From assembly GCA_963728205.1 (NCBI GenBank), contig CAVSIV010000001.1, positions 160,001-224,000 of the forward strand: a DNA stretch of 64,000 bases, given 5' to 3'. Within the stretch, counting starts at the first letter, position 1, and each line of letters starts with the position of its first letter. Under the pieces are notes generated by a model that worked only from the letters and a program-made list of their open reading frames with translations, was not told the origin of the DNA and searched no databases. This stretch comes from an uncultured Chloroflexia bacterium (GTDB taxonomy: Bacteria; Chloroflexota; Dehalococcoidia; UBA2979). A program made the translations under genes and the position numbers. This document shows positions 1-64,000 of the stretch, piece after piece.

Positions 1-2
1 AC

Positions 3-617
3 GGCCTCGCTCGCGCGCTCGACCTGGACCTCGACCGGCCGTTCGGGCAGTACTCCCGCGGCAACAAGCAGAAGGTCGGGCTGCTGCAGGCGTTCATGCA
101 GCGGCCGCGGCTGCTGATCCTCGACGAGCCGACGGGCGGCCTCGATCCGCTCAACCAGGAGGCGGTGCTCGACCTTGTGCGGTCGGCGCACCGCGGTGGG
201 GCGACCGTGTTCTTCTCGTCGCACGTGCTGAGCGAGGTCGAGACGGTGTGCCAGCGCGTCGGCTTCATCCGCGACGGCGAGCTCATCCGCAGCGGTCCCG
301 TGCGCGACCTGCTCGCGGTGAAGGGCCACAGCGTGGAGGCGGAGTGCGAACGCGCGCCGGACCCGGCGGCGCTGGCCGCGCTCGACGGCGTGAGCGGCGT
401 CGCGGTCGAGGACCACGTGGCGACGTGCTTCGTGCGCGGCGAGATGGGGCCGCTGGTGCAGCTGCTCGCCGGCTGGGGGGTGCGCCGGCTGGAGAGCCGG
501 GAGCCCAACCTCACCGAGATCTTCCTCGGGCTCTACGAGGGCGACGGCGCGGACTCGCTGCCGGACGGCGCGGCCGGCGCCGGCGCGGGCGACGCGTCCG
601 CGGCGCGAGGCGGCTGA
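3..617 (+). CDS. ABC transporter ATP-binding protein (5' partial)
   Basis: Frame open from window start: YSRGNKQK signature, LLILDEPTGGLD Walker B/D-loop, FSSH H-loop. Confidence 0.9.
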   Translation, partial: GLARALDLDLDRPFGQYSRGNKQKVGLLQAFMQRPRLLILDEPTGGLDPLNQEAVLDLVRSAHRGGATVFFSSHVLSEVETVCQRVGFIRDGELIRSGPVRDLLAVKGHSVEAECERAPDPAALAALDGVSGVAVEDHVATCFVRGEMGPLVQLLAGWGVRRLESREPNLTEIFLGLYEGDGADSLPDGAAGAGAGDASAARGG

Positions 618-619
618 GC

Positions 620-2279
620 GTGCTGCGCGCGGTCTGGCTGAAGACGCTCCGCGATCAGCGCTGGGCGGTCGTGGGGTGGGGGCTCGGGCTCGCCGTCCTC
701 GCGGTGATCACCGCGGTGGGCTGGGCGCGCGCCTTCCCGACGGTCGCCGACCGGCAGGCGCTGGCGTTCGAGATGACGTCGGGGCTCTCCGGCGTGCAGA
801 TCCTCTACGGGCGCGCGGTGCGCATCGACACGCTGGGCGGCTTCGTGTCGTGGCGTGCGATCGGGTTCAGCACCGTGATGCTCGGGCTGTTCATGGTGAT
901 CGCGGTCACGGGCGCGACGCGCGGCGCGGAGGTGTCCGGCCGGCTCGAGATGGTGGCGGCGCGCGTGTCGTCGCGGCTGCGGCTGCTGCTGGAGACGGTG
1001 GGCGGGATCGCGATCGCGCTGGTCGCGTCGTGTGCGCTGCTGGGGCTCGGCCTGGCTGTGGCGGGGCCGATCGCCGGCGAGCCCGCGATCCCGGCGGTCG
1101 ACGCGCTGCTGACCGCGGTGAACGCCGGCCTGATCGCCGCGCTCTTCGGCGCGCTGGCGCTGCTCGCCGCGCAGCTCGCGCCGTCGCGCCGGACGGCCGG
1201 CATGTGGGCGGGCGTCGCGCTGATCGGCAGCTACGTCTGGCACAACCTCGCGATCGTTGCGCCGGCGCTGTCGGGCTGGCGCTGGCTGTCGCCGTTCGCG
1301 CTCGCCGCGCGCACCACGCCCGCCGCCGACGGCGCCACCGACCCGCTCGCGATGCTCGGGCTCGCCGCGCTGGCGCTCGCGTTCGGCGGCGCCGGCGTCG
1401 TGCTCGCGACGCGGCGCGACCTCTTCGACGTCTGGCGGCCGTCGCGCGCCGAGACGCGTGCGCTGGCCGCCGATCCGGCCGGGCCGCGCCGCGCCGGCCC
1501 GCCGCCGCGCGCGCTGGCTGCTCCGCAACCCCTTCGCCAACGGCGTCCGCGCGACCCTCGGCACGACCATCGCGTGGGGCGCCGGCCTCGCCATCTACTG
1601 CGGCCTGATGGCCGCCGTCACGCCGGGCATGCGCGACGCGCTCACGCGCACCGGGATGTCGGGCCAGCTCCTGCAGATGCTCGAGCGCGCCGGCATGACG
1701 TCGAACCAGGGCATGCTCGGCATCTTCGTCTTCAGCTTCCTGCCGCTCGTGACGGCGCTGTTCGCGCTGATGCTGGCGTCGGCGTGGTCCGGCGAGCCGC
1801 GCAACGGCGGGCTCGACCTCGACCTCGCGGCGCCGGTGTCGCGCACGGCGTACGCGACGCAGCGGCTGCTCGCCGCGATCGCGGCGCTCGTCGCCGCGAT
1901 CGCGATCGCACTCGCCGGCCTGCTCGCGGTGGGCGTGCCGGTCGACGCGGGCGTCGACTGGGCACGCGTCGCGCTGGCGATGGTCGTGCTCGCGCCGCTG
2001 CCGGTCGCGGTGCTGGGGTTCGGCTACGCGCTCGCCGCGTGGTCGCGCTGGCCGGTCGCCGGCGTCGGCGGCGCGGTCGTCGTCGCGTCCTTCTTCCTCG
2101 ACCTGCTCGTCCCGCTGCTCGGCCTGCCCGACTGGGTGCGCGACGCGTCGGTGTTCCACCTCTACGGCGCGCCGCTGCTGCAGGGCTTCGCGTGGGGCAA
2201 CCTCGCCGCGCTCGCCGCGCTCGCGGCGGCGATGTGCGTGCTCGGCGTGGCGGGGTTTGCGCGCGAGGATCTGACCTAA
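620..2279 (+). CDS. ABC-2 type permease, two-domain; one frameshift near 1490-1515
   Basis: Hydrophobic N-half (VWLKTLRDQRWAVVGW) in the 248 frame, C-half (WLLRNPF...FAREDLT) in the 1257 frame; follows the ATPase. Confidence 0.8.
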
Positions 2280-2430
2280 GCGGCGGCAGACACGCCGCCG
2301 ACACCGTGCGCGCCCGACAGGCGCGCGTCGCACGCGGGCGCACGCCCGCGCCAGGGTCGGCGGCATATCTGCCGCCGCTGTGGCCGGCCGGTGCGGCTGC
2401 ACACGCCGGGCCTGAAGCCCGCCGCGCGCC
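2278..2430. repeat. REP-like family A inverted pair (2278-2302, 2356-2379) plus family B unit (about 2402-2430)
   Basis: AAGCGGCGGCAGACACGCCGCCGAC and its reverse complement; CCTGAAGCCCGCCGCGCGCC; between convergent genes. Confidence 0.85.
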
Positions 2431-2433
2431 GGC

Positions 2434-4431
2434 CTACTCCCCCGGGATCGCCTCCGCCTCGGTCACCCACGCGGCCACCGACCCGTCCGACGGCATCCGC
2501 CAGTCGCCCCGCGGCGACAGCGCGCCGCCGGAGCCGACCTTCGGCGAGTCCGGCACCGCGTCGCGCTTGAACTGGTTCGCGAAGAACCGCTGCAGGAACA
2601 CGATCAGCCACTGCCGGATCTCGCCGATCGTGTAACGGTCGCCGAACGCGTGCAGCGCCATGCGCGCGATGCGCCGCGGCCCGAAGCCGAAGCGCGAGAA
2701 GTGGTACAGGAAGAAGTCGTGCAGCTCGTAGGGGCCGATCAGCTCCTCCGACAGCTGCGCCACCTCGCCCTCCGCGGACGGTCGCGTCAGCTCGGGGCTG
2801 ATCGGCGTGTCGAGCACCCGCTCGAGCACCTCGCGCACCGCCGGCTCGTCGCCGTAGACGGTGTCGGCCGACCAGCGGATGAGCCGCGAGATCAGCGTCT
2901 TCGGGACGCCGGCGTTGATCGCGTAGTGCGACATGTGGTCGGCGCCGTAGGTCGACCAGCCCAGCGCGATCTCGGAGAGGTCGCCCGTGCCAAGGTCGAT
3001 GCCGCCGACCTGCGACGCCGTCGCGAACAGCATGAACTTGCGGCTCCACGCCTGGACGTTCTCGAAGGTCGTGTCCTCGACCGCGGGGTCGTGGCCGACG
3101 GCCTCGTAGATGAGGCTCGACGCCGGCCGCACGTCGATCTCGCGCGCGGTCGCGCCGAACGCGGCAATGAGGTCGCGTGCGATGGCGGCGGTGCGGTCGG
3201 TCGTGCCGAAGCCGGGCATCGAGATGCCGACGAGGTGCGTGCGCGGCAGCCCGGCCAGCTCGAGCGCGCGGATCGCGACGATGAGCGCCAGCGTGGAGTC
3301 GCGCCCGCCCGAGACGCCGAGCACGATGCGGCGCGCGCCCTCGGGCAGCGCGAGCACGCGACGGGCGAGCGAGGTCGCGAGGATCGAGAAGACCTCGTGG
3401 CAGCGCTCGTCGAGCTGCGCGGTGTCGGGCGGGACGTACGGGTGCGGCTCGATGTAACGCTCGAAGCGGCGGTAGGCGTCGACCGGCCGCGCCTCCTCGA
3501 TCTCCGACAGCATCACCGCGCGCATCGGCCGGCGGTGGTCGGCCGCGTTCTGTCCCCACGACGTCTGCCGCGCGCGGTCGGTGACGAGCGCGTCGAGGTC
3601 GACGTCGGCGACGGCGAGCGTGCCGCCCATGACGAAGCGCTCGGTCTCGGCGGCGATGTCGCCGCGGTCGGCGATCAGCCCGTGGCCGTCCCACGCGAGG
3701 TCGCTGGTCGACTCCCCGAAGCCGGCCGCGCCGTAGACCTGCACCGCGAGGTTCTTCGCCGCGGAGGAGCGCACGAGCTCGCGCCGGTACTCGAACTTCG
3801 CGACCGTGACGTTCGACGCGGAGAGGTTGCCGAGCACGGTGGCGCCGGCGAGCGCCGCGATGGTGCCGGGCGGGACGGGGACCCAGAGGTCCTCGCAGAT
3901 GTCGGTGTGCAGGAGGAAGCCGCGCCACTCGTTCACGCCGACGAGGACGTCGCTGCCGAAGGGGACGCTCGCGCCGATCAGCTCGATGCGGTCGACCGCC
4001 GCACCGGCGGCGGGGCGGAACCAGCGCAGCTCGTAGAACTCCCGGTAGTTGGGCGGGTAGCTCTTCGGCACGACGGCGACCGCGCGGCCGCCGTAGAGCG
4101 TGACCGCGCAGTTGTAGAGCCCGCCGTCGACGACGAGCGGCGCGCCGACGCTGACGATCATGTTCCAGTCGGCCGTGGCGGCTGCCACGCGCTCGACGGC
4201 GTCGACCGCGCCGCGCAGCAGCACCTCCTGGAAGAAGAGGTCGCCGGCGGTGTAGCCGGTGAGGCCGAGCTCGGGGCAGAGGGCGTAGTGGGCGCCGGCG
4301 TCGTACGCCTGCTGGAGGCTGCGCAGGTGCGCCTCGGCGTTGAACGCCGGGTCGCCGACACGCACCTCCGGCACGCAGACGGCGACGCGACGGTAGCCGT
4401 GCGCGCGCACGTCGAGGAATGCGTCATCCAT
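2434..4431 (-). CDS. nadE: Glutamine-dependent NAD+ synthetase
   Basis: Nitrilase domain (PELGLTGY, PKSYPPNYREFYE, ICEDLW) plus synthetase domain (GVSGGRDST, GTGDLSE, PISPEL). Confidence 0.95.
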   Translation of the reverse strand: MDDAFLDVRAHGYRRVAVCVPEVRVGDPAFNAEAHLRSLQQAYDAGAHYALCPELGLTGYTAGDLFFQEVLLRGAVDAVERVAAATADWNMIVSVGAPLVVDGGLYNCAVTLYGGRAVAVVPKSYPPNYREFYELRWFRPAAGAAVDRIELIGASVPFGSDVLVGVNEWRGFLLHTDICEDLWVPVPPGTIAALAGATVLGNLSASNVTVAKFEYRRELVRSSAAKNLAVQVYGAAGFGESTSDLAWDGHGLIADRGDIAAETERFVMGGTLAVADVDLDALVTDRARQTSWGQNAADHRRPMRAVMLSEIEEARPVDAYRRFERYIEPHPYVPPDTAQLDERCHEVFSILATSLARRVLALPEGARRIVLGVSGGRDSTLALIVAIRALELAGLPRTHLVGISMPGFGTTDRTAAIARDLIAAFGATAREIDVRPASSLIYEAVGHDPAVEDTTFENVQAWSRKFMLFATASQVGGIDLGTGDLSEIALGWSTYGADHMSHYAINAGVPKTLISRLIRWSADTVYGDEPAVREVLERVLDTPISPELTRPSAEGEVAQLSEELIGPYELHDFFLYHFSRFGFGPRRIARMALHAFGDRYTIGEIRQWLIVFLQRFFANQFKRDAVPDSPKVGSGGALSPRGDWRMPSDGSVAAWVTEAEAIPGE

Positions 4432-4467
4432 ACGCAAAGTATTGCATGATCACGGAGCGGGCGACGG

Positions 4468-4640
4468 TTCGAGCCCGGAGCGGGAGCGACGGGATCGCTC
4501 CACGCGACTGTCCGGTCCGAGGCGACGCCGGGGAGGGATCCCGTCGCTACCGCTCCGGGCTCGAAGCCGGCCGTCGTGGGCGTGCGGCGATCCCGTCGCT
4601 ACCGCTCCGGGCTCGAAGCCGGCCGTCGTGGGCGTGCGGC
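4468..4640. repeat. REP-like family C: inverted copy plus 52-bp tandem duplication
   Basis: GATCCCGTCGCTACCGCTCCGGGCTCGAA at 4537 and 4589; near-perfect reverse complement at 4468-4496. Confidence 0.85.
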
Positions 4641-5956
4641 GAGCCACGCATCCACGATGCCGCCGAGCGTCGGCTCGCCGGCGTCGGCGTACTCGTAGCG
4701 CGCCCGCACCACCGGCTTCGCTACGCGGATCAGCGCGCGAGGTCGATCGGGGTGCCGGAGACCACCACGTCGGCCGGCGTGGCGTCGATGCTGCGGCGCA
4801 GCGCCTCGAGCTGGGCGTCGTCGCCGTAGCCGAGCGCGGGCAGCACGCGCGTGACGTGCGGGAACCGCTCCAGCGCGGCGGCGATCGACGGCGCGGCATA
4901 CGGGCGCGGGTCGACGATCTCGGCCGCCCCGGCGTCGACCGCCGCGACGTACCCGGCGCCGTACGCCATGCCGCCGTGCGTCAGCGTCGGCCCGTCGTCG
5001 ACGACCAGCACGCGCTTGCCGCGCACGGCCGCCGGATCGGCCAGGCGAATCGGCGACGCCGCGCGCACGATCTGCGCGCGCGGGTTGAGGCGGCGCGCCT
5101 CCGCCTCGGCCTGCGCGACCTGCTCCGAGGACGCGGCGTTCACCTTCGCCACGATCACGACGTCGGCCATCCGCAGCGTGGCCTCGCCGGGGTGGTAGCG
5201 GGCGGCGTCCAGCGGGCGCAGCGCGTCGGTCAGCACCAGGTGCAGGTCGGGGCGGATGAACGGGAAGTCGTTGTTGCCGCCGTCCCACACGATGATGTCG
5301 GCGTTGCGCTCGGCGAGCCCGAGGACGCGCGCGTAGTCGACGCCGGCGAAGACGGCGTGGCCCGCTGCGATGTGCGGCTCGTACTCCTCGCGCTCCTCGA
5401 CCGTGCAGTCGGCGGCGTCGAGGTCCGCGCGCGAGCGGAACGCCTGCGCGCGCTGCTGCTCGAGGTCACCGTACGGCATCGGGTGGCGGATGACGGCGGC
5501 GCGCACGCCCTGCAGCGCGAGGTGCGCGGTGAGCCAGCGCGCGGTCTGCGACTTGCCGCAGCCGGTGCGCGTCGCGCAGATCGCGATCACGGGGAGCGCG
5601 GCGCGCAGCTGGGTCCGCTCCGGGCCGAGCAGCGTGAAGTCCGCGCCGGCGGCGAGCGCGCGCGACGCCGCGTGCATCACGTCTTCGTGGCGCGTGTCGC
5701 TGTACGCGAAGACCACCTCGTCGACGCGCTCGCGCGCGCAGATCCGCTCGAGGTCGGCCTCGGGCTCGATGGCGATGCCGTCGGGGTAGCGGGGGCCGGC
5801 GATGCCGACGGGGTAGCGGCGCCCGGCGATGCCCGGGATCTGCGCGGCGGTGAACGCGACGACATGGACCGACGGGTCGTCGCGATAGACGACGTTGAAG
5901 TTGTGAAAGTCGCGGCCGGCGGCGCCCATGATCACGACGCGGCGAGGTTCGGCCAT
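4599..5956 (-). CDS. Cyclic 2,3-diphosphoglycerate synthase-like / arginine synthetase (ArcE)-like P-loop protein; frameshift near 4733
   Basis: MGAAGRDFHNFN, TRTGCGKSQT, RHPMPYG, WDGGNND motifs; conserved-looking C-terminus (LIRVAKPVVRARYE) continues in another frame after the TGA at 4730. Confidence 0.75.
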
Positions 5957-6088
5957 GGGGTCCTCCGTGTCCGGGAGAGGCGGGCACAGCGGCATGCACC
6001 CGCCCCTCGCGTCCACCGTGGCACCGCGTGCCGCGCGGGACGACGGCGAAACAGCCCGGGACGAGAGGGACCTTGGGTCTGGACTGCG

Positions 6089-6257
6089 GGCGCGGGGCGG
6101 GCTTCATGCCCGGGCGCCCCAAAGCGGCGGCAGACATGCCGCCGACAGGACGCGGACGCAGTCCGCGGCTGGCGCCGCACTTCTGTCGGCGGCATCTCTG
6201 CCGCCGCTTTGGGCCTGCAGCCCTTCGACAGGCTCAGGACCGGCTCTGCCGCGCGCC
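6089..6257. repeat. Mosaic palindromic element: family A full unit (6118-6213) nested between family B remnants, plus CCCTTCGACAGGCTCAGG REP-like motif (6221-6238)
   Basis: About 31-bp inverted arms around a 34-nt spacer shared with copies at 10.1, 16.0 and 40.0 kb. Confidence 0.85.
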
Positions 6258-6313
6258 GGAGGCGCGGTGCTACGCTGCCGCACGCCATCACGCACGTATC
6301 CCGGGGGGACGCC

Positions 6314-7621
6314 ATGGGACGCTGGGAGGACGCCTACCGCGCGAAGCTGCGCACCGCCGACGAGGCCGCGGCCGGCATTCCCGACGGCTCGCTCGTCGTG
6401 CAGGGCATGGGGGTCAGCGAGCCGCCGGCGATGCTCGAAGCCGTCGCCAACCGGGCCCGTGCCGGCGGGCTGTCGAGCCTCCGCATGACCACGCTGCTGC
6501 CGATGGCGGCCAGCGCCCGCACGATCTTCCAGCCCGACGTCCGCGACGTGATCCACTGGGAGTCGCTCTTCGCCAGCGGCGCGGACCGCGCGCTGCTCAA
6601 GGACGGCGCCGCCGTCTACAACCCCGCCTTCTTCCACCAGATCCCGCGCCTGATCACCGAGTTCATGCCGGTCAACGTCGCGCTCGTCACCGTCTCGCCG
6701 ATGGACCGCCACGGCTACATGAGCCTGGGCACCGACGTCGACATCTCGAAGGCCGCCATCGCGAAGGCGGACTACGTCGTCGCCGAGGTGAATCCGCGCA
6801 TGCCGCGCGTGCACGGCAACTCCTGGGTGCACATCGACGAGGTGAGCGCCGTCGTCGAGCACGAGGCGCCGCTGAACGAGCTCCCCACGCCGCCCGACCG
6901 CGAGGAGGACACGGCGATGGGCAAGCTCATCGCCAACATGATCCCGGACGGCGCGACCCTCCAGCTCGGCATCGGCGGCGTGCCGAACGCCGTCGCGAAG
7001 AACCTGATGGGCCATAAGAACCTCGGCATCCACACCGAGATGTTCGTGGAGTCGATGGTCGACCTCATCGAGTCGGGCGTGGCGAACGGCTCGCAGAAGA
7101 CGTTCCATCCCGGCAAGGCCGTGTGGTCGTTCGCGGCCGGCACGCAGCGCATGTACGAGTTCCTCGACGACAACCCGTACATCGAGGCGCACCCGGTGTC
7201 GTACACGAACTTCCCGCCGAACATCGCGCGCAACGACAACATGGTCTCGGTGAACTCGACGATCGAGATTGACCTCACGGGCCAGTGCTGCTCGGAGTCG
7301 ATGGGCACGGCGCAGTTCAGCGGCACGGGCGGCCAGCACGACTACGCGCGCGGCGCGTTCGACTCGCGCGGGGGCAAGTCGATCATCGCGTTCTACTCGA
7401 CGGCGAAGTCGGGGACGGTGTCGCGCGTGGTGTCCACGCTCACGCCCGGTGCGGTGGTGACGACGCCGCGCACGGAGGTGCACTGGGTCGTCTCCGAGTA
7501 CGGCGCCGCATGTCTCAAGGGGAAGTCGACGGCGGAGCGGGCGCAGGCGCTAATCGGCCTCGCGCACCCGCGGTTCCGTGACCAGTTGACCGCGGAGGCG
7601 AAGCAGCTGGGCTACTGCTAA
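6314..7621 (+). CDS. Acetyl-CoA hydrolase/transferase family (4-hydroxybutyrate CoA-transferase-like)
   Basis: SPMDRHGYMSLG, LQLGIGGVPNAV, GIHTEM, SGTGGQHDYARGA motifs. Confidence 0.92.
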   Translation: MGRWEDAYRAKLRTADEAAAGIPDGSLVVQGMGVSEPPAMLEAVANRARAGGLSSLRMTTLLPMAASARTIFQPDVRDVIHWESLFASGADRALLKDGAAVYNPAFFHQIPRLITEFMPVNVALVTVSPMDRHGYMSLGTDVDISKAAIAKADYVVAEVNPRMPRVHGNSWVHIDEVSAVVEHEAPLNELPTPPDREEDTAMGKLIANMIPDGATLQLGIGGVPNAVAKNLMGHKNLGIHTEMFVESMVDLIESGVANGSQKTFHPGKAVWSFAAGTQRMYEFLDDNPYIEAHPVSYTNFPPNIARNDNMVSVNSTIEIDLTGQCCSESMGTAQFSGTGGQHDYARGAFDSRGGKSIIAFYSTAKSGTVSRVVSTLTPGAVVTTPRTEVHWVVSEYGAACLKGKSTAERAQALIGLAHPRFRDQLTAEAKQLGYC

Positions 7622-7640
7622 CAGCCGTGTCGCCTCCGGC

Positions 7641-7763
7641 AAGCGGCGGCAAATACGCCGCCGATGCCGGCGCGGCCAGAAGGCCGCGATCTGTCGGCGG
7701 CATGTCTGCCGCCGCTTTGGGCGGGCCGGCCGCGCACGGCAGCCCCGAAGCCTGCCGCGCGCC
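7641..7763. repeat. Family A inverted pair (7641-7665, 7691-7720) plus family B unit (7735-7763)
   Basis: Same motifs as at 2278; between convergent stop codons. Confidence 0.85.
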
Positions 7764-8188
7764 TACCGGGCGGCGACGAACTCCTCGATCCGCTGCCGGA
7801 TTGCCTCGCGCACGCGGCGGAACGCCGCGAGACGTTCCTCCTCGTTGCCGCTCGCGGCGGCGGGGTCGGCGAAGCTCCAGTGCAGTTGCTCACGGCCGCC
7901 GGGGAAGAGCGGGCAGGCCTCGCGCGCCTGGTCGCAGACCGTGATCACGTAGTCCCACGGCTCGTCGAGGAAGCGGTCGAGGTGCTTCGAATCCGCGCCC
8001 GTGGCGTCGATGCCGACCTCGCGCAGCGCGGCGACGGTCAGCGGGTTGAGGCCGGCCGGCGCGGTGCCGGCCGAGCGCACCTCGAACGCGTCGTCGCCGA
8101 CGGCCCGGAGCAGCGCCTCGGCCATCTGCGACCGCGCCGAGTTGCCCGTGCAGAGAAAGAGGACGCGCGTCTTTGTGAGTGCCGGCAT
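7763..8188 (-). CDS. arsC: Arsenate reductase, LMW-PTPase fold
   Basis: FLCTGNSARSQMAE, VITVCDQAREACP, HWSFADP; ars context. Confidence 0.9.
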   Translation of the reverse strand: MPALTKTRVLFLCTGNSARSQMAEALLRAVGDDAFEVRSAGTAPAGLNPLTVAALREVGIDATGADSKHLDRFLDEPWDYVITVCDQAREACPLFPGGREQLHWSFADPAAASGNEEERLAAFRRVREAIRQRIEEFVAAR

Positions 8189-8197
8189 CGCGGCCCC

Positions 8198-9004
8198 TCA
8201 GGCTTCCGCGAGCGCGGTGCGCTCGTCGGCGGCAGTGAGCGTGGCGGAGCGCTCGGTGTCGAGCCCGCGGGCGCCGGCGATCAGGAGGTAGACGAGCCCG
8301 CCGACGAGCGCGCCGGCGATCGGGCCGACCCAGTACACCCAGTGGTCGGTCCACGTGCCGGAGAGGAGCGCCGGGCCGAATGACCGCGCCGGGTTCATCG
8401 ACGCGCCGGCGATGGGGCCGGAGAACGTCGCGGCGAGGGCGACGTAGCCACCGATGGCGATGGCGGCGGTCCCGGGCACCGCCCGCCGGTCGGTCGCCAG
8501 CGCCGCGATCACGAGCATGAGAAACGCCGTGATGATGCACTCGAGGCCGAGCGCCTCGCCCGCTCCGCCGCTCGGGATCGTCGCGCCGAGGTCCGCGACG
8601 TTGCCGAACAGCAGCCGGTGCGTGCCGCTCGCGCCGGCGGCGCCGACCAGCTGCGCGACGACGTAGCCGGGCACCCGCGCGCCGGGGAACTCGCCGGTCA
8701 GCCAGAACGCGATCGTGACGGCGGGGTTGATGTGCGCGCCCGAGATGTGGCCGAGCGCGTAGATGGCGGCCATCACCGCGAGCCCGAAGCTGAGCCCGAT
8801 GCCGAGCGTGCCGACGCCGCCCCCCGAGACGTGGTCGATCACCACCGCGCCCGGACCGGCGAAGACGAGCAGGAACGTGCCGAGCGCCTCGGCGACGTAC
8901 GCGGCGTACGGGTCGCCGAGCCGCGCGCGCGTCGCGAGCGGCGCCCTTCGCGCGGAGGGTGGCGGCGCCGCGGGGGGTGCGGTCTGCGCGGGCGCGGCAG
9001 GCAT
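8198..9004 (-). CDS. MIP-family aquaglyceroporin (probable arsenite channel)
   Basis: SGAHINPAVT and GASMNPARSFGP NPA motifs; between ars genes. Confidence 0.92.
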   Translation of the reverse strand: MPAAPAQTAPPAAPPPSARRAPLATRARLGDPYAAYVAEALGTFLLVFAGPGAVVIDHVSGGGVGTLGIGLSFGLAVMAAIYALGHISGAHINPAVTIAFWLTGEFPGARVPGYVVAQLVGAAGASGTHRLLFGNVADLGATIPSGGAGEALGLECIITAFLMLVIAALATDRRAVPGTAAIAIGGYVALAATFSGPIAGASMNPARSFGPALLSGTWTDHWVYWVGPIAGALVGGLVYLLIAGARGLDTERSATLTAADERTALAEA

Positions 9005-9040
9005 CGCGGCGTCTCCAGTTCGTCGCGCGGGGGCGCGTAG

Positions 9041-9277
9041 TCAGGACATGCGGTCGGCGGCGGCGCGCAGCCGGTCGCGTGCGAGACGCCGCGCGAAGAT
9101 CGGGACGTACTCCGTGTGCGGCGCGTCGCGGAAGACGTCGGCCGCCTCCTGGACGGCGCGGTAGACCGCCTCGCGGTCGAAGGTGTCGGAGAACTCCTCG
9201 GCGAGGCGCTCGGCCTCGTGGAGGATGCGGCGCGCCGGCCAGTCGGCGCGATGGACGGTCGTGCGCTCGGTGGTCAT
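9041..9277 (-). CDS. Small helical protein resembling the three-helix N-terminal domain of actinobacterial ArsC
   Basis: 78 aa, LAEEF...YVPIFARRLARDRL pattern; ATGA overlap with upstream gene. Confidence 0.7.
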   Translation of the reverse strand: MTTERTTVHRADWPARRILHEAERLAEEFSDTFDREAVYRAVQEAADVFRDAPHTEYVPIFARRLARDRLRAAADRMS

Positions 9278-10035
9278 GCGCCGGCACTCGAGGCGCGCCG
9301 GGGTGCGCGGCGTGACCGTTCGGCGCCGCTCACCACGGGCGCGAGCGCGGCGACGCGGCGACGCAGCGCCTGGTACGCCCGCTCGAAGGCGGCGGCGGTG
9401 CCGGCGCGGACGGGGTCCTCGATCGACCAGTGCAGCGTCGTAGGCCCGCCGGCGGCGACGTCCGCGCCCGCGGCCGGGTGCACCGCGAACTGCTCGTGCG
9501 CGCGGTCGCAGACGGTGACGACGAGGTCGGGTGCGCGACGCACGGCGTCGAGCGCGCGCGGGCGCGCGGCGGCGAGGTCGAGCCCGTGGCGCGCCGCCGT
9601 CGCGACGGTGCGCGGGTGGACGCGGTCGGCCGGGTGCGTGCCGGCGCTCTCGGCCGGCGTCGAGGAGGCGGCGTTCCACAGTGCGGCGGCCAGCTGCGAA
9701 CGCGCGGAGTTCGCGGTGCACACGAAGAGCACCGAGCGCGCGGCCAGGGTCGCGGCCGGCGTCTCAATCGCGTCGAGCGTCTCGGCGCGCAGCCGCAGGT
9801 AGCGGCGCCGCCGGTCGCCCGCCGACACCACGCGCTCGACGAGGCCGACGCGCTCGAGCACCTCGAGGTGGTGCGCGAGCAGGTTCGACTCGATGCCGAG
9901 CGCGCGCGCCAGGTCGGACGGCGAGCGGTCGGAGAGCGCGAGGGCATCGACGACGGCGAGGCGGTGCGGATCGCCCAGCGCGGCGTGGACGGCGGCGCGG
10001 CGGTCGCGGTCTGCGGAGACGGTGGTGTCGTTCAT
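9274..10035 (-). CDS. ArsR-family HTH fused to LMW-PTP/ArsC-like domain
   Basis: HAALGDPHRL, SNLLAHHLEVL HTH; FVCTANSARSQ; HWSIEDP. Confidence 0.88.
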   Translation of the reverse strand: MNDTTVSADRDRRAAVHAALGDPHRLAVVDALALSDRSPSDLARALGIESNLLAHHLEVLERVGLVERVVSAGDRRRRYLRLRAETLDAIETPAATLAARSVLFVCTANSARSQLAAALWNAASSTPAESAGTHPADRVHPRTVATAARHGLDLAAARPRALDAVRRAPDLVVTVCDRAHEQFAVHPAAGADVAAGGPTTLHWSIEDPVRAGTAAAFERAYQALRRRVAALAPVVSGAERSRRAPRRASSAGA

Positions 10036-10050
10036 GCGCGGCAGGATGTC

Positions 10051-10068
10051 ACTCAGTTAAGGATGAGT
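10051..10068. promoter_or_regulatory. Possible ArsR operator
   Basis: ACTCA-N8-TGAGT inverted repeat in an AT-rich patch just upstream of the arsR start. Confidence 0.35.
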
Positions 10069-10080
10069 CAATGAACGTTG

Positions 10081-10176
10081 ACCAAAGCGGCGGCAGACAT
10101 GCCGCCGACAGAAGCGCGGCGCCAGCCGCGGACTGCGTCCGCGTCCTGTCGGCGGCATGTCTGCCGCCGCTTTGGT
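10081..10176. repeat. Family A full unit (MITE/REPIN-like), spacer in opposite orientation to the 6118 copy
   Basis: ACCAAAGCGGCGGCAGACATGCCGCCGACAG / perfect reverse complement, 34-nt spacer. Confidence 0.9.
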
Positions 10177-10480
10177 CGGCTGCGCGTCGACGAACGGTCG
10201 CGTTGGGTCGGCGGTCGCGGTGCCGCACGAGCGGGCCGAGCCCGCCGGGCGGGCCGGCGAGGCGGGCCGGCGAGGCGGGCCGAGCCCGCCGGCGCCGGCT
10301 TCAGCCGCCGAGCATCTCGACCCGGCCGCGCCCACCGTCGACGCGCAGCCGGTCGCCCGTGCGGATCAGCAGCGTCGCGTCGCGCACGCCGAACACGGCC
10401 GGCATCCGCGCCTCTCGCGCCGCGTGGGCGACACGTTCGCCCCCTGGCGGGCTCCGGCCGCAGCCGCGCGGCGGCAGGTT

Positions 10481-10539
10481 TTAACCGGGGTTTTACGCCA
10501 CGGCCGCACCGCCGGCCGCTCGCTTAATCGTCGCTTTAC
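10481..10539 (+). promoter_or_regulatory. Pho-box-like direct repeats upstream of pstS
   Basis: TTAAC (10481)/TTTAC (10492) and TTAAT (10524)/TTTAC (10535), 11-bp spacing. Confidence 0.7.
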
Positions 10540-10607
10540 GTGGCGACCCGACGCTGGGGCCACAGATGCAGGAGACATGCCTCCCCGACGGAACTGTGAA
10601 AGGTACG

Positions 10608-11811
10608 TTGCACTTGTCCGTTCACCCCAAGCGCTCGCTGTTCTTGATCGCAGGCCTGCTCGCGGCCGCACTCATGCTGGGCGCATGCAGCAGCGGCTCC
10701 AGCACGCCGACTCCCGCCGCCACGACGGCGCCGGTGGCCACCTCGGCGGCGACCTCCGCCGGCACCTCCTCGGGGGGCGCCGTCTCGCCGCCCGCCGACA
10801 TCGGCAAGGGCGACAAGGCGCAGGTCACCGGTGCCGGCTCCTCGGCCCTGACCCCCTTCATCACCTACGCCGCGCAGAAGTACCAGCAGGGCGTCGCGCC
10901 GGGCGTCACCCTGAACTACCAGTCGATCGGCTCGGGCGGCGGCATCACGCAGTTCACCGCCAAGACCGTGGACTTCGGCGCGTCCGACGTTTACCTGAGC
11001 GACGACCAGGAAGCGAAGACCGTGGCGCGCCGTCCTCAACATCCCGATCATCCACTGGGCCGTCGCGATCACGTACAACCTGCCGGACGTCAACCAGGCG
11101 CTGAACTTCAGCCCGGACACGATCGCCGGCATCTACCTGGGCACGCATCAAGAAGTGGAACGACCCGGCGATCGCCGCGGACAACCCGGGCGTCGACCCT
11201 GCCCGACCTCGAATCACCGTCGTCCACCGCAGCGACGGCTCGGGCACGACCTACAACTTCACCGCGTTCCTGTCCGGGCGTCAGCGACGACTGGAAGACA
11301 AGGTCGGCGCCGGGACTTCCGTCGACTGGCCGACGGGCGTCGGCGGCAAGGGCAGCGAGGGCGTGACGGCGCAGGTCAAGCAGACGCCCGGCGCCATCGG
11401 CTACGTCGAGCTCTCGTACGCGCTGCAGAACAACCTGCCCGTGGCAGCCGTCAAGAACGCCGCCGGCAAGTTCATCAAGCCGACGCTCGACTCGACGACC
11501 GCCGCGGTCGTCGGCGCAGGTGCCCAACGCGCCGGCCGACCTGCGCTTCCTCATCGTCAACCCGCCGGCCGCCGCGGCCGACGCGTACCCGATCGGCGCC
11601 AGCACCTGGGTGCTGCTCTACAAGGACTACCCGGCCGACAAGCAGGCCGAGGTCAAGGCGATGGTCGACTTCCTCTGGTGGACCATCCACGACGGCCAGA
11701 AGCTCGCTGCTCGAGCGCGACTACTCGGCCATGGCGCCGAACCTCGTGACAAAGGCCGAGGGAGTGCTCAAGGCGATCACGGTCGGCGGGAAGCCCGTGC
11801 TCGCGCAGTAG
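10608..11811 (+). CDS. pstS: Phosphate ABC transporter substrate-binding lipoprotein; at least five frameshifts (assembly error or decay)
   Basis: Lipobox LGAC, GAGSS, YQSIGSGGGI, DFGASD, HRSDGSGTT, GAIGYVE, AYPI motifs spread over several frames. Confidence 0.85.
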
Positions 11812-11921
11812 CTGGCGCGGTCGAGTCACCCCCGGTATCGTAAGGTGCGAGCGCGGGCCATCCCGCGCTCGCATCTCGATCTCGGAGCCAGGCAGGGCGG
11901 CGCCCCGGTGGAGGATGTGCG

Positions 11922-12909
11922 TTGGCGACCATAGAGGGCACCCGGGTCCGTGTCCGCGAGGCGCTCGAGAGGTCGCCGGCTCGCGGTTCGGCGAACCGGT
12001 CTTCCGCACGGTCCTGTTCGCGGCGACGGTGCTGATCCTCGGCGACGCTCATCGGCCTCCTGTTCATCACTGATCGCCGACGCTCGCAGCGCGATGGCGC
12101 ACAACGGCTGGCGCTTCCTGTGGACCGCACGTGGGACCCCGTCCACGAGGTCTTCGGCGCGCTGCCCTCCTCTACGGCACGCGTCCTCACCGCCGTGACC
12201 GCGACTGTGCTCGCCACGCTGCTCGGCGTGGGCGTTGCGCTCTTTCTCGTGGAGATGGCGTCGCCGCTGGTCGCGCGGCCGGTCAGCTTCATGGTCGAGA
12301 TGCTGGCGGCGATCCCCAGCGTCGTGTACGGCCTGTGGGGCATCTTCGTCCTCGCGCCATGGCTGCGGACCTGGGTCGAGAAGCCGCTGCACGAGCCACC
12401 TCGGGTTCCTGCCGTTCTTCCCGGGCTACCCGATCGGCATCGGCTACCTGGCCGCCATCGTCGTGCTCACGGTGATGATCCTGCCCACCGTCGCGGCGGT
12501 GTCGCGCGACGTGATCGCGGCGGTGCCGCAGGCGCGAACGCGAGGCCGCGCTGGCGCTCGGCGCGACGCACTGGGAGACGATGCGGATGGCGGTGATCCC
12601 CTACGCGCGCGGCGGCATCGTGGGGGCGAGCATCCTCGGCCTCGCGCGCGGCGTCGGCGAAACGCTGGCGGTCGCGATGGTGATCGGCGGCGCGCCGAAC
12701 ATCACGCTCTCGCTCTTCAAGCCCGGGCTACACGATGGTCGGCGGTGATCGCGAACGAGTTCGCGGAAGCGACGACCGCGCTCTATCGCAACACGCTGAT
12801 CGAGGTCGGCCTGATCCTGTTCCTCATCACGCTCGCCATCAACATCGGCGCGCGCCTGCTCGTGTGGCGCGTGACGCACGGTCAGCGCTCCGGGGGGGTG
12901 GTCGCGTGA
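11922..12909 (+). CDS. pstC: Phosphate ABC transporter permease; several frameshifts
   Basis: EMLAAIPSVVYGLWG, MILPT, EAALALGAT, GETLAV, IANEFAEA segments in alternating frames; start approximate. Confidence 0.85.
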
Positions 12910-13775
12910 GCGCCTCCGGCTCGGCGCTGGGGCTCGAACGCCAGCTGCGCCGTCGTCGCATGGTCGACCGCGTGATGCGCGGGTTGATCTGGCTCGCGGC
13001 CGTGCTCGCGGTGCTCCCGCTCGTGCTGATCGTCGCGTACGTGGTGGTGAAGGGGATCCCGGCGGTGAACCTCGCACTGTTCACGCGCGACCCCAGCCCG
13101 CTGGGCGACTCCAGCGGAGGCATCCGGCCCGCGCTCGTCGGCAGCGTCTACATGGTCGGCCTGGGCACGCTGATCGGCGTGCCGATCGCGGTCGCCGCAG
13201 CCATCTACGTGCGCGAGTACGCCGGCGTCCGCTCGGCGATGTTCGTCCGCTTCCTGATCGACGTGCTCGCCGGCATCCCGACGATCATCGTCGGGCTCTT
13301 CATTTACGGCCTGATCGTGGTGCCGATGGGCGGGTTCAGCGCGCTCGCCGGGGCGGTCTCGCTCGCGATCATCCTCATGCCGATCACCGCGCGCGTGACC
13401 GATGAGATGCTCGGCGTCGTCCCGAACTCGATGCGCGAGGCCGCGTACGCGCTCGGCGTGCCGCGCTGGAAGACCATCGTGCGCATCGTGCTGCCGTCGG
13501 CGGCGAGCGGTATCGCGACGGGCATCGTCCTCAGCGTGGCGCGCATCGCCGGCGAGGCCGCGCCGCTGATCTTCACGGCGCTCGGCAACCAGATCACGAG
13601 TACCTCGCTGACGAAGCCGATCGACGCGCTCCCGCTGCGCATCTGGGTGTACGCCAGCGGGCCGTACCCGTCCTGGCACGACCAGGCGTGGGCGGCGTCG
13701 CTGGTGCTGGTCGGGCTCGTGCTCGTGTTCTCGCTGCTCGTACGGCTGGTGATCCAGCGCTCGCGCCGCGCGTAG
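12906..13775 (+). CDS. pstA: Phosphate ABC transporter permease
   Basis: [28 protein letters not shown]; GTGA overlap with pstC. Confidence 0.93.
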
Positions 13776-13815
13776 CGGCGCGGTGGACGCGGACAGGAAA
13801 CGGGGGACCGCAGCC

Positions 13816-14676
13816 ATGGCCGAGGCGCCGTCGAGCCACGCGTTCACGAGCGGCAGCTGGAACGACCTGTTCGAGCGCCAGCAGCCGCGCCGCGTGCACG
13901 AGCAGGGCCCCGCGATCCGGGTCGAGGGGCTCTCCGCCTACTACGGCGCCCGGCGGGCGATCGGCGATCTCACCCTGGACATCGCCGCCAACACGGTCAC
14001 GGCGATCATCGGTCCGTCCGGCTGCGGCAAATCCACGTTCGTGCGCTGCCTCAACCGCATGCACGAGGCCGTCCCCGGCGCGCGCGCCGAGGGCCGGGTC
14101 CTGATCGACGGGCAGGACATCTATGCGCCCGGCGTCGCCGTCAGCAAGATCCGCATGCGCGTCGGCATGGTGTTCCAGCGCCCGAACCCGTTTCCGACGA
14201 TGTCGATCATGGACAACGCGGTGTCCGGGCTGAAGCTCGCCGGCGTGCGCGACCGCTCGCTGCTGCACACCGTCGGCGAGTCGGCGCTGCGTCGCGCCGC
14301 GCTGTGGGACGAGGTGCGAGACAAGCTCGACTCCCCCGCCGGCACCCTCTCCGGCGGCCAGCAGCAGCGGCTGTGCATCGCGCGCACGATCGCGGTGGAG
14401 CCGGAGGTCGTGCTCTTCGACGAGCCCGCGTCGGCGCTCGACCCGATCTCGACGCTGAAGATCGAGGAGCTGATGCAGGAGCTGGCCGCGAGCTTCACGA
14501 TCGTCGTGGTCACGCACAACATGCAGCAGGCCGCGCGCGTCTCCGACCAGACCGCGTTCATGCTCGCGGACGACGAGCGCGTCGGCCGTCTCGTCGAGTA
14601 CGGCCCCACGCAGCAGATGTTCACCGCCCCCACCGACCGCCGGACCGAGGACTACATCACCGGCCGCTTCGGCTAG
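13816..14676 (+). CDS. pstB: Phosphate ABC transporter ATPase
   Basis: [42 protein letters not shown]. Confidence 0.95.
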
Positions 14677-14687
14677 TTCGGCGCGAC

Positions 14688-14796
14688 GCAAGCGGCGGCA
14701 GATATGCCGCCGATGCGGAGGGCGGCGCATGCCGCCTGGGAGCGATCGCGGCCTTACGGCCGCGTTGATATCGGCGGCGTATCTGCCGCCGCTTGC
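14688..14796. repeat. Family A inverted pair
   Basis: GCAAGCGGCGGCAGATATGCCGCCGAT (14688-14714) and ATCGGCGGCGTATCTGCCGCCGCTTGC (14770-14796). Confidence 0.85.
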
Positions 14797-14857
14797 GCCC
14801 TGCCGCGCGGCCGGGGAATGCGCATCCGTCATCCCCTCCCGGGTCGCCGTACCGGTT

Positions 14858-14873
14858 TTAACCGCGCGTTTAC
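14858..14873 (+). promoter_or_regulatory. Pho-box-like repeat upstream of second pstB
   Basis: TTAAC-CGCGCG-TTTAC, 11-bp spacing, same pattern as upstream of pstS. Confidence 0.7.
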
Positions 14874-15029
14874 ACGGCCCGCGGGGGGCCCCGGGATAGT
14901 GGGGAGGTGGCGGCTCCGCTCGGCGGATCCGTCGCGGCCGGGGCGTCCTCTCCCCATGCAGCGCCGCCGTCCGCCGGCCCGGCCACGCTTGCCGCGGCCC
15001 CGACCAGCGTCCGATTGAGGGGATTGCAG

Positions 15030-15938
15030 ATGAACGACCGACGCGGCCAGGCACCGGTCGCCGAGCGCCCCGCTCCGCAGGACGCGCCCGCCGCCGGGGG
15101 AGCGCGGAACGTCGCAGCCGGTCCCGCCGTCCACCCCGCGCGGCCCGACGCGAAGCACAGCGGCCGCCGCGTCACGCTGCACGTCGAGCATCTCTCCGCC
15201 TGGTACGGATCGAAGCTCGCCGTGTCCGACGTCTCCATCGACTTCTACGCAAACTCGATCACCGCGCTGATCGGCCCGTCCGGCTGCGGCAAGTCGACGT
15301 TCATCCGCTGCCTCAACCGCATGCACGAAGTGAACCCCGGGGCGCGCGCCGAGGGGCGCGTCCTGCTCGAAGGCGACGACATCTACGCCTCCGGCTCCGA
15401 TCCCACCCGCGTGCGCCAGCGCATCGGCATGGTCTTCCAGAAGCCGAACCCGTTCCCGGCGATGTCGATCGCCGACAACGTCGCCGCCGGCCTACGCTTC
15501 AAGAACATCACCGCGAAGTCCGAGGTCGAGGACCGCGTCGAGGAGGCGCTGAAGGGCGCCGCGCTCTGGGACGAGGTCAAGAACGACCTGAAGAAGCCCG
15601 GCATCGCGCTCTCCGGCGGCCAGCAGCAGCGCCTCTGCATCGCCCGGACGATCGCCGTGGAGCCCGAGGTCGTGCTGATGGACGAGCCGTGCTCGGCGCT
15701 CGACCCGCTCGCCACCCTCAAGATCGAGGACCTGATGGCGCAGCTCGCCGAGCGGTTCACGATCGTGATCGTCACCCACAACCTGCAGCAGGCCGCGCGC
15801 GTCGCCGAGTTCACCGGCTTCTTCCTCACCGAGGACGACGGCGCCGGCCACCTCATCGAGCACGCCCCCACGGGCGACCTCTTCACGAGCCCGCGCGACC
15901 GCCGCACCGAGGACTTCGTCACCGGCCGGTTCGGGTAA
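15030..15938 (+). CDS. pstB: Phosphate ABC transporter ATPase, second paralog
   Basis: [38 protein letters not shown]; GAGGGG RBS. Confidence 0.95.
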
Positions 15939-15940
15939 CT

Positions 15941-16177
15941 CCTCGGCGCGCGGCAGGCTTCAGGCCTGCCGTGTCTCGTGAGTGACTCCGCAGACCCGAG
16001 GCGGCCACCTCTCGCGGTGGGGCGGGGCGCAAGGCATGAATGCCACCCAAAGCGGCGGCAGATATGCCGCCGACAGGACGCGGACGCAGTCCGCGGCTGG
16101 CGCCGCGCTTCTGTCGGCGGCATATCTGCCGCCGCTTTGACTTCCCGACGAGACCTGAAGCCTGCCGCGCGCCGAGG
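15941..16177. repeat. Family B 24-bp perfect inverted arms enclosing a family A full unit (16048-16139)
   Basis: CCTCGGCGCGCGGCAGGCTTCAGG at 15941-15964 and exact reverse complement at 16154-16177. Confidence 0.9.
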
Positions 16178-16256
16178 GGCGGACAATCGCCCCTTAACAT
16201 GGGTCCGAGACCATACCGTCATGCGGCGGGAACCGAACCAGCTGAGGGGACCATCC

Positions 16257-17864
16257 ATGGTCCGGCTGTCCGCGCCGTCCACACGCGCCCATCGCCACCA
16301 CTCGGTCCCGGATCGCGCCACGCGCCCCGACCGCGGGCCGGCGTCGCCGGGAGATGCCCTGTTGCCAGCCCCGCCCCGCGTCGCGGTGATCGACCTCGGC
16401 TCCAACTCGGGCCGCGTGATCGTCGTCGAGCCGCACCCGCTGGGCTACCTCCACATCGTCGACGAGGCGCGCTCGCCGCTGGAGCTGACCCGCGCCATCG
16501 ACGCGCAGTCGCGCCTCGCGCCGGAGGCGGCCGAGCGCGTGCTCGCCGCGATGGCCGAGTTCGTCGCCATCGCGCGCGGCGCCGGCTGCGCCGACATCCA
16601 TGTCGTCGGCACCGCGGCGCTGCGCCGCGCGACCAACGCCGGCGCGCTGATGGACGAGATCCGGCGCCGCTACGACGTCGCGGTCGAGATCGTCGACGGC
16701 GCGACCGAGGCGCGCTACGCGTTCGTCGGCGCCGCGTACTCGCTGCCCGTGGAGAGCGGCCTGCTGATCGACATCGGCGGCGGCAGCCTGGAGCTCGTGC
16801 GCTTCGATCACCGCGAGCTCACCGGCACATGGTCGTTCCCCTTCGGCGCGCTGCGCCTGACCGACGACCTCCTGGCCGGCGACCCGCCGTCGCAGGAGGC
16901 GCTCGCCGCGCTCGCCGTCACCGTGAGCGCCGGGCTCGCGGAGGCCGGAGTGGCGCCGCTGGTGCCGGGCGAGGAGCTCGTCGGCACGGGCGGCACCATC
17001 CGCAACCTCGCCAAGATCGACACGCGCCGCCGCGACTACCCCATCGGCCGCCTGCACGGCTACGTGCTGCGCGGGAGCCGGCTGCGCAAGATCTCGTCGT
17101 CGCTCGCGGCCATGACGCGTGAGAAGCGCGAGGGCGTGCCCGGCCTGAACAGCGCGCGCGCCGAGTCGATCGTCGCCGGCGCGGCGGCGCTCGCCGCCAC
17201 GATGCGCCATGCCGGCGCGCACGAGGTCGTCGTCTCCGGCCAGGGACTGCGCGAGGGGGTCGCGCGGCGCGCGACGGCCGACGGCCTGCCGCCGCCGGCG
17301 CTCGTGCGGCGCGCGTCGCTGCAGGCGCTCACCGAGCGCCTGAGCGGCTGGGACGAGGCGCGCGCCGAGCGCCGCGCCGCGCTCGCGCTCGACCTCGCCG
17401 CCGCGCTCGCGCCCGAGCTCGACGCCACGTTGCGCGAGCTGCTCGGACACGCCGCCGCGCTGCTCGACGTCGGCGCCGCCATCGACTTCTACAACCGCCA
17501 CCGCGAGACCGCCGCAATCGTGCTGCGCACGGACCTGGCGGGGTTCTCGCACCGCCACCTCGCCACGCTCGCCGCCATCATCCAGCTCGCCGAGCGCCCG
17601 GGCTTCGCGCTCGCCGGGCTGCGCCCACTGCTGGCGCCGTCCGACGCGCCGCCGCTCACGCGCGCCGCCACCGTGCTCGCCCTCGCCGACGAGATCGTGC
17701 GCCGCTGCCCGCCCACCGAGGCCCTGGACGCCACCTGGCGGCTCGACGGAAAGGTGCTGCGCGTGAACCTCCCCTGGCACCCGGAGTGGGCGCCGGCCGC
17801 GCTCTCGCGCCGCGTGGACGACGCGCTCGGCCTCCGGCTCCTGGTCGAGGCCGATGATGCGTAA
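16257..17864 (+). CDS. ppx: Exopolyphosphatase / pppGpp phosphohydrolase (Ppx/GppA)
   Basis: VIDLGSNSGR, GTAALR, EARY, IDIGGGSLE, GLREG and C-terminal HD-like region; start uncertain. Confidence 0.9.
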   Translation: MVRLSAPSTRAHRHHSVPDRATRPDRGPASPGDALLPAPPRVAVIDLGSNSGRVIVVEPHPLGYLHIVDEARSPLELTRAIDAQSRLAPEAAERVLAAMAEFVAIARGAGCADIHVVGTAALRRATNAGALMDEIRRRYDVAVEIVDGATEARYAFVGAAYSLPVESGLLIDIGGGSLELVRFDHRELTGTWSFPFGALRLTDDLLAGDPPSQEALAALAVTVSAGLAEAGVAPLVPGEELVGTGGTIRNLAKIDTRRRDYPIGRLHGYVLRGSRLRKISSSLAAMTREKREGVPGLNSARAESIVAGAAALAATMRHAGAHEVVVSGQGLREGVARRATADGLPPPALVRRASLQALTERLSGWDEARAERRAALALDLAAALAPELDATLRELLGHAAALLDVGAAIDFYNRHRETAAIVLRTDLAGFSHRHLATLAAIIQLAERPGFALAGLRPLLAPSDAPPLTRAATVLALADEIVRRCPPTEALDATWRLDGKVLRVNLPWHPEWAPAALSRRVDDALGLRLLVEADDA

Positions 17865-18624
17865 CCCCTTCAGCCCCGACGGCCGCGAGCTCCCCGGCCG
17901 CCTGATCGTCGTCGAGGGCATCGACGGCTCGGGCAAGAGCACGCAGCTCGACCTGCTGCACAAGTGGCTGCTCAGCCAGGGCTACCTGGTTGTGTTCACC
18001 GAGTGGAACTCGTCGCCGATCGTGAAGTCGACCACGCGCCGCGGGAAGCGCCGCAAGCTCCTCACGCCGATGTCGTTCAGCCTGATCCACGCCGCGGACT
18101 TTTCGAGCCGCGTCTACGCGCAGGTGCTGCCCGCGCTCGAGGCCGGCGCGATCGTGCTCGCCGACCGCTACGTCTACACGGCGTTCGCGCGCGACGCCGC
18201 GCGCGGCGTGAACCGCCGCTGGCTGCGCGACGCCTACTCGTTCGCCGTCCCGCCGACCGCGGCCTTCTACTTCTCGGTGCCGCTCGACGAGGCCGTGAAC
18301 CGGATCCTCGCCGGCCGGGCACAGCTCAAGTACTACGAGGCCGGCATGGACCTCGGCCTCAGCGAGGACATCGTCGAGTCGTTCCGCATCTTCCAGGGCC
18401 GCATCCTCGACGAGTACGCGCAGCTCACGGAGGAGTTCGGCCTGATCACGGTCGACGCCACGCAGACCGTCGTGTCCCAGCAGCGACTGGTGCGCGAGAC
18501 GGTCGCGCCGCTGCTCGAGGGGGTGTCGCGCCGCGAAGGCGGCAGCTTCATCGAGGCGCTGCAGCGCGCGCAGCTGCAGGGCCGCTACCTGCCGAACCCG
18601 GAGCGCATGGAGGTGGCGGAGTGA
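17854..18624 (+). CDS. Thymidylate-kinase-like protein, intact P-loop (candidate PPK3-type catalytic subunit)
   Basis: VEGIDGSGKST, ADRY; TEWNSS and YYEAGMD segments atypical of canonical Tmk. Confidence 0.8.
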   Translation: MMRNPFSPDGRELPGRLIVVEGIDGSGKSTQLDLLHKWLLSQGYLVVFTEWNSSPIVKSTTRRGKRRKLLTPMSFSLIHAADFSSRVYAQVLPALEAGAIVLADRYVYTAFARDAARGVNRRWLRDAYSFAVPPTAAFYFSVPLDEAVNRILAGRAQLKYYEAGMDLGLSEDIVESFRIFQGRILDEYAQLTEEFGLITVDATQTVVSQQRLVRETVAPLLEGVSRREGGSFIEALQRAQLQGRYLPNPERMEVAE

Positions 18625-19343
18625 CGGACCTGCGCTTCTACGGCGAGCGCCCGCCGGGCATCGAGGGCGACCACGTCCCCGGCCGGCTGATCGTGCTCGA
18701 GGGCACCGACGGCGTCGGGCGCTCCACGCAGGTCTCGCTGCTCAAGGAGTGGCTCGAGGACCGCGGCTACGCCGTCGTCGACACCGGGCTGCGGCGGTCG
18801 ATGCTCGCCGGCCCCGGCATCGACCGTGCGAAGCGCGGCCACACGCTCGACGCCATCACGCTCAACCTGCTCTACGCGACCGACTTCTGGGACCGCCAGG
18901 AGCGGTCGATCTTTCCCGCCCTGCGCGCCGGGATGGTCGCGCTCGTCGACCGCTACGTGTTCTCGCTGATGGCGCGCGCGACCGTGCGCGGCGTGCCGGC
19001 CGACTGGATCGAACGGCTCTACGGCTTCGCGCTGATCCCCGACCGCGTGATCTACCTCGACATCGGCGTGAAGGAGCTCGCCCCGCGCGTGCTCGCCCGC
19101 GGCGGGTTCGACTACTGGGAGTCCGGCCAGGACTTCCTGCGCGGCCCCGGTCTCTACGAGACGTTCGTCGAGTACCAGTCGGTGCTGCTCGACGAGTACC
19201 GGCGCCTCGCCGACAAGCACCACTTCTCGGTGGTCGACGCGCGCGGCAGCGTCGCCGACGTGTTCGACGCGCTGCGCGTCGAGGTTGGCGCCGTGGTCGA
19301 GGACATGGCGCTGGACGTCCCCGAGCCCGCCGCCGCGCCGTAG
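18621..19343 (+). CDS. Thymidylate-kinase-like protein, P-loop Lys replaced by Arg (candidate partner subunit)
   Basis: LEGTDGVGRST, VDRY, DYWESGQD; GTGA overlap with the upstream paralog. Confidence 0.8.
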   Translation: MTDLRFYGERPPGIEGDHVPGRLIVLEGTDGVGRSTQVSLLKEWLEDRGYAVVDTGLRRSMLAGPGIDRAKRGHTLDAITLNLLYATDFWDRQERSIFPALRAGMVALVDRYVFSLMARATVRGVPADWIERLYGFALIPDRVIYLDIGVKELAPRVLARGGFDYWESGQDFLRGPGLYETFVEYQSVLLDEYRRLADKHHFSVVDARGSVADVFDALRVEVGAVVEDMALDVPEPAAAP

Positions 19344-19375
19344 GCGCCGCGAGCGGACCGGCACCGCGAACCCTC

Positions 19376-19551
19376 GCAAGCGGCGGCAGACACGCCGCCG
19401 ATGCCACGCGGGCGCCCGCCCGCGTCCGGGCGCGCGGCAGGCTTCCAGGCCTGCCGTGTGCAGTGCCTCCCCTCTCGCCGCGTGAGGTGGCCACCTCCAC
19501 GCCCGCGGAGCCGGCCACGACCCACGGCGGGCCTGAAGCCCGCCGCGCGCC
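19376..19551. repeat. Single family A unit (19376-19403) plus family B inverted pair (19429-19458, 19523-19551)
   Basis: Motif matches; between convergent genes. Confidence 0.85.
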
Positions 19552-19581
19552 GCTCGTGCCGTTCCTCTTGCGTCCCGAGAG

Positions 19582-20085
19582 CTACCGCGCCATCCGCCGC
19601 AGCGCCGAGGGCTGGAGCAGCCAGACGAGCGTGGCGCCGCCGGCGCACGGGCCGTCCGGGAGGTCGAACGCGGCGACCGCGCCCTTGCGCCACAACGTCT
19701 GGGCCCGCTGCGCGTCGCCGGCGAGCAGGTACGAGGCCAGCTCGTGCAGGTGCGGCTCGTGGCCGACGGCGGCGACGACCGGCGCAGCGGCGTGCGCGGC
19801 CAGCGCCGCGACGTTCTCCTCCGGCCCGGCGCCGGAGCGCAGGCCGTCGACGAGCACGGGCGCCGGCCAGCGCGCGACCTGGTGCAGCAGGTCCGCGGTC
19901 GCGCGCGTGCGCTCGAACGGGCTCGCCAGCAGCACGTCGACCATCGGGACGAGGCGGCGCAGGCCGCGCGCGGCGACGCGGAAGCGGCGCACTCCGCGCT
20001 CGGTGAGCGGCCGCGTGGCGTCGTCCGGCCAGCGCACCGGGTCGCGGTCGAACGCAGTGGCGTGGCGGACGAGGTAGAGCCGCAT
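19582..20085 (-). CDS. sixA: SixA-type phosphohistidine phosphatase
   Basis: LYLVRHA, RPLT, SPFERTRATA, VGHEP motifs. Confidence 0.88.
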   Translation of the reverse strand: MRLYLVRHATAFDRDPVRWPDDATRPLTERGVRRFRVAARGLRRLVPMVDVLLASPFERTRATADLLHQVARWPAPVLVDGLRSGAGPEENVAALAAHAAAPVVAAVGHEPHLHELASYLLAGDAQRAQTLWRKGAVAAFDLPDGPCAGGATLVWLLQPSALRRMAR

Positions 20086-20105
20086 GCCGGCGAGTCCCTT
20101 CGCGG

Positions 20106-21713
20106 CTAGCCGGCGCGCCGGCGCTCGCGACGCATGCGTCGCGCGAGCGGCTTCCACCGCTTGCGCGCGCGCCGGAGCGCGGCGGGGAAGCGTGCGCGGC
20201 GGTCGGCGATCGCCGCGCGGAACTCGTCCTGCGCCGCCCGCACGGCCGCCACCGTCTCGGGGCGCAGCCGCTCGCCCTCCGCGGCGATCAGCGCATCGAG
20301 GTCCGCGATCGCGACGACCGCGTCCTGGTGCTCGCCGAGCACGTCCTGCAGCGCGACGAGCGCCGATTGGAACCGCCGCGCCGGCTTGCCGTACAGCCCG
20401 GCGACGAACTCCGTCGCGTAGCGCGCACGCTTCGCGCGGATGCGCACCGCGTGATAGGCGGCGTCGGCCGCGCGCGGTGCAAGGCGCTTTCCCGGCTCCG
20501 CCACGCGCCGCCAGTGTCGCGCGACAATCTTCGGCGCGACGAGACGCGCGTGCCGTCGCGCCGCGGCGCGCGTCACCCGCGGGCGCAGGAGCGCCGCCGT
20601 CGCATTCGCGATCAGCGCCGCGTAGCGCGGCGACTCGAGCGTCGCCAGCATCCGGGCGCGGGCGGCCTCGCGGCGGCCGGCGAGCAGCGCGGACAGGACG
20701 GGGTCGATGCTGCCGTCGGGTGCGCGCCACGCGGCGAAGCGCCCCATCTGCACGTCGAGGTCGCGCAGCGGCGACAGCGACTCGTTCACCCAGCGCAGTT
20801 CGGCGTCGAGCGGTGCGAGCGCCGGGTCGGTCACGTCGGCGAACAGGTCGATCGCGGTGCGCATGCGGCGCACCGCCACGCGCATGTCGTGCAGCGGCTC
20901 CGCGTCGTCGCCGAGGCGCGTCCCCGGCTCCGCCGCCAGCAGGGCGGCGAGCTGCCGGCGCAGCGCGTCGTGCGCGAGCTCGGCGATGCGCATCCCGGCG
21001 TGTGTCGCCTCGCGCGGCGCCGGGCGCGGGCCGGGCGGGTGCAGCCCGGCGACGGCGAGCCCGCACTCGAACTTCGACCGCCCGGCGGCGACGAGCGCGC
21101 ACGCCTCGCGCATCGCCGACACGTACAGCGCGAGCAGCGGCTCGGCGTCCTCGCGCAGCGCCTCGACCTCGACGCGCAGCAGCGGCTCGCCGCAGGCGTC
21201 GCCCGCGACGCACGTCGAGCGGTCGAGCGCGACCTCGGCCACCGCGTGGCCGTCGGCGTCGTGGAGGAGATAACGACGGCGCGCGGTGCGCACGGTGAAC
21301 AGCTCGCGCAGGGGCAGGTCGCCGACGAGCGCGGCGATGCGCGATCCCACGGGCCCCGGCGCGCAGCGCAGCATGGCGGGGTTGCCGGCGGCGGGGCCGT
21401 CGAGCGGCTCGTTCCACTCGCGGCGACGTCGCAGCCCGGCGTCGCCGCCCCCCGTCGACTTCAGCGTGGCCTCGACGCCGCCCAGCGACGCGCGCATGCG
21501 CAGCGTGTAGCCGGCGCGCTCGACGCGCCAGTCGGGCGTGTCCAGGTAGCGGTCGCGATGCTCTCGCTCGCCCAGTGCGTCGGCGCGCAGCGCGGCGCCC
21601 TGCTCGACCCAGCGGGCGACGCGGTCGAGATCGGGCGTATCGAACTGCCACTCGATCTCGAGTGGCACGGCCGCCGTACCCGGGTCAGGCGTCTGTGGAG
21701 AGTCGCTGTCCAT
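20106..21713 (-). CDS. CYTH plus CHAD domain protein (polyphosphate-binding)
   Basis: N-terminal EIEWQF, YLDTPD, EVALD, SKFE; CHAD motifs LHDMRVAVRRMR, LRDLDV, HAVRIRAKRARY, LQDVLGEHQD. Confidence 0.9.
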   Translation of the reverse strand: MDSDSPQTPDPGTAAVPLEIEWQFDTPDLDRVARWVEQGAALRADALGEREHRDRYLDTPDWRVERAGYTLRMRASLGGVEATLKSTGGGDAGLRRRREWNEPLDGPAAGNPAMLRCAPGPVGSRIAALVGDLPLRELFTVRTARRRYLLHDADGHAVAEVALDRSTCVAGDACGEPLLRVEVEALREDAEPLLALYVSAMREACALVAAGRSKFECGLAVAGLHPPGPRPAPREATHAGMRIAELAHDALRRQLAALLAAEPGTRLGDDAEPLHDMRVAVRRMRTAIDLFADVTDPALAPLDAELRWVNESLSPLRDLDVQMGRFAAWRAPDGSIDPVLSALLAGRREAARARMLATLESPRYAALIANATAALLRPRVTRAAARRHARLVAPKIVARHWRRVAEPGKRLAPRAADAAYHAVRIRAKRARYATEFVAGLYGKPARRFQSALVALQDVLGEHQDAVVAIADLDALIAAEGERLRPETVAAVRAAQDEFRAAIADRRARFPAALRRARKRWKPLARRMRRERRRAG

Positions 21714-21793
21714 CGGAATCGCAATTGTAGACTGATCGCAAGCGGCCATGTTCGGCGTTGACTGAATGCTGGAATGAAATGCCGGGGGCGACG

Positions 21794-22276
21794 ATGGCTC
21801 ACTTCGTGCTCGCGGTCGACGTCTTTCGCTTCTCGCCGGGTGACCAGGCGACGATGCTGGCGCGCATGCTCGTCGCCGTCGTCGCGGGCGGCATCCTCGG
21901 GTGGGAGCGCAAGCGCGCGGGCCACCGCGCCGGGATCCGCACCCTGGCGGTCGTTGCCATCGGCTCCGCGATCTTCACGCTCGCCTCGATCTACGGGTTC
22001 GGCACGAGCGGGGCGAACACCTCGAACGACCCGTCGCGCGTCGCGGCGCAGGTCGCGACCGGCGTCGGGTTCATCGGCGCCGGGACGATCGTGGTGCTGG
22101 GCCGCACGGTGCACGGGCTGACGACGGCGGCCACGATCTGGGTGGCGGCCGCGGTCGGCATGGCCGCCGGCGCGGGCATGTACGTCGTGGCGCTGGCCGG
22201 CGCGGTGCTCACGACGGTCGTGCTCGAGTTCCTCCCGCACGGCGACGACGACGAGCGCGTGCCCGATGGGCCCTAG
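21794..22276 (+). CDS. MgtC/SapB family membrane protein
   Basis: GWER, AGIRT, DPSRVAAQVATGVGFIGAG, GLTTAATIW. Confidence 0.92.
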   Translation: MAHFVLAVDVFRFSPGDQATMLARMLVAVVAGGILGWERKRAGHRAGIRTLAVVAIGSAIFTLASIYGFGTSGANTSNDPSRVAAQVATGVGFIGAGTIVVLGRTVHGLTTAATIWVAAAVGMAAGAGMYVVALAGAVLTTVVLEFLPHGDDDERVPDGP

Positions 22277-22384
22277 CGCCGGCGTCGACTCCGAGATCGC
22301 TTAGCCGCGCAGAACACGCCCCTCTCCGCACGAGCGCGGTCTGCCGGCAGCGTCCGAGGGACGGCTCTTCCCCGCCACGCGATG

Positions 22385-23002
22385 TCACCGCCTCAGCGCC
22401 GTCTTCAGCGATGAGCGCCACGCGCGCGGGCGCGGTCCGCGCGCGCCGCGACGCTCCCCGCTGCGATGGTCGCCCGGGTGGCGAGCAGAGCGGCGACTCG
22501 TCTGCCTGCAGCAGCACGCCTGCACCATGCCGAACGCCGTGATGTGGATCGGCGTATCGCCCGAGTGGTGGACGTAGGTGCGCGCCTGCGTCTCCGCGAT
22601 CTCCGCGTCCAGCTCTCGCTCCGTGAAGCCGGAGCGCAGCAGCATCGCGCGGTAGGGCGCGTGGTGCATGCGCTCGTCGGGGACCCACACGTCGCGCGTG
22701 AAGCGGCCGAGCCGGCCGGCGTCGTAGCGCGCGGCGCGATCCTCGATCACGGCCGCGTAGCTGTCGGTCGCGCACTCGGTGAGCAGCGCGAGCTTGAGGA
22801 CGCCGACGAAGTCGTCGTCGCTCAGCGAGGCGGGCAGGGCGGCGAAGGCGGGGCGGATGTCGACGCGCTGCTGGAGCGCGGCGAGCTCGACCGGGTCGAC
22901 CATGCGACCGGGGTTGCGCGCGATCGCCGCGACGAGGGTGTCGAGTCGCTGCACGGCCGGGACCGGCACCGCGTAGGTGGTGGTCAGCGGCATGGGCGTC
23001 AC
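22385..23002 (-). pseudogene. Ferritin-like / acyl-ACP desaturase-like protein, apparently 3'-truncated near 22520
   Basis: LLTE and WVPDERMH first di-iron half-site; similarity ends at FGMVQ where QE...DExRH is expected. Confidence 0.55.
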
Positions 23003-23163
23003 GCCGCCCGCTCGGGGCGGAGGCCCGGCCGAGCGTCATCGGTGGTGCGCGCCCCCGTGACGGTCTCGGGCGGCAGCCACCCGCACTGCAGGCACTGGAA
23101 CTCGTCACCGGTCCAGACCACGCGTCCTCGGTCGCAGCGCGCGCAGGGCACGATTCGCGCCAT
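22999..23163 (-). CDS. 54-aa zinc-ribbon-like microprotein (not in ORF track)
   Basis: MARIVPCARCDRGRVVWTGDEFQCLQCGWLPP...; CxxC-x13-CxxC, strong RBS GAAGGGGGAG, GTGA overlap with next gene. Confidence 0.7.
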   Translation of the reverse strand: MARIVPCARCDRGRVVWTGDEFQCLQCGWLPPETVTGARTTDDARPGLRPERAA

Positions 23164-23305
23164 CTCGCTCCCCCTTCGAGCCGGTAGCTGCCGGCTCCGA
23201 TCTGTGTCAGAAGTTCGCCACCGATACCGAAAAGATGATGCATCATCACTGCACCAGATGTCAAAGCGTGTTGCGCAAGTTTCGACGCACTTCTATGCTC
23301 CGGGC

Positions 23306-24193
23306 ATGCAGTACACGGTGCAGGCGGCAGCGCGGGCCACGGGCGTCACCGAGAGCAGGCTTCGGACGTGGGAGCGGCGGTACGGGATTCCGAGTCCCGA
23401 CCGTTCGGCGACCGGTCGGCGCCTCTACAGCGAGGAGGACCTGCAGGTCATCCGGCGCATGGCCGCGCTCGTGGAGGCCGGCTTGCCCGCCGCCCAGGCC
23501 GCGGACGCCGCGCGCACCGACGCGCAGGTTGAGCTTCCGACGGCGCCCGCGGCGCCGCCGCACGCGGCCGTCTCGGCGCTCGTCGAGGCGGCCGGCCGCT
23601 TCGACGAGACCGCCGTCGCGGCGGTGCTCGCCGGCGTGCTCGAGCGGCTGGGCTGGCGCGCGGCGCTCGAGGTGGTCGTGTTTCCGGCGCTCCGCACGAC
23701 CGGCCGCGAGTGGGAGCGTGGGCGGCTCACCCCCGCGCACGAGCACTTCCTCGCGGAGCTGATCCGCTCGCGCCTCGCGGTCGCCATCGCGGCGACGCCC
23801 GAACCACCGGCCGCCGCCCCCGTCGTCCTGCTCGCATGTCCGGAGGACGAGCGCCACGACATCGGCCTGGCCGCGTTGTGGCTGATGCTGCGGCAGGCGG
23901 GCACGCGCGTCTGCTACCTGGGCGCCGACGTGCCGACGGCGGACCTCATCGCCGCCGCCGAGCAGCTTCGCCCCGCCGCCGTCTGCCTCGCCGCCACGGC
24001 GAGCGCTGCGCTGCCGATGCTCGGCATCGCCGCCCGCGCGGTGATCGCGAGCCGGCTCTCGCTGCAGCTGTTCGTCGGAGGGGCCGCCGTGGACGCCGTC
24101 GAGTCCACCCTCGACGCGCCGGGCGTGCGGCTGCCGCCCGGTGTCGCCGCCGCCGCGGACGCCATCGCGGAGCGCGTGGCGAACGCTCACTGA
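23306..24193 (+). CDS. MerR-family cobalamin-binding photoreceptor (CarH/LitR type)
   Basis: LRTWERRYG MerR HTH; W-x9-EH (WERGRLTPAHEH); ExHxxG (ERHDIG); YLGADVP. Confidence 0.88.
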   Translation: MQYTVQAAARATGVTESRLRTWERRYGIPSPDRSATGRRLYSEEDLQVIRRMAALVEAGLPAAQAADAARTDAQVELPTAPAAPPHAAVSALVEAAGRFDETAVAAVLAGVLERLGWRAALEVVVFPALRTTGREWERGRLTPAHEHFLAELIRSRLAVAIAATPEPPAAAPVVLLACPEDERHDIGLAALWLMLRQAGTRVCYLGADVPTADLIAAAEQLRPAAVCLAATASAALPMLGIAARAVIASRLSLQLFVGGAAVDAVESTLDAPGVRLPPGVAAAADAIAERVANAH

Positions 24194-24200
24194 GCCTGCC

Positions 24201-24503
24201 GCGCCGACGGAGCGGCCCCGCGCCCGCGCACGCCCGCGGCGAATTACAGAGCGTGCGAAGCCCGACCGCGCGCCGACGGAGCGGCCCCGCGCGCGCGCAC
24301 GCCGGCGGCGAACGATCAGAGCGTGCGAAGCCCGACCGCGCGCCGACGGAGCGGCCCGACGCCCGCGCACACCCGCGGCGAATTACTGCAGCGTGCGAAG
24401 CCCGACCGCGCGCCGACGGAGCGGCCGCCCGGCGTCAGCCGACGGCCGCGGAGGAGGATGAGAGCGCGGCGAATTACAGCGCGGCGAATTACTGCAGCGT
24501 GCG
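24201..24503. repeat. Tandem array of about 70-bp units (starts 24201, 24270, 24340, 24410) plus a 15-bp duplication
   Basis: GCGCCGACGGAGCGGCC four times; AGCGTGCGAAGCCCGACCGCGCGCCG three times; AGCGCGGCGAATTAC at 24463 and 24478. Confidence 0.9.
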
Positions 24504-25961
24504 CATGCTCGGCACGAACGCCAGGCAGTAGAGCACGACGAGCACCATCACCACCGCCGCGCCGCCGAGCGCGAGCGGCGCGCCGATCATCGAGGCCAGC
24601 ACGCCGACGAAGAACGTCCCCAGCGACGTCAGGCTGAACTGCATCATGTAGACGCTCATCACGCGGCCGCGGTACTGGTCCTCGACGTAGTGCTGCACGA
24701 GCACGTTGCTGAACGACTGCCGCCCGGCCTGCCCGACGCCCATCACGACCATCACCGCGGTCGTGAACCAGATCCACGGCGACGTCGTGAAGACCACGAG
24801 CATCACGCCCTGCAGCAGCGACGTGAGCAGGAACATCAGCCCGCGCCGCCGCGCTGGCAGCGAGGCCACCACGAGCGCGCCCACCAGCGAGCCGGCGCCG
24901 GTGGCGGAGAGCAGCAGGCCGAGGACGCTCGGGCCGGCGTGCAGCACGCTCGAGACGAAGCCCGGCAGCAGGAACGTGTACGGCATCGACGTCAGGATCA
25001 GCAGCATGTTCACCGACAGCACGACGCGCAGCGTCGGGTCGTGCGCGATGTAGCGAACGCCGGCGAGCATGTCGCGCATGCCGCGCGCCCGCTGCGGGCG
25101 CCGCGTCGCGCCGAGCGCCCCCTCGGCGTCGGGCTCGACGACCGGCGCGTCGGGCACCTTCGCGAGGAACGCGACCGCCGAGAGGTACGACGCGGTCATC
25201 AGGAAATAGACCCACTTCGGCGTGAAGACGGCGAGCAGGAAGCCGCCGATGCCGGGCGCGATCACGCGCATAGTGTTCTGGCCGGCGGAGTTCAGCGCCA
25301 CCGCGTTCATCAGGCGCTTCATGCCGACGACCTCGGGGATCATCGCCTGGCGCGACGGCATCATCAGCGCCTGCACGGCGCCCTGCGCGAACGCCGCGAT
25401 CAGCAGGTGCTCGTAGCGCAGCCTCCCGGCGAGCAGCAACAGCGCGACCGAGAACGCGACGCTCGCGCTCGCGAACTGCCCGATCTGCACGACGTGCTTC
25501 TTCTGGCGCACGCGGTCGGCGAGCACGCCGCCGTAGAGGGCGAGCGTGATGCCGGGGATCGCGTTCATCAGCGCGACGGTGCCGAGCGCGGCGTACGAGC
25601 CGGTGAGCAGGTACACGAGATAGCCGCGCACGACCATCTGCATGTTGACCGAGGCCATCTGCCCCAGCATCGACGCGAAGAACCAGCGGTAGGCGGGCAG
25701 GTGCAGCGAGTCGAACGTGCCGAGCCCGCGCATGGAGCCGCGCCAGCCCGGCCGCGGGGCGGTGGCGACGACGGTCGGGGTGTCCGGCGCGGGCGGCGGC
25801 GGGACGACGTCCCGCGGCGCGCGTCCGTTGCCGTTGCGCGCGGCGCCGCCGTTGCGGGCGTTGCCGTTCTCGGTGCCGGTGCCGTCGGGAGCGGGCGTGG
25901 AGCGGCCTGCAGAGCCTGCCCGGTGAGATGACGCGCGACGATCGGGCCGCGAGTGCGTCAT
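24489..25961 (-). CDS. MFS transporter
   Basis: GGVLADRV, MPSRQAMIPEVV, YRGRVMSVY; about 12 hydrophobic segments; start uncertain. Confidence 0.9.
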   Translation of the reverse strand: MTHSRPDRRASSHRAGSAGRSTPAPDGTGTENGNARNGGAARNGNGRAPRDVVPPPPAPDTPTVVATAPRPGWRGSMRGLGTFDSLHLPAYRWFFASMLGQMASVNMQMVVRGYLVYLLTGSYAALGTVALMNAIPGITLALYGGVLADRVRQKKHVVQIGQFASASVAFSVALLLLAGRLRYEHLLIAAFAQGAVQALMMPSRQAMIPEVVGMKRLMNAVALNSAGQNTMRVIAPGIGGFLLAVFTPKWVYFLMTASYLSAVAFLAKVPDAPVVEPDAEGALGATRRPQRARGMRDMLAGVRYIAHDPTLRVVLSVNMLLILTSMPYTFLLPGFVSSVLHAGPSVLGLLLSATGAGSLVGALVVASLPARRRGLMFLLTSLLQGVMLVVFTTSPWIWFTTAVMVVMGVGQAGRQSFSNVLVQHYVEDQYRGRVMSVYMMQFSLTSLGTFFVGVLASMIGAPLALGGAAVVMVLVVLYCLAFVPSMRTLQ

Positions 25962-26141
25962 GGGGCTGTGGTTGACCTCGACCCGTCGGGCCTGGCCGCC
26001 GCTGGATGCGCGCGAGCATAGCGCCGGCGCTCGCTGTGTGGGGCCACGAGTGTGATGGACGGGGCGGGGACCGCCAACGGCGGCCCCCGCCCGGGGTTGC
26101 TGCTGTGATGGCGGGCCGAGTCGGCAGGCGGACGCCTGCCG

Positions 26142-27356
26142 CTACTGCTGCGGCGCCGTCCCCAGCGTCACCTTCGCGGTGCTCGACTGGCCGTTGCGGT
26201 CGTACGTCACGGTCACCGTGTCGCCGGGCTTGTGCTGCTCGATCACCTGCGCCAGGTCGGACTCGCCCTTGATCTCGGTGTTGTCGACCTTCGTGATCAC
26301 GTCGCCCGACTGCAGTCCGGCCTGCTCGGCCGGGCCGCCCTGGCTGACCTGCCGGATCAACGCGCCCTGCGTCTGCTGGATGCCGAGCTGCGCCGCGATG
26401 CCCGGGTTCAGCGGCAGGTACTGCACGCCGAGCAGGGCGTGGTCGACCTTGCCGTTCGCGACCAGCTCGTCGGCGATCGGCTTCGCGGTGTTGATCGCGA
26501 TCGCGTAGCCGATGCCCTGCACCGGCACGCCGGCGCCCGTCGACGTCTGCACGAGCGTGTTGATCCCGATCACCTCGCCGTTGAGGTTCACGAGCGGCCC
26601 GCCGGAGTTGCCCGGGTTGATCGCCGTGTCGGTCTGGATCACGTCGAAGAGGTACGGACCCGACGTCGCGGCCGGCCCGGTCTGCGACGGCGGCTCCTGC
26701 ACGGTGCGCCCGAGCGCGCTCACCACGCCCGCCGTCACCGTCGGCCCGCCGGGCAGCGCGAGCGCGTTGCCGATCGCGACCACCCAGTTGCCGACCTGCA
26801 GCTTGCCCGAGTCCCCGAGCTTCGCGGTCGGGAGGTTGTCGCCCTTGATCTGCACGACCGCGAGGTCCGTGAGGCGATCGCCGCCGACGAGCGTGCCGGG
26901 GAACGAACGGCCGTCGGTGAGCGTGACGAGCAGCTTCTGCGCGCCCTCGACGACGTGGAAGTTCGTGAGGACGTGGCCCTGATCGTCGTAGATCACGCCC
27001 GAGCCGACGCCGGCCGGGACGCTCCCGCTGCTCAGCGCGCCGGGCTGGACCTGCTCGTTCGTGATCTGCACCACGGCCGGCTTCACCTGCTGGGTGACGT
27101 GCGTGACCGCGTTGGCCAGGCCACCGGACGCGTCGGTGCTCTGCGCGCTCGTGCCGCTCTGCGTCGTGGCGCCCGAGCCGGCCGCGGCCGCCGTGCCGGT
27201 CGCCGCCACGGTGCTCGCCGTCGCCGGCGTGCCGGCCTTGCCGGTGCACGCGACGAGCGCGAGCGCGGCGACGATCACCAGCAGGAGCAGCGAGCCGCGC
27301 AGCGCGTTCGCTCGCAGCGACGGCCGTGTCAGACCGCCTGCAGAAAGGAGTTTCAT
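26142..27356 (-). CDS. HtrA/DegP-like serine protease lipoprotein with PDZ domain
   Basis: LVAC lipobox, LTNFHV, DLAVV, INPGNSGGPL, C-terminal PDZ. Confidence 0.93.
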   Translation of the reverse strand: MKLLSAGGLTRPSLRANALRGSLLLLVIVAALALVACTGKAGTPATASTVAATGTAAAAGSGATTQSGTSAQSTDASGGLANAVTHVTQQVKPAVVQITNEQVQPGALSSGSVPAGVGSGVIYDDQGHVLTNFHVVEGAQKLLVTLTDGRSFPGTLVGGDRLTDLAVVQIKGDNLPTAKLGDSGKLQVGNWVVAIGNALALPGGPTVTAGVVSALGRTVQEPPSQTGPAATSGPYLFDVIQTDTAINPGNSGGPLVNLNGEVIGINTLVQTSTGAGVPVQGIGYAIAINTAKPIADELVANGKVDHALLGVQYLPLNPGIAAQLGIQQTQGALIRQVSQGGPAEQAGLQSGDVITKVDNTEIKGESDLAQVIEQHKPGDTVTVTYDRNGQSSTAKVTLGTAPQQ

Positions 27357-27580
27357 TGTGGTCTTCCGATCTCCCTGAACCGCGTGATTCCTCGGTGGGA
27401 GGCGTGGCATACGGCAGAAGCTGGTGGTTCTTTCAGGATATGGGCCGTCGCAATGCGGTCCCGCGCAGCCACGCGGCTTGAGGCGAGTCGTACGCTCGAT
27501 CCAGGGCGCCCGGGATCGCCGAGCGGCGACCCGGAGCGCCCGCCCCGCTCGCAACCGCCCCCACGCGATGGGGGTGACCT

Positions 27581-28354
27581 ATGCCCGACGGGCCCAGCGC
27601 TTCGCGGCCCTCCAGTGGCGGCGCGACCGCCGATGCATCCGACCGGCGCGAGCACGAGCCGTTACCGCCGCCGATCGAGACCGCCGCCTGGCGCGCCGCG
27701 ATTGCGTCGCGCAAGACCGAGGTGCCCGGCTCCGCCCGCGTGCCGTCGACGCGCGCTGCCCCGCCGGAGACCGATCTCTCGCGGCGCCGCTTCATCCGCA
27801 CGTCGTTCTGGACCGGGCTCGGGCTCACCCTGCTGGGCTCGGCCGGCCTGTTCGTCGACTACGTCTATCCGCGCCATGTCAGGGGATTCGGCGGGCCGAT
27901 CCCCGCCGGGAAGACGTCCGACTACCCGCAGGGCGGCGACCCGCAGCACCACCTCGACGGCCAGTTCTGGCTGGCGAACCTCGACCCGAAGGAGACGCGC
28001 CCGGGCGGCAGCGGCGGCGGGAACGGCTTCCTCGCGCTCTGGCACCACTGCCCGCACCTCGGGTGCACGGTGCCGTGGCGCCCCGAGTTCGAGTTCAACG
28101 GCGACAAGGGCTGGTATCGCTGTCCGTGCCACGGCTCGACCTACACGAAGGCCGGCGTCCGCGTCTTCGGCCCGGCACCGCACGGCATGGACCCGATGGT
28201 GGTCGAGATCGACGCCGGCGGGAACATCACCGTGCAGACCGGGCAGATCTTCCACGGCAGCCCGCGCAACCCGGAGCTCGCGATTGCCGGGCCGTTCCCC
28301 GCGACGACGCCGTCGCCGAAGTGGGTGTCGACGGGCGGGCCGACGAGCCCGTAG
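27581..28354 (+). CDS. Tat-exported Rieske 2Fe-2S protein
   Basis: SRRRFI plus TM helix; CPHLGC and CPCHGS. Confidence 0.92.
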   Translation: MPDGPSASRPSSGGATADASDRREHEPLPPPIETAAWRAAIASRKTEVPGSARVPSTRAAPPETDLSRRRFIRTSFWTGLGLTLLGSAGLFVDYVYPRHVRGFGGPIPAGKTSDYPQGGDPQHHLDGQFWLANLDPKETRPGGSGGGNGFLALWHHCPHLGCTVPWRPEFEFNGDKGWYRCPCHGSTYTKAGVRVFGPAPHGMDPMVVEIDAGGNITVQTGQIFHGSPRNPELAIAGPFPATTPSPKWVSTGGPTSP

Positions 28355-28366
28355 CGCGTCGCGCCG

Positions 28367-29548
28367 CTACCGCGCGCAGGCGTAGGCGCGCGTGTTCACC
28401 GGCGCCGTCAGGCCCTGCGCGCGCTGCAAGTCCGGCGTGATCTCGCTGAGCGTGAGCGCGAACGATCGGCTCGGGTCGTTCACCGATGACGCGAAGATCA
28501 CGCCCACCGCCTGCCCGTCCGTGTTCACGAGCGCGCCGCCCGAGTCGCCCGGCCGTGCCTCGCCGCGCACCACCCACACGTTGCGCCGCACGAGCTGCTC
28601 GCCCCAGATGTCGCGACCCTGCGCCTCGAGGTTGCTGACCAGCGATGCGGCGACGACCGTCTCCGGCCCGCCGCCGGGATAGCCGATGAAGGCGGCCTGC
28701 GCGCCGGCCTCGCCGTCCGTCAGCGCGAGCGGATCGACGGACAGCTCCGGCACGAGCAGCACCGCGACGTCGCGGTTTGGGTCGAACAGGATGACGGTCG
28801 CCTCGCGCGGGCGGTCGCCGGGCGCCTGCACGGTGATCGGCCCCGTGCCGGCGACCACGTGAGCGTTCGTCACGACGTGCCCGCCCCCGACCGGGAAGCC
28901 GCTCCCGAGCCGCAGCCCCCCGCACCCCACGCCCTGCACGCGCACGACCGAGCGCGCCGCCGCGGTCACTGCCGCGCTCTGCGCATTCGCCGGATCGGGC
29001 GCCGGCCCCGACGGGAACGCCGGTTCGAAGCCCGCGAACACCTGCGGCAGGAAGCGGTTCGACACGATCGTCTCGAGCCGCGCCAGCTGCGGCGGCGGCC
29101 GCGGCGCGACGTCGTCGAGGCGCCGCAGGATCGCGGAGTCGCCGATCAGCGTCGCAACCTGCGGGTTCGGGACGCGGCTGAGCGTGAGCCCGAAGTACCA
29201 GAGCAGCGCGAGCGTGACGACCGCGGTGAGCGCGGCGCCCGCGATGCCGTCGATGACGCGCACGGGCCCGACGACGTGCACGATCGTGCGCACGGGCTCG
29301 CCGACGAGCCGGCCGGCCGCGGCGCCGACCGCGGCGCCCGTCGCGAGCACGAGGATCACGATCAGCAGACGCAGGCCGAGGGACGTGACGCCGGTCGCCT
29401 CGACGATGCGCGGCGTGAGCGCCGCGGCGGCCAGGAAGCCGGCCGTGACACCGAGGTACTCGAACGCGGTCAGCCAGAACCCGCGCCGGTAGCCGGTGAC
29501 GGCCTCCCACGCGAGCACGACCGCGATGACGACGTCGAGCACACCCAT
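28367..29548 (-). CDS. MarP-family membrane serine protease
   Basis: CvpA-like N-terminus (LDVV...GYRRG), VVTNAHV, DVAVL, PGDSGG. Confidence 0.88.
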   Translation of the reverse strand: MGVLDVVIAVVLAWEAVTGYRRGFWLTAFEYLGVTAGFLAAAALTPRIVEATGVTSLGLRLLIVILVLATGAAVGAAAGRLVGEPVRTIVHVVGPVRVIDGIAGAALTAVVTLALLWYFGLTLSRVPNPQVATLIGDSAILRRLDDVAPRPPPQLARLETIVSNRFLPQVFAGFEPAFPSGPAPDPANAQSAAVTAAARSVVRVQGVGCGGLRLGSGFPVGGGHVVTNAHVVAGTGPITVQAPGDRPREATVILFDPNRDVAVLLVPELSVDPLALTDGEAGAQAAFIGYPGGGPETVVAASLVSNLEAQGRDIWGEQLVRRNVWVVRGEARPGDSGGALVNTDGQAVGVIFASSVNDPSRSFALTLSEITPDLQRAQGLTAPVNTRAYACAR

Positions 29549-29602
29549 CGGACGAGCATCATTCCGCATCGGGGCCATCACGGTCGAACGGCGCCCCAGC
29601 GC

Positions 29603-29734
29603 CCGCGGCCGCGTCGCAAGCGGCGGCTGCATGCCGCCGATGCCCCCGCGGGCCTTCGCCCGCGCCGCCCCCGCGGCCCCGTCGCAAGCGGCGGCAGCAT
29701 GCCGCCGATGCCCCCGCGGGCCTCCGCCCGCGCC
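29603..29734. repeat. 68-bp direct duplication carrying a family A variant
   Basis: CGTCGCAAGCGGCGGCWGCATGCCGCCGATGCCCCCGCGGGCCT twice, 68 bp apart. Confidence 0.85.
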
Positions 29735-29791
29735 CCGGTCCGCCGCCCCGCCCGGTCCGCCGACCATCGGTGGCGGCCACGCCGCCGTGCC

Positions 29792-30229
29792 CTACCCCGC
29801 GCCCCGACACTCCCGGCACAGCCCGGGGATCGCGAGGTGCCCCAGGTGCGGCTCGAAGTCCGTCTGCTCCTCGATCGCGCGCACAAGGTCCGCGAGCACG
29901 CGACGGTCCAGCGGCAGCTCCGCGCCGCACCGCATGCACACCAGGTGGTGGTGCGGCGCGTGCTGGTCGACCCATGAGTATGTCGTGCGCGACCGCGGCG
30001 CGTCGATCTTCGCCACGAGCCCGCTCTCGCGCAGCGTGTTCAGCGTGCGGTACACGGTCGGCAGCGCGATCGCGCTGTGCGCGTCGTCCGTCGCCAGCGC
30101 GTCGTGGATCTCCTCGGCGGTGCGGTGCCCGCCGAGGTGCCGCAGCGCGACGGCGATCTTCAGGCGCGGCGTGGTGACGCGGCTGCCGGCGGCGCGCAGC
30201 GCGGCGACGGTGTCGGCTTCGCAGGTCAC
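29792..30229 (-). CDS. Fur-family regulator (possibly nickel-responsive Nur type)
   Basis: RVTTPR, TVYRTL, HHHLVCMRCG, GLCREC; divergent from a Ni-type ECF operon. Confidence 0.88.
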   Translation of the reverse strand: MTCEADTVAALRAAGSRVTTPRLKIAVALRHLGGHRTAEEIHDALATDDAHSAIALPTVYRTLNTLRESGLVAKIDAPRSRTTYSWVDQHAPHHHLVCMRCGAELPLDRRVLADLVRAIEEQTDFEPHLGHLAIPGLCRECRGAG

Positions 30230-30249
30230 GGGATGCGCCGGGCGGCCCG

Positions 30250-30311
30250 ACCCACAGCGGCGGCATCTCTGCCGCCGACCGGTCGGCGGCAGAGATGCCG
30301 CCGCTGTGGGT
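30250..30311. repeat. Perfect 62-bp palindrome made of two family A arms
   Basis: ACCCACAGCGGCGGCATCTCTGCCGCCGACC followed by its exact reverse complement, no spacer. Confidence 0.95.
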
Positions 30312-30354
30312 GCTCGGCCGCCGTGTTTCGTCGCATCGCGGCCCATACACTACA

Positions 30355-30368
30355 TGCGAATAGTTGCA
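30355..30368. promoter_or_regulatory. Putative Fur-family operator
   Basis: TGCGAATAGTTGCA imperfect palindrome in the fur/nikM intergenic region. Confidence 0.5.
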
Positions 30369-30433
30369 GGAGCATCCCGGTGCGCCTATGGTGCGCCGGC
30401 CCGCCCGCGCGCGGCGCCGTGAGCGAGGTTCGC

Positions 30434-31771
30434 ATGCACATCCCCGACGGCTACATCAGCCCCGCCACCTCGGGCGCGATGTACGTCGCGGCGCTTCCGT
30501 TCTGGGCCGTCGCGACCGTCCGCGTGCGCCGGACGCTCAGCGGTCGCACCGTGCCGCTGCTCTCCATCTTCGCGGCCTTCGCCTTCGTGATCATGATGTT
30601 CAACATCCCCGTCCCCGGCGGCACCACCGCGCACGCCGTCGGCGGGACGCTCGCCGCGATCGTGCTCGGACCGTGGGCGGCCGTGATCACCACCTCCGTC
30701 GCGCTCGTGATCCAGGCGCTCTTCTTTGGCGACGGCGGCGTCACCGCCATCGGCGCGAACTGCATGTCGATGGCGATCGTGCTGCCGCTCGTCGGCTACG
30801 CCGGCTACCGGATCGTCGCCGGCCGCGCGCCGGCGCTGTCGCAGCGCCGGGTCGTCGCGGCGGCGATCGGCGGCTATGCCGGCATCACCGCCGCCGCGCT
30901 CGTCGTCGGCGTGCTGCTCGGCATCCAGCCGCTCTTCTGGTCGACGGGCGGCGTGCCCGACTACAGCCCGTACAACCTCGCGACTGCCATCCCCGCGATG
31001 CTGCTCGCGCACGCGCTCGGCGCGTCGTTCGTCGAGGCGGCGGTGACGGCGCTCGCCGTGGCGTACCTCCAGCGCAGCTACCCCGAGATCCTGCTGCGGC
31101 GCGTGCCCGCCGCGGACCCGGATGCCGCGGGGGCGGGCAGCCCGTGGCGTCCGGTCGCGCTGGTCGTCGTGGCCGCGCTGGGGATCGCGTTCGTCGCGGG
31201 GCTCGTGAAGGGCGGCGGCGACCTCGCGCGCTGGGGCGGCGTCGACTGGTCGACGGTCGACTGGACGGCGGCGGCGCAGACGGTCGCGGTGTCCGCGGTG
31301 ATCTCGGCGGTGGTGCTGCCGGCGCTCTTCGTCGCGCTGCGGCACGCCGGCGCGTGGCGGCCGCTCGCGCTGATCTTCGTCGGGCTCGTGATCTGGGCGC
31401 CGATCGGGCTGATCGCGCCGGGCGCGGCCTTCGGCGAGGAGGCGAGCGCGACCCAGGCGCAGGTCGACGCCGCGGTCGCCGCGCGCGACGCCGGCAACCC
31501 CGCGCTCTTCGACGCGCTGCCCCAGGTGAACCGCGAGTGCGCGTGCGTGCCGAAGGGCCTCGCCGGCGGGACGTACGCGAACCACGCGCTGTTCTCGGGC
31601 TACGAGGCGCCGTGGGTCTCGCGCGACGCCCCGGCGTGGCAGCAGAACCTCGGGTACCAGGCCGCGGGCGCGCTCGGCATCGCTATCCTGACGGCGCTCG
31701 GCGCGGGGCTCTGGGCCTTCGCCCGCTGGCTCGCGCCGTCGGCGCCGCCCGACTGGAGGAACGCGACCTAG
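30434..31771 (+). CDS. nikM: ECF Ni/Co transporter substrate component, M-N fusion
   Basis: N-terminal MHIPDG (typical of Ni-type), TTAHAVG, QALFFGDGG; extended membrane C-terminus. Confidence 0.85.
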   Translation: MHIPDGYISPATSGAMYVAALPFWAVATVRVRRTLSGRTVPLLSIFAAFAFVIMMFNIPVPGGTTAHAVGGTLAAIVLGPWAAVITTSVALVIQALFFGDGGVTAIGANCMSMAIVLPLVGYAGYRIVAGRAPALSQRRVVAAAIGGYAGITAAALVVGVLLGIQPLFWSTGGVPDYSPYNLATAIPAMLLAHALGASFVEAAVTALAVAYLQRSYPEILLRRVPAADPDAAGAGSPWRPVALVVVAALGIAFVAGLVKGGGDLARWGGVDWSTVDWTAAAQTVAVSAVISAVVLPALFVALRHAGAWRPLALIFVGLVIWAPIGLIAPGAAFGEEASATQAQVDAAVAARDAGNPALFDALPQVNRECACVPKGLAGGTYANHALFSGYEAPWVSRDAPAWQQNLGYQAAGALGIAILTALGAGLWAFARWLAPSAPPDWRNAT

Positions 31772-32667
31772 TGCCGAACGCGAACGCCACCGCCGCCGCC
31801 TCCGGCGCGGCCACGCGTCCCGCGCCCCGTCGCGCGCGCAAGCCCGGCTTCGTCGAGAAGTCGCTCGCCGGGCTGTCCGCCGGCATCGAGCACGCGATCT
31901 TCTCGGAGGCGCACGCGCGGCGCGACGGTTACCTCCAGCGCCGCGACCCGCGCGTGAAGCTGCTCGCGTTCGTCGTCCTCGTCACCGCCACCGCGATCTC
32001 GCGCGACTGGCCGGTGCTGGCCGCGCTCTACGCGGTCGTGCTCCTCGCGGCGGCCGCCTCGCGCATCGAGATGGGGATGCTGCTCAAGCGCACCTGGCTC
32101 GGCGTGCCGGTGTTCAGCGCGCTCGTCGTCGGGCCGTCGATCTTCTTCGTCGGCAGCCACCCGCTGTTCCACCTGCCGCTGGGCTTCGCGACGCTCACCG
32201 CGCGCCGCGAGGGGCTCGCCGCGGCGGCATACTTCGTCGCGCGCGTCGACGTCTCGGTCACGCTCGCGATCACGCTCATCCTCACCACGCGCTGGGCCGA
32301 GATCCTGCGCGCGCTGCGCTTCTTCCGCGTGCCCAACGTCTTCGTGCTGATCCTCTCGATGACCTACCGCTACCTCTTCCTCTTCCTGCACACCGCGAAC
32401 GGCATGTTCGAGGCGCGCAAGAGCCGCGTCGTCGCGCGCACCGGCGGCAAGGAGCAGCGCTGGTGGATCGTCTCGACGATGGGCGCGCTGATGAGCCGCT
32501 CGTTCCGCATGAGCGACGAGGTCTACCAGGCGATGCTCGCGCGGGGCTTCTCCGGCCGGCTGCTCACCTTCGACGACTACGACATGCGCGCGGCCGACTG
32601 GGCGCTCGCCGTCGCCGCCTGCGCCGTCGCCGGCGCGGCGATCGCGGCCGGGGTGGCGCTGCCGTGA
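31771..32667 (+). CDS. nikQ: ECF transporter T component (NikQ/CbiQ)
   Basis: DPRVKL, MTYRY, VYQAMLARGF. Confidence 0.9.
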   Translation: MPNANATAAASGAATRPAPRRARKPGFVEKSLAGLSAGIEHAIFSEAHARRDGYLQRRDPRVKLLAFVVLVTATAISRDWPVLAALYAVVLLAAAASRIEMGMLLKRTWLGVPVFSALVVGPSIFFVGSHPLFHLPLGFATLTARREGLAAAAYFVARVDVSVTLAITLILTTRWAEILRALRFFRVPNVFVLILSMTYRYLFLFLHTANGMFEARKSRVVARTGGKEQRWWIVSTMGALMSRSFRMSDEVYQAMLARGFSGRLLTFDDYDMRAADWALAVAACAVAGAAIAAGVALP

Positions 32668-33509
32668 CGACCCCCGCGCCGACGACCGTCGCCCCCGCCA
32701 TCTTCGAGCTCGACGACGTGCGCTTCGACTACCGCGGGCAGGTCGCGCTCGACGGCGTCTCGCTGACGATCCGCGAGGGCGAGCACGTCGCGCTGCTCGG
32801 CGCGAACGGCTGCGGGAAGTCGACGCTGCTCAAGCTGCTCGACGGCCTGCTCGCGCCGACGGGCGGCACGCTGCGCGTGTTCGGCGAGGAGGTCGCGACG
32901 CTCGCGGGCGACGAGGAAGCCGGTCACGTGTTCCACCGGCGGGTCGGGCTCGTGTTCCAGGATCCCGACGTGCAGCTGTTCTCGGCGACCGTCGGCGACG
33001 ACGTCGCGTTCGGCCCGCTGCAGCTGGGCTGGCCGCTGGTCGAGGTGCGCCACGCCGTGGAGTCGGCGCTCGGGCAGATGGAGATCCTGCACCTGCGCGA
33101 CCGTGCGCCGTTCGAACTGTCGGGCGGCGAGAAGAAGCGCGCGGCGATCGCGTCGGTGCTGTCGCTGAGCCCCGACGTCGTCCTGCTCGACGAGCCGACC
33201 GCGAGCCTGGACCCGCGCACGAAGTGGCTGCTCGTGAACCTGATCCAGGACCTGGGCAACCAGGGGAAGACCATCGTCACCGCGACGCACGAGCTCGAGA
33301 TCGTGCCGATCATCGCCGACCGCGTGGTCGTGATCGGGGAGGACCGCCGCGTGATCGCCGACGGCACGCCGGCCGAGGTGCTGGCTGATGAGGCGCTGCT
33401 GGTGCGCGCGAACCTGATCCACGAGCACCTGCACCGGCACCTGGAGTTCGTGCACTCGCACCCGCACGAGCCCGGCCACCACGACGGTGCAGGCGAACCG
33501 CCGGCATAA
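32664..33509 (+). CDS. nikO: ECF transporter ATPase (NikO/CbiO), His-rich tail
   Basis: GANGCGKST, VFQDPDVQLF, LSGGEKKR, HEHLHRH...HSHPHE. Confidence 0.92.
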   Translation: MTTPAPTTVAPAIFELDDVRFDYRGQVALDGVSLTIREGEHVALLGANGCGKSTLLKLLDGLLAPTGGTLRVFGEEVATLAGDEEAGHVFHRRVGLVFQDPDVQLFSATVGDDVAFGPLQLGWPLVEVRHAVESALGQMEILHLRDRAPFELSGGEKKRAAIASVLSLSPDVVLLDEPTASLDPRTKWLLVNLIQDLGNQGKTIVTATHELEIVPIIADRVVVIGEDRRVIADGTPAEVLADEALLVRANLIHEHLHRHLEFVHSHPHEPGHHDGAGEPPA

Positions 33510-33533
33510 CGCCGCCGGCCTGCGACACCGCCG

Positions 33534-33702
33534 GCGCGCGGCGCGCTTCAGGCGCGCCGTGTGTAGTACCTGCCCTGTCCCGCGCGCGGCGCGCTTCAGG
33601 CGCGCCGTGTGCAGTGGCTTTCTCTCGGCGAGAGGTCGCCCGCGAGGCGAACCGCGCGGAGGAAGCCACTGCACACAGCCGGCCCGAAGCCGGCCGTGTG
33701 CC
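33534..33702. repeat. Family B units: 48-bp-period direct duplication plus inverted copy
   Basis: GCGCGCGGCGCGCTTCAGGCGCGCCGTGTG at 33534 and 33582; inverted variant about 33662-33702. Confidence 0.85.
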
Positions 33703-33704
33703 GG

Positions 33705-34458
33705 TCAGGGCTCGAACCGGTATCCCACGCGCCGCACCGTGAGCAGGTGTCGCGGATTCGCCGGGTTCGTCTCCAGCTTGCGTCGCAGCCAGTACACGTG
33801 GACATCGACGGTGCGCGTGTCGCCCGAGTAGTCGTAGCCCCACACCGCGTTCAGCAGGGCGTCGCGCGTGAACACCTGGCGCGGGTGCCGCGCGAGGAAC
33901 GCGAGCAGCGCCTACTCGCGCGGCGCCAGCTCCACGACCGCGCAGCGCAGTCGCACCTCGTGCGCGCCGTCGTCGATCGCGATTTCCGGGGCGGCCGCGA
34001 CCGGCGCCTCCGCGCGCGGGGCGGCCGGCTCGCGCGCGCGGCGCAGCACGGTCTTCGACGCGGGTCACCACCTCGCGGACCGAGAACGGTTTGGCGACAT
34101 AATCATATGCGCCGTGCTCCAGCCCGACGATGCGGTCGGCGACCTCGCCGCGGGCGCTCAGGACGAGCACGGGGATGTTCGACTCGCGCCGCAGCACGCG
34201 CAGTAGGTCGAGCCCCGGCATGCCGGGCAGCATCAGGTCGAGCAGCAGCAGGTCCGGGCGGCCGTCGCGCGCGAGGCGCAGGCCTTCGACGCCGTCCTCG
34301 GCGGTCGCGACTTCGTATCCGGCGCGCGCGAGGTGGTACGCGAGCACCTCGCGGATCGCGAGGTCGTCCTCGACGAGGAGGACGCGCGCGGCCGCGTCGG
34401 TTGCGCGCGGAGCGCTAGCGGCGTCGAGGATGGACCGTGACCGCACCGGACGTCCCAT
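33705..34458 (-). pseudogene. OmpR/PhoB-family response regulator with frameshift (about 34056) and in-frame TAG (33914-33912)
   Basis: LLVEDD, DLMLP, KPF receiver motifs; winged helix VFTRDALL...[15 protein letters not shown] in a second frame; start uncertain. Confidence 0.8.
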
Positions 34459-34804
34459 CGACCAGCACGTCGTCGCCCGTGGCGATGGCGGCGGTCGCGT
34501 CGGGCAGCGCGACGACCGCGGGGACGTGCAGCTCGCGCGCGAGCATCAGCCCGCCCGACAGGGTGGCGCCGCGCTCGGCGACGACGGCGCCGGCGAACGG
34601 CAGCAGCGCCGCGAGCTGCGGCGTGATCGCGGGGACGACGAGCACCTCGCCCGGCCGCAGCGACTCGTGCGCGCCGACCCGGGTGAGCACGCGCGCGACG
34701 CCGAAGCAGACGCCCCCGCCGGCGGGCGTGCCGCGCATGCGGACCGTGCGTGGGGGGTCGACGGCGGGTGGGGGAGAGGCGTCGAGCGCGGGCGGATGGG
34801 GCAC
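34415..34804 (-). CDS. Stand-alone PEP-utilising enzyme swivelling domain lacking the phospho-His
   Basis: PGEVLV, GAVVAERG, ARELHVPAVV, VDGTSG; LSGG in place of the xSHA motif; AGAGGAG RBS. Confidence 0.75.
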   Translation of the reverse strand: MPHPPALDASPPPAVDPPRTVRMRGTPAGGGVCFGVARVLTRVGAHESLRPGEVLVVPAITPQLAALLPFAGAVVAERGATLSGGLMLARELHVPAVVALPDATAAIATGDDVLVDGTSGAVTVHPRRR

Positions 34805-34886
34805 GGGGAGCGGCTCCTCTGGCACTGCTGCGCGGTGCGACGTTCGCACCGGCGCTTCGAGCCTACGGTCGAGGAGGAGCGCGACC

Positions 34887-34924
34887 GTGAACGCGCGGTT
34901 AGCGCGGGGAAAAAGCTGGGTTAA
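34887..34924 (-). promoter_or_regulatory. Four Pho-box-like half-sites
   Basis: Minus strand TTAAC, TTTTC, CTAAC, TTCAC at exact 11-bp spacing; CTAACCGCGCGTTCAC matches the pstB2 box at 14 of 16 positions. Confidence 0.7.
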
Positions 34925-34929
34925 CGTCG

Positions 34930-35073
34930 AAGCGGCGGCGGATACGCCGCCGACAGGTCGAGGTCGGTCGCGTCGCGCGGCGGCCCCGCGAGGGGCGGCA
35001 TCGTGCATAGTGGCGCGTCGCCCGGGCGCGCCCGGACGGGGCGTCGACGTCGGCGGCGTGTCTGCCGCCGCTT
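34930..35073. repeat. Family A inverted pair
   Basis: 34930-34954 and 35049-35073; right arm overlaps the TAA of the PCuAC gene. Confidence 0.85.
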
Positions 35074-35608
35074 ACGGGGTGGCGGTGGCGGTGCCCATGG
35101 GCATCGCCATGCCGCCGTAGTCGCCGACCGGCGCGGTGAACGCGACCTTGCCGGCGTGTTCGAACGTCAGCGTCACCTGCACCGTCGCGCCCGGCGCGAG
35201 CCGGCGCTGCAGCGCCGTCATCATCACGTGGTAGCCGCCGGGCGCGAGCCGAACCTCGCCGTGCGCCGGCACCGAGAGCCCGCCGGCCAGGGGGCGCATC
35301 ACGCTGGTCGAGCCCTGCTCGACGGTCTCGTGGACCATTGCGCTGCCGGACGCGTCCGTGGTCACCGCGGTCAGCAGGTCCGCCCTGTCGCCGTCGTTGC
35401 GCACCGTGAAGTAGAGGGCGGCGACGTCGCCGGACGCGGGCGCCGGCACCATCGGCGCGGAGACGGAGATGTTGCCGCTGCGCGCCACCGGCGACGGCGC
35501 CGGCGTGGCCTTCCCGCCGGACCCGCCGCACGCGGCGACCGTCAGCGCGAGCAGCACGCCGCCCGCCGCGGCCCACGCGCGCACCCGCACCGCGCTCACG
35601 CTAGGCAC
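35072..35608 (-). CDS. Copper chaperone PCu(A)C lipoprotein
   Basis: VAAC lipobox; HE...M...PGGYHVM copper motif. Confidence 0.9.
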   Translation of the reverse strand: MPSVSAVRVRAWAAAGGVLLALTVAACGGSGGKATPAPSPVARSGNISVSAPMVPAPASGDVAALYFTVRNDGDRADLLTAVTTDASGSAMVHETVEQGSTSVMRPLAGGLSVPAHGEVRLAPGGYHVMMTALQRRLAPGATVQVTLTFEHAGKVAFTAPVGDYGGMAMPMGTATATP

Positions 35609-36293
35609 CCTTCCACCCCGATTGCACCAGCTTGGTCAGGTCGTGCACCCACTCGGCCTGCGACAGCCCCAGCGGGAACACCAGGTGCGAATGGTTGTCC
35701 TGCGCGAACGCCGTCACCCACGCGGCGTGCGTCACCGCGTAGTCGCCGTTGTCGAGCGGCGTCTTCTCGGCGGGCGGCAGGCCGTCGGCGATCTCCGCGG
35801 CTTGCACCTCCTGCACCGAGCCGGTCAGGCCGATGAAGTTCGTGTCGAAGTGGTCGAGCCACGCGCGGATCACCGGGGCGGTGTCGCGCTCCGGGTCGGT
35901 CGTGACGAAGACGACCTTCACCTTGCTCGCGACGTCCGGACCGGCCGCCTTGAGCGCGGCCGCGATCGTCGCCATATGCGTCGGGCAGACGTCGGGGCAG
36001 TGCGTGTAGCCGTAATAGAGCAGCGTTACGGTGCCGTCGGTCCGGGCCGCGAAGTCGAACGGCTGCCCGGAGGTGTCGGTGAGCGTGAAGCTCGGCTTCG
36101 CGCCGGGCGTCCCGAGGATGCCGGCGTACCAGCCGCCCTCGGGCGACGCCGACGCCGCCGCGCCGCCGGACGGCGACGCAGAGCCGCCGCACGCGGCAGC
36201 GAGCACGAGGAACGCAGCGCACAGCGCGACGGCGCCGAGCCGCGACGCGCGGCCGGACGGGCGAGCGGCGGGCGGACGGGACGTGCGGATCAT
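35601..36293 (-). CDS. SCO1/SenC family copper protein, lipoprotein
   Basis: GYTHCPDVCP, DPERDT, YAVTH. Confidence 0.92.
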   Translation of the reverse strand: MIRTSRPPAARPSGRASRLGAVALCAAFLVLAAACGGSASPSGGAAASASPEGGWYAGILGTPGAKPSFTLTDTSGQPFDFAARTDGTVTLLYYGYTHCPDVCPTHMATIAAALKAAGPDVASKVKVVFVTTDPERDTAPVIRAWLDHFDTNFIGLTGSVQEVQAAEIADGLPPAEKTPLDNGDYAVTHAAWVTAFAQDNHSHLVFPLGLSQAEWVHDLTKLVQSGWKGA

Positions 36294-36397
36294 CGGCGGC
36301 GATCTCCACGGAGCGGCGTGCGGCGAGCCAGTTCACGATAGGTGGGATCGCCCCCGGCCGCTCGTCGTCGGCGCGCGACCGGCCACGCGCGGGGACC

Positions 36398-37300
36398 TCA
36401 GTCCCCGCCGCCGCCCGCCGCCTGCGCCACCTCCGCCGCCAGCGCGCGGTCCAGTTCGCGCCCGCGCAGCAGCGACGGGATCCCGCTCTCCGGCGACAGC
36501 GTCAGCCCGACGAGGAACGTCCCGGTCGCGAGCAGCACGATCGTGCTGCCGGGCGGCACGTTGAGGTGCGCCGCGAGCAGCAGCCCGCCCACGCCCTCCG
36601 CCGCGCCGATCGCCGCGGCGAGCGCCATCATCGTGGAGAGCCGCGTCACGAAGAACCGCGCCGTGGCGGCCGGGCTCACCACCATCGCCAGCACGAGGAT
36701 GTTCCCCACCGTGCGCAGCGAGACGACGATCGTGACCGTGAGCAGCGTCAGCAGCAGCAGGTCGAGCACGACGACCGGGTAGCCCATCGCACCGGCGCTC
36801 GTTGGGTCGAACGCGACCAGCTTGAACTCCTTGTAGAGCAGCGCGACCCCGATCAGCACGAGCACGGTCATCGCCGCCGCGCCCAGGACGTCCGCGCGCG
36901 ACACGCCGAGGATCTGGCCGAAGAGGAACGCGTTGAGGTCCTGCCGGTAGGTGGTCGTGCGGCTGATCAGGAAGACGCCCAGCGCGAACGCGCCGACGAA
37001 GAGCACGCCGATCGCGCTGTCCGCGCTCACCCGCCGCCCCGACGACACCGCGCCGATCGCAAGCGCCGTCGCGACGCCGGAGACGAGCGCGCCGAGAAAC
37101 GTCGGCGCGCCGAGCAGGAACGCGATCACGAGCCCCGGGAACACCGCGTGCACGAGCGCGTCGCCGAAGAACGACCACCCGCGCAGCACGACGAACGTGC
37201 CGAGCACGCCGTTGAGCACGCCCATGAACAGCACGGCCCACAGCGCGTGCTGGATGAACTGGTAGCGCAGCGGGTCGAGGAACGCCTCAACGAGATGCAT
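36398..37300 (-). CDS. znuB: Zn/Mn ABC transporter permease
   Basis: GDALVHAVFPG, AFDP, ABC-3 family pattern. Confidence 0.85.
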   Translation of the reverse strand: MHLVEAFLDPLRYQFIQHALWAVLFMGVLNGVLGTFVVLRGWSFFGDALVHAVFPGLVIAFLLGAPTFLGALVSGVATALAIGAVSSGRRVSADSAIGVLFVGAFALGVFLISRTTTYRQDLNAFLFGQILGVSRADVLGAAAMTVLVLIGVALLYKEFKLVAFDPTSAGAMGYPVVVLDLLLLTLLTVTIVVSLRTVGNILVLAMVVSPAATARFFVTRLSTMMALAAAIGAAEGVGGLLLAAHLNVPPGSTIVLLATGTFLVGLTLSPESGIPSLLRGRELDRALAAEVAQAAGGGGD

Positions 37301-38135
37301 CGTGGTGCACCGTCTCCGCGCTCATGATGAACGGCGCGGCGAGCGCCGACTCGTGGAAGTGCAGCTGCCCGCCGAACGTCGGCTCGAGGTACTGCGGCAC
37401 GAGCGTGTCGCGCGTCGGCCCCGTCGCGATCAGCCGGCCGCCGTTGAGCAGCACGACGCGGTCGCAGGTGTGCGCGGCCGTCTCCAGGTCGTGCGTCGCC
37501 ATCACCACCGTGCCGCCCATCGCGACGCGCTGCCGCAGGATCTCGATCACGCGCTCCTGCGTGCCGGCGTCGACGCCGTTCAGCGGCTCGTCGAGCAGCA
37601 GCAGGTCGGCGCGCTGCACGAGCGCCCGCGCGATGAACGCGCGCTGCTGCTGGCCGCCCGAGAGCTGGCCGATCTGCTCGTTGCGACGGTCGAGCAGGTC
37701 GACCTCGGCGAGTGCCGCCAGCGCGTCCTCGCGGTCGGCGCGGCGCAGCCGCCCGAACCAGCCGCGCTCGCGGTAGCGGCCCATCTCGGCGACTTCCTGC
37801 ACGGTGACGGGGAACTCCCAGTGCACGTCCTCGCGCTGTGCCACGTAGGCGATGCGCGAGCGCGAGTCCGCGATGCTGCGCCCGAAGACCTGGACGCGCC
37901 CGCGTCGCACGCGCGCCAGCCCTGTGATCGCGCGCAGCAGCGACGTCTTGCCCGAGCCGTTCGGCCCGAGCAGCGCCACCATGCTGCCGGCGGGAATCTC
38001 GAGGTCGACGGCGCGCAGTGCGACGCGCCGCCCGAGCACGACCGAGACCGACTCGAGCACGACGGCGGGCGCGCGCGTGGCTCGGGCCGTGGGCGCCCGG
38101 CGATTCGCGGTCGCGTCGCTCGTGGCCTCGTTCAC
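37287..38135 (-). CDS. znuC: Zn/Mn ABC transporter ATPase
   Basis: [33 protein letters not shown]. Confidence 0.88.
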   Translation of the reverse strand: MNEATSDATANRRAPTARATRAPAVVLESVSVVLGRRVALRAVDLEIPAGSMVALLGPNGSGKTSLLRAITGLARVRRGRVQVFGRSIADSRSRIAYVAQREDVHWEFPVTVQEVAEMGRYRERGWFGRLRRADREDALAALAEVDLLDRRNEQIGQLSGGQQQRAFIARALVQRADLLLLDEPLNGVDAGTQERVIEILRQRVAMGGTVVMATHDLETAAHTCDRVVLLNGGRLIATGPTRDTLVPQYLEPTFGGQLHFHESALAAPFIMSAETVHHDASR

Positions 38136-38209
38136 GTCGTCGGATACCGCTCAACCGCGCTCAACCGGCCGGGCGAGGCCCGGCGGCGTGCGAGAAGACG
38201 ATAGGAACG

Positions 38210-38228
38210 ATTGAGACTAGGTGTCAAT
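38210..38228. promoter_or_regulatory. Zur/Fur-type 7-1-7 box upstream of znuC
   Basis: ATTGAGACTAGGTGTCAAT palindrome, closely similar to the boxes upstream of znuA. Confidence 0.7.
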
Positions 38229-38337
38229 TTCGACGAGAAGAACCCGACACGGCCGTCGCATCGACCAATCCGTCTAATCACGAGATCACATGATCGAAAG
38301 GCTCGACCGGGTGGCGCCATGTGTGCATCATGGAAGC

Positions 38338-38967
38338 GTGCTCCGAGAACGCCGACGCACCGCCCCCACGCGCGCCCTCATCGTGGTCGCGCTCGCGGCG
38401 CTCACGCTGCTGCTGCTCGCCGCCTGCGGCGGCGGGTCGTCCGCGGCGACCGTGACCGCGACGACGCCCGTCGCGCGCACCGCGACCCCGGCGCCGCCGA
38501 CCGCGACCCCCACGCCGACGGAGACGCCCTCCGCGACCCCGACCCCGACCCCCGCGTCCGCGCCGGCCGCCGTGGCCCCGACCGAGGGCCACTGGATCGA
38601 CGTCGACGTGACGACGTTCATGGTGCGGTTGATGGACGGGAAGCAAGTCGTGCAGGAGATCGGCCCGATCGCGGTCGGCGCCCAGGTCGATACCGGGGCG
38701 TACGAGTCGACGCAGACCGGCCTCTTCCACGTCTACAACAAGATCGCGCCACTCAGCTACGACGCGCCGTACAAGACCTACATCCAGTGGTGGGTCGGCT
38801 TCGACCCGCAGAAGGCCAACGGCTTCCATTCGTTCCTCGAGGACCAGGACGGCAAGGTCGTGGACGGCTCGACGGGACGCGTCTCGAACGGCTGCATCCG
38901 CACGCCGAACCCGAAGGCGCTCTTCGACTTCGCGGACATCGGCACGCCGGTCTACGTGCACACGTAA
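38338..38967 (+). CDS. L,D-transpeptidase (YkuD)-like lipoprotein
   Basis: LAAC lipobox, PT-rich linker, GFH...SNGCIR catalytic motif, GTPVYVH; start could be 38290. Confidence 0.8.
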   Translation: MLRERRRTAPTRALIVVALAALTLLLLAACGGGSSAATVTATTPVARTATPAPPTATPTPTETPSATPTPTPASAPAAVAPTEGHWIDVDVTTFMVRLMDGKQVVQEIGPIAVGAQVDTGAYESTQTGLFHVYNKIAPLSYDAPYKTYIQWWVGFDPQKANGFHSFLEDQDGKVVDGSTGRVSNGCIRTPNPKALFDFADIGTPVYVHT

Positions 38968-38995
38968 CGGAGCGCGGCCGGGGGTGCGCGGCGCG

Positions 38996-39931
38996 CTACT
39001 TGAGCGCGTCCGCGATGTTCCGCGCGTTCGTCTCCATCATCCCGATGTAGGTGTCGGCGCCCGAGCCGGGTGCGCCGAGGCTGTCGCCGTAGAGGTTCGA
39101 CACGACCTTCACGTGCGCCTCGCTCGCGAGCGTCTGCGCGAGCCGCGGGCTCAGGCTCTGCTCGGTGAAGATCGCCTTCACGTCCTGGGCACGAATCTGC
39201 GCGATGAGGTCGGTGACCTGGCCGGTGGTCGGCTCCTGGTTCGTGTTCAGGCCCTGCAGCACCGAGCCGACGTACTCCAGCCCGAAGTGGTCCGTGAAGT
39301 AGCGGAACGCGTCGTGGTCCGTGACCATCTTGCGGCCGTTCGCGGGGATCCCGTCGATGGTCGCCTGCGCCGTGCGGTCCATCGCGCGCACGCGGCTGAG
39401 GTAGTCGTCCGCGCGCGTGCCGAAGGCGGCGGCATCGGCGGGGTCGGCCCCGGCCAGCGCGTCGCGGACGGCGGGGATCAGCGCCTCGACGTTCGTCGGG
39501 TCCATCCAGTAGTGGGGGTCGGCCTCGCCGCCCTGCGTGCGCAGGTGCACGACGGTGGAAAGGTCGACGATCGGCCGCTTCCCGCCGGCGTTCTGCAGGA
39601 TGCGGTCGAGCCAGTCGTCGATCCCCGCACCGCTCTTGAAGACGACCTGCGACCGGGCCACGGCGGCGACGTCGCCGGGCGTCGGCTCGAAGTCGTGCGG
39701 GTCCTGGTTCGGCTTGACCAGCGTCGTCACGGCCGCGGCCGGGCCGGCGATCTCGCGCACGATGTCGCCGAGCTGCGTCGTCGTGGCGACGACCGTGAGC
39801 GCGGGCTTCGCCGTCGCGGGTGGGCGTGCACTGCTCCCTCCGCACGCGGCCAGCGCCAGGGCGGCTGCGGCGGACAGGAGGAGGCACGCGGAACGCCGCG
39901 GCGCTCGCGTGCTCCACGGCAGTGACGGCAT
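38996..39931 (-). CDS. znuA: Zn/Mn ABC transporter substrate-binding lipoprotein
   Basis: DPHDFEP, DPHYW, HDAFRY, GDSLG metal ligands. Confidence 0.88.
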   Translation of the reverse strand: MPSLPWSTRAPRRSACLLLSAAAALALAACGGSSARPPATAKPALTVVATTTQLGDIVREIAGPAAAVTTLVKPNQDPHDFEPTPGDVAAVARSQVVFKSGAGIDDWLDRILQNAGGKRPIVDLSTVVHLRTQGGEADPHYWMDPTNVEALIPAVRDALAGADPADAAAFGTRADDYLSRVRAMDRTAQATIDGIPANGRKMVTDHDAFRYFTDHFGLEYVGSVLQGLNTNQEPTTGQVTDLIAQIRAQDVKAIFTEQSLSPRLAQTLASEAHVKVVSNLYGDSLGAPGSGADTYIGMMETNARNIADALK

Positions 39932-40018
39932 CGCGGTCTCCGTTCGCACTCGAGCGCGGCGTCGGCACGGCACGGCAGTCAGCATGCCCCGGGGGCGCCG
40001 CGCGCGCATGAACGTCAT

Positions 40019-40112
40019 CCAAAGCCGGCGGCAGAGATGCCGCCGACGGAAGCGCGGCGCCAGCCGCGGACTGCGTCCGCGTCCTGTCGGCGGCGTCTCT
40101 GCCGCCGCGTTG
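40019..40112. repeat. Family A full unit between the Zur boxes and znuA start
   Basis: Same 34-nt spacer as the 10081 copy. Confidence 0.88.
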
Positions 40113-40132
40113 ACGTTCCGACGAGGGCGGAG

Positions 40133-40168
40133 TGAGACTGAGTGTCAGGTTAATGATACTGAGTGTCA
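40133..40168. promoter_or_regulatory. Two tandem Zur/Fur-type boxes
   Basis: TGAGACTGAGTGTCA (40133) and TGATACTGAGTGTCA (40154), 21 bp apart. Confidence 0.72.
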
Positions 40169-40238
40169 ATTCCCGGCACGCTTCCAGCGGCTATCATCGG
40201 GCGCGCCCCGCACGCCTCGCGCACCGGAAGAGGGATTC

Positions 40239-40772
40239 GTGACCGATCGCATCACCCTGCAGTCCTACCTTGCGCGCTACACGCGCTCGCTGCTGACGGG
40301 CACCGCCGGCGCCATCACCGACCTGTCTCAGGACGACCTGCAGTTCCGGCCGGGCGACGACACCAACTCGATCGGCTTCGAGGCGTGGCACATCGCGCGC
40401 ACCGCCGACAACCTCGTGCACTTCGCGTTCGAGCGCGAGCAGCCGGTCTGGCTGCAGCGCGGCCTCGACCAGGCGTGGGGGCTGCCGAAGGTGGACCAGG
40501 GGACGGGCATGACGCCCGCCGACGCGCACGCGCTGCGCTTCCCTGAGCCGGCGGCGCTCGCCGGCTACGCCGAGGCCGTGCGCGACGCCATCGTCCCGCG
40601 CATCGAGGCGATGAGCGACGAGTACCTCGCGACGAAGATGACGATCCGGCCGAACGGCGAGATGGCGCGCGGCGACATCATCGGGCAGGTGATCATCGCG
40701 CACGGCAACAACCATCTCGGGATGATCAGCACGGCGCGGTCGCTGCTCGGGAAGCCCGGCCTGGGGTTCTAG
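40239..40772 (+). CDS. DinB/YfiT family protein
   Basis: NSIGFEAWHIAR and HGNNHLG metal-binding His pattern. Confidence 0.85.
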   Translation: MTDRITLQSYLARYTRSLLTGTAGAITDLSQDDLQFRPGDDTNSIGFEAWHIARTADNLVHFAFEREQPVWLQRGLDQAWGLPKVDQGTGMTPADAHALRFPEPAALAGYAEAVRDAIVPRIEAMSDEYLATKMTIRPNGEMARGDIIGQVIIAHGNNHLGMISTARSLLGKPGLGF

Positions 40773-40957
40773 GGTCCTCCGCGTCTGCGGCTCGCCGTCG
40801 CGCGAGTGTGGCCGTTCACAGATCCGCCGATCGGCCAATCGCGCGCCTGCGCATTCGCGCGGTGCCGCGAGGACGTTCGGCGGCGCGCTCCCCGACGACG
40901 TCCTCTGCCGGCGCTCGCCGCCCCGACGCACCATGCAGGAGCGAAGGGGAGGCTGCC

Positions 40958-41155
40958 ATGAACGCGTTCACTGCCTTCATGAACGGCGTCGTCGGGCGCG
41001 TTGCGCGCGTCGTCGTCGGCGTCGTGCTCATCTACCTCGGTCTGGCACAGCTCGGAGGGGTGGCGGGCATCGTCGTCGCCCTCGTTGGCGTCGTTCCACT
41101 GGTGATGGGCCTGTGGGGCCGGTGCCTCGTCGAGTTCGTGGCTCGACCGGCGTAA
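40958..41155 (+). CDS. Small membrane protein, YgaP/DUF2892-like
   Basis: RVARVVVG, two TM helices, G..G.C motif; GGGGAGG RBS. Confidence 0.75.
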   Translation: MNAFTAFMNGVVGRVARVVVGVVLIYLGLAQLGGVAGIVVALVGVVPLVMGLWGRCLVEFVARPA

Positions 41156-41312
41156 CACTGTTCGCCGCCCGGCGCCCGGTGGCTCGTGCAGCCGCCGCGG
41201 CATGCCCCGCCGGGTCGGCGGCCCCGTTCCGTCTCGGCCTCGCGCCGCCGTTCCGCGTGGCGTCGCGTGCCTGCCCGCGCCCCTTGCGTGCCCGTAATCC
41301 TCTCGGTCGACG

Positions 41313-41349
41313 TTGACGCGAACAGGCGTTCTGTATAGAACATCTGTGC
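41313..41349 (+). promoter_or_regulatory. Promoter with two LexA (GAAC-N4-GTTC type) boxes
   Basis: TTGACG at 41313; GAACAGGCGTTC (41320) and GAACATCTGTGC (41338) upstream of a repair helicase. Confidence 0.75.
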
Positions 41350-41392
41350 GCGGATCCACGCGCCGGGCGGGCGGGGGCGAGGGACGGCAACG

Positions 41393-43748
41393 ATGACGGT
41401 GGCCCGGGCGAAGCACGCCCTGATCGCGGCAATCGAGGAGATCGGCGGCACGGCCGAGTGGCGCACGCTCCCCCCGCGCCCGGCGCGCTATGGACGGTGG
41501 CCGGACGGCCTCGACAGGCGCGTCGTGGATGCGCTCGCCCGGCGCGGCATCGCGCACCCCTACACGCACCAGCAGACCGCTGTCGGGCACGCGCTCGCGG
41601 GCCGTGACCAGGTCGTGGTCACGCCGACGGCATCGGGCAAGACGCTCTGCTACACGGTCCCGGTGCTGCAGGCGATCCTCGACGACCCGTCGGCGCGCGC
41701 CCTCTACCTCTTCCCCACGAAGGCGCTCGCGCAGGACCAGCTGCACGAGCTGCACGCGCTGGTCGGCGAGGCGGCCATCGACGTGAAGACGTTCACGTAC
41801 GACGGGGACACGCCGCCCGCGAACCGGCGCGCGGTGCGCACCGCCGGGCACGTCGTGATCACGAACCCGGACATGCTGCACGCCGCGATCCTCCCGCATC
41901 ACACGAAGTGGGTGCGGCTGTTCGAGAACCTGCGGTACGTCGTGATCGACGAGATGCACACCTACCGCGGCGTCTTCGGCTCGCACGTCGCCAACGTGCT
42001 GCGCCGGCTGCTGCGGATCTGCCGCTTCTACGGCTCCGACCCCGTCTTCATCTGCTGCTCGGCCACGATCGCGAACCCGGGCGACCTGGCGCACGCGCTC
42101 ACCGGTCGCGACGTCGCCGTGGTCGCGGAAGACGGTGCGCCGTCGGGCGAGCGCACGGTCGTCCTCTACAACCCGCCCGTCGTGAACCGGGAGCTCGGCA
42201 TTCGCCGGGGCGTGCTTGCCTCCACCACGGATTCTCGCAGCCGCGCTGCAGGCCGAGGGCGTGCAGAGCATCGTGTTCGCCGGCTCCCGCACCAACGTCG
42301 AGCTGCTCACGCAGTACCTGCGCGACGCGCGGGGCGGCCGCCGGCGCGATCCCTCTGCGCCGGAGCCGGTGCGGGGCTATCGCTCGGGCTACCTGCCGGC
42401 CGAGCGGCGCGCGATCGAGGCCGGCCTGCGCGACGGCGACGTGCGCACCGTCGTCTCCACCAACGCACTCGAGCTCGGCGTCGACATCGGCGGACTCGAC
42501 GCTGCGGTGCTCGCCGGCTTCCCCGGCACGGTCGCCAGCTTCCGCCAGCAGGTCGGCCGCGCCGGCCGCCGCGCCGGCGAGTCGCTCGCGGTGCTCGCCG
42601 CCGGCTCGTCCCCGCTCGACCAGTACGCGGTCGCGCACCCCGAGTATCTCTTCGGCGAGAGCGTGGAGTCGGGGCTGGTGAACCCGGACAACGCGCTGAT
42701 CGCCGCCGAGCACATGAAGTGCGCCGTCTTCGAGCTGCCGCTCGAGGAGGCGGAGCTCCCGGCGCTCGGCCCGGCCGCGCCGCTCGCGCTCGAGGCGCTC
42801 GAGGAGCACGCGCTCGTCCACCGCGCGCGCGGCCGCGCCTACTGGACGAGCGAGGCCTACCCCGCGCAGGAAATCTCGCTGCGCCGCGGCGCGGAGCAGA
42901 ACGTCGTCATCGTCGACCAGGGCCCGCCGGCACGCGTGATCGGCGAGGTCGATCGACCGTCGGCGATGACGCTGCTGCACGACGAGGCCATCTACATGCA
43001 CGACGGCCGCCAGTACCACGTCGACCGCCTCGACTGGGAGGAGCTCAAGGCGTACGTGCGGCCGGTCGACGTGGACTACTACACCGACGCCCAGCTGGCG
43101 GTGGACCTGAAGGTGATCGAGGAGTTCGCGACGCGGGACGCCCCGGCGCTGCACGGATTCGGCGGCGTCGCCGTGACGTATCTCGCGACGTTGTTCAAGA
43201 AGCTGAAGCTCGAGACGCGCGAGAACATCGGCTGGGGGAAGATCCGCCTGCCGCAGGACGACCTGCATACGGAGGCGTTCTGGCTCGCGCTGCCCGACGC
43301 GCTGATCGCCGGCTGGTCTCGCGCGGCACTCGAGGGGGCGCTCGCGGGCCTCGGCTCGCTGCTCGTGCACGTCGCGCCGCTGCTGCTCATGATCGACCCG
43401 CGCGATCTGCACCTCGCGGCGCAGGTCAAGTCGCCGCACACCGGCCGGCCAACCGCGTTCCTGTGGGAGGCGGTGCCCGGCGGTGTCGGGCTCAGCCAGC
43501 ACCTCTTCGATCACACCGACGACCTGGTACGCATGGCCCGCGCCATCGTCGACGCCTGCCCGTGCGCCGACGGCTGCCCGGGCTGCGTCGGCCCGCCGGC
43601 CGCGCCCGGCGTCGGCGTGAAGTCGCTCGTGCGCGAGGTCTTCGCGTCGCTCGCTGAGGAGGCGACGGCGTGCGCCCCCGCTCCGGGGGCCGTCGCGCGC
43701 CGGCCCGCCGTGCGCGAGCCGGCCGGTGCGCCCGTTGCCGGGGTCTGA
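41393..43748 (+). CDS. mrfA: DEAD/DEAH-box helicase with DUF1998 (MrfA/YprA); frameshift near 42225
   Basis: TPTASGKT, DEMH, SAT, TNALELGVDIG, QQVGRAGR, C-terminal CPCADGCPGC. Confidence 0.88.
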
Positions 43749-43750
43749 GG

Positions 43751-45049
43751 GTGCTGCTCGCCGAGCGTCCTGCTCCGCGGAACGAGACGCGGCGCCAGCT
43801 GCAGGAGCTGATCCGGCGCCTCGAGCGCCGCCGGCCGCCCGCGCCCGCGCCGGCGCGCGCGGCGACGCCGGCGGCCGAGCCACTCCCCGGGCTGACGCGC
43901 CGCGAGACCGACGAGGGGCCGTGCACCTACCGCGAGCTGCGGCTGCCCGCGACCACGGAGATTGGGCGGCAGCCACTCGCGTCGCTGTTCGCACTTCCCG
44001 ACGGCGTGCTGCCGTTCCTCGCGCCCGGCGAGGATCTCGAGGACGCGGCCGTTCCCGACCTGCTCTTTCTCGACATCGAGACCACCGGCCTCGGCGGCGC
44101 CGGCGCCATGGCGTTCCTCGTCGCCACCGGCCGAGTCGAGGGCGACGCGTTCGTCCTGCGCCAGTACCTGGCGCTCGCCCCCGAGGAGGAGGCGTCCGTG
44201 CTGGCCGCGCTCGCCGCCGACGTGCGCGCGGAGGACGACCCCGTGCTCGTCACCTACAACGGACGCGGCTTCGACGCCCCGATGCTCGACGGCCGCATGA
44301 CGATGCACCGGCGTCGCGGCCGCTTCGAGGCGCTGCGCCACCTCGACCTGCTCGGCGTCGCGCGCACGCTCTATCGCGGTCTGCTCGACTCGTGCCGCCT
44401 CGGCGTCGTCGAGGCAGAGCTGCTCGGCATGAGTCGTCCCGGCGGCGAGATCCCCGGGAGCGAGGTGCCGACGTGGTACTTCCGCTACCTGCACACGCGC
44501 GACATGCGCTACCTCGCGCCGATCGTGCGTCACAACGAGCTCGACGTGGTCGCACTGGGCGGGCTGCTCGCACGCCTCGGCGAGCTCGCGGACGGCGCGT
44601 CCGCGCCGGCGCATGGCGGCGAGGCGCTCGCGTTCGGGCGGTTGCTCGCGCGGCGCGGCCGGAGCGACGACGCCATCGCGCGCATCGAGCACGCGCTGGC
44701 GGTGCTGGCGCCGTCGGCGGCGCGCGACGACGGGCTGCTCCGGCTTGCGGCGCTCCACAAGCGGGCGGGGAGGCGCGACCGCGCGGAATCGCTGTGGGCC
44801 GAGCTCGCCGCGCGGCCCGGTCCGGCGCGGCTGCACGCGCAGACCGAGCTCGCGAAGTACTACGAGCACGAGCGCCGGGACTACGCGGCTGCGCTCACGG
44901 TGGTGGAGGCGGCGCTCGCCGTGCTCGGTGCGGCGCGACCGGTCGCCGGCGACGAGCGGCGGCGCGACGCGCTCACCTACCGCAGCGAGCGCGTGCGGCG
45001 GAAGCTGGAACGGGCGGCTGCACGGAACGCGGCTGCTGCCACGCGGTGA
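43751..45049 (+). CDS. mrfB: RNase H-like exonuclease with TPR region (MrfB/YprB)
   Basis: FLDIETTGL, TYNGRGFD, HLDLL, HNELDV, ELAKYYEH. Confidence 0.85.
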   Translation: MLLAERPAPRNETRRQLQELIRRLERRRPPAPAPARAATPAAEPLPGLTRRETDEGPCTYRELRLPATTEIGRQPLASLFALPDGVLPFLAPGEDLEDAAVPDLLFLDIETTGLGGAGAMAFLVATGRVEGDAFVLRQYLALAPEEEASVLAALAADVRAEDDPVLVTYNGRGFDAPMLDGRMTMHRRRGRFEALRHLDLLGVARTLYRGLLDSCRLGVVEAELLGMSRPGGEIPGSEVPTWYFRYLHTRDMRYLAPIVRHNELDVVALGGLLARLGELADGASAPAHGGEALAFGRLLARRGRSDDAIARIEHALAVLAPSAARDDGLLRLAALHKRAGRRDRAESLWAELAARPGPARLHAQTELAKYYEHERRDYAAALTVVEAALAVLGAARPVAGDERRRDALTYRSERVRRKLERAAARNAAAATR

Positions 45050-45056
45050 GACGAAA

Positions 45057-45085
45057 CGAGCCGCCGGGGACTACCCGGCGGCTCG
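45057..45085. terminator. 12-bp stem hairpin between convergent genes
   Basis: CGAGCCGCCGGG-GACTA-CCCGGCGGCTCG; no U-tract. Confidence 0.55.
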
Positions 45086-45113
45086 CCTCGTGATCGCTGC
45101 GGTTGCGCCGCCC

Positions 45114-46118
45114 CTAGGTGGATGCGCCCGTCGGAGTGGGGGTTCCACTCGGCGCGGAGCCGCCCGGGCCACCACGGAAGCCGTGGCCGCCTTCGAACCC
45201 GTGCCGGCCGCGGTGGCCCGGACCGCCCGGTCCGCCGAAGCCGAACGGTCCGTTGCCGATCGCCGCCTGCACGGCCGCCTGGTCGATCCCGAGCTCCTTC
45301 GCCAGCGCAGCGACGAAGTCGGACCGGTACGTCTGTGGGTCGGTCCCGGCCGCCGGCTTCCCGACGTCGGTCCGTGCCTTCTCAATCGCCGCCTTCAGGG
45401 CGTCGGTCGTGACGCCCAGTTTCGTCGCGACCGAGTCGAGCGCGTTCACGCCTCTACCCGCCCGCGGTCCGCCGAACGGAAAGTGCAAGTCGCCGACCGC
45501 GGCCTGGACAGTCGCCTGGTCGATCCCGAGCTCCTTCGCGAGCGCCGCGATGAAATCGCCGCGCAGCGTCTGCGGATCGGTGCCCGCGGCCGGCGTGCCG
45601 ACGTCGGTCTTCGCCTGCTGGAGCGCCGTCTTCAGCGCGTCGGTCGTGACGCCGAGCTGCTGCGCGACCCGGTCGAGCTCGTCGACGCGGTCGCCGAACC
45701 GGCCGAGCGGCAGCTTGCCGACGGCCGCCTGCACCTTCGCCTGGTCGATGCCCAGCGCCTGCGCGAGCGCTGCGACGAAGTCGGAGCGCAGCGTCTGCGG
45801 GTCGGCGCCGGCGGCCGGCGTGCCGACGGCGGTCTTCGCCTGCTGGAGGGCCGCCTTCAGTGCGTCGGTCGTGACGCCGAGCTGCTGCGCGAGCGCGTCG
45901 AGGCCGGCTCCGGCGCGCTTGCCCCACGCGCCGTGCGGCCCGGGGTGGCCGCCGGGGCCGGGCGTGGCCGTCGCCGTCGCCTGCTGGGCGACGGCCGCCG
46001 CCGTCGCCGCCGTCGCGTTCTGTCCCTGGTAGCTGGCGACCGCGATCGCCGGCACGGCGATGGCGGCCGCGGCTGCGAGCCCAACGATGCTCGCGGTCCG
46101 GTGCTTGAGCTTCCACAT
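45114..46118 (-). CDS. Secreted protein with three helical repeats, function unknown
   Basis: Signal peptide; LGVTTDALK...DPQT.R.DF.AALA..LGIDQA three times; Gly/His/Pro-rich tail. Confidence 0.85.
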   Translation of the reverse strand: MWKLKHRTASIVGLAAAAAIAVPAIAVASYQGQNATAATAAAVAQQATATATPGPGGHPGPHGAWGKRAGAGLDALAQQLGVTTDALKAALQQAKTAVGTPAAGADPQTLRSDFVAALAQALGIDQAKVQAAVGKLPLGRFGDRVDELDRVAQQLGVTTDALKTALQQAKTDVGTPAAGTDPQTLRGDFIAALAKELGIDQATVQAAVGDLHFPFGGPRAGRGVNALDSVATKLGVTTDALKAAIEKARTDVGKPAAGTDPQTYRSDFVAALAKELGIDQAAVQAAIGNGPFGFGGPGGPGHRGRHGFEGGHGFRGGPGGSAPSGTPTPTGAST

Positions 46119-46217
46119 GGGCGATACCCCTCGTTTGCGGGTGGGATGCGTTCGTTTTGTGCGCCCCGCGGTTGCGCGCGGATGCGGGGCTGCGAGATCG
46201 ACCCTATGAGGGCGGGG

Positions 46218-46233
46218 ATAAGACCTGCGTAAA
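46218..46233 (-). promoter_or_regulatory. OmpR-type direct repeat upstream of the secreted protein
   Basis: Minus strand TTTAC-N6-CTTAT, resembling the site at 48184. Confidence 0.45.
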
Positions 46234-46271
46234 CGGTCGTGCCGGAGCGTGCGCAGGAGGCGCGCCCGCGG

Positions 46272-47483
46272 TCAGGCGCTCGCGGCGCCCGCGCGGCGCG
46301 GGATCGCCACGCGCACCTCGAGCCCGCCGCCGGTCACCGGCGCCGCCGCGGCGCGCCCCTGGTGGTGCTCCGCGACCGCGCGCACGATCGACAGGCCGAG
46401 CCCGTAGCCGCCCGTCGCGCGGCTGCGCGACGCGTCGCGCCGCGCGAAGCGCTCGAACAGCCCGTCGACCTCCGCGGGCGCGATCTCGTCGCCGCTGTTC
46501 GTCACCACGACCACCGCGTTGCCGTTGTCGACCGACGTGGAGACGCGCACCCACCCGCCGGCCCGGTTGTGCGCGATCGCGTTCGTCACGAGGTTGTCGA
46601 TCATGCGCTCGAGCAGCACCCGGTCGCCCATCACCTCCACCGGCGCCAGCGCGCCGTCCACCGTCACGCCCGCCGCGCCCGCCGCGTCCGCGTGACTCGC
46701 CATCGTCCGCCGCGCGACCTCCGACAGGTCGACGGCGACGGCCGGCCCCGGCGGGCTGTCCGCGCGCGCCAGCGTGAGCAGCGCGTCGATCAGGGCCTGC
46801 GCGCGGCCCAGCGCGCGCCGCACAACCTCCGCCATGTGCTCGATCTCGTCGGGGGGAACGTCGTCGTGGCCGACCGTCACGTCGAGCTCGGTGCGGATCA
46901 CCGTGAGCGGCGTGCGCAGCTCGTGCGCCGCGTTCGCGACGAACGAGCGCTGCGCCTCGAACGCGCGCTGGAGGCGGTCGAGCATCACGTCGAACTGGTC
47001 GGCCAGCTCCTTGAGCTCGTCATCGGGGCCCTGCAGTGCCACGCGCTCGTGCAGCCGCTCGTCCGAGATGCGCCGCACGGTGTCGGTCATCTCCGAGATC
47101 GGGCGCAGCATGCGGCCGGCCATCAGCCATCCGAGCCCCAGCGACGGCACGGCGAGCAGCGCCAGCAGCACCGTCGACTGCACGAGCAGCTGCCGCAACG
47201 TGTCCGTCTTGATCTGCTGCGCCGCGCTGTCGAGGACGTCGCCCAGGCGAAACGTCGCCGGCGGCGCGTTGTCGCGCGGGAACTGGGCGCGGCGTCCGCC
47301 CGTGAACGCCTCGACCGGCACGCCGAGCCGCGCGGCGGCCTGCTCGCGGAACGCGGTCGGGTCGGAGGGGAACATCTCGCGCACGAGCAGGAAGTTGATC
47401 GCGAGCAGCGTGAAGCCCGTCAGCAGGAAGAGCCCGCCGTACCAGAGGGTGAGGCGCAGCCGGATCGTCCGGCGCAGCGGCAT
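46272..47483 (-). CDS. HAMP sensor histidine kinase (CutS-like)
   Basis: FVANAAHELRTPL H-box, NLVTNA, GYGLGL; TGATG overlap with the regulator. Confidence 0.92.
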   Translation of the reverse strand: MPLRRTIRLRLTLWYGGLFLLTGFTLLAINFLLVREMFPSDPTAFREQAAARLGVPVEAFTGGRRAQFPRDNAPPATFRLGDVLDSAAQQIKTDTLRQLLVQSTVLLALLAVPSLGLGWLMAGRMLRPISEMTDTVRRISDERLHERVALQGPDDELKELADQFDVMLDRLQRAFEAQRSFVANAAHELRTPLTVIRTELDVTVGHDDVPPDEIEHMAEVVRRALGRAQALIDALLTLARADSPPGPAVAVDLSEVARRTMASHADAAGAAGVTVDGALAPVEVMGDRVLLERMIDNLVTNAIAHNRAGGWVRVSTSVDNGNAVVVVTNSGDEIAPAEVDGLFERFARRDASRSRATGGYGLGLSIVRAVAEHHQGRAAAAPVTGGGLEVRVAIPRRAGAASA

Positions 47484-48136
47484 CAGATGCGGTACCCGGA
47501 CCCGACCACGGTCTCGACCACGGGCGGATTGCCGAGCCGGCGCCGCAGCGTCATCACCACCACGCGCACCGCGTTCGTGAACGGATCCGTGTGCTCGTCC
47601 CACGCGCGCTCGAGCAGCTCCTCGGTCGAGACCACGCGTCCGTCGGCGCGCAGCAGGATCTCGAGCACCGCGAACTCCTTCGGCGTGAGCCCCACCTCGG
47701 TGCCGTCGCGCGTCACGGTGCGCAGCGCGGGGTCGAGCCGGATGCCGGCGCGTTCGAGGACCGGTGCTCGCGTCTCGGCGCCGCGGCGCACCAGCGCGCG
47801 CAGCCGCGCACGAAGCTCGTCGAAGTCGAATGGCTTCGGGAGGTAGTCGTCCGCGCCGAGGTCGAGGCCCTCGACGCGATCCTCGACCGCACCGGCCGCG
47901 GTCAGCATGAGGATGCGCGCGTGCGAGCCGGACTCGTGGAGGCGCCGGCAGACCTCGTCGCCGTGCAGCACCGGGAGGTTGCGATCGAGGAGCACGACGT
48001 CGTAGTCGCTCACCTCGGCCTTCTCGAGCGCGGTGCCTCCGTCGAAGGCGACGTCTACGGCCCAGCCGTCGCGCCGCAGCCCGCGCGACAGCGCGTCCGC
48101 GAGGTCGCGTTCGTCCTCGACGATGAGCAGGCGCAT
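47483..48136 (-). CDS. OmpR-family response regulator (CutR-like)
   Basis: LDRNLPVLHGDEVC, WDEHTDPFTNAVRVVV. Confidence 0.93.
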   Translation of the reverse strand: MRLLIVEDERDLADALSRGLRRDGWAVDVAFDGGTALEKAEVSDYDVVLLDRNLPVLHGDEVCRRLHESGSHARILMLTAAGAVEDRVEGLDLGADDYLPKPFDFDELRARLRALVRRGAETRAPVLERAGIRLDPALRTVTRDGTEVGLTPKEFAVLEILLRADGRVVSTEELLERAWDEHTDPFTNAVRVVVMTLRRRLGNPPVVETVVGSGYRI

Positions 48137-48183
48137 GGTGGGCTCCCGGCCTCGGCTGGTCGCGCCAGCGTATCGCCACCGAA

Positions 48184-48200
48184 ATAAGGCGCGAGTAAGG
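48184..48200 (-). promoter_or_regulatory. OmpR-type direct repeat (possible autoregulation)
   Basis: Minus strand CCTTAC-N5-CCTTAT, 11-bp period. Confidence 0.5.
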
Positions 48201-48313
48201 CGAGGCTCCGCGGCGAGGCGCTCCGCGGCGAACCCCCTCGCGTGAGCGAGCTGAGATGCCGCGCGGTGCGTGGGGAGCGTTCTCCGGGCGGTCTCGCGGA
48301 CGGCGTGGCCTGC

Positions 48314-49885
48314 TCAGCCCGCTGACGCGGGGCCGTTCGCCGCCGGGCCGGCCCACCGCAGCACCGGGTGGCGTGCCGCCGTCGCCTCGTCCAGGCGGCC
48401 GATCGGGGCGGTGTGCGGCGCGGTGCGCACCAGCTCCGGGTCGCGCGCGGCCTCCTCGGCGATCGCGCGCATCGCCGACGCGAACGCCTCCACGGCCTCG
48501 CGCGACTCCGTCTCCGTCGGCTCGATCATCAGCGCCTCTTCGACGATCAGCGGGAAGTAGACCGTCGGCGGGTGGATGCCATAGTCGATCAGGCGCTTTG
48601 CGATGTCGTAGGTCCGCACGTCCGAGTCGCGGCGCTGGCGCGAGCCCGAGAACACCACCTCGTGCATCACCGCTCGCGGGTAGGGGAGCGCGTACGCGTC
48701 CTCCAGCAGCGCGCGCAGGTAGTTCGCGTTGAGCACCGCGTTCGCCGACGTCGCGCGCAGCCCGGCGAGCCCGAGCGTGCGGATGTAGGCGTAGGCCCGT
48801 AGCAGCACGCCGACGCTGCCGTGGAACTGCTGCAGCTGGCCGATCGAGTCCGCCGGGCGCGTGAACGCGAACCGCTCGTCTTCGTCGGCCGCCGCGCCGT
48901 CGCTTGCCTCGCCGCCCGTGCGCACCACCACCGGCGCCGGCAGGTGCGGCGCGAGCGCGTCGCTGCAGCACACCGGACCCGCGCCGGGCCCCCCGCCGCC
49001 GTGCGGCGTCGCGAATGTCTTGTGCAGGTTGAGGTGCACGACGTCGAACCCGAGGTCGCCGAACCGCACGCGCCCGAGCAGTGCGTTGAGGTTCGCGCCG
49101 TCGCCGTAGAGCAGCGCGCCGTCCGCGTGCACGCGCTCCGCGATCTCCTCGATGCGCGGCTCCCACAGCCCGAGCGTGCTCGGCAGCGTCACCATCAGCG
49201 CCGCCACCGTGCCGTCGAGCTCGCGCTCCAGCGTCGCCAGCTCGATCGCGCCGTCCGGCCCGCTCGGCAGCTCGGTCACCGCGAAGCCGGCCATCGCCGC
49301 GCTCGCCGGGTTCGTGCCGTGCGCGCTGTCGGGGACGAGCACCCGCCGCCGCTGCTCCAGCTCGCCGCGACGTTCGAGCGCGCGCTTCACCATCAGCATG
49401 CCGGCGAGCTCGCCCTGCGCGCCGGCCGCCGGCGCGAGGCTCACCGCCGGCAGCCCCGTGATCGCGGCGAGGCACGACTGCAACTCGAAGAGCACGCGCA
49501 GCGTGCCCTGCACCGTGTCGAGCGGAGCCAGCGGGTGCCCGTCGGCGAACCCCGGCAGCGACGCCACCAGGTCGTCGACCTTCGGGTTGTACTTCATCGT
49601 GCACGAGCCCAGCGGGTAGGTGCCGGTGTCGACGCCGAAGTTGCGGCGCGAGAGCGCGTGGTAGTAGCGCACGAGCTCGCCCTGGCTGAGCGACGGCAGC
49701 CGCACCGACTCGCGCAGCAGCCCGGCCGACGGCAGCGGCGCCGGCGGCCCCTCCCAGCGCTCGACCGCCACCGCGTGTCGCCCCGGCTCCCCGCGGTCGA
49801 ACGCGAGCCGCGCGCCAAAGTCCTCCTCGCGGAAGCCACCGCCGCCGCGGACGGGTTCGACGGGCCAGCGCTCCGGCGTGGTCAT
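48314..49885 (-). CDS. gcvPB: Glycine dehydrogenase subunit 2
   Basis: YPLGSCTMKYNP, SAHGTNPAS, HLNLHKTF, IEPTETES. Confidence 0.96.
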   Translation of the reverse strand: MTTPERWPVEPVRGGGGFREEDFGARLAFDRGEPGRHAVAVERWEGPPAPLPSAGLLRESVRLPSLSQGELVRYYHALSRRNFGVDTGTYPLGSCTMKYNPKVDDLVASLPGFADGHPLAPLDTVQGTLRVLFELQSCLAAITGLPAVSLAPAAGAQGELAGMLMVKRALERRGELEQRRRVLVPDSAHGTNPASAAMAGFAVTELPSGPDGAIELATLERELDGTVAALMVTLPSTLGLWEPRIEEIAERVHADGALLYGDGANLNALLGRVRFGDLGFDVVHLNLHKTFATPHGGGGPGAGPVCCSDALAPHLPAPVVVRTGGEASDGAAADEDERFAFTRPADSIGQLQQFHGSVGVLLRAYAYIRTLGLAGLRATSANAVLNANYLRALLEDAYALPYPRAVMHEVVFSGSRQRRDSDVRTYDIAKRLIDYGIHPPTVYFPLIVEEALMIEPTETESREAVEAFASAMRAIAEEAARDPELVRTAPHTAPIGRLDEATAARHPVLRWAGPAANGPASAG

Positions 49886-49964
49886 GCGGTTACCTCCCGC
49901 GACTGCCCGCGCGGCACCCCCTGGCGACGCGGCGATTGGGTCGCGCGCACGCCCGCGGCAGGGC

Positions 49965-51386
49965 TCACGCCTGCCGCTCGCCGTCGTCGGCGACGCCGTC
50001 CGCGATCTCGCGCAGCGCCGCGATCAGCGCGTCCACGTGCTCCGGCGGGGTCGCCTCCGTCACGCACACGAGCATCGCGTCGCGCGCCTCCGGCTCCGGG
50101 CGGCCCGCGAGCGCGAGCCCGCCCTCGATGCCGCGCGCGCCCAGCGCACGCCCGAGCACTTCCGCCGGCACCGGCCCCCGCACGAGAAACTCCTGGAACC
50201 ATGGCCCGCGCTCGACGACCGCGTAGCCCGGCAGCGCCGCGATCCGCGCCGCCGCGTCGTGCGCGCGCTGGTAACAGAGCTCCGCCGCCGCGCGCAGTCC
50301 CACCGGTCCCAGCGCCTGCACCGAGACCGTGAACGCGAGCGCGACCAGCGACTGCCCCGTCGAGAAGTTGGACGTCGCGCGCTCGCGCCGGATGAACTGC
50401 TCGCGCGCCTGCAGCGTCAGCACGTAGCCGGCCCGCGGCTCGCCGACAGCGTCGCGTGCGTCGCCGGCTCCGGCCGACCCATGCACCTCGCGCGTCCGCC
50501 CCACGATGCGCCCCGGCATCTGCCGCAGAAACTGCTCGCGCGCGGCGAAGATGCCGAGCGACGGACCGCCGAGCCCCGGCGGCCCGGCGAGGTCGCGCCC
50601 CTCGCCCGTCACCAGGTCGACACCCGCGTCGCCCGGCGCCCGCAGCATCCCGAGCGCGAACGGGTCGGCGACCGCGACGCACAGCGCACCGGCGGCGTGC
50701 GCCGCGGCGGCTACCGGCTCGAGGTCAAGGATCGCGCCGAGGAAGTCCGGCTGCTGCACGACCACGCACGCGTGCTCGTCGGTCACGCGATCGACCCCGG
50801 CGACCAGGTCGACCCGCAGCCCGCCGCCGAACGCGTACGTCCGCACCACGTCCACGACGCCCGGGTGTACCGGCTCGAGCAGCGCCACCGCGCGCCGCCC
50901 CGTCACGCGCGACGCCAGCAGGCACGCCTCCGCCGTCGCGCTCGCGCCGTCGTACATCCCGGTGTTCGACACGTCCATGCCGGTCAGCTCGCACACCGTC
51001 GACTGGTACTCGAACGCGGCCTGCAGGGTGCCCTGGCTCACTTCGGGCTGGTACGGCGTGTACGACGTCACGAACTCCGACCGCGCCGTCAGCGCGCCCG
51101 TGACCGCCGGCACCGCGCGGCGGTACGCGCCGGCGCCGAGGAACGACGGCCGCCCGCCGGACGTGTTCTCGCCGGCTCGCGTGCTCAACAGCCGGATCAG
51201 CGGCGCCTCCGCCAGCGCCGGCGGCAGCGCGATCACCGGGTCGCGATGTGCCGGCGGCAGCGCGTCGAACAGCGCCTCGACGCTCGCCAGCCCGAGCCGC
51301 GCGAGCATGACCGCGCGGTCGGCGTCGGTGTTCGGGATGTATGGCGTAGGCGCCGGGGCGGCCGCCCTCGTGTCGTCGTCGGGCAT
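49965..51386 (-). CDS. gcvPA: Glycine dehydrogenase subunit 1
   Basis: YTPYQPEVSQG, MPGRIVG, REQFIRRERATSN. Confidence 0.95.
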   Translation of the reverse strand: MPDDDTRAAAPAPTPYIPNTDADRAVMLARLGLASVEALFDALPPAHRDPVIALPPALAEAPLIRLLSTRAGENTSGGRPSFLGAGAYRRAVPAVTGALTARSEFVTSYTPYQPEVSQGTLQAAFEYQSTVCELTGMDVSNTGMYDGASATAEACLLASRVTGRRAVALLEPVHPGVVDVVRTYAFGGGLRVDLVAGVDRVTDEHACVVVQQPDFLGAILDLEPVAAAAHAAGALCVAVADPFALGMLRAPGDAGVDLVTGEGRDLAGPPGLGGPSLGIFAAREQFLRQMPGRIVGRTREVHGSAGAGDARDAVGEPRAGYVLTLQAREQFIRRERATSNFSTGQSLVALAFTVSVQALGPVGLRAAAELCYQRAHDAAARIAALPGYAVVERGPWFQEFLVRGPVPAEVLGRALGARGIEGGLALAGRPEPEARDAMLVCVTEATPPEHVDALIAALREIADGVADDGERQA

Positions 51387-51391
51387 CGCGG

Positions 51392-51781
51392 CTACTGCTC
51401 GTGCGCGGCGAGCCGCGCGCGGTAGGCGTCCGCCGTCAGCAGCGCGTCGACCTCCGCCGGCTCGCTCACCCGCACGCGGATCATCCAGGCCTCGTCGAAC
51501 GGCGACGCGTTCACGCGCTCCGGCGCGTCCGTCAGCGCCTCGTTACGCGCGACCACCTCGCCGCTCACCGGCGCGAAGAGGTCCGACACCGCCTTCACCG
51601 ACTCGATCACGCCGAACGCCTCGCCCTGCTTCAACGCGCGCCCGACCGCCGGCAGCTCGACGTAGACGACATCGCCGAGCTGCTCCTGTGCGAAGTCGGT
51701 GATGCCGACGGTGGCCTCGCCGTCGGCGAGGCGCACCCATTCGTCCTCGGTCGTGTAGCGCAACTCCGAGGGGACCTCCAC
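51392..51781 (-). CDS. gcvH: Glycine cleavage H protein
   Basis: GITDFAQEQLGD, lipoyl site IESVKAVSD. Confidence 0.96.
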   Translation of the reverse strand: MEVPSELRYTTEDEWVRLADGEATVGITDFAQEQLGDVVYVELPAVGRALKQGEAFGVIESVKAVSDLFAPVSGEVVARNEALTDAPERVNASPFDEAWMIRVRVSEPAEVDALLTADAYRARLAAHEQ

Positions 51782-51808
51782 GTAGCGGCCTTTCCGTTGC
51801 CGCCGGGA

Positions 51809-52942
51809 TCATTCCGAGCGGCGGATGAAGGGGCGGGGCACGACCTCGGCGTCGACGTCGCGCCCGTGGATCTCGATCGCGAGCCGCGTGCCCGGCGCGG
51901 CGAGACCTGCGGGCAGGTACGCCATCGCGATGCCCACGCGGAGCGTGGGGCTGAACGCGCCGCTCGTGAGCGTAGCAACCGCGCGCGGCTCGCTCTCGTC
52001 GCCGGTCGCGTCTCCCGGCGCGTGCACCGGGTAGCCGGCCCGCGGCACGCCGCGGTCGAGCAGCCGCAGGCACGCGAGCCGCCGCTCGGGCGCGCGCGCG
52101 GCAGCGGCGGCGAGCGCGTCGCGACCCGTGAACTCGGCGCCGTCCTCGAGCGTGACCGCCCAGCCGAGCCCGGCCTCGTAGGGGCTCGTGTCGGGCGTGA
52201 TGTCGTGGCCGTGCAGCGGCAGCGCGGCCTCCAGCCGCAGCGTATCGCGTGCCCCCAGCCCACACGGGACGACCCCGGCGGCCAGGCACGCGTCCCACAG
52301 CGCCGCCCCGCGCTCCGCGTCGAGGATGCACTCCGCGCCGTCCTCGCCCGTGTAGCCGGTGCGCCCGACCAGCACCGTCGCGCCGCGCCAGGCGAGCTCG
52401 GTGCAGCGCCGCGGCGCGAGCTCCGCGGCGAGGTCGACCCCGAGCACGTCGCGCAGCCGCGCGAGCGCGGCCGGTCCCTGCACCGCGAGCATCACGGTCT
52501 CGCCGCCGACGTCGCGCATCGCCGCTCCCGGCGCCCGATCCACCGACGCCCGCACGCGCGCCGCGTCGGCCTCCGCGTTCGCGGCGTTGTGCACGATGAG
52601 CCAGCGGTCGGCGTCGACGCGATAGACGAAGACGTCGTCGGCGATGCCGCCGTCGTCGGTCGCGTAGAGCGAGTAGTGGGCGCGGCCGGGGTGCATCCGC
52701 GTCACGTCGTAGGTCGTCACCGCGCGGATGCGCGTGCCGGCGTCGGGCCCCTCAATCCGCACGCGGCCCATGTGCGAGACGTCGAAGACGCCGGCGGCCT
52801 CGCGCACGGCGGCGTGCTCGGCGAGGATGCCGCCCGCGTACTGCAGCGGCATCTCCCAGCCGGCGAACGGCGCGAGCCGCGCGCCCGCCGCGACGTGCCG
52901 CTCGTGGAGCGGCAGGCGTCGCAGCGCTCGTGCCTCCCTCAT
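51809..52942 (-). CDS. gcvT: Glycine cleavage aminomethyltransferase
   Basis: FAGWEMP, FDVSHMG, RTGYTGEDG, GLGARDTLRLEA. Confidence 0.96.
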   Translation of the reverse strand: MREARALRRLPLHERHVAAGARLAPFAGWEMPLQYAGGILAEHAAVREAAGVFDVSHMGRVRIEGPDAGTRIRAVTTYDVTRMHPGRAHYSLYATDDGGIADDVFVYRVDADRWLIVHNAANAEADAARVRASVDRAPGAAMRDVGGETVMLAVQGPAALARLRDVLGVDLAAELAPRRCTELAWRGATVLVGRTGYTGEDGAECILDAERGAALWDACLAAGVVPCGLGARDTLRLEAALPLHGHDITPDTSPYEAGLGWAVTLEDGAEFTGRDALAAAAARAPERRLACLRLLDRGVPRAGYPVHAPGDATGDESEPRAVATLTSGAFSPTLRVGIAMAYLPAGLAAPGTRLAIEIHGRDVDAEVVPRPFIRRSE

Positions 52943-52961
52943 CGCCGCCGCCCGCCCGCGC

Positions 52962-53438
52962 TCACGCGTCGGCGACGTCGGCCGACCACGTGACGTCGAT
53001 CGCGTCCTTCACGCTCTCGTGCGCCGGGCAGCCGCGTGCGTGCACGGCCAGCGCGCGGTCGGCGGTCTCGCGCTGCGCGGCCGGCACCCGCAGGTGGTAC
53101 GTCACGTGGATCCTGGTGATGCGGATCGTGGCGCCGGTCGGGCCCTCGATCGTCCCGTCGACGTCGGCGCTGTAGCTGGAGCGGTCGAACTCGACCTTGC
53201 GGGCGGCCAGGGCCCCCGCGAGCGTGCCGAACATTCAGCCGCCGACCGCGGCCACGATGTGGTCGAGCGTCGCCGCGACCGGCGGGCCCTCCTTCGCGCC
53301 GTAGTACTCGCGCAGCGCGCCCTGCACCCCGTACGCCACGGGCTCGGCCACCTCGCCCATGTAGGCGTGCCGCACGCCGCCCTCGAACACGAGGCGGTTC
53401 TTCGAGATGTACCGGAAGTCGTCGGCCACGGGCTCCAA
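52962..53438 (-). CDS. OsmC-like peroxiredoxin, probable selenoprotein (UGA at 53237-53235 read as Sec)
   Basis: Two ORF-track ORFs are in frame and joined by one TGA: IVAAVGG-U-MFGT; second Cys CPAHES; hairpin at 53219-53199; start may be GTG 53429. Confidence 0.82.
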
Positions 53439-53564
53439 CTTTCGTTGCGGCGCAACCGCGCGCCGCCGACCAGCCTACGCGTCGCGGCGGATGCCGCGTC
53501 GGAGGCGTGAGCCTGCGGCTAGTATTCGCGCGACACCTCGCTGAGGGGCCGGGGGAGATCGCGC

Positions 53565-54254
53565 ATGAACGTCGATCATTTCGTCGCGGTGGTCGACTCG
53601 CTCGCTCACCTGTTGTCGGTAATGGTGTGGCCGGCCGTCGCCGTCTTCCTGCTTGTCCGCTTCTCCGGCCCGCTGAACGGGTTCCTCAGCAGCCTCGGCG
53701 AACTGTCGTTCAAGGGCGGTGGGATCGAGGCCACCGTGCGTCGGCAGCAGATCGAGGCCGCCGCGTCGCTGGGCGTCGCCGCCGGCTCGCGGGCCACGCA
53801 GGCGAACGACCCCGCGACGCCGCGACCAGACGAGATCGCGGAGAGCGTCTCCCGCTCCGTCACGCGTGAGAGCGTTCGGGGCGCCGCAGGTTCGCGGGTG
53901 CTCTGGGTCGACGACCATCCCGACAACAACATCCACGAGCGGCGCGCGCTGGAGTCTCTCGGCGCGCGCGTCACGACCCTGACTTCGACGGACGACGCCC
54001 TCGCCGCGCTCGCCGGTGGCGGGTACGACCTCGTGATCTCCGACATGGGGCGGTCGCCGGATCCTCGCGCCGGGTACACGCTCCTCGACGCGCTGCGCAG
54101 GCGGGGCGACCGCACTCCGTTCGTCGTCTACGCAGGATCCGCCACCGACGAGCAGCGGAAGGAGGCGGCGGAGCACGGCGCGTTCGGCACGACGAACCGT
54201 GCCGATGAACTGCTGGCGCTCGCGCTGCGGGCGATGCGACGACGGCTCGGGTAG
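53565..54254 (+). CDS. Membrane-anchored receiver-domain protein
   Basis: N-terminal TM (VWPAVAVFLL); VLWVDD, VISDMGR receiver motifs. Confidence 0.8.
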   Translation: MNVDHFVAVVDSLAHLLSVMVWPAVAVFLLVRFSGPLNGFLSSLGELSFKGGGIEATVRRQQIEAAASLGVAAGSRATQANDPATPRPDEIAESVSRSVTRESVRGAAGSRVLWVDDHPDNNIHERRALESLGARVTTLTSTDDALAALAGGGYDLVISDMGRSPDPRAGYTLLDALRRRGDRTPFVVYAGSATDEQRKEAAEHGAFGTTNRADELLALALRAMRRRLG

Positions 54255-54258
54255 GCGA

Positions 54259-55305
54259 CTAGCGTGATGCTCCGTCCGGGCCGCTCTCGCCCCGCAGCAG
54301 CGGCCAGTACAGCGGCAGGCTCACCGCGAACGGCACGAAGTAGTAGACGACCCGGAACAGGATCGCCGCGAGCGCCGCGTGCTCGACCGACACGCCGAGC
54401 ACGGCCAGCGTCGCCGTGATCGACCCCTCCTGCACGCCGAGTCCGCCCGGCACGAACGACGCGACCCCCGCGTTCACCCCGACCGCGAACGCCGTCAGCG
54501 CCGCGGCGAACCCTGCCCCGGCGCCCACGGCGGCGAGACAGCACCAGAACGCCACGAGCGTCACGCCCCAGTCCGCGACGATCAGCAGCGCCGGCGCCAG
54601 GCCCGCCGCCGGTCGCGCGCGCACCGCCGTCGCCGCGCGGTCGAGGCCCGCGCCGAGATCGTCGAGCGCGGCCGCCGCGTGCCGCGCTCGACCCGCGCCG
54701 AGCGCCACCCGCGTGCCCCAGCGGCCGGCGCGCAGCAGCGCGCCCCGGGCGCGGCGCGACCACAGCGCCGCGGTCAGCGCCAGCACGGCGACCGCCGACA
54801 GCGCCCCCGCCACCAGCGCCGCCCCCGCGCCGGCGCCCGAGAGCGGGTGCACCGCCGCGAGCAGCAGCAGTCCCGCCGGCAGCAGCGCGAGCATCGCCAC
54901 GGTGTTCAGGTACGACTGCACGACGGTCATCGCGAGCACGCTTCCCGGCGACTCGCCGTGCTCGCGCAGCAGCGCCGTGCGCACCGAGTAGCCGGCCACC
55001 CCGCCCAGCGACAGCACGTGGTTGAGCGCGAACGACACGTAGCTCGCGCGGAACAGCGGCCCCGTCGGCGCGCGCACACCCACGATGCGCCCCACCGCCA
55101 CCATCCCCGCGCTCAGCGCGAGGTACGAGCCGGCCGTCGCCGTCAGCGCCGGCACGACCAGCGTCCACCGCGTCTGCCCGAGCAGCCGCCCGACCTGCCG
55201 CCAGTCGAGCACGACCACCAGCGCCGCCGCGAGCACGAGCACCGCGATCGCCGACACCAGCGCGGCGTGGCCGCGCGCGGGCGGACGCTCGGCGGCGCTC
55301 GCCAT
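54259..55305 (-). CDS. Lysylphosphatidylglycerol synthase TM (flippase-like) domain protein
   Basis: Multi-TM, PGGLGVQE, FRVVYYF; 2 nt downstream of the MprF-like gene. Confidence 0.85.
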   Translation of the reverse strand: MASAAERPPARGHAALVSAIAVLVLAAALVVVLDWRQVGRLLGQTRWTLVVPALTATAGSYLALSAGMVAVGRIVGVRAPTGPLFRASYVSFALNHVLSLGGVAGYSVRTALLREHGESPGSVLAMTVVQSYLNTVAMLALLPAGLLLLAAVHPLSGAGAGAALVAGALSAVAVLALTAALWSRRARGALLRAGRWGTRVALGAGRARHAAAALDDLGAGLDRAATAVRARPAAGLAPALLIVADWGVTLVAFWCCLAAVGAGAGFAAALTAFAVGVNAGVASFVPGGLGVQEGSITATLAVLGVSVEHAALAAILFRVVYYFVPFAVSLPLYWPLLRGESGPDGASR

Positions 55306-55307
55306 CG

Positions 55308-57041
55308 CTAGCCCTCGGTCAACCGCGTCAGCGCGAGCGCCGTGCGCGCCAGCCCGACCGGCCCACCGCGGTACGCGAGATAGCGGTCCTCCCAGTCGGG
55401 CTCGAACTTCGCCTTGTAGTTGCGCAGTCCGCGATACGAGAACAGCCGGTTCAGGCGGTCGAAGATCTCCCGCACGGCACGCTCCGTCAGCGTCGCGTCG
55501 GGGTGCTCGCCCACGCCGGCGAACGGCGCAAGACCGAGGTCGAAGCGCGTGAACCCGCGCACGTGGCAGTCGAGCAGCACCGTCGTGAAGAGGTAGTCCA
55601 TCACGCCGTTCGGCACGCCGGTGCGGTGGCGCATCAGGTCGATCGTCGCCTCGCCCGGCCGGTACGACGGGATCTCGTTCACGAATGCGACCAGCAGGCC
55701 CTCGGCGTCGCGCAGCACGAACAGCGGCGACGACTGGATGTAGCGCGGCTCGAACGCACCCAGCGTGAATCCGCGCTCGCGCCGCCCGGGCAGCGTGAGC
55801 CAGTCGCGCGACACCGCCTCCACCTCCGCCATCACCGCCGCGGGGTGTGGCGGCTCGTGGCGTGACGCGACGTAGCCCTCGCGCTCGTAGCGGCGGCGGA
55901 TGTAGCGGAAGTCCTTCGTCTCGGCCGTCTGCGTCGCGAAGCGCTCGAGGTCGACCGACGCTTCTTCGCCGATCTTCAGCAGGGCGAAGCCGAGCTCGCG
56001 GTACAGGTCGAGCCACCTGTCGGTGACCTGGTGCATCGCCACCGCCCAGCCGTTGTCCTCGCCGAAGCGCACGAAGCCCTCGACGGTCGCGCGCACGGCG
56101 GCGGGATTGCCGGCCGGGTCGCCGAGCGCGATGCCGACCGCCATCGTCGCGCGGTAGGCAATTGCCGCTCGGCGCTCCGGGTCGAAGAAGTACGACTTGT
56201 CGTGCCAGAGCTTGAACTCGTCGAGCGCCGTGCCACCGAAGCGGCGGAGCAGCGCCTCGACCTCGACGCGCTCGCGCGGGAGCACGCGCAGGCGGTAGCG
56301 GATCGGCTGCACCAGCGCGAGCGCGACGAGCGCGACCGCGGAGATGCCCGCGATGCGCAGCGAATCGAGAAACCACATCGCGTGGCGCGTCTCGGGCTCG
56401 AGGCTGTAGTTCGCGCCGAGCAGGAGGAACTGGTCGAGCGTCTGCTGCACGGCCTCGCGCAGGTCGAACGTCTGGCCGAAGTCGCGGCGCTCGAGGAGCC
56501 AGAACCCGGCGGCGCCGTAGAGGAACGCGGCGGCGAGGATCGCCGCGGCGAGCGCCACGCCCTGCGCGATGCTCACCGGCTCGCTGCGCACGGTGAACCG
56601 CCCGCGGAACACGATCAGCAGCCCCACCAGCGCGGCGGGCGCGACGGCGAGCGGCCACGACTCGTCCCCCTTCAGCAGGTGCGACACCGTCGCCGCCGCG
56701 GCGGCCGCGAGGGCGAAGCCCCACGCGACGCGCCGCCGTCGCAGCAGGTGGTACGCGAGGTAGACGAGCGCGAGCCCGAACGCCGTGCCGGCGGCGCGGC
56801 TCCAGTGATGCACGCCGAGGGGGAACGCGTAGCCGGCGAGCGCGGGATGACGCGAGACGCGAAAGAGCAGCGGCGCCGAGAGGCTGACGACGCCGTTCGC
56901 CAGCGTGACGAGCGCGATCAGCCAGACCGGCCAGCGCGCCGGCTCGGGGAGAATGTGCCGCCAGGCCCGGAGTACGGCGCTGCCCCGCAGTCGGAGGAAC
57001 TGCTCCGCGCCGGGAGCACGTTCGGTAGACGGAGCAGCCAT
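55308..57041 (-). CDS. mprF: Aminoacyl-phosphatidylglycerol synthase (MprF C-terminal, DUF2156)
   Basis: DKSYFF, ALGDP, KIGEEA, IDLMRH, LGLAP, GLRNYKAKFEPDWE. Confidence 0.88.
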   Translation of the reverse strand: MAAPSTERAPGAEQFLRLRGSAVLRAWRHILPEPARWPVWLIALVTLANGVVSLSAPLLFRVSRHPALAGYAFPLGVHHWSRAAGTAFGLALVYLAYHLLRRRRVAWGFALAAAAAATVSHLLKGDESWPLAVAPAALVGLLIVFRGRFTVRSEPVSIAQGVALAAAILAAAFLYGAAGFWLLERRDFGQTFDLREAVQQTLDQFLLLGANYSLEPETRHAMWFLDSLRIAGISAVALVALALVQPIRYRLRVLPRERVEVEALLRRFGGTALDEFKLWHDKSYFFDPERRAAIAYRATMAVGIALGDPAGNPAAVRATVEGFVRFGEDNGWAVAMHQVTDRWLDLYRELGFALLKIGEEASVDLERFATQTAETKDFRYIRRRYEREGYVASRHEPPHPAAVMAEVEAVSRDWLTLPGRRERGFTLGAFEPRYIQSSPLFVLRDAEGLLVAFVNEIPSYRPGEATIDLMRHRTGVPNGVMDYLFTTVLLDCHVRGFTRFDLGLAPFAGVGEHPDATLTERAVREIFDRLNRLFSYRGLRNYKAKFEPDWEDRYLAYRGGPVGLARTALALTRLTEG

Positions 57042-57059
57042 TCGGACGATCATAGGTTG

Positions 57060-57797
57060 ATGACGCGGTCCGACCAACGGCCCCCTTGCCCCGGCGCGCA
57101 GGCCCGCGCCGAGCGGCCGGGGCAGGCGGATGGGGAGCCGCCGGCACGCGCACGCGGCCGCCGCCGGCGCCGCTGGCCGGGGACCTGGCCGGCCACGATT
57201 GTGATTGGCGTCGCGGTCGTCGCAATCGGCATCGCGCTCGCGCCGCAGAGCGCGGCGCAGCACCGCGACCTCGTCGCGCGGCTGGGCGTGACCCCGCGCG
57301 CGCTCACGTCGTTCCGATGGTGGACGCTCGCGGTCTCGCCGGTCGTGCAGTCGGACCCCGGCATCGGTCCGCTCTTCTGGTCGCAGGCGGTGGCGGTCGT
57401 CGCGAGCCTGGCGCTGCTCGAGCCGCGAGCCGGCAGCGTGCGTACCGCCGCGCTCTTCTTCGGCTCGGAGCTGTTCGTCGAGCCGGTGCGCCTCGCGAGC
57501 CTGGCCGGGCTCGCGAGGCTGGGGAACGCGTCTGCGGAGGCGCTCGTGCACGTGGGCGACACCGGTTCGTCCGCAGCCGTGACTGCCGTCGCGGCGGCGT
57601 TCGTCACGACGTTGCCGTCGCGACTCGCGCGCGCGGGCTACGTGGGCCTCGCGCTGTGGATCGCGTGGAGCGTGCACGCGTTCCCGCTCGACGTCGCCAT
57701 CGATCACGCGGCGGGCGCGGCGTGCGGGCTGCTCGTGGCGGCGTGGTGGCGATGGCGGCGGACGCGTGCGGCCGCCGCCACGAGCGCGGCCGGCTGA
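57060..57797 (+). CDS. Rhomboid-like membrane protein
   Basis: WWTL..SP, DTGSSA and DHAAG (GxS...H); true start probably further downstream. Confidence 0.55.
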   Translation: MTRSDQRPPCPGAQARAERPGQADGEPPARARGRRRRRWPGTWPATIVIGVAVVAIGIALAPQSAAQHRDLVARLGVTPRALTSFRWWTLAVSPVVQSDPGIGPLFWSQAVAVVASLALLEPRAGSVRTAALFFGSELFVEPVRLASLAGLARLGNASAEALVHVGDTGSSAAVTAVAAAFVTTLPSRLARAGYVGLALWIAWSVHAFPLDVAIDHAAGAACGLLVAAWWRWRRTRAAAATSAAG

Positions 57798-57826
57798 GCT
57801 CGCGGGCGACGCGGAGCGCGGCGCCC

Positions 57827-59599
57827 CTACCCGGATCGCGGCCCCTCGCCGCCGCCGGCCGCGTCCGCGTCGCCGCCCGCCTCGTCGTCCGCGCGCTCCT
57901 CCGCCTCCTCGGCGCCCGTCTGCGCCGCCGCCTCGATCGCGCGCTCGTCGCGCGCGGCGGCCGAGCCGCCCCCGGCGCCGTCCTCGCCGTCCTCGCCGCG
58001 GCCGTCGTCCGGCGGCTGCGCGCCGACGACGCGCAGCAGCGAGCTCGCGTCGTGCACACCGTCGAGCTCGGACGAGTAGCGCTCGACGAGGTCGGACGGC
58101 AGCAGCCCCCGCCGCGCCGCGTCCGCCAGCGCGGCCTTCTCCGCCGACGCGATCTGCCGCACCGCACGGGTCTCGCGCACCGGCCAGCCGTGCTCGGCCT
58201 GTCGCGCCAGCTCGGTCATCTCGTGCCGCGCGTCCTCCTGCGCGGCCTCGAGCCGCTGATGAAGGTCGTCGTACGCGGGACCGACGATCTCGCCGTCGAG
58301 CGACAGCGCCTCTAGCCGCCGAAGTGCCGCCCGCAGCGCCAGCGAGCGCGCCATCTGGTTCTCGTACTTCTCGAGCCCGGCGTCGTGTGTCACCAGCCCC
58401 AGCCGCCGCAGCAGCGGGCCGTACGTCAGGCCCTGCACGACGAGCGAGAAGAACACGACCGCGAACACCACGGCGATCGCGTCGACGTCGCCGACGCGCG
58501 CGCCCACCTCGCCGAGGCCCAGCACCAGCGCGATCGGGATGCTGCCGCGCAGCCCGCCCCAGAACAGCGCGTGCATCCACGTGAGCGGTACCGCCAGCGC
58601 GCCGCGCAGCGAGCGGACGCCGCCGACCAGCCCGTACGCGATGATCGCCCGCGCCGCGAACATCGCGCCCAGCGCGGCGACCGTGGTCACGGCCGTGTCC
58701 ACGTGCTTCAGCTGCGAGATGTGGAACTGCAGGCCGATCAGCAGGAACAGCGCCGAGTTCGCGAGGAACGCGATGATCTCCCAGAACTGCAGCAGCGCGA
58801 TCCGCGACGAGGCCGACATCGCGACGTTCGTCCTGTAGCTGCCGAGGAAGAGCCCGGCCGCGACCGTCGCGATCACGCCCGACCCGCCGAGCCGCGACGC
58901 CAGGAGGTACGACCCGAACGCGAGCACCACCGAGAGCGCCGACTCGATCAGGTGGTCGTCGACCGTCGCCATCAGCCGGTAGACGACGAAGCCGGCCACC
59001 ACGCCGGCCGTCGCGCCGATCGCGACCTCGCGCACGAACTCGTAGACCGCGCCGGTGACGCCGACCGCGTGCCCGCTGCCGGGGAACGCGATGTCGACGG
59101 CGATGGTGAAGAGCACGATGCCCACCGCGTCGTTGAAGATCGACTCGCCCTCGAGCAGCGTGCGCAGCCCGTGCGGCGCCCCGTGCTCCTTGAAGATCGC
59201 GAGCACGCTCACGGGGTCCGTGGGCGAGAGGATGACGGCGAGCAGGAAGGCGTCCTGCAGGTTCAGGGGCGTCGCGAGGCGCAGGACGCCCGTGATCACC
59301 GCGGCGGTGATCAGCGTGCCGAGCACGGCGAGCACGCCGACCTGCCGCCAGCGCAGCCGCAGCTCGGTGAGGTCCATGTTCGCCGCGCCGTCGAAGAGCA
59401 GCGGGGGCAGAAACAGCAGCAGGATAATGTTGCGGCTGAGCGAGAGGTGCAGCAGGTTGCCGAACCCGATCAGCAGCCCGACCACCACCAGCGCGACCGT
59501 GTAGGGGAGCCGCAGATACGTTGCGGCGATGGCCACGAGGACGGCGACCATCAGCAGGATGGTGATGTTGAACTCGGTCAGCTCCAGCGTCGCCGGCAT
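57827..59599 (-). CDS. CPA1-family Na+/H+ antiporter
   Basis: FLPPLLF, SPTDPV, EGESIFND, WGGLRG. Confidence 0.93.
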   Translation of the reverse strand: MPATLELTEFNITILLMVAVLVAIAATYLRLPYTVALVVVGLLIGFGNLLHLSLSRNIILLLFLPPLLFDGAANMDLTELRLRWRQVGVLAVLGTLITAAVITGVLRLATPLNLQDAFLLAVILSPTDPVSVLAIFKEHGAPHGLRTLLEGESIFNDAVGIVLFTIAVDIAFPGSGHAVGVTGAVYEFVREVAIGATAGVVAGFVVYRLMATVDDHLIESALSVVLAFGSYLLASRLGGSGVIATVAAGLFLGSYRTNVAMSASSRIALLQFWEIIAFLANSALFLLIGLQFHISQLKHVDTAVTTVAALGAMFAARAIIAYGLVGGVRSLRGALAVPLTWMHALFWGGLRGSIPIALVLGLGEVGARVGDVDAIAVVFAVVFFSLVVQGLTYGPLLRRLGLVTHDAGLEKYENQMARSLALRAALRRLEALSLDGEIVGPAYDDLHQRLEAAQEDARHEMTELARQAEHGWPVRETRAVRQIASAEKAALADAARRGLLPSDLVERYSSELDGVHDASSLLRVVGAQPPDDGRGEDGEDGAGGGSAAARDERAIEAAAQTGAEEAEERADDEAGGDADAAGGGEGPRSG

Positions 59600-59731
59600 G
59601 TCGCGAGGGTAGCCGACGCTCGCGCGCGTCTGGCCTGACGGCGAGCGCGGGACATACGCCGCGTGCGCTGCGCTCGCCGCGCCTACACTGCTCGCAGGCC
59701 CCCGCCGCACCGCCCGCATTGCGAGGCACGC

Positions 59732-62137
59732 ATGAGCGACGACCCGCCCGCCGGCCCCGGCCTGGCGCCGGGGTGGCCCGGCATCGAGCCGCGCTGGACC
59801 TCCGCCGCCAAGAGCGGGGTCGGCACGGCCGCCAACGGCGACAGCCGCATCTGGTTCACGCTCTCCCACGGCATCGTCGACGAGGTCTACTACCCGCGCA
59901 TCGACATGGCGTCGACGCGCGACTTCGGCCTCATGGTCGCCGCCGACGGCTTCTTCTCCGAGGAGAAGCGCGACGCCGTGCCGGAGGTCGCGCTCGTCGC
60001 GCCGGCCGTGCCCGCGTACCGCCTCACCAACACCTGCCGGCAGGGCCGCTACCGCATCCACAAGACCGTCGTCGCCGACCCCCGTCGCGACGTCCTGCTC
60101 CAGCGCGTGCGCTTCGAGCCGCTGCGCGGTGCGCTCGGCGACTACCGCGTCTTCGCGCTGCTCGCCCCCCACATCCGCAACCACGGCGCCGGCAACACGG
60201 GCTGGCTGGGTGACTACAAGGGCGTGCCGATGCTCTTCGCGGAGCGCGACGGCACAGCGCTGGCGCTCGTCGCCTCCGTGCCGTTCGCGGCGACCAGCGT
60301 CGGCTACGCCGGCTTCAGCGACGGCTGGCAGGACGTCTCGCGCGACGGCGAGCTGCGCCGGCACTACCCGCGCGCCGCGAACGGCAACATCGCGCTCACC
60401 GCGCAGCTCGACCTCGCGCGCGCCGGCGGCGAGTGCACGCTCGCGCTCGGCTTCGGCAGCACGCCCGAGGAGGCGGCGGAGGCCGCGCGCGCCTCGCTCA
60501 ATGACGACTTCGACGCCGTGCTCGGTGACTACGTCGCCGGCTGGCGCGCCTTCCACGCGTCGTGCACGCCGCTCCCGCCCGTCGTGCGGGACGGCATCGA
60601 CCTCGCGGCGCTGAGCACGACCGTCCTCCAGGTGCACGCCGCGAAGCACCCGGCCGGTGCGCTCGTCGCGAGCCTCTCCATCCCGTGGGGCTTCAGCAAG
60701 GGCGACGACGACCTCGGCGGGTACCACCTCGCGTGGCCGCGCGACCTCGCGGAGTCGGCCATGGCGTTCCTCGCCGCGGGTCACGCCGAGGCGGCGCGGC
60801 GGTCGCTCGTCTACCTGCTCTCGGTCCAGGAGGCCGACGGCCACTGGGCGCAGAACATGTGGCTCGACGGCACGCCGTACTGGCCGGGCGTGCAGATGGA
60901 CGAGACCGCGTTCCCGATCCTGCTCGCCGACGCGCTCCGCCGGGCGGACGCGCTCGACGGCCTCGATCCGTGGCCGGCAGTCCGCGCTGCGGCCGGCTTC
61001 CTCGTGCGCAACGGGCCGGTCACACAGGAAGACCGCTGGGAGGAGGACGGCGGCTACTCGCCGTTCACGCTCGCCGTCGAGATCGCCGCGCTGCTCGCCG
61101 CGGCGGAGTTCGCCGACGCCGCCGGCGCGTCCGCCGAGGCCGGCTTCCTCCGCGACACGGCGGACACCTGGAACGCGATGGTCGAGCGCTGGACGTACGT
61201 CACGGACACGGAGCTCGCCCGGCGCGTCGGCGTCGACGGCTACTACGTGCGCATCGCGCCGCCGGAGGTAGCCGACGCGCCTTCGCCCGCGGGCGGATTC
61301 GTGCCGATCAAGAACCGGCCGCCCGGCATGGCGGACTACCCCGCCGCCGAGATCGTGAGCCCGGACGCGCTCGCCCTCGTCCGCTTCGGCCTGCGCGCGC
61401 CCGACGACCCGCGCATCGTCGCCACCGTGCGCGTGATCGACGCGCTGCTGCGCGTCGAGCTGGCGACCGGGCCGGCGTGGCACCGCTACAACGAGGACGG
61501 CTACGGCGAGCACCCCGACGGCTCACCCTTCGACGGCTCCGGCGTCGGCCGCGCCTGGCCGCTGCTCACCGGCGAGCGCGCGCACTACGAGCTCGCACTG
61601 GGGAACCGCGCGGAGGCCGAGCGGCTGCTCGCGGTGATGGCGGCGCAGTCGGGTCCCGGGGGCCTGCTCCCCGAGCAGATCTGGGACGCGGCGGACATTC
61701 CCGAGCGGGAGCTGGTCAACGGCCGGCCGTCGGGCTCGGCGATGCCCCTCGTCTGGGCGCACGCCGAGCTGCTGAAGCTCGCGCGCTCGCTGCGGGACGG
61801 CGCGGTGTTCGACACGCCGCCGCAGCCGTACGACCGCTACGTTCGCCACCGCCTCGGCGCGCCGTGCATGACGTGGCGCTTCAACCAGAAGGCGCGCGCA
61901 GTCCCGGCGGACCTGCCCCTGCGCATCGAGGCGCTCGCACCGGCGAGCGTGCACTGGAGCGCCGACGGCTGGGCCACGACGCAGGACATCGCAACGACGG
62001 ACACCGGACTCGGCGTCCACATCGCCGATCTGCCAACGCGCGGTCTCCCCGCCGGCACCCGCGTGACGTTCACGTTCTTCTGGCCGGACGCGAACCGCTG
62101 GGAAGGCGTGGATTTCGATGTCACGCTGACCGCTTAG
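59732..62137 (+). CDS. Glucoamylase / glucodextranase-like, GH15
   Basis: ASLSIPWG, GGYHLAWPRD, QMDET, QEDRWEE, LPEQIWD, SAMPLVWAH. Confidence 0.92.
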   Translation: MSDDPPAGPGLAPGWPGIEPRWTSAAKSGVGTAANGDSRIWFTLSHGIVDEVYYPRIDMASTRDFGLMVAADGFFSEEKRDAVPEVALVAPAVPAYRLTNTCRQGRYRIHKTVVADPRRDVLLQRVRFEPLRGALGDYRVFALLAPHIRNHGAGNTGWLGDYKGVPMLFAERDGTALALVASVPFAATSVGYAGFSDGWQDVSRDGELRRHYPRAANGNIALTAQLDLARAGGECTLALGFGSTPEEAAEAARASLNDDFDAVLGDYVAGWRAFHASCTPLPPVVRDGIDLAALSTTVLQVHAAKHPAGALVASLSIPWGFSKGDDDLGGYHLAWPRDLAESAMAFLAAGHAEAARRSLVYLLSVQEADGHWAQNMWLDGTPYWPGVQMDETAFPILLADALRRADALDGLDPWPAVRAAAGFLVRNGPVTQEDRWEEDGGYSPFTLAVEIAALLAAAEFADAAGASAEAGFLRDTADTWNAMVERWTYVTDTELARRVGVDGYYVRIAPPEVADAPSPAGGFVPIKNRPPGMADYPAAEIVSPDALALVRFGLRAPDDPRIVATVRVIDALLRVELATGPAWHRYNEDGYGEHPDGSPFDGSGVGRAWPLLTGERAHYELALGNRAEAERLLAVMAAQSGPGGLLPEQIWDAADIPERELVNGRPSGSAMPLVWAHAELLKLARSLRDGAVFDTPPQPYDRYVRHRLGAPCMTWRFNQKARAVPADLPLRIEALAPASVHWSADGWATTQDIATTDTGLGVHIADLPTRGLPAGTRVTFTFFWPDANRWEGVDFDVTLTA

Positions 62138-63594
62138 TGACCGATCCCCGTGGGATCCACGATCGGCCGCCACACGTGGCCGTGCTCCAGCAGCCGGTAC
62201 TGCGAATTCGGTCCGCGGCTCCCCGCGACGTACTCCTCGGGTTGCCCCTTCTCCCACGCCTCGAGCACCGGCTCGAGGATGCGCCACGCCTCCTCCACCT
62301 CGTCGAAGCGCAGGAACGGCGTGTGGTCGCCCTCGATCACGTCGAGAATCAGCTGCTCATACGCGCTCGAGTCGTGCTCCTCGCGCGAGTACTCGGTGTG
62401 CAGGATCACGTCGTGCGTCTCCAGGTCGAGACCCGGCACCTTCGCCTGCGCGACCAGGTCGATCGACTCGTGCGGCTGCAGTCGAAAGACCAGCCAGTTC
62501 GGGTCGACCTGCTCGATGGGCGTGCGCTGGAACAGCTTCGTCGGCGGCTCCTTGAACTGGATCGCGATCTCGCTGACGTCGGCCGCGAGCCGCTTCCCCG
62601 AGCGCAGGTAGAACGGCACGCCCGACCAGCGCCAGTTGTCGATGTGGAACTTCAGCGCCGCGAACGTCTCGGTGCGCGAGTCCTCGGCGATGCCCGGCTC
62701 GTCGCGATACCCCGGCACGCGCTCGCCGTTCGATTCGCCGCCGGTGTACACGCCGCGCGCCGCGTGCTCGATCAGGTCGTCGAACCGCAGCGGGCGCACG
62801 CTCTTCAGCACCTCGACCTTGTGGCCGCGCAGCACATCCGCGTCCCACACCGACGGCGGCTCGATCGCCGTCAGCGTGAACAGCTGCATCAGGTGGTTCT
62901 GCAGCATGTCGCGCAGGCAGCCGATGCCGTCGTAGTAGCGGTAGCGCCCCTCGAGCCCGAGCGTCTCCGCGACCGTGATCTGCACCTGCTCGACGTGGTG
63001 GCAGTTCAGCACCGGCTCGAGGAAGCGGTTCGAGAAGCGGAAGACGAGCAGGTTCTGCACCGTCTCCTTCCCGAGGAAGTGGTCGATGCGAAAGATCTGC
63101 TCCTCGCGCCAGTGCTCGTGCAGCTGACTGTTCAACTCGCCGGCCGATGCAACGTCATGCCCGAACGGCTTCTCGATCACGAGCCGTCGGAAGCCGTCGC
63201 CGTCCTCCTGCAGGCCGCCCTTCGCGAGCGCGGTCGCCGCCTGCGCGAACAGCCCCGGCGGCAGCGCGAGGTAGAACAGCGCCGGCCCGGTCACGACGTC
63301 GGCCAGCCGCTTCACGTCCTTCAGGGTGAGCGCGCCCGACATGTAGCGGAGGCGCGACGCGAGCGACTTCCATGCGCCCTCGCGGACCTTCGTCGCCTGT
63401 GCCTCGATGCCTTCGCGAATGTGCGACCGGAACTTCTGGTCGCTCCAATCCTCGAGCGCATAGCCGATGATGGGGCCGTCCGGGAGCTTCCCGAGGACCT
63501 CGAGCGCGTACAGCGCGGGGAACAGCAGGCGCTGGGCCATGTCGCCCGACGCCCCCAGGACGACGATCGTTGGTGAAGGTGCTTCGTCTGTCAT
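62134..63594 (-). CDS. zwf: Glucose-6-phosphate 1-dehydrogenase
   Basis: GASGD, EKPFG, RIDHFLGKE, RDMLQNH, PFYLRSGK. Confidence 0.96.
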   Translation of the reverse strand: MTDEAPSPTIVVLGASGDMAQRLLFPALYALEVLGKLPDGPIIGYALEDWSDQKFRSHIREGIEAQATKVREGAWKSLASRLRYMSGALTLKDVKRLADVVTGPALFYLALPPGLFAQAATALAKGGLQEDGDGFRRLVIEKPFGHDVASAGELNSQLHEHWREEQIFRIDHFLGKETVQNLLVFRFSNRFLEPVLNCHHVEQVQITVAETLGLEGRYRYYDGIGCLRDMLQNHLMQLFTLTAIEPPSVWDADVLRGHKVEVLKSVRPLRFDDLIEHAARGVYTGGESNGERVPGYRDEPGIAEDSRTETFAALKFHIDNWRWSGVPFYLRSGKRLAADVSEIAIQFKEPPTKLFQRTPIEQVDPNWLVFRLQPHESIDLVAQAKVPGLDLETHDVILHTEYSREEHDSSAYEQLILDVIEGDHTPFLRFDEVEEAWRILEPVLEAWEKGQPEEYVAGSRGPNSQYRLLEHGHVWRPIVDPTGIGH

Positions 63595-63638
63595 GGGACT
63601 TACGGTACCGCCGCGCCCCAAGGCCGCTCCCCCGTCCC

Positions 63639-63764
63639 GGCGCGCGGCGGGCATCAGGCCCGCCGTGTGCCCCGGCCACCTCGCTAAGCGGCGGCGGACA
63701 CGCCGCCGACGGGTTCACGGCCTCACGGGCTGCGTTGGCATCGGCGGCGTGTCTGTCGCCGCTT
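63639..63764. repeat. Family B unit (63639-63668) plus family A inverted pair (63686-63710, 63741-63764)
   Basis: Motif matches to other copies. Confidence 0.82.
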
Positions 63765-63791
63765 GCGGCGGACGATGTTCGCCCGCGCCCC

Positions 63792-64000
63792 CTACGAGTG
63801 CGCCGCGTCCACCAGGTGGCTGCTGTACACCGTCGCCTTGACGATCGTGGTGTCGGGCCGCTGCCCGAGCTCTCGCTCCATGTACGACCCGTTGCGGTTG
63901 TGGAGGAACCACTGCCACCAGTGGTCCGGCTGGTACTCCGCGATCACGATCGTCACGCCCGTGCCCTCGCCCGCGTCGCGCGCCACCGTGTCGACGTACG
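63792..64000 (-). CDS. C-terminus of probable APC-family amino acid permease (partial)
   Basis: TIVIAEY...HWWQWFLHN resembles the cytoplasmic tail of KimA/YdaO-like APC permeases. Confidence 0.55.
   Translation of the reverse strand, partial: YVDTVARDAGEGTGVTIVIAEYQPDHWWQWFLHNRNGSYMERELGQRPDTTIVKATVYSSHLVDAAHS

Follow-up and report, generated by a model that had tools for sequence, protein, structure and literature searches.

The window, meaning the whole 64-kb stretch of DNA analyzed here, has a GC content of about 74%, and its reading frames were picked by third-position GC. The features that concern us are listed below; c and r denote cPPK3 and rPPK3, the two subunits of the PPK3-type polyphosphate (polyP) kinase to which the two thymidylate kinase (TMK)-like genes are compared throughout.

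10836..11747, + strand: pstS, its coding sequence split among three reading frames (a pseudogene, or else an error of local assembly), from frame-split alignments
12057..12870, + strand: pstC, broken over three reading frames, from frame-split alignments
12906..13775, + strand: pstA, phosphate ABC transporter permease, intact (NCBIfam TIGR00974, 3e-85, 285.7 bits versus a cut-off of 193.45)
13783..14676, + strand: pstB copy 1, intact (TIGR00972, 365.8 bits versus a cut-off of 343.2)
14907..15938, + strand: pstB copy 2, intact, in tandem with copy 1 (TIGR00972, 362.0 bits versus 343.2)
16053..16134, no strand: two copies, in inverted arrangement, of a 20-nt palindromic intergenic repeat, CGGCGGCATATCTGCCGCCG, just upstream of ppx
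16257..17864, + strand: ppx, Ppx/GppA-family exopolyphosphatase with domain III (Pfam Ppx-GppA 2.4e-54, Ppx-GppA_III 8.6e-09)
17854..18624, + strand: TMK-like 1, candidate cPPK3, 256 aa, with Walker A GIDGSGKST, DRY and lid Arg (Pfam Thymidylate_kin 5e-18)
18621..19343, + strand: TMK-like 2, candidate rPPK3, 240 aa, with Walker A GTDGVGRST (Lys to Arg) and DRY kept (Pfam Thymidylate_kin 3.4e-18)
19381..19400, no strand: palindromic repeat, here as one copy, 38 nt past the stop of the rPPK3 candidate, from a repeat search of the window
19582..20085, − strand: SixA-like histidine phosphatase (Pfam His_Phos_1 2.5e-07; NCBIfam sixA 57 bits, below the cut-off of 74.5)
20106..21749, − strand: CYTH-CHAD protein, with a triphosphate-tunnel domain and a CHAD domain (Pfam CHAD 3.6e-55, CYTH 7.6e-15)

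The ppx gene and the two TMK-like genes overlap on the same (+) strand, by 11 nt between the ppx stop TAA (17862-17864) and the ATG of TMK-like 1 (17854), and by 4 nt (GTGA) where the TGA of TMK-like 1 runs into the GTG at 18621 with which TMK-like 2 begins; the three are probably translationally coupled. The ppx reading frame spans 15978-17864 (+) with an uncertain start, either ATG 16257 or GTG ~16377, and its protein scored 250.3 bits with the NCBIfam exopolyphosphatase model TIGR03706, below the cut-off of 307. The SixA-like and CYTH-CHAD genes lie on the minus strand, convergent with the ppx-c-r unit, and ORF coordinates and Pfam matches bore out the gene arrangement of the original prediction, with the pst genes upstream. 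That prediction had also stated that the window holds no ppk1 or ppk2, and indeed the 75 ORF translations scanned in the window gave no match to the Pfam domains of PPK1 or PPK2, a result that says nothing about the whole genome. Among six-frame ORFs of at least 60 aa in the window, solely TMK-like 1 and TMK-like 2 matched c, r or canonical Tmk profiles at E<=1.

Phosphate uptake, proposed earlier as one part of the module, was found in a mixed state. pstA and both pstB copies are intact (pstB copy 2 probably starts later than 14907, given that its profile match opens only at residue 91), whereas frameshifts interrupt pstS and pstC. The PstS protein of locus L059 aligned to 10836-11747 in frames 2, 3, 1 and 2, with positions 1-67, 181-235 and 247-292 of the pstS model TIGR00975 falling in three different ORFs. 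The PstC proteins of L044, L052 and L059 aligned to the window pstC in frames 2, 3, 1 and 3, with the pieces of TIGR02138 (pstC) split between two ORFs. As both genes are broken over three frames, the uptake part is not intact in this assembly. The palindromic repeat gave 35 strand-matches in the window versus 0.04 expected, and its pair upstream of ppx has the form of a terminator-like hairpin.

The two TMK-like proteins are 36% identical to each other (E 4e-45) and scored 74.9 (TMK-like 1) and 73.9 (TMK-like 2) with the NCBIfam dTMP kinase equivalog, both below the cut-off of 83.25. The best PDB match was 2plr/5h70 for TMK-like 1 (2.4e-48, 167.7 bits; best canonical Tmk 53.6 bits) and 2plr for TMK-like 2 (5.3e-34, 121 bits; best canonical Tmk 43.9 bits). 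Höfmann et al. (J Biol Chem 2026, PMC12995831) name the protein of entries 2plr, 4nzy, 4rzx and 5h70 as STK_15430, the homologue of cPPK3 in Sulfurisphaera tokodaii. In a tree of 164 rows built with a quick method, 81 c rows fell on one side of a branch with a support of 85, with corresponding values of 97 for 77 r rows and 99 for 6 canonical Tmk rows. A more careful method, applied to 68 rows, separated PPK3 from Tmk with support 100/99, r with 97/97 and c with 90/88. In this smaller tree the window c was sister to an Anaerolineales c (100/98), the window r fell within the matching 10-row set (99/86), and the c and r of Metallosphaera (Sulfolobaceae) were found in the c and r clades, respectively, the latter on a very long branch (4.3-5.0 across the two trees) that makes its placement less certain. 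The phylogeny that had been suggested as a check thus placed TMK-like 1 in the cPPK3 clade and TMK-like 2 in the rPPK3 clade, apart from the six canonical Tmks. With the sub-cut-off scores and the cPPK3 homologue as best structure match, this agrees with the earlier claim that these are not dTMP kinases, and we conclude, as judged from the sequences, that neither protein is a canonical dTMP kinase. PPK2, which had been cited as sharing the thymidylate kinase fold, is not the relevant relative: no PPK2 Pfam domain was found in the scanned ORF translations, and Höfmann et al. place PPK2 outside the dTMPK superfamily.

Motifs were counted by alignment column in 81 c, 77 r and 6 canonical Tmk rows. 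The Walker-A Lys was present in 81/81 c and 6/6 canonical Tmk rows, with Arg instead in 77/77 r rows and also in 120/120 close homologues, and R34 of TMK-like 2 was invariant in 65/65 r sequences; the Lys-to-Arg change is universal among the r subunits examined. Where canonical Tmks have the Arg of their T-R-E-P stretch (6/6), 96% of c hold Glu, inside an invariant W-N-S stretch that reads TEWNSS in TMK-like 1, and at the column of E. coli R78 Phe predominates, with 99% in c and 92% in r. We take the residues replaced at these two columns to be dTMP-binding in canonical Tmks. That dTMP-binding residues are not conserved among PPK3s has been stated by Höfmann et al. (PMC12995831). TMK-like 1 furthermore carries K28 and R105 together with the c-specific basic residues R86, R155, K159 and R214, whose columns are 94-100% conserved in c; the corresponding columns of r hold, in that order, Q (56%), variable residues, D (87%) and R (48%). 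TMK-like 2 still has an Arg, R92, where c has R86, and is without R155 and K159. The c subunit is the more constrained of the two, with 36 invariant columns versus 16 in r (65-sequence alignments each). TMK-like 1 has a C-terminal tail of ~35 aa, in which a G-R-Y-L motif is conserved.

The pairing itself is conserved. Among 80 loci kept for synteny analysis, from at least 455 confirmed relatives, the c gene was directly followed by the r gene on the same strand in 77, the exceptions being a locus truncated where its contig stops and two from a single Thermoproteota MAG. Within ±8 kb of the pair, ppx was found in 56 of these loci (directly adjoining the pair in 38), CYTH/CHAD in 39, a SixA-like gene in 28, pstB in 17, pstA in 11 and any of them in 63. 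Fusions of c with r occur naturally (P0004, P0005, P0007, P0241 and P0323), three relatives (P0252, P0255 and P0261) combine two TMK-like domains with an HD/Ppx domain III, and others are fused to NUDIX, inorganic-pyrophosphatase, SPX or MFS domains. Bacteria contributed 59 of the 80 loci, spread over at least 15 named phyla, and archaea were also represented. A search of cluster representatives, with clusters drawn at 50% identity, matched 317 of them at E<=1e-30. The PPK3 family in bacteria is much wider than the 'few taxonomically scattered bacteria' mentioned in PMC12995831.

Structure prediction of the c-r complex, another of the suggested checks, gave a score of 0.85 (runs of 0.85, 0.85 and 0.87) versus 0.00 for the best of three controls; in the benchmark, the 0.85 mark was reached by 116/157 solved complexes and by 2/215 mismatched pairs. 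The runs shared at least 97% of contacts with a partner pLDDT of at least 83, and the predicted contacts (residues 54-89 and 117-130 of c, 62-94 and 126-136 of r) presumably lie on the canonical Tmk homodimer surface. Binding of c to r is thus supported by the model, whose score may reflect memory of structures since Tmk homodimers, 2plr included, have already been solved.

We consider it likely, with a probability of about 0.8, that ppx and the two TMK-like genes make up a translationally coupled unit for an exopolyphosphatase and a two-subunit PPK3. Homology and structure matches, clades, motifs, synteny with polyP neighbours, natural fusions and the complex model all support in silico the two-subunit polyP kinase originally proposed. 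The reference enzyme is SaPPK3 of Sulfolobus acidocaldarius, consisting of Saci_2019 (cPPK3) and Saci_2020 (rPPK3), which interconverts polyP/ADP and ATP and strongly favours polyP + ADP -> ATP, the ATP-dependent reaction reaching 0.25 U/mg (PMC12995831). TMK-like 1 would be the catalytic cPPK3, having the thymidylate kinase fold, intact Walker-A Lys, DRY Arg and lid Arg and replaced dTMP-site residues, and its extra invariant basic residues probably line a polyP-binding cleft. TMK-like 2 would be a non-catalytic rPPK3. The two may assemble via the canonical Tmk dimer surface, probably as α2β2 by analogy with the S. acidocaldarius enzyme, and r would by the same analogy raise the activity of c. 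The reaction would then be polyP(n) + ADP <-> polyP(n-1) + ATP, with substrate and in vivo direction extrapolated from that enzyme, and Ppx, the CYTH-CHAD protein, the SixA-like phosphatase and the Pst genes would give a context of degradation, polyP binding and phosphate supply. The wider idea of an uptake-synthesis-binding-degradation module held only in part: the ppx and CHAD context is present, the uptake genes pstS and pstC are broken, and a role in synthesis is not assured because SaPPK3 so strongly favours ATP formation.

That these could be ordinary duplicated dTMP kinases, lying by chance beside phosphate genes, appears highly improbable. Both proteins do match Pfam Thymidylate_kin, their homologues are labelled 'dTMP kinase' or 'thymidylate kinase' in public sources, and S. 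tokodaii 2plr was itself first described as a thymidylate kinase, as seen in the title of reference 28 of PMC12995831 and a preprint passage. Such kinases are, however, hard to reconcile with scores below the equivalog cut-off, a 100/99 split from six canonical Tmks, replaced T-R-E-P and E. coli R78 columns, a clade-invariant Walker-A Lys-to-Arg change in one copy, c-then-r order in 77/80 loci and polyP neighbours in 63/80. Ppx/GppA-family enzymes also hydrolyse pppGpp, and the ppx protein gave weak NCBIfam matches to both exopolyphosphatase and GppA models. This would suit a TMK-fold kinase acting on some phosphate-related substrate other than polyP (a nucleotide, nucleotide alarmone or small phosphorylated metabolite), with the ppx link reflecting a shared phosphate response, and the NUDIX, inorganic-pyrophosphatase, SPX and MFS fusions likewise fit general phosphate or nucleotide metabolism. 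We nonetheless find such a substrate unlikely, as the window proteins share clades with the Metallosphaera pair, whose S. acidocaldarius counterpart (not in the tree) is a biochemically shown polyP enzyme (PMC12995831), as CHAD-type neighbours occur in 39/80 loci, and as the invariant basic residues specific to c are in keeping with a cleft for a polyanion.

A division of work between two catalytic subunits, for example AMP to ADP on one and ADP to ATP on the other as in a two-domain PPK2, we also hold to be improbable. DRY is kept in TMK-like 2 and in 76/77 r rows, with loss of the DRX Arg confined to the single Sulfolobaceae r in the set. TMK-like 2 also retains its invariant lid Arg, R156, together with R119/R123, and so do at least 76/77 r rows; with DRY kept, r may still bind nucleotides and could even have some activity. 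A Walker-A Lys-to-Arg change usually abolishes phosphoryl transfer in P-loop kinases, however, and this Arg was found in every r row and close homologue; r is also without R155 and K159 and is the less conserved subunit. According to PMC12995831, Saci_2020 has no enzymatic activity on its own, and the feature given there for r inactivity is a missing DRX arginine, reported for both Saci_2020 and STK_15420.

The preferred reading, a two-subunit PPK3, has precedent. According to Höfmann et al. (PMC12995831), the PPK3 clade consists mainly of bacterial dTMPK paralogues, bacterial neighbourhoods contain PPX, SixA, CHAD and Pst genes, and the predicted operons encode both c and r in all but one case; CHAD proteins are named there among those typically associated with PPK1/PPK2. 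Bacterial PPK3 operons with these neighbours were thus already predicted, and the window pair is another case. Among the 82 Chloroflexota rows examined in Data S1 of the same work, 4 are PPK3-positive, all 4 carrying PPK2 and 2 also PPK1, with 0/38 positive rows for Dehalococcoidia and 0/2 for Tepidiformia, so that the present lineage extends that list. No activity data for bacterial PPK3 members were found among the literature matches listed, where the other 'PPK3' papers appear, by their titles and abstracts, to be unrelated enzyme-cascade studies. What is added here is the universal Walker-A Arg of r, the limitation of DRX loss to the Sulfolobaceae r examined and the wider bacterial spread.

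Compared with known systems, the locus resembles that of SaPPK3, and Metallosphaera locus L001, in having two adjacent thymidylate kinase-fold genes in the order ppx, c, r. It also shares with SaPPK3 the SixA-like and CHAD neighbours and a heteromer (here predicted), with SaPPK3 and STK_15430 a c with intact Walker A and DRY, and with Metallosphaera the Walker-A Arg of r and the same c and r clades. It differs in its bacterial host (Chloroflexota, with nearest named relatives labelled Dehalococcoidia), in the ~39% and ~31% identity of TMK-like 1 and TMK-like 2 to the Metallosphaera c and r, in the DRX arginine retained in r and reported lost in Saci_2020 and STK_15420 (PMC12995831), and in the C-terminal tail of TMK-like 1, which the archaeal c does not have. 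The operons predicted in that study (Fig. 5/S19, Data S1) likewise show dTMPK paralogues with PPX, SixA, CHAD and PstC/PstS and both c and r. With canonical Tmk (EC 2.7.4.9) the pair shares the PF02223 fold family, P-loop, DRY and lid arginine, but it differs in its separate clade, sub-cut-off scores and replaced Tmk residues, and in being a predicted heteromer with one Walker-A Arg subunit in a polyP gene neighbourhood. PPK2, finally, and above all its two-domain class II enzymes, offers an analogy drawn in PMC12995831: it is a P-loop kinase that uses polyP and nucleotides and pairs an active module with an inactive one. The same paper puts PPK2 outside the dTMPK superfamily and describes its ADP and polyP sites as swapped, and the PPK2 Pfam domain was absent from the window ORFs scanned.

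Because the GC content of the window is about 74%, most of its long ORFs are spurious, and reading frames were chosen by third-position GC and then confirmed using Pfam and NCBIfam. The layout thereby obtained agreed with that of the original prediction, with regards to gene order, overlaps, the P-loops of the two thymidylate kinase-like (TMK-like) genes and the convergent sixA-like and CYTH-CHAD genes. Features of the locus and its surroundings, with positions in the window, were as follows:

7763-8188, minus strand: LMW phosphatase/ArsC-like gene
8198-9004, minus strand: MIP channel
9274-10035, minus strand: HTH_20-LMWPc fusion
10836-11747, plus strand: pstS, broken across three frames by three or more frame changes
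12057-12870, plus strand: pstC, likewise broken across three frames by three or more frame changes
12906-13775, plus strand: pstA
13783-14676, plus strand: pstB, copy 1
14907-15938, plus strand: pstB, copy 2, in tandem with copy 1
about 16257-17864, plus strand: ppx, Ppx/GppA-family exopolyphosphatase
17854-18624, plus strand: TMK-like 1, 256 aa, P-loop GIDGSGKST
18621-19343, plus strand: TMK-like 2, 240 aa, P-loop GTDGVGRST, GTG start
19582-20085, minus strand: SixA-like histidine phosphatase, 20 nt after the CYTH-CHAD gene
20106-21749, minus strand: CYTH-CHAD gene, converging on the kinase pair

The stop of ppx overlaps the start of TMK-like 1 by 11 nt, there is a second overlap, of 4 nt, between the stop of TMK-like 1 and the initial GTG of TMK-like 2, and the three genes would be co-translated from one unit. 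A promoter and terminator scan of positions 15850-21900 gave no promoter-like sites and two terminator-like sites (1.0 expected), with one hairpin being a member of a palindromic repeat family. This 20-nt intergenic repeat, CGGCGGCATATCTGCCGCCG, had 35 strand-matches in the window at up to three mismatches against 0.04 expected, and resembles REP/BIME or MITE elements. Its copies (at 2281, 2358, 6125, 6187, 7644, 7695, 10088, 10150, 14693, 14772, 16053, 16115, 19381, 30258, 30284, 34933, 35051, 40026, 40088, 63689 and 63742) lie between genes or operons, for the most part in inverted pairs with a spacing of 26-118 bp, and they flank the unit of ppx and the kinase pair on both sides.

Some further properties of the surroundings may be mentioned here. 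The broken pstS and pstC, in a region of lower GC (0.708) adjoining intact pstA, pstB (both copies), ppx and kinase-like genes, represent pseudogenes in decay or else a cluster of indel errors. Both tandem pstB copies are full-length and score above the NCBIfam PstB cut-off, and between them the palindromic repeat occurs as an inverted pair (14693/14772). Another frame change was seen in a DEAD-box/Helicase_C/MrfA-Zn-binding helicase (41339-43748), which appears split over two frames, with ORF 41339-43654 carrying DEAD and ORF 42186-43748 carrying both Helicase_C and MZB. The minus-strand trio at 7763-10035, directly upstream of the pst genes, is arsenic-resistance-like, and since arsenate is a phosphate analogue this juxtaposition may be meaningful.

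PPK3, a two-subunit polyphosphate (polyP) kinase, was biochemically defined only in 2026 and in one thermoacidophilic archaeon, Sulfolobus acidocaldarius, whose SaPPK3 is an alpha2beta2 complex of Saci_2019 (cPPK3, catalytic) and Saci_2020 (rPPK3, regulatory); the reaction is reversible with polyP + ADP -> ATP being favoured, and its direction is determined by the ATP/ADP ratio (Höfmann et al., J Biol Chem 2026, PMC12995831). TMK-like 1 is herein considered the candidate c subunit and TMK-like 2 the candidate r subunit. Both proteins match Pfam Thymidylate_kin but miss the cut-off of 83.25 bits for the NCBIfam dTMP-kinase equivalog TIGR00041, against which TMK-like 1 scores 74.9 bits and TMK-like 2 scores 73.9 bits. 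When compared against all PDB sequences, both had their best match in 2plr/4nzy/4rzx/5h70, TMK-like 1 at 2.4e-48 and 167.7 bits (best canonical Tmk 53.6 bits) and TMK-like 2 at 5.3e-34 and 121 bits (best canonical Tmk 43.9 bits). The entry 5h70 is STK_15430 (PMC12995831), the cPPK3 homologue of Sulfurisphaera tokodaii. Kinship with PPK2 was rejected, as neither protein matched the PPK2 domain (PF03976) at E<=0.01. A search of PLSDB plasmids with TMK-like 1 gave 21 matching records, all below 60% identity, annotated as tmk/dTMP kinase (14), 'Thymidylate kinase' (2) or hypothetical protein or not at all (5); five of the matches were used as outgroups.

Relatives were gathered through two word-indexed protein searches, an exhaustive cluster-representative search (8247 clusters at E<=1e-3, 317 at E<=1e-30) and a scan of GTDB species genomes, the latter using a c-type alignment headed by the Sulfolobaceae-like protein P0392 (307.5 bits to 2plr). 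The scan yielded at least 599 stretches with at least 455 confirmed relatives, from which 80 loci were retained as a sample ranked by similarity to the Sulfolobaceae-like c query, not a census. Of these loci, 59 belong to bacteria, representing at least 15 named phyla, and 19 to archaea, while 2 are unassigned. Among the matches listed, only one locus was from Sulfolobaceae (L001, Metallosphaera javensis), which served as the Sulfolobaceae reference in place of Saci_2019/Saci_2020, and the genome of the window was itself absent there. TMK-like ORFs were sorted using one profile for c and one for r, both made from close homologues of the window proteins, and six annotated canonical Tmks (E. coli, B. 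subtilis, Agrobacterium, Streptomyces, Collinsella and Salinibaculum) formed the outgroup.

In a quick tree of 164 rows, the c proteins (81 rows; branch value 85), the r proteins (77 rows; 97*) and the Tmks (6 rows; 99*) each fell on one side of a branch. A careful tree of 68 rows separated the 62 c and r rows from the six Tmks at 100/99*, with an r clade of 31 rows (97/97*) and a c clade of 31 rows (90/88) that included both TMK-like 1 and the Metallosphaera c protein. TMK-like 1 was sister to an Anaerolineales c protein (100/98*) and TMK-like 2 fell within the matching r group (99/86*), so that the phylogeny, as proposed for checking the original prediction, placed one protein of the window among cPPK3 and the other among rPPK3, with canonical Tmks apart. 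Ten lineages, that of the window included, clustered together in both the c half and the r half of the tree, so that the two genes seem to move together. The Metallosphaera r protein fell in the r clade and scored 105.2 against the r profile versus 64.6 against the c profile, although its placement is less secure because of a very long branch (4.3-5.0). Named homologues of both subunits and of the GcvPA encoded in the window are labelled as Dehalococcoidia, Chloroflexi/Chloroflexota or Tepidiformaceae, with best identities of 78% for GcvPA and, among the named matches, 71% and 81% for the two subunits, which places the source in a Chloroflexota lineage that has no close named relative.

The P-loop Lys (K28), the DRX motif with its Arg (D104-R105-Y106) and the lid Arg (R150) of TMK-like 1 are intact and all occupy columns that are invariant in c. 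The Walker-A Lys was present in 81/81 c rows and in all six Tmks, while the same alignment column held Arg in 77/77 r rows, including Metallosphaera, as it did in 65/65 rows of the r alignment A3 and in 120/120 close homologues of TMK-like 2. The Lys-to-Arg change noted from the outset in TMK-like 2 (here R34) is hence a general hallmark of r subunits, since it is universal in the r rows whereas the DRX Arg is mostly kept (76/77 rows; D110-R111-Y112 in TMK-like 2), the sole exception being Metallosphaera with DGY. Whether this position holds Lys or Arg also distinguishes c from r in a simple manner. Four further residues of TMK-like 1 (R86, R155, K159 and R214) show a conservation of 94-100% in c that r does not share, with TMK-like 2 having R92, G161, D164 and R219, respectively, at these columns. 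Overall, c was more constrained than r, with 36 versus 16 invariant columns.

The column of the canonical T-R-E-P Arg, with Arg in 6/6 Tmks, held Glu in 96% of the c proteins, where it belongs to an invariant W-N-S stretch that reads TEWNSS in the window, and the column of E. coli R78 held Phe in both c and r (F83 in TMK-like 1); we take these two columns to be dTMP-binding. These replacements, together with the scores below the TIGR00041 cut-off, the proximity to 2plr and the separation from Tmks in the tree, argue at the level of sequence for the original view that the two proteins are probably not dTMP kinases.

Chance adjacency of the two genes was considered and rejected, because c was directly followed by r on the same strand in 77/80 loci, 27 of these 77 pairs having a 4-nt overlap (an approximate figure, by a longest-ORF start rule). 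The exceptions were L061, truncated at the end of its contig, and two c-only copies, L014 and L035, in one Thermoproteota MAG. In that MAG, each c-type gene (L014:3500-4240 and L035:4246-4938) lies beside ppx, with no r-type ORF detectable in either locus, and these are the sole non-truncated exceptions among the 80 loci. Neighbouring genes were sought within +-8 kb in all 80 loci using profiles built from the proteins of the window itself, not from Pfam, with the following results:

ppx nearby: 56/80 loci
ppx directly flanking the pair: 38/80 loci
ppx upstream and co-directional, as in the window: 24/80 loci
CYTH/CHAD nearby: 39/80 loci
SixA-like nearby: 28/80 loci
pstA nearby: 11/80 loci
pstB nearby: 17/80 loci
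any of ppx, CYTH/CHAD, SixA-like, pstA or pstB: 63/80 loci

These counts should be read as minima, since contig ends truncate many loci and divergent SixA or CHAD proteins were perhaps missed. An MgtC-family gene of the window (21758-22276, divergent) adjoins the CYTH-CHAD gene, an association that is probably incidental since only 1/80 related loci (L024) had an MgtC homologue near the pair.

With regard to physical association of the subunits, natural c-r fusion proteins exist (P0004, P0005, P0007, P0241 and P0323, all homologues from the searches), and in some relatives two TMK-like domains are joined to an HD/Ppx domain III (P0252, P0255 and P0261). Other fusion partners of c relatives were NUDIX, SPX with DUF2252, MFS transporters with APH/DUF2252, and an inorganic-pyrophosphatase domain, the remaining fusion-type proteins being P0312, P0369, P0298, P0322, P0335, P0327, P0328, P0315, P0350, P0345, P0279 and P0270. 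The largest c-relative fusion protein has 2575 aa, also with an ADP-ribosyltransferase domain.

A 1:1 complex of TMK-like 1 and TMK-like 2 was predicted using an alignment of 65 rows for each protein. It scored 0.85 (0.85, 0.85 and 0.87 in the separate runs), compared with 0.00 for the best of three controls, that mark being reached by 116/157 solved complexes and 2/215 mismatched pairs. The runs shared at least 97% of contacts, with a partner pLDDT of at least 83, and the heterocomplex prediction proposed earlier as a check thus passed its controls. The predicted interface comprises residues 54-89 and 117-130 of c with 62-94 and 126-136 of r, presumably the canonical Tmk dimer surface. Because Tmk homodimers have been solved, the pass reflects likeness to a Tmk-type dimer and may draw on such structures; the model supports c-r binding without proving it. 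TMK-like 1 also ends in a tail of about 35 aa (18520-18621, residues about 222-256) with a conserved '...L.G-R-Y-L/V...' motif, found in 102/117 close homologues but in only 1/80 GTDB loci (the sister, L079), absent from archaeal c proteins and lying outside the predicted interface.

The identities of the genes, the clades, motifs, synteny and fusions, and a complex model that passes its controls, are all in agreement with the two-subunit polyP kinase that had been proposed for this locus. In such an enzyme, c would hold ADP/ATP at its P-loop and polyP along a basic cleft, while r, as a paralogue with a Walker-A Arg, would bind c and raise its activity as in SaPPK3, the reaction being polyP(n) + ADP <-> polyP(n-1) + ATP. 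Ppx would then trim polyP to Pi, with the CHAD domain as a polyP-associated module and CYTH and the SixA-like protein as recurring partners. For the window proteins, the substrate, reaction direction, stoichiometry and inactivity of r are what we infer. Since r proteins outside Sulfolobaceae keep DRY together with the lid Arg and further residues of the catalytic site, r could in most lineages, this bacterium among them, be a nucleotide- or polyP-binding pseudokinase that senses the ATP/ADP ratio and gates c, and not an inert scaffold. In the same reading, Walker-A Lys-to-Arg, and not loss of the DRX Arg, would be the defining lesion of r, and PPK3, far from being an archaeal oddity with 'a few' members in bacteria, would be a major family of polyP kinases in phyla of soils and sediments, among them Acidobacteriota, Verrucomicrobiota, Chloroflexota and Planctomycetota; we consider this joint reading tentative, with a probability of roughly 0.3.

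With ppx, c and r intact, this mesophilic-looking bacterial operon is a ready candidate for the first assay of a bacterial PPK3. Our literature searches found no assay of any bacterial member, other 'PPK3' titles and abstracts looking like unrelated enzyme-cascade studies. Because PPK3 genes are annotated as 'dTMP kinase', surveys based on PPK1 and PPK2 miss them, phosphorus-cycling communities of soil and wastewater being one example, and if the enzymes are active, polyP capacity would be read differently from genomes.

Comparing the locus with the known system, PPK3 neighbourhoods were reported to include PPX, SixA/PhoE, CHAD, NUDIX, PstC and PstS, with bacterial membership put at 'a few' (PMC12995831). 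The reading of this locus as a polyP kinase operon is therefore an already published prediction, as such operons are described there, and our result for the window is a corrected annotation and not a discovery. In the rows of Data S1 that were viewed, PPK3 was positive in 4/82 for Chloroflexota, 0/38 for Dehalococcoidia and 0/2 for Tepidiformia (PMC12995831), and the evidence supports this locus being a bacterial PPK3 member from a lineage not listed in those parts of the source. The window itself held no PPK1 or PPK2 domains in 75 scanned ORF translations, as originally stated, and no further Tmk-like ORF besides the pair. All four PPK3-positive Chloroflexota among the viewed rows of Data S1 nevertheless carry PPK2 and two also PPK1 (PMC12995831), and judging by these relatives PPK3 is unlikely to be the only polyP kinase of this genome.

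The residues R86, R155, K159 and R214 would fit the positively charged polyP cleft described for the archaeal enzyme (PMC12995831). What the present analysis adds is evidence for the generality of Walker-A Lys-to-Arg, for a Sulfolobaceae-restricted DRX loss, and for a family far wider in bacteria than 'a few'; the Walker-A change found no mention in the journal or preprint text and legends that were accessible (PMC12995831). The inactivity of r was there explained by loss of the arginine in the DRX motif (PMC12995831), a feature that TMK-like 2 does not have. Judging from the aligned proteins, this loss looks Sulfolobaceae-specific and not family-defining, suggesting that the published explanation is not general: the Sulfolobus r subunit has lost its DRX Arg (PMC12995831), whereas TMK-like 2 keeps it.

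Follow-up and report, generated by a model that had tools for sequence, protein, structure and literature searches.

The window analyzed here, a stretch of 64,000 nucleotides, carries a glycine cleavage cluster on its minus strand, in which gcvT, gcvH, gcvPA and gcvPB are contiguous and all exceed their NCBIfam cut-offs (Table 1). Upstream of gcvT lies a gene of the OsmC family whose reading frame is interrupted by a single TGA: the open reading frames 53235–53438 and 52962–53234 on the minus strand share a common frame and are separated only by the TGA at 53237–53235, in the context ...IVAAVGG-TGA-MFGTLAG.... A preliminary description of this DNA had joined the two frames into one gene ending about 20 nt before gcvT on the same strand; recomputation of the frame and a measured gap of 19 nt (gcvT ATG at 52942) bear this out. 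The gene ends in another TGA (52964–52962), so that this codon otherwise serves as a stop here. Translation may start at TTG 53438 or at GTG 53429, the latter fitting the MADDF... N-termini of homologs better.

It is probable that osmC-gcvT-gcvH-gcvPA-gcvPB form one transcription unit and are co-transcribed. A scan of positions 47800–53800 yielded neither promoters nor terminators, which is uninformative at the local G+C content of 72%. Beyond gcvPB follow genes for an OmpR-type response regulator and a histidine kinase. The genome (89% complete) has a single PF01597 match, the gcvH of this cluster, and no other H-protein gene was found in it; residues E60, S61 and K63 of the encoded protein are invariant in seven aligned GcvH proteins. 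The cluster contains no lipoamide dehydrogenase gene, as the preliminary description had remarked of this operon, but the absence of an L-protein gene here is not remarkable, because two lpd genes above the TIGR01350 cut-off are located elsewhere in the genome.

Table 1. Features of the osmC-gcv locus, with coordinates given as positions in the window.
Feature	Position	Strand	Evidence and remarks
Sec-OsmC gene (osmC)	52962..53438	-	158 codons plus TGA stop; one internal TGA; Pfam OsmC PF02566 44.8 bits (cut-off 27.5); AF2 model with OsmC/Ohr fold
UGA codon 68, very probable Sec at the peroxidatic-Cys column	53235..53237	-	TGA in all homologous loci; Cys in full-length homologs; aligned with first Cys of OsmC/Ohr
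SECIS-like hairpin	53199..53219	-	8-bp stem, bulged G, apical loop CCUG; begins at the 16th nt after the UGA
Cys137 (TGC) in GCPAHES, presumed resolving cysteine	53028..53030	-	invariant in 50 aligned members; aligns with CP(V/Y)S Cys
gcvT (aminomethyltransferase)	51809..52942	-	NF001567 383.9 bits and TIGR00528 313.5 bits, both over cut-offs
gcvH	51392..51781	-	TIGR00527 156.9 bits; lipoyl-lysine K63 codon 51595-51593
gcvPA	49965..51386	-	NF001696 466.2 bits
gcvPB, last gene of the cluster	48314..49885	-	NF003346 663.2 bits

The C-terminal 90 aa of the read-through protein match PF02566 even when taken alone (34.5 bits), and the AF2 model is of high quality (mean pLDDT 95, pTM 0.88). The top Foldseek matches in the PDB are all OsmC/Ohr chains (2onf, E = 1.4e-8, TM 0.76/0.85), and the family profile finds its best solved match in the Thermus thermophilus OsmC 1ukk (E = 4e-7), in agreement at both Cys columns. 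In peroxidatic Ohr/OsmC enzymes, the first catalytic Cys (Cp) is located in helix 1 and the second (Cr) in a C-P motif some 60 residues away. Residue 68, encoded by the internal UGA, shares a column with the first catalytic Cys of 1n2f, 1ukk and 1nye, and C137, located 69 residues further on, aligns with their CP Cys, i.e., the Cys of CPAHES corresponds to that of the CP(V/Y)S motif in T. thermophilus and E. coli OsmC and in P. aeruginosa Ohr. The two catalytic sites that had been assigned in the preliminary description from motifs thus agree with solved OsmC/Ohr structures at both columns. Furthermore, R23 and D59 are conserved among 50 aligned family members and are candidates for the equivalents of the catalytic Arg and Glu.

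TGA occupies the codon-68 column in 39/39 loci of related genomes, in 80/80 metagenome loci and in all 19 matching loci of a phylum sample (18 other genomes), down to 34% identity, and among orthologs the protein is strongly conserved both upstream and downstream of the UGA. In the alignment of the read-through protein with OsmC homologs, Cys stands opposite the UGA in 18 of the 20 full-length database homologs among the matches listed, within the motif A-G-C-L-x-G-T; the remaining two show one Ser and one sequence out of register at this column.

The hairpin downstream of the UGA (GCGGGGGCC-CUG-GCCGCCCGC, 53219–53199) was recomputed at the place given in the preliminary description. Its folding energy is not unusual at this G+C content (z = -1.16; 29/200 shuffles fold as well) and is not significant alone, so that the weight of the hairpin rests on its conservation. 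All 39 sequences folded have a hairpin at the equal place, ending at the same Arg codon, with energies from -8.5 to -20.9 kcal/mol. In addition, codons +3 to +12 after the UGA are the stretch of lowest synonymous entropy in the gene: the mean synonymous-codon entropy at codons +2 to +12 is 0.62 bits (8 codons) vs. 1.45 bits elsewhere (44 codons), with Leu+9 encoded by CTG in 107/107 and Gly+11 by GGG in 100/100 sequences. RNAalifold returned three consensus pairs only for 22 sequences, and the hairpins of the Rokubacteria/Ktedonobacteria clade are in another register than those of the closest clade; what is claimed is therefore conservation of a hairpin rather than pair-by-pair covariation.

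Profile searches of the genome identified selA (408 bits), selB (310 bits) and selD (364 bits; this gene holds one TGA), as well as a tRNA-Sec (RF01852, 73.8 bits). A second tRNA-SeC candidate of Aragorn (C1:604129–604220) was not confirmed by Rfam. While selB, selD and the tRNA-Sec lie above their cut-offs, selA does so but is split across two frames near C2:333050–333085 in the assembly. One lpd copy is likewise split, and the two cases together suggest indel errors of the assembly; a real selA defect may also account for the split.

The conserved UGA, the Cys-containing homologs, the conserved hairpin and the Sec machinery make it very probable that the osmC TGA is a selenocysteine codon, at which Sec would be inserted, and the gene a true selenoprotein gene, as the preliminary description had proposed. 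The chance that codon 68 is a true stop, and the locus two small ORFs or a pseudogene, is practically negligible: gene callers and public records do treat the TGA as a stop, giving rise to 90-aa “OsmC family protein” entries, and selA is frameshifted in the present assembly, but a nonsense mutation would neither persist at one column in more than 130 loci of several phyla with both flanks conserved nor come with a conserved hairpin over which synonymous sites are frozen, and the N-terminal 67 aa alone have no Pfam match and lack both catalytic residues.

Within the OsmC fold, the protein scores below the curated models. The OsmC-proper model TIGR03562 gives 18.4 bits (cut-off 85.8), and the Ohr model TIGR03561 has no match to the window protein at E <= 0.01 and three weak ones among 50 family members (best 5.2e-5). 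The curated seleno-OsmC model NF041052 (OsmC_like_Se) assigns 25.1 bits to the window protein (cut-off 95), matches 31/50 family members weakly (best E = 3.2e-8) and found nothing in a search of the genome. Judged by its sequence, the window protein is a member of a separate seleno-OsmC subfamily which NF041052 does not catch, and whose public records consist of the 90-aa fragments or of orphan N-terminal pieces.

A Sec-containing “OsmC-like protein” family has been in print since 2005 (Zhang, Fomenko & Gladyshev, PMC1088965), is listed again in PMC13188914 and is the one curated as NF041052. According to the excerpts of these sources, the published family shares with the window protein the PF02566 fold, the replacement of the first catalytic Cys by Sec and, immediately 3′ of the UGA, a bacterial SECIS-type hairpin whose small apical loop contains G. 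The motif following the Sec differs, being U-M-F/Y-G-T (UxxxT) here and UxxT in the published family, and a gcv context, found in the clade of the window only, goes unmentioned in the excerpts of both papers (PMC1088965, PMC13188914). The new part is this gene context, in which osmC lies directly upstream of gcvH even in three genomes in which no P- and T-protein genes were found.

In eight of the ten closest relatives, the window included, gcvH is located in a same-strand cluster right downstream of osmC (the window, L017, L059, L056/L060, L015, L016, L103 and L105), and it is the sole gene common to all eight clusters; the other two relatives, L018 and L104, are without gcv linkage. Three layouts occur, namely osmC-gcvTHP, osmC followed by a LipL-like gene and gcvT/H, and osmC-gcvH alone, with osmC and gcvH as direct neighbors in L015, L016 and L103. 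The cluster headed by osmC includes gcvT in the window, G061/L017, G004 and L105, and gcvP where the contig reaches. Three genomes (G499, G500 and G028) keep osmC-(LipL-like)-gcvH, this gcvH being the only one above cut-off there, and in these neither GcvPB (best 33.5 bits vs. 441) nor GcvT (best 136.6 bits vs. 235.85) was found above cut-off. The conserved core is therefore OsmC plus GcvH and not the glycine-cleaving enzymes. All five genomes examined for Lpd, these three among them, have genes for it. In NCBIfam, the LipL-like gene comes closest to octanoyl/lipoyl-[GcvH]:protein transferases but scores far under the cut-offs, and the 20 relatives devoid of OsmC have a plain (lplX-)gcvT-gcvH-gcvP arrangement.

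Outside this clade, no gcv genes lie beside osmC (0/35 other genome loci, 0/18 phylum-sample loci and 0/77 more distant metagenome loci), and no common partner gene was found for osmC in other clades, where its neighbors are heterogeneous. At the loci L064 and L065, the place of gcv beside osmC is taken by TetR and an AhpC/TSA-DsbD_N gene. The osmC-gcv link is confined to one clade and is lineage-specific; the synteny emphasized in the preliminary description thus holds for most of the closest relatives and fails elsewhere. In the tree, the linked sequences form an unresolved grade, with which a single insertion upstream of a (lplX-)gcvTHP operon remains compatible. Co-occurrence of osmC and gcvH (17/18 OsmC-positive genomes) is uninformative, since gcvH is found in 349/401 genomes of the phylum.

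The best joint explanation of these observations, whose prospects we regard as evenly balanced, is that an OsmC-fold Sec68/Cys137 peroxidase with a recoded UGA68 heads the gcv unit and is reduced by lipoyl-GcvH. Here, UGA68 would be recoded by SelB and Sec-tRNA(Sec) at the hairpin 16–36 nt downstream. Sec68 would react with a hydroperoxide, probably an organic one, to give the reduced hydroperoxide and a selenenic acid on Sec68, which would then form a selenenylsulfide with Cys137. This bond would be reduced by the dihydrolipoyl arm that the cell’s single GcvH bears on Lys63, and lipoyl-GcvH would in turn be re-reduced by lipoamide dehydrogenase and NADH, and also by glycine cleavage where P- and T-proteins exist. 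Peroxidase activity of the Sec-OsmC is predicted from its sequence and modeled fold.

That lipoyl-GcvH is the physiological reductant may be right or wrong with about equal probability. The neighborhood of osmC and gcvH, kept even where no P- and T-proteins were found, favors a lipoyl-GcvH-dependent selenoperoxidase. However, the lipoyl-relay pathway needs GcvH beside a LipL-like enzyme anyway, so that retention of gcvH without P- and T-proteins does not require OsmC. The preliminary description had proposed both that electrons could come from dihydrolipoyl-GcvH and that the system is possibly fuelled by glycine. The former gains from the position of gcvH directly downstream in the closest relatives and is weakened by the restriction of the link to one clade, whereas the latter is not supported in this form, as three relatives keep osmC-(LipL-like)-gcvH with Lpd present and with no GcvP or GcvT found over cut-off. 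Glycine as a fuel of the peroxidase is possible, being compatible with the data and not required by them.

Lipoyl-dependent Ohr/OsmC peroxidases were reportedly described by Cussiol and co-workers in 2010, and Nyvltova and co-workers are said to have shown biochemically in 2016 that the hydrogenosomal OsmC of Trichomonas vaginalis works with the H and L proteins of an incomplete glycine decarboxylase complex. Like the lipoyl-dependent Ohr/OsmC enzymes, the window protein has the same fold and two catalytic residues about 60–70 positions apart (68 and 137), and by analogy its reduction by a lipoylated protein would correspond to theirs by dihydrolipoamide or lipoylated proteins; it differs from Ohr and OsmC proper in the model scores given above and in having Sec for Cys. 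The structure matches listed include Ohr with dihydrolipoamide (PDB 6ebg/6ebd). According to an excerpt of Meireles et al. (2017; PMC5384416), TvOsmC may need the L and H proteins, and E. coli OsmC and Ohr are active in lipoamide/Lpd assays. As far as this source goes, G499, G500 and G028 resemble Trichomonas in combining an OsmC-fold protein and a lipoylated H-protein with available Lpd and no P- and T-proteins found. In contrast, the Trichomonas pairing was studied biochemically and belongs to an organelle of a eukaryote whose OsmC has Cys, while the present one is bacterial, contains Sec and is known from gene order alone, and the window itself holds a full gcvTHP set. A closer bacterial parallel is found in Hyphomicrobium denitrificans, where, in the part of the preprint that was available, the neighboring GcvH_1 (Hden_1299) and OsmC (Hden_1301) are read by the authors as an electron-donor pair (bioRxiv 10.64898/2026.10.01.755906). 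There, the donor proposed is a dedicated GcvH-like paralog beside a classical GcvH, whereas the window genome would use its only GcvH. In the excerpts of the literature on OsmC and GcvH no Sec-OsmC before gcv genes was found, and a search joining OsmC, selenocysteine and lipoyl returned nothing.

A real, if minority, possibility is that the Sec-OsmC is genuine but came to stand before gcv by historical accident, in one landing that was carried along, and that it has another reductant, for instance thioredoxin, a small thiol or lipoylated E2 subunits. Most family members have no gcv neighbor, the neighborhoods elsewhere vary, as in L064 and L065, and a single origin of the linkage is compatible with the tree. 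Yet the adjacency outlasted at least three remodellings, in which the LipL-like gene, gcvT and gcvP were present or absent, osmC and gcvH became direct neighbors in three loci, and lipoyl-dependent reduction is the documented mode of Ohr/OsmC in the available text of PMC5384416.

It is decidedly unlikely that the main job of the protein is to re-oxidize dihydrolipoyl-GcvH instead of the L-protein, passing glycine electrons straight to peroxides; this strong form of the preliminary reading would amount to a glycine-fuelled peroxidase or to glycine cleavage driven by peroxide. Although osmC heads a gcvT-bearing cluster in the window, G061/L017, G004 and L105, and any exchange between OsmC and GcvH would share the pool made by the P- and T-proteins because the window genome has one gcvH, the three relatives without P- and T-proteins over cut-off keep osmC-gcvH; Lpd occurs in every genome checked, and an operon lacking lpd is no evidence of a bypass. 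Still more improbable is a role other than that of a peroxidase, i.e., an OsmC-fold selenol/thiol protein for repair or protection of oxidized or modified lipoyl-GcvH or for another thiol stress, arsenite for instance. The protein is indeed not recognized by the equivalog models of OsmC proper and Ohr, but both catalytic columns and the peroxidatic OsmC/Ohr fold are kept, and no ars gene was seen among the window neighbors scanned. Returning to the lipoyl-GcvH-reduced selenoperoxidase, an extended form in which the single GcvH doubles as a dedicated carrier of the Sec-OsmC, glycine drives peroxide reduction bypassing L-protein and NAD(H) where P- and T-proteins exist, and the pair becomes a free-standing module where they are lacking is speculative and rather unlikely; if true, the hydrogenosomal system of Trichomonas would have a bacterial equivalent that uses selenium, with GcvH moonlighting naturally in redox defense.

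Due to their public annotation as fragments and to the failure of NF041052 to catch the subfamily, more than 100 genes are mis-called in soil Chloroflexota, Rokubacteria/Methylomirabilota and relatives. A role of the H-protein in peroxide defense has so far been demonstrated only in Trichomonas and proposed for Hyphomicrobium, as far as the available texts go, and the osmC-gcvH genomes with no P- and T-proteins found would offer a simple bacterial system for the H-protein as a redox carrier in this process. One-carbon and glycine metabolism would, in the organism of the window, be connected with peroxide detoxification through a shared pool of H-protein.

The OsmC-family gene of the window is very probably a genuine selenoprotein gene of an uncatalogued OsmC subfamily. 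Its UGA (codon 68) is read as selenocysteine (Sec) on four lines of evidence: codon conservation, database halves, Cys homologs and constraint at the RNA level. As proposed from two open reading frames in the preliminary description, the gene is a single frame with one internal TGA, lying within ...IVAAVGG-U-MFGTLAG..., and its terminal codon is likewise TGA. The read-through protein (158 aa) matches Pfam OsmC at 44.8 bits (cut-off 27.5), while the 67-aa N-terminal piece by itself has no Pfam match. Protein databases store the family as halves ending at residue 67 or beginning at residue 69, and the few full-length entries show W at the UGA column, presumably TGA translated with another table. 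TGA is kept at this column in every relative fetched, that is, in 39/39 species-genome loci (Dehalococcoidia, Ktedonobacteria, Rokubacteria/Methylomirabilota, 'Chloroflexia'), in 80/80 metagenome loci (the top 80 among 314 relatives found) and, at identities down to 34%, in all 19 matching genomes of an even sample of 401 from the phylum. The Cys expected opposite the UGA is found in 18 of the 20 full-length homologs displayed (28–55% identity; motif A-G-C-L-x-G-T), the remaining rows being one Ser and one out of register.

The GC hairpin already noted there starts at the 16th nucleotide after the UGA; its 8-bp stem carries a bulged G and is capped by a CCUG loop. Its energy alone is unremarkable (z = -1.16, in DNA of 72% G+C). 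Folding gives 39/39 sequences a hairpin whose end falls on the same Arg codon (-8.5 to -20.9 kcal/mol); since its register differs between the two main clades, we claim a conserved hairpin and not covarying pairs. Across 108 distinct sequences, synonymous choice collapses right after the UGA, with CTG for Leu+9 (107/107), GGG for Gly+11 (100/100) and GCA for Ala+10 (78/83). Among conserved 4- to 6-fold codons, mean entropy is 0.62 bits (8 codons, +2 to +12) versus 1.45 bits (44 codons elsewhere; one-sided Mann-Whitney p = 4e-4, to be taken as a guide only, given the relatedness of the sequences), and codons +3 to +12 form the lowest-entropy stretch of the gene.

The genes selA to selD were sought in the window genome (G000; 4.1 Mb, six contigs C1–C6, 89% complete), which encodes selB (310 bits), selD (364 bits, its own sequence containing one TGA) and a tRNA-Sec that the Rfam model also recognises (73.8 bits). 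A second tRNA-SeC called by Aragorn (92 nt, 80% G+C) does not match the Rfam tRNA-Sec model and is probably false. selA, at 408 bits, extends over two overlapping reading frames, with the switch near a CTCTCTC run. A lipoamide-dehydrogenase-like (lpd) gene is likewise broken up, its TIGR01350 match falling into three successive segments that differ in frame, which suggests that the assembly contains indel errors; a real frameshift or selA defect is conceivable.

The family profile finds Thermus thermophilus OsmC (1ukk, E = 4e-7), Ta0195 and Escherichia coli OsmC. The Sec column aligns with the first catalytic Cys of solved OsmC proteins and of Ohr 1n2f, and Cys137 of GCPAHES, the presumed resolving cysteine, with their C-P-V-S Cys. 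An AF2 model (row 1, P0001, with one artefactual C-terminal residue from the translated stop codon) has the OsmC/Ohr fold at pLDDT 95. The protein falls far below the cut-offs of the OsmC proper and Ohr models and reaches 25.1 bits with the curated seleno-OsmC model NF041052 (cut-off 95), whose best E among 50 family members is 3.2e-8. Sec-OsmC-like proteins have been published since 2005 and are also tabulated elsewhere (available portions of PMC1088965 and PMC13188914); the motif given there is UxxT, in contrast to UxxxT in the window subfamily.

Coordinates of features in the window, its genome (C) and loci of relatives (L)
Feature	Position	Strand
OsmC gene	53438-52962	-
Internal TGA	53237-53235	-
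Hairpin	53219-53199	-
Receiver-domain gene	53565-54254	+
LPG_synthase_TM	54262-55329	-
LPG_synthase_C	within 55311-57398	-
selA	C2:332097-333424	
selA frame switch	about C2:333050-333085	
lpd-like gene	C6:1849198-1850543	
Rejected tRNA-SeC	C1:604129-604220	
lplX (~250 aa, between osmC and gcvT/gcvH)	L017:4461-5285	
lplX (as above)	L059:6957-7700	
lplX (as above)	L060:222-974	
AhpC/TSA + DsbD_N gene	L064:702-1505	
AhpC/TSA + DsbD_N gene	L065:676-1485	
GRDB C-terminal match	L062:2616-3218	

The new part of the finding is the glycine cleavage (gcv) context. In the window, gcvT starts 19 nt after the osmC stop (about 20 had been noted) and is followed on the same strand by gcvH, gcvPA and gcvPB, all four over their NCBIfam cut-offs. 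Among the ten closest relatives (66–79% identity), a same-strand gcvH cluster lies directly downstream in eight, counting the window itself and L105, whose contig ends after gcvT; no gcv gene adjoins osmC in L018 or L104. The order is osmC-lplX-gcvT-H-PA in L017 (G061; the locus ends within gcvPA), osmC-lplX-gcvT-H-PA-PB in G004, osmC-lplX-gcvT in L105, osmC-lplX-gcvH before a convergent MFS gene in G028, and osmC-gcvH in L015 (G499), L016 (G500) and L103, and by this count only gcvH is shared by the eight linked loci. lplX, absent from the window's cluster, has an LplA/B catalytic domain, and its best NCBIfam matches, far below cut-off, are GcvH-dependent octanoyl/lipoyl transferases (LipL/LipM type). 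Exactly one gcvH over cut-off, beside osmC, is found in each of G499, G500, G028 (90% complete), G004 and the window genome. GcvPB and GcvT were not found in G499, G500 and G028 (best 33.5 bits vs 441 and 136.6 vs 235.85); G004 passes both cut-offs, and all four encode Lpd. E60, S61 and the lipoyl Lys63 are kept in 7/7 aligned GcvH. Divergent from osmC, 126 bp away, lies a gene for a 229-aa protein whose only domain is a C-terminal receiver and which possibly regulates the cluster; beyond it, MprF-like functions occupy two adjacent frames.

The predicted synteny thus held among close relatives but not outside the linked clade, where no gcv gene lies near Sec-OsmC (0/35 genome, 0/18 phylum-sample and 0/77 metagenome loci) and the neighbours include no other recurrent partner. 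In L064 and L065, two such loci from another family of the phylum, TetR regulators flank an immediately upstream gene that combines AhpC/TSA with DsbD_N domains; the selenoprotein family here sits in another redox setting. L062 (G341) contains a candidate second selenoprotein gene about 700 bp beyond the end of Sec-OsmC, an ORF matching the C-terminus of GRDB (selenoprotein B of glycine/sarcosine/betaine reductase). Within the order, 4/99 genomes carry the OsmC gene and 50/99 gcvH. Twenty of 46 gcvH-positive, OsmC-less relatives were fetched, long contigs being preferred; their loci contain no OsmC homolog (tblastn E <= 1e-6), gcvT-gcvH is present in 20/20, gcvPA follows in 19/20, and lplX precedes gcvT in 5/20 (L215, L217, L224, L226, L233). 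Phylum tallies include five unpublished genomes (G325, G243, G442, G370, G271), all of which count towards the 349/401 with gcvH, whereas none belongs to the 19 that carry the OsmC gene; no other claim depends on them. Some sampled genomes (e.g., G221, G206, G210, G117) carry 4–7 GCV_H-family genes, which hints at H-protein paralogs with roles beyond glycine cleavage.

A lipoyl-relay pathway by itself calls for an orphan gcvH next to a LipL-like gene, whether or not OsmC is involved. The linkage may also have arisen only once, as the tree (33 chosen rows: all ten closest and representatives, about 100 near-duplicates left out) resolves the Rokubacteria/Ktedonobacteria clade (100/100) and places the gcv-linked sequences in an unresolved grade. 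The glycine-fuelled peroxidase of the preliminary description is improbable and not the conserved feature, though the window organism could accommodate it, since both systems would draw on its only GcvH; the cluster does lack an L-protein gene, but two lpd genes lie elsewhere in the genome, so this is no evidence for glycine as fuel. For coupling of OsmC to GcvH speak an adjacency that outlived several rearrangements, the gcvH shared by all linked loci, and biochemical precedent in the lipoyl-dependent reduction of Ohr/OsmC and the Trichomonas OsmC-H-L protein system (available portion of PMC5384416); a GcvH-OsmC pair has been proposed in Hyphomicrobium (bioRxiv 10.64898/2026.10.01.755906, in part). 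On balance, we give an even chance to the window Sec-OsmC being a lipoyl-GcvH-dependent peroxidase.
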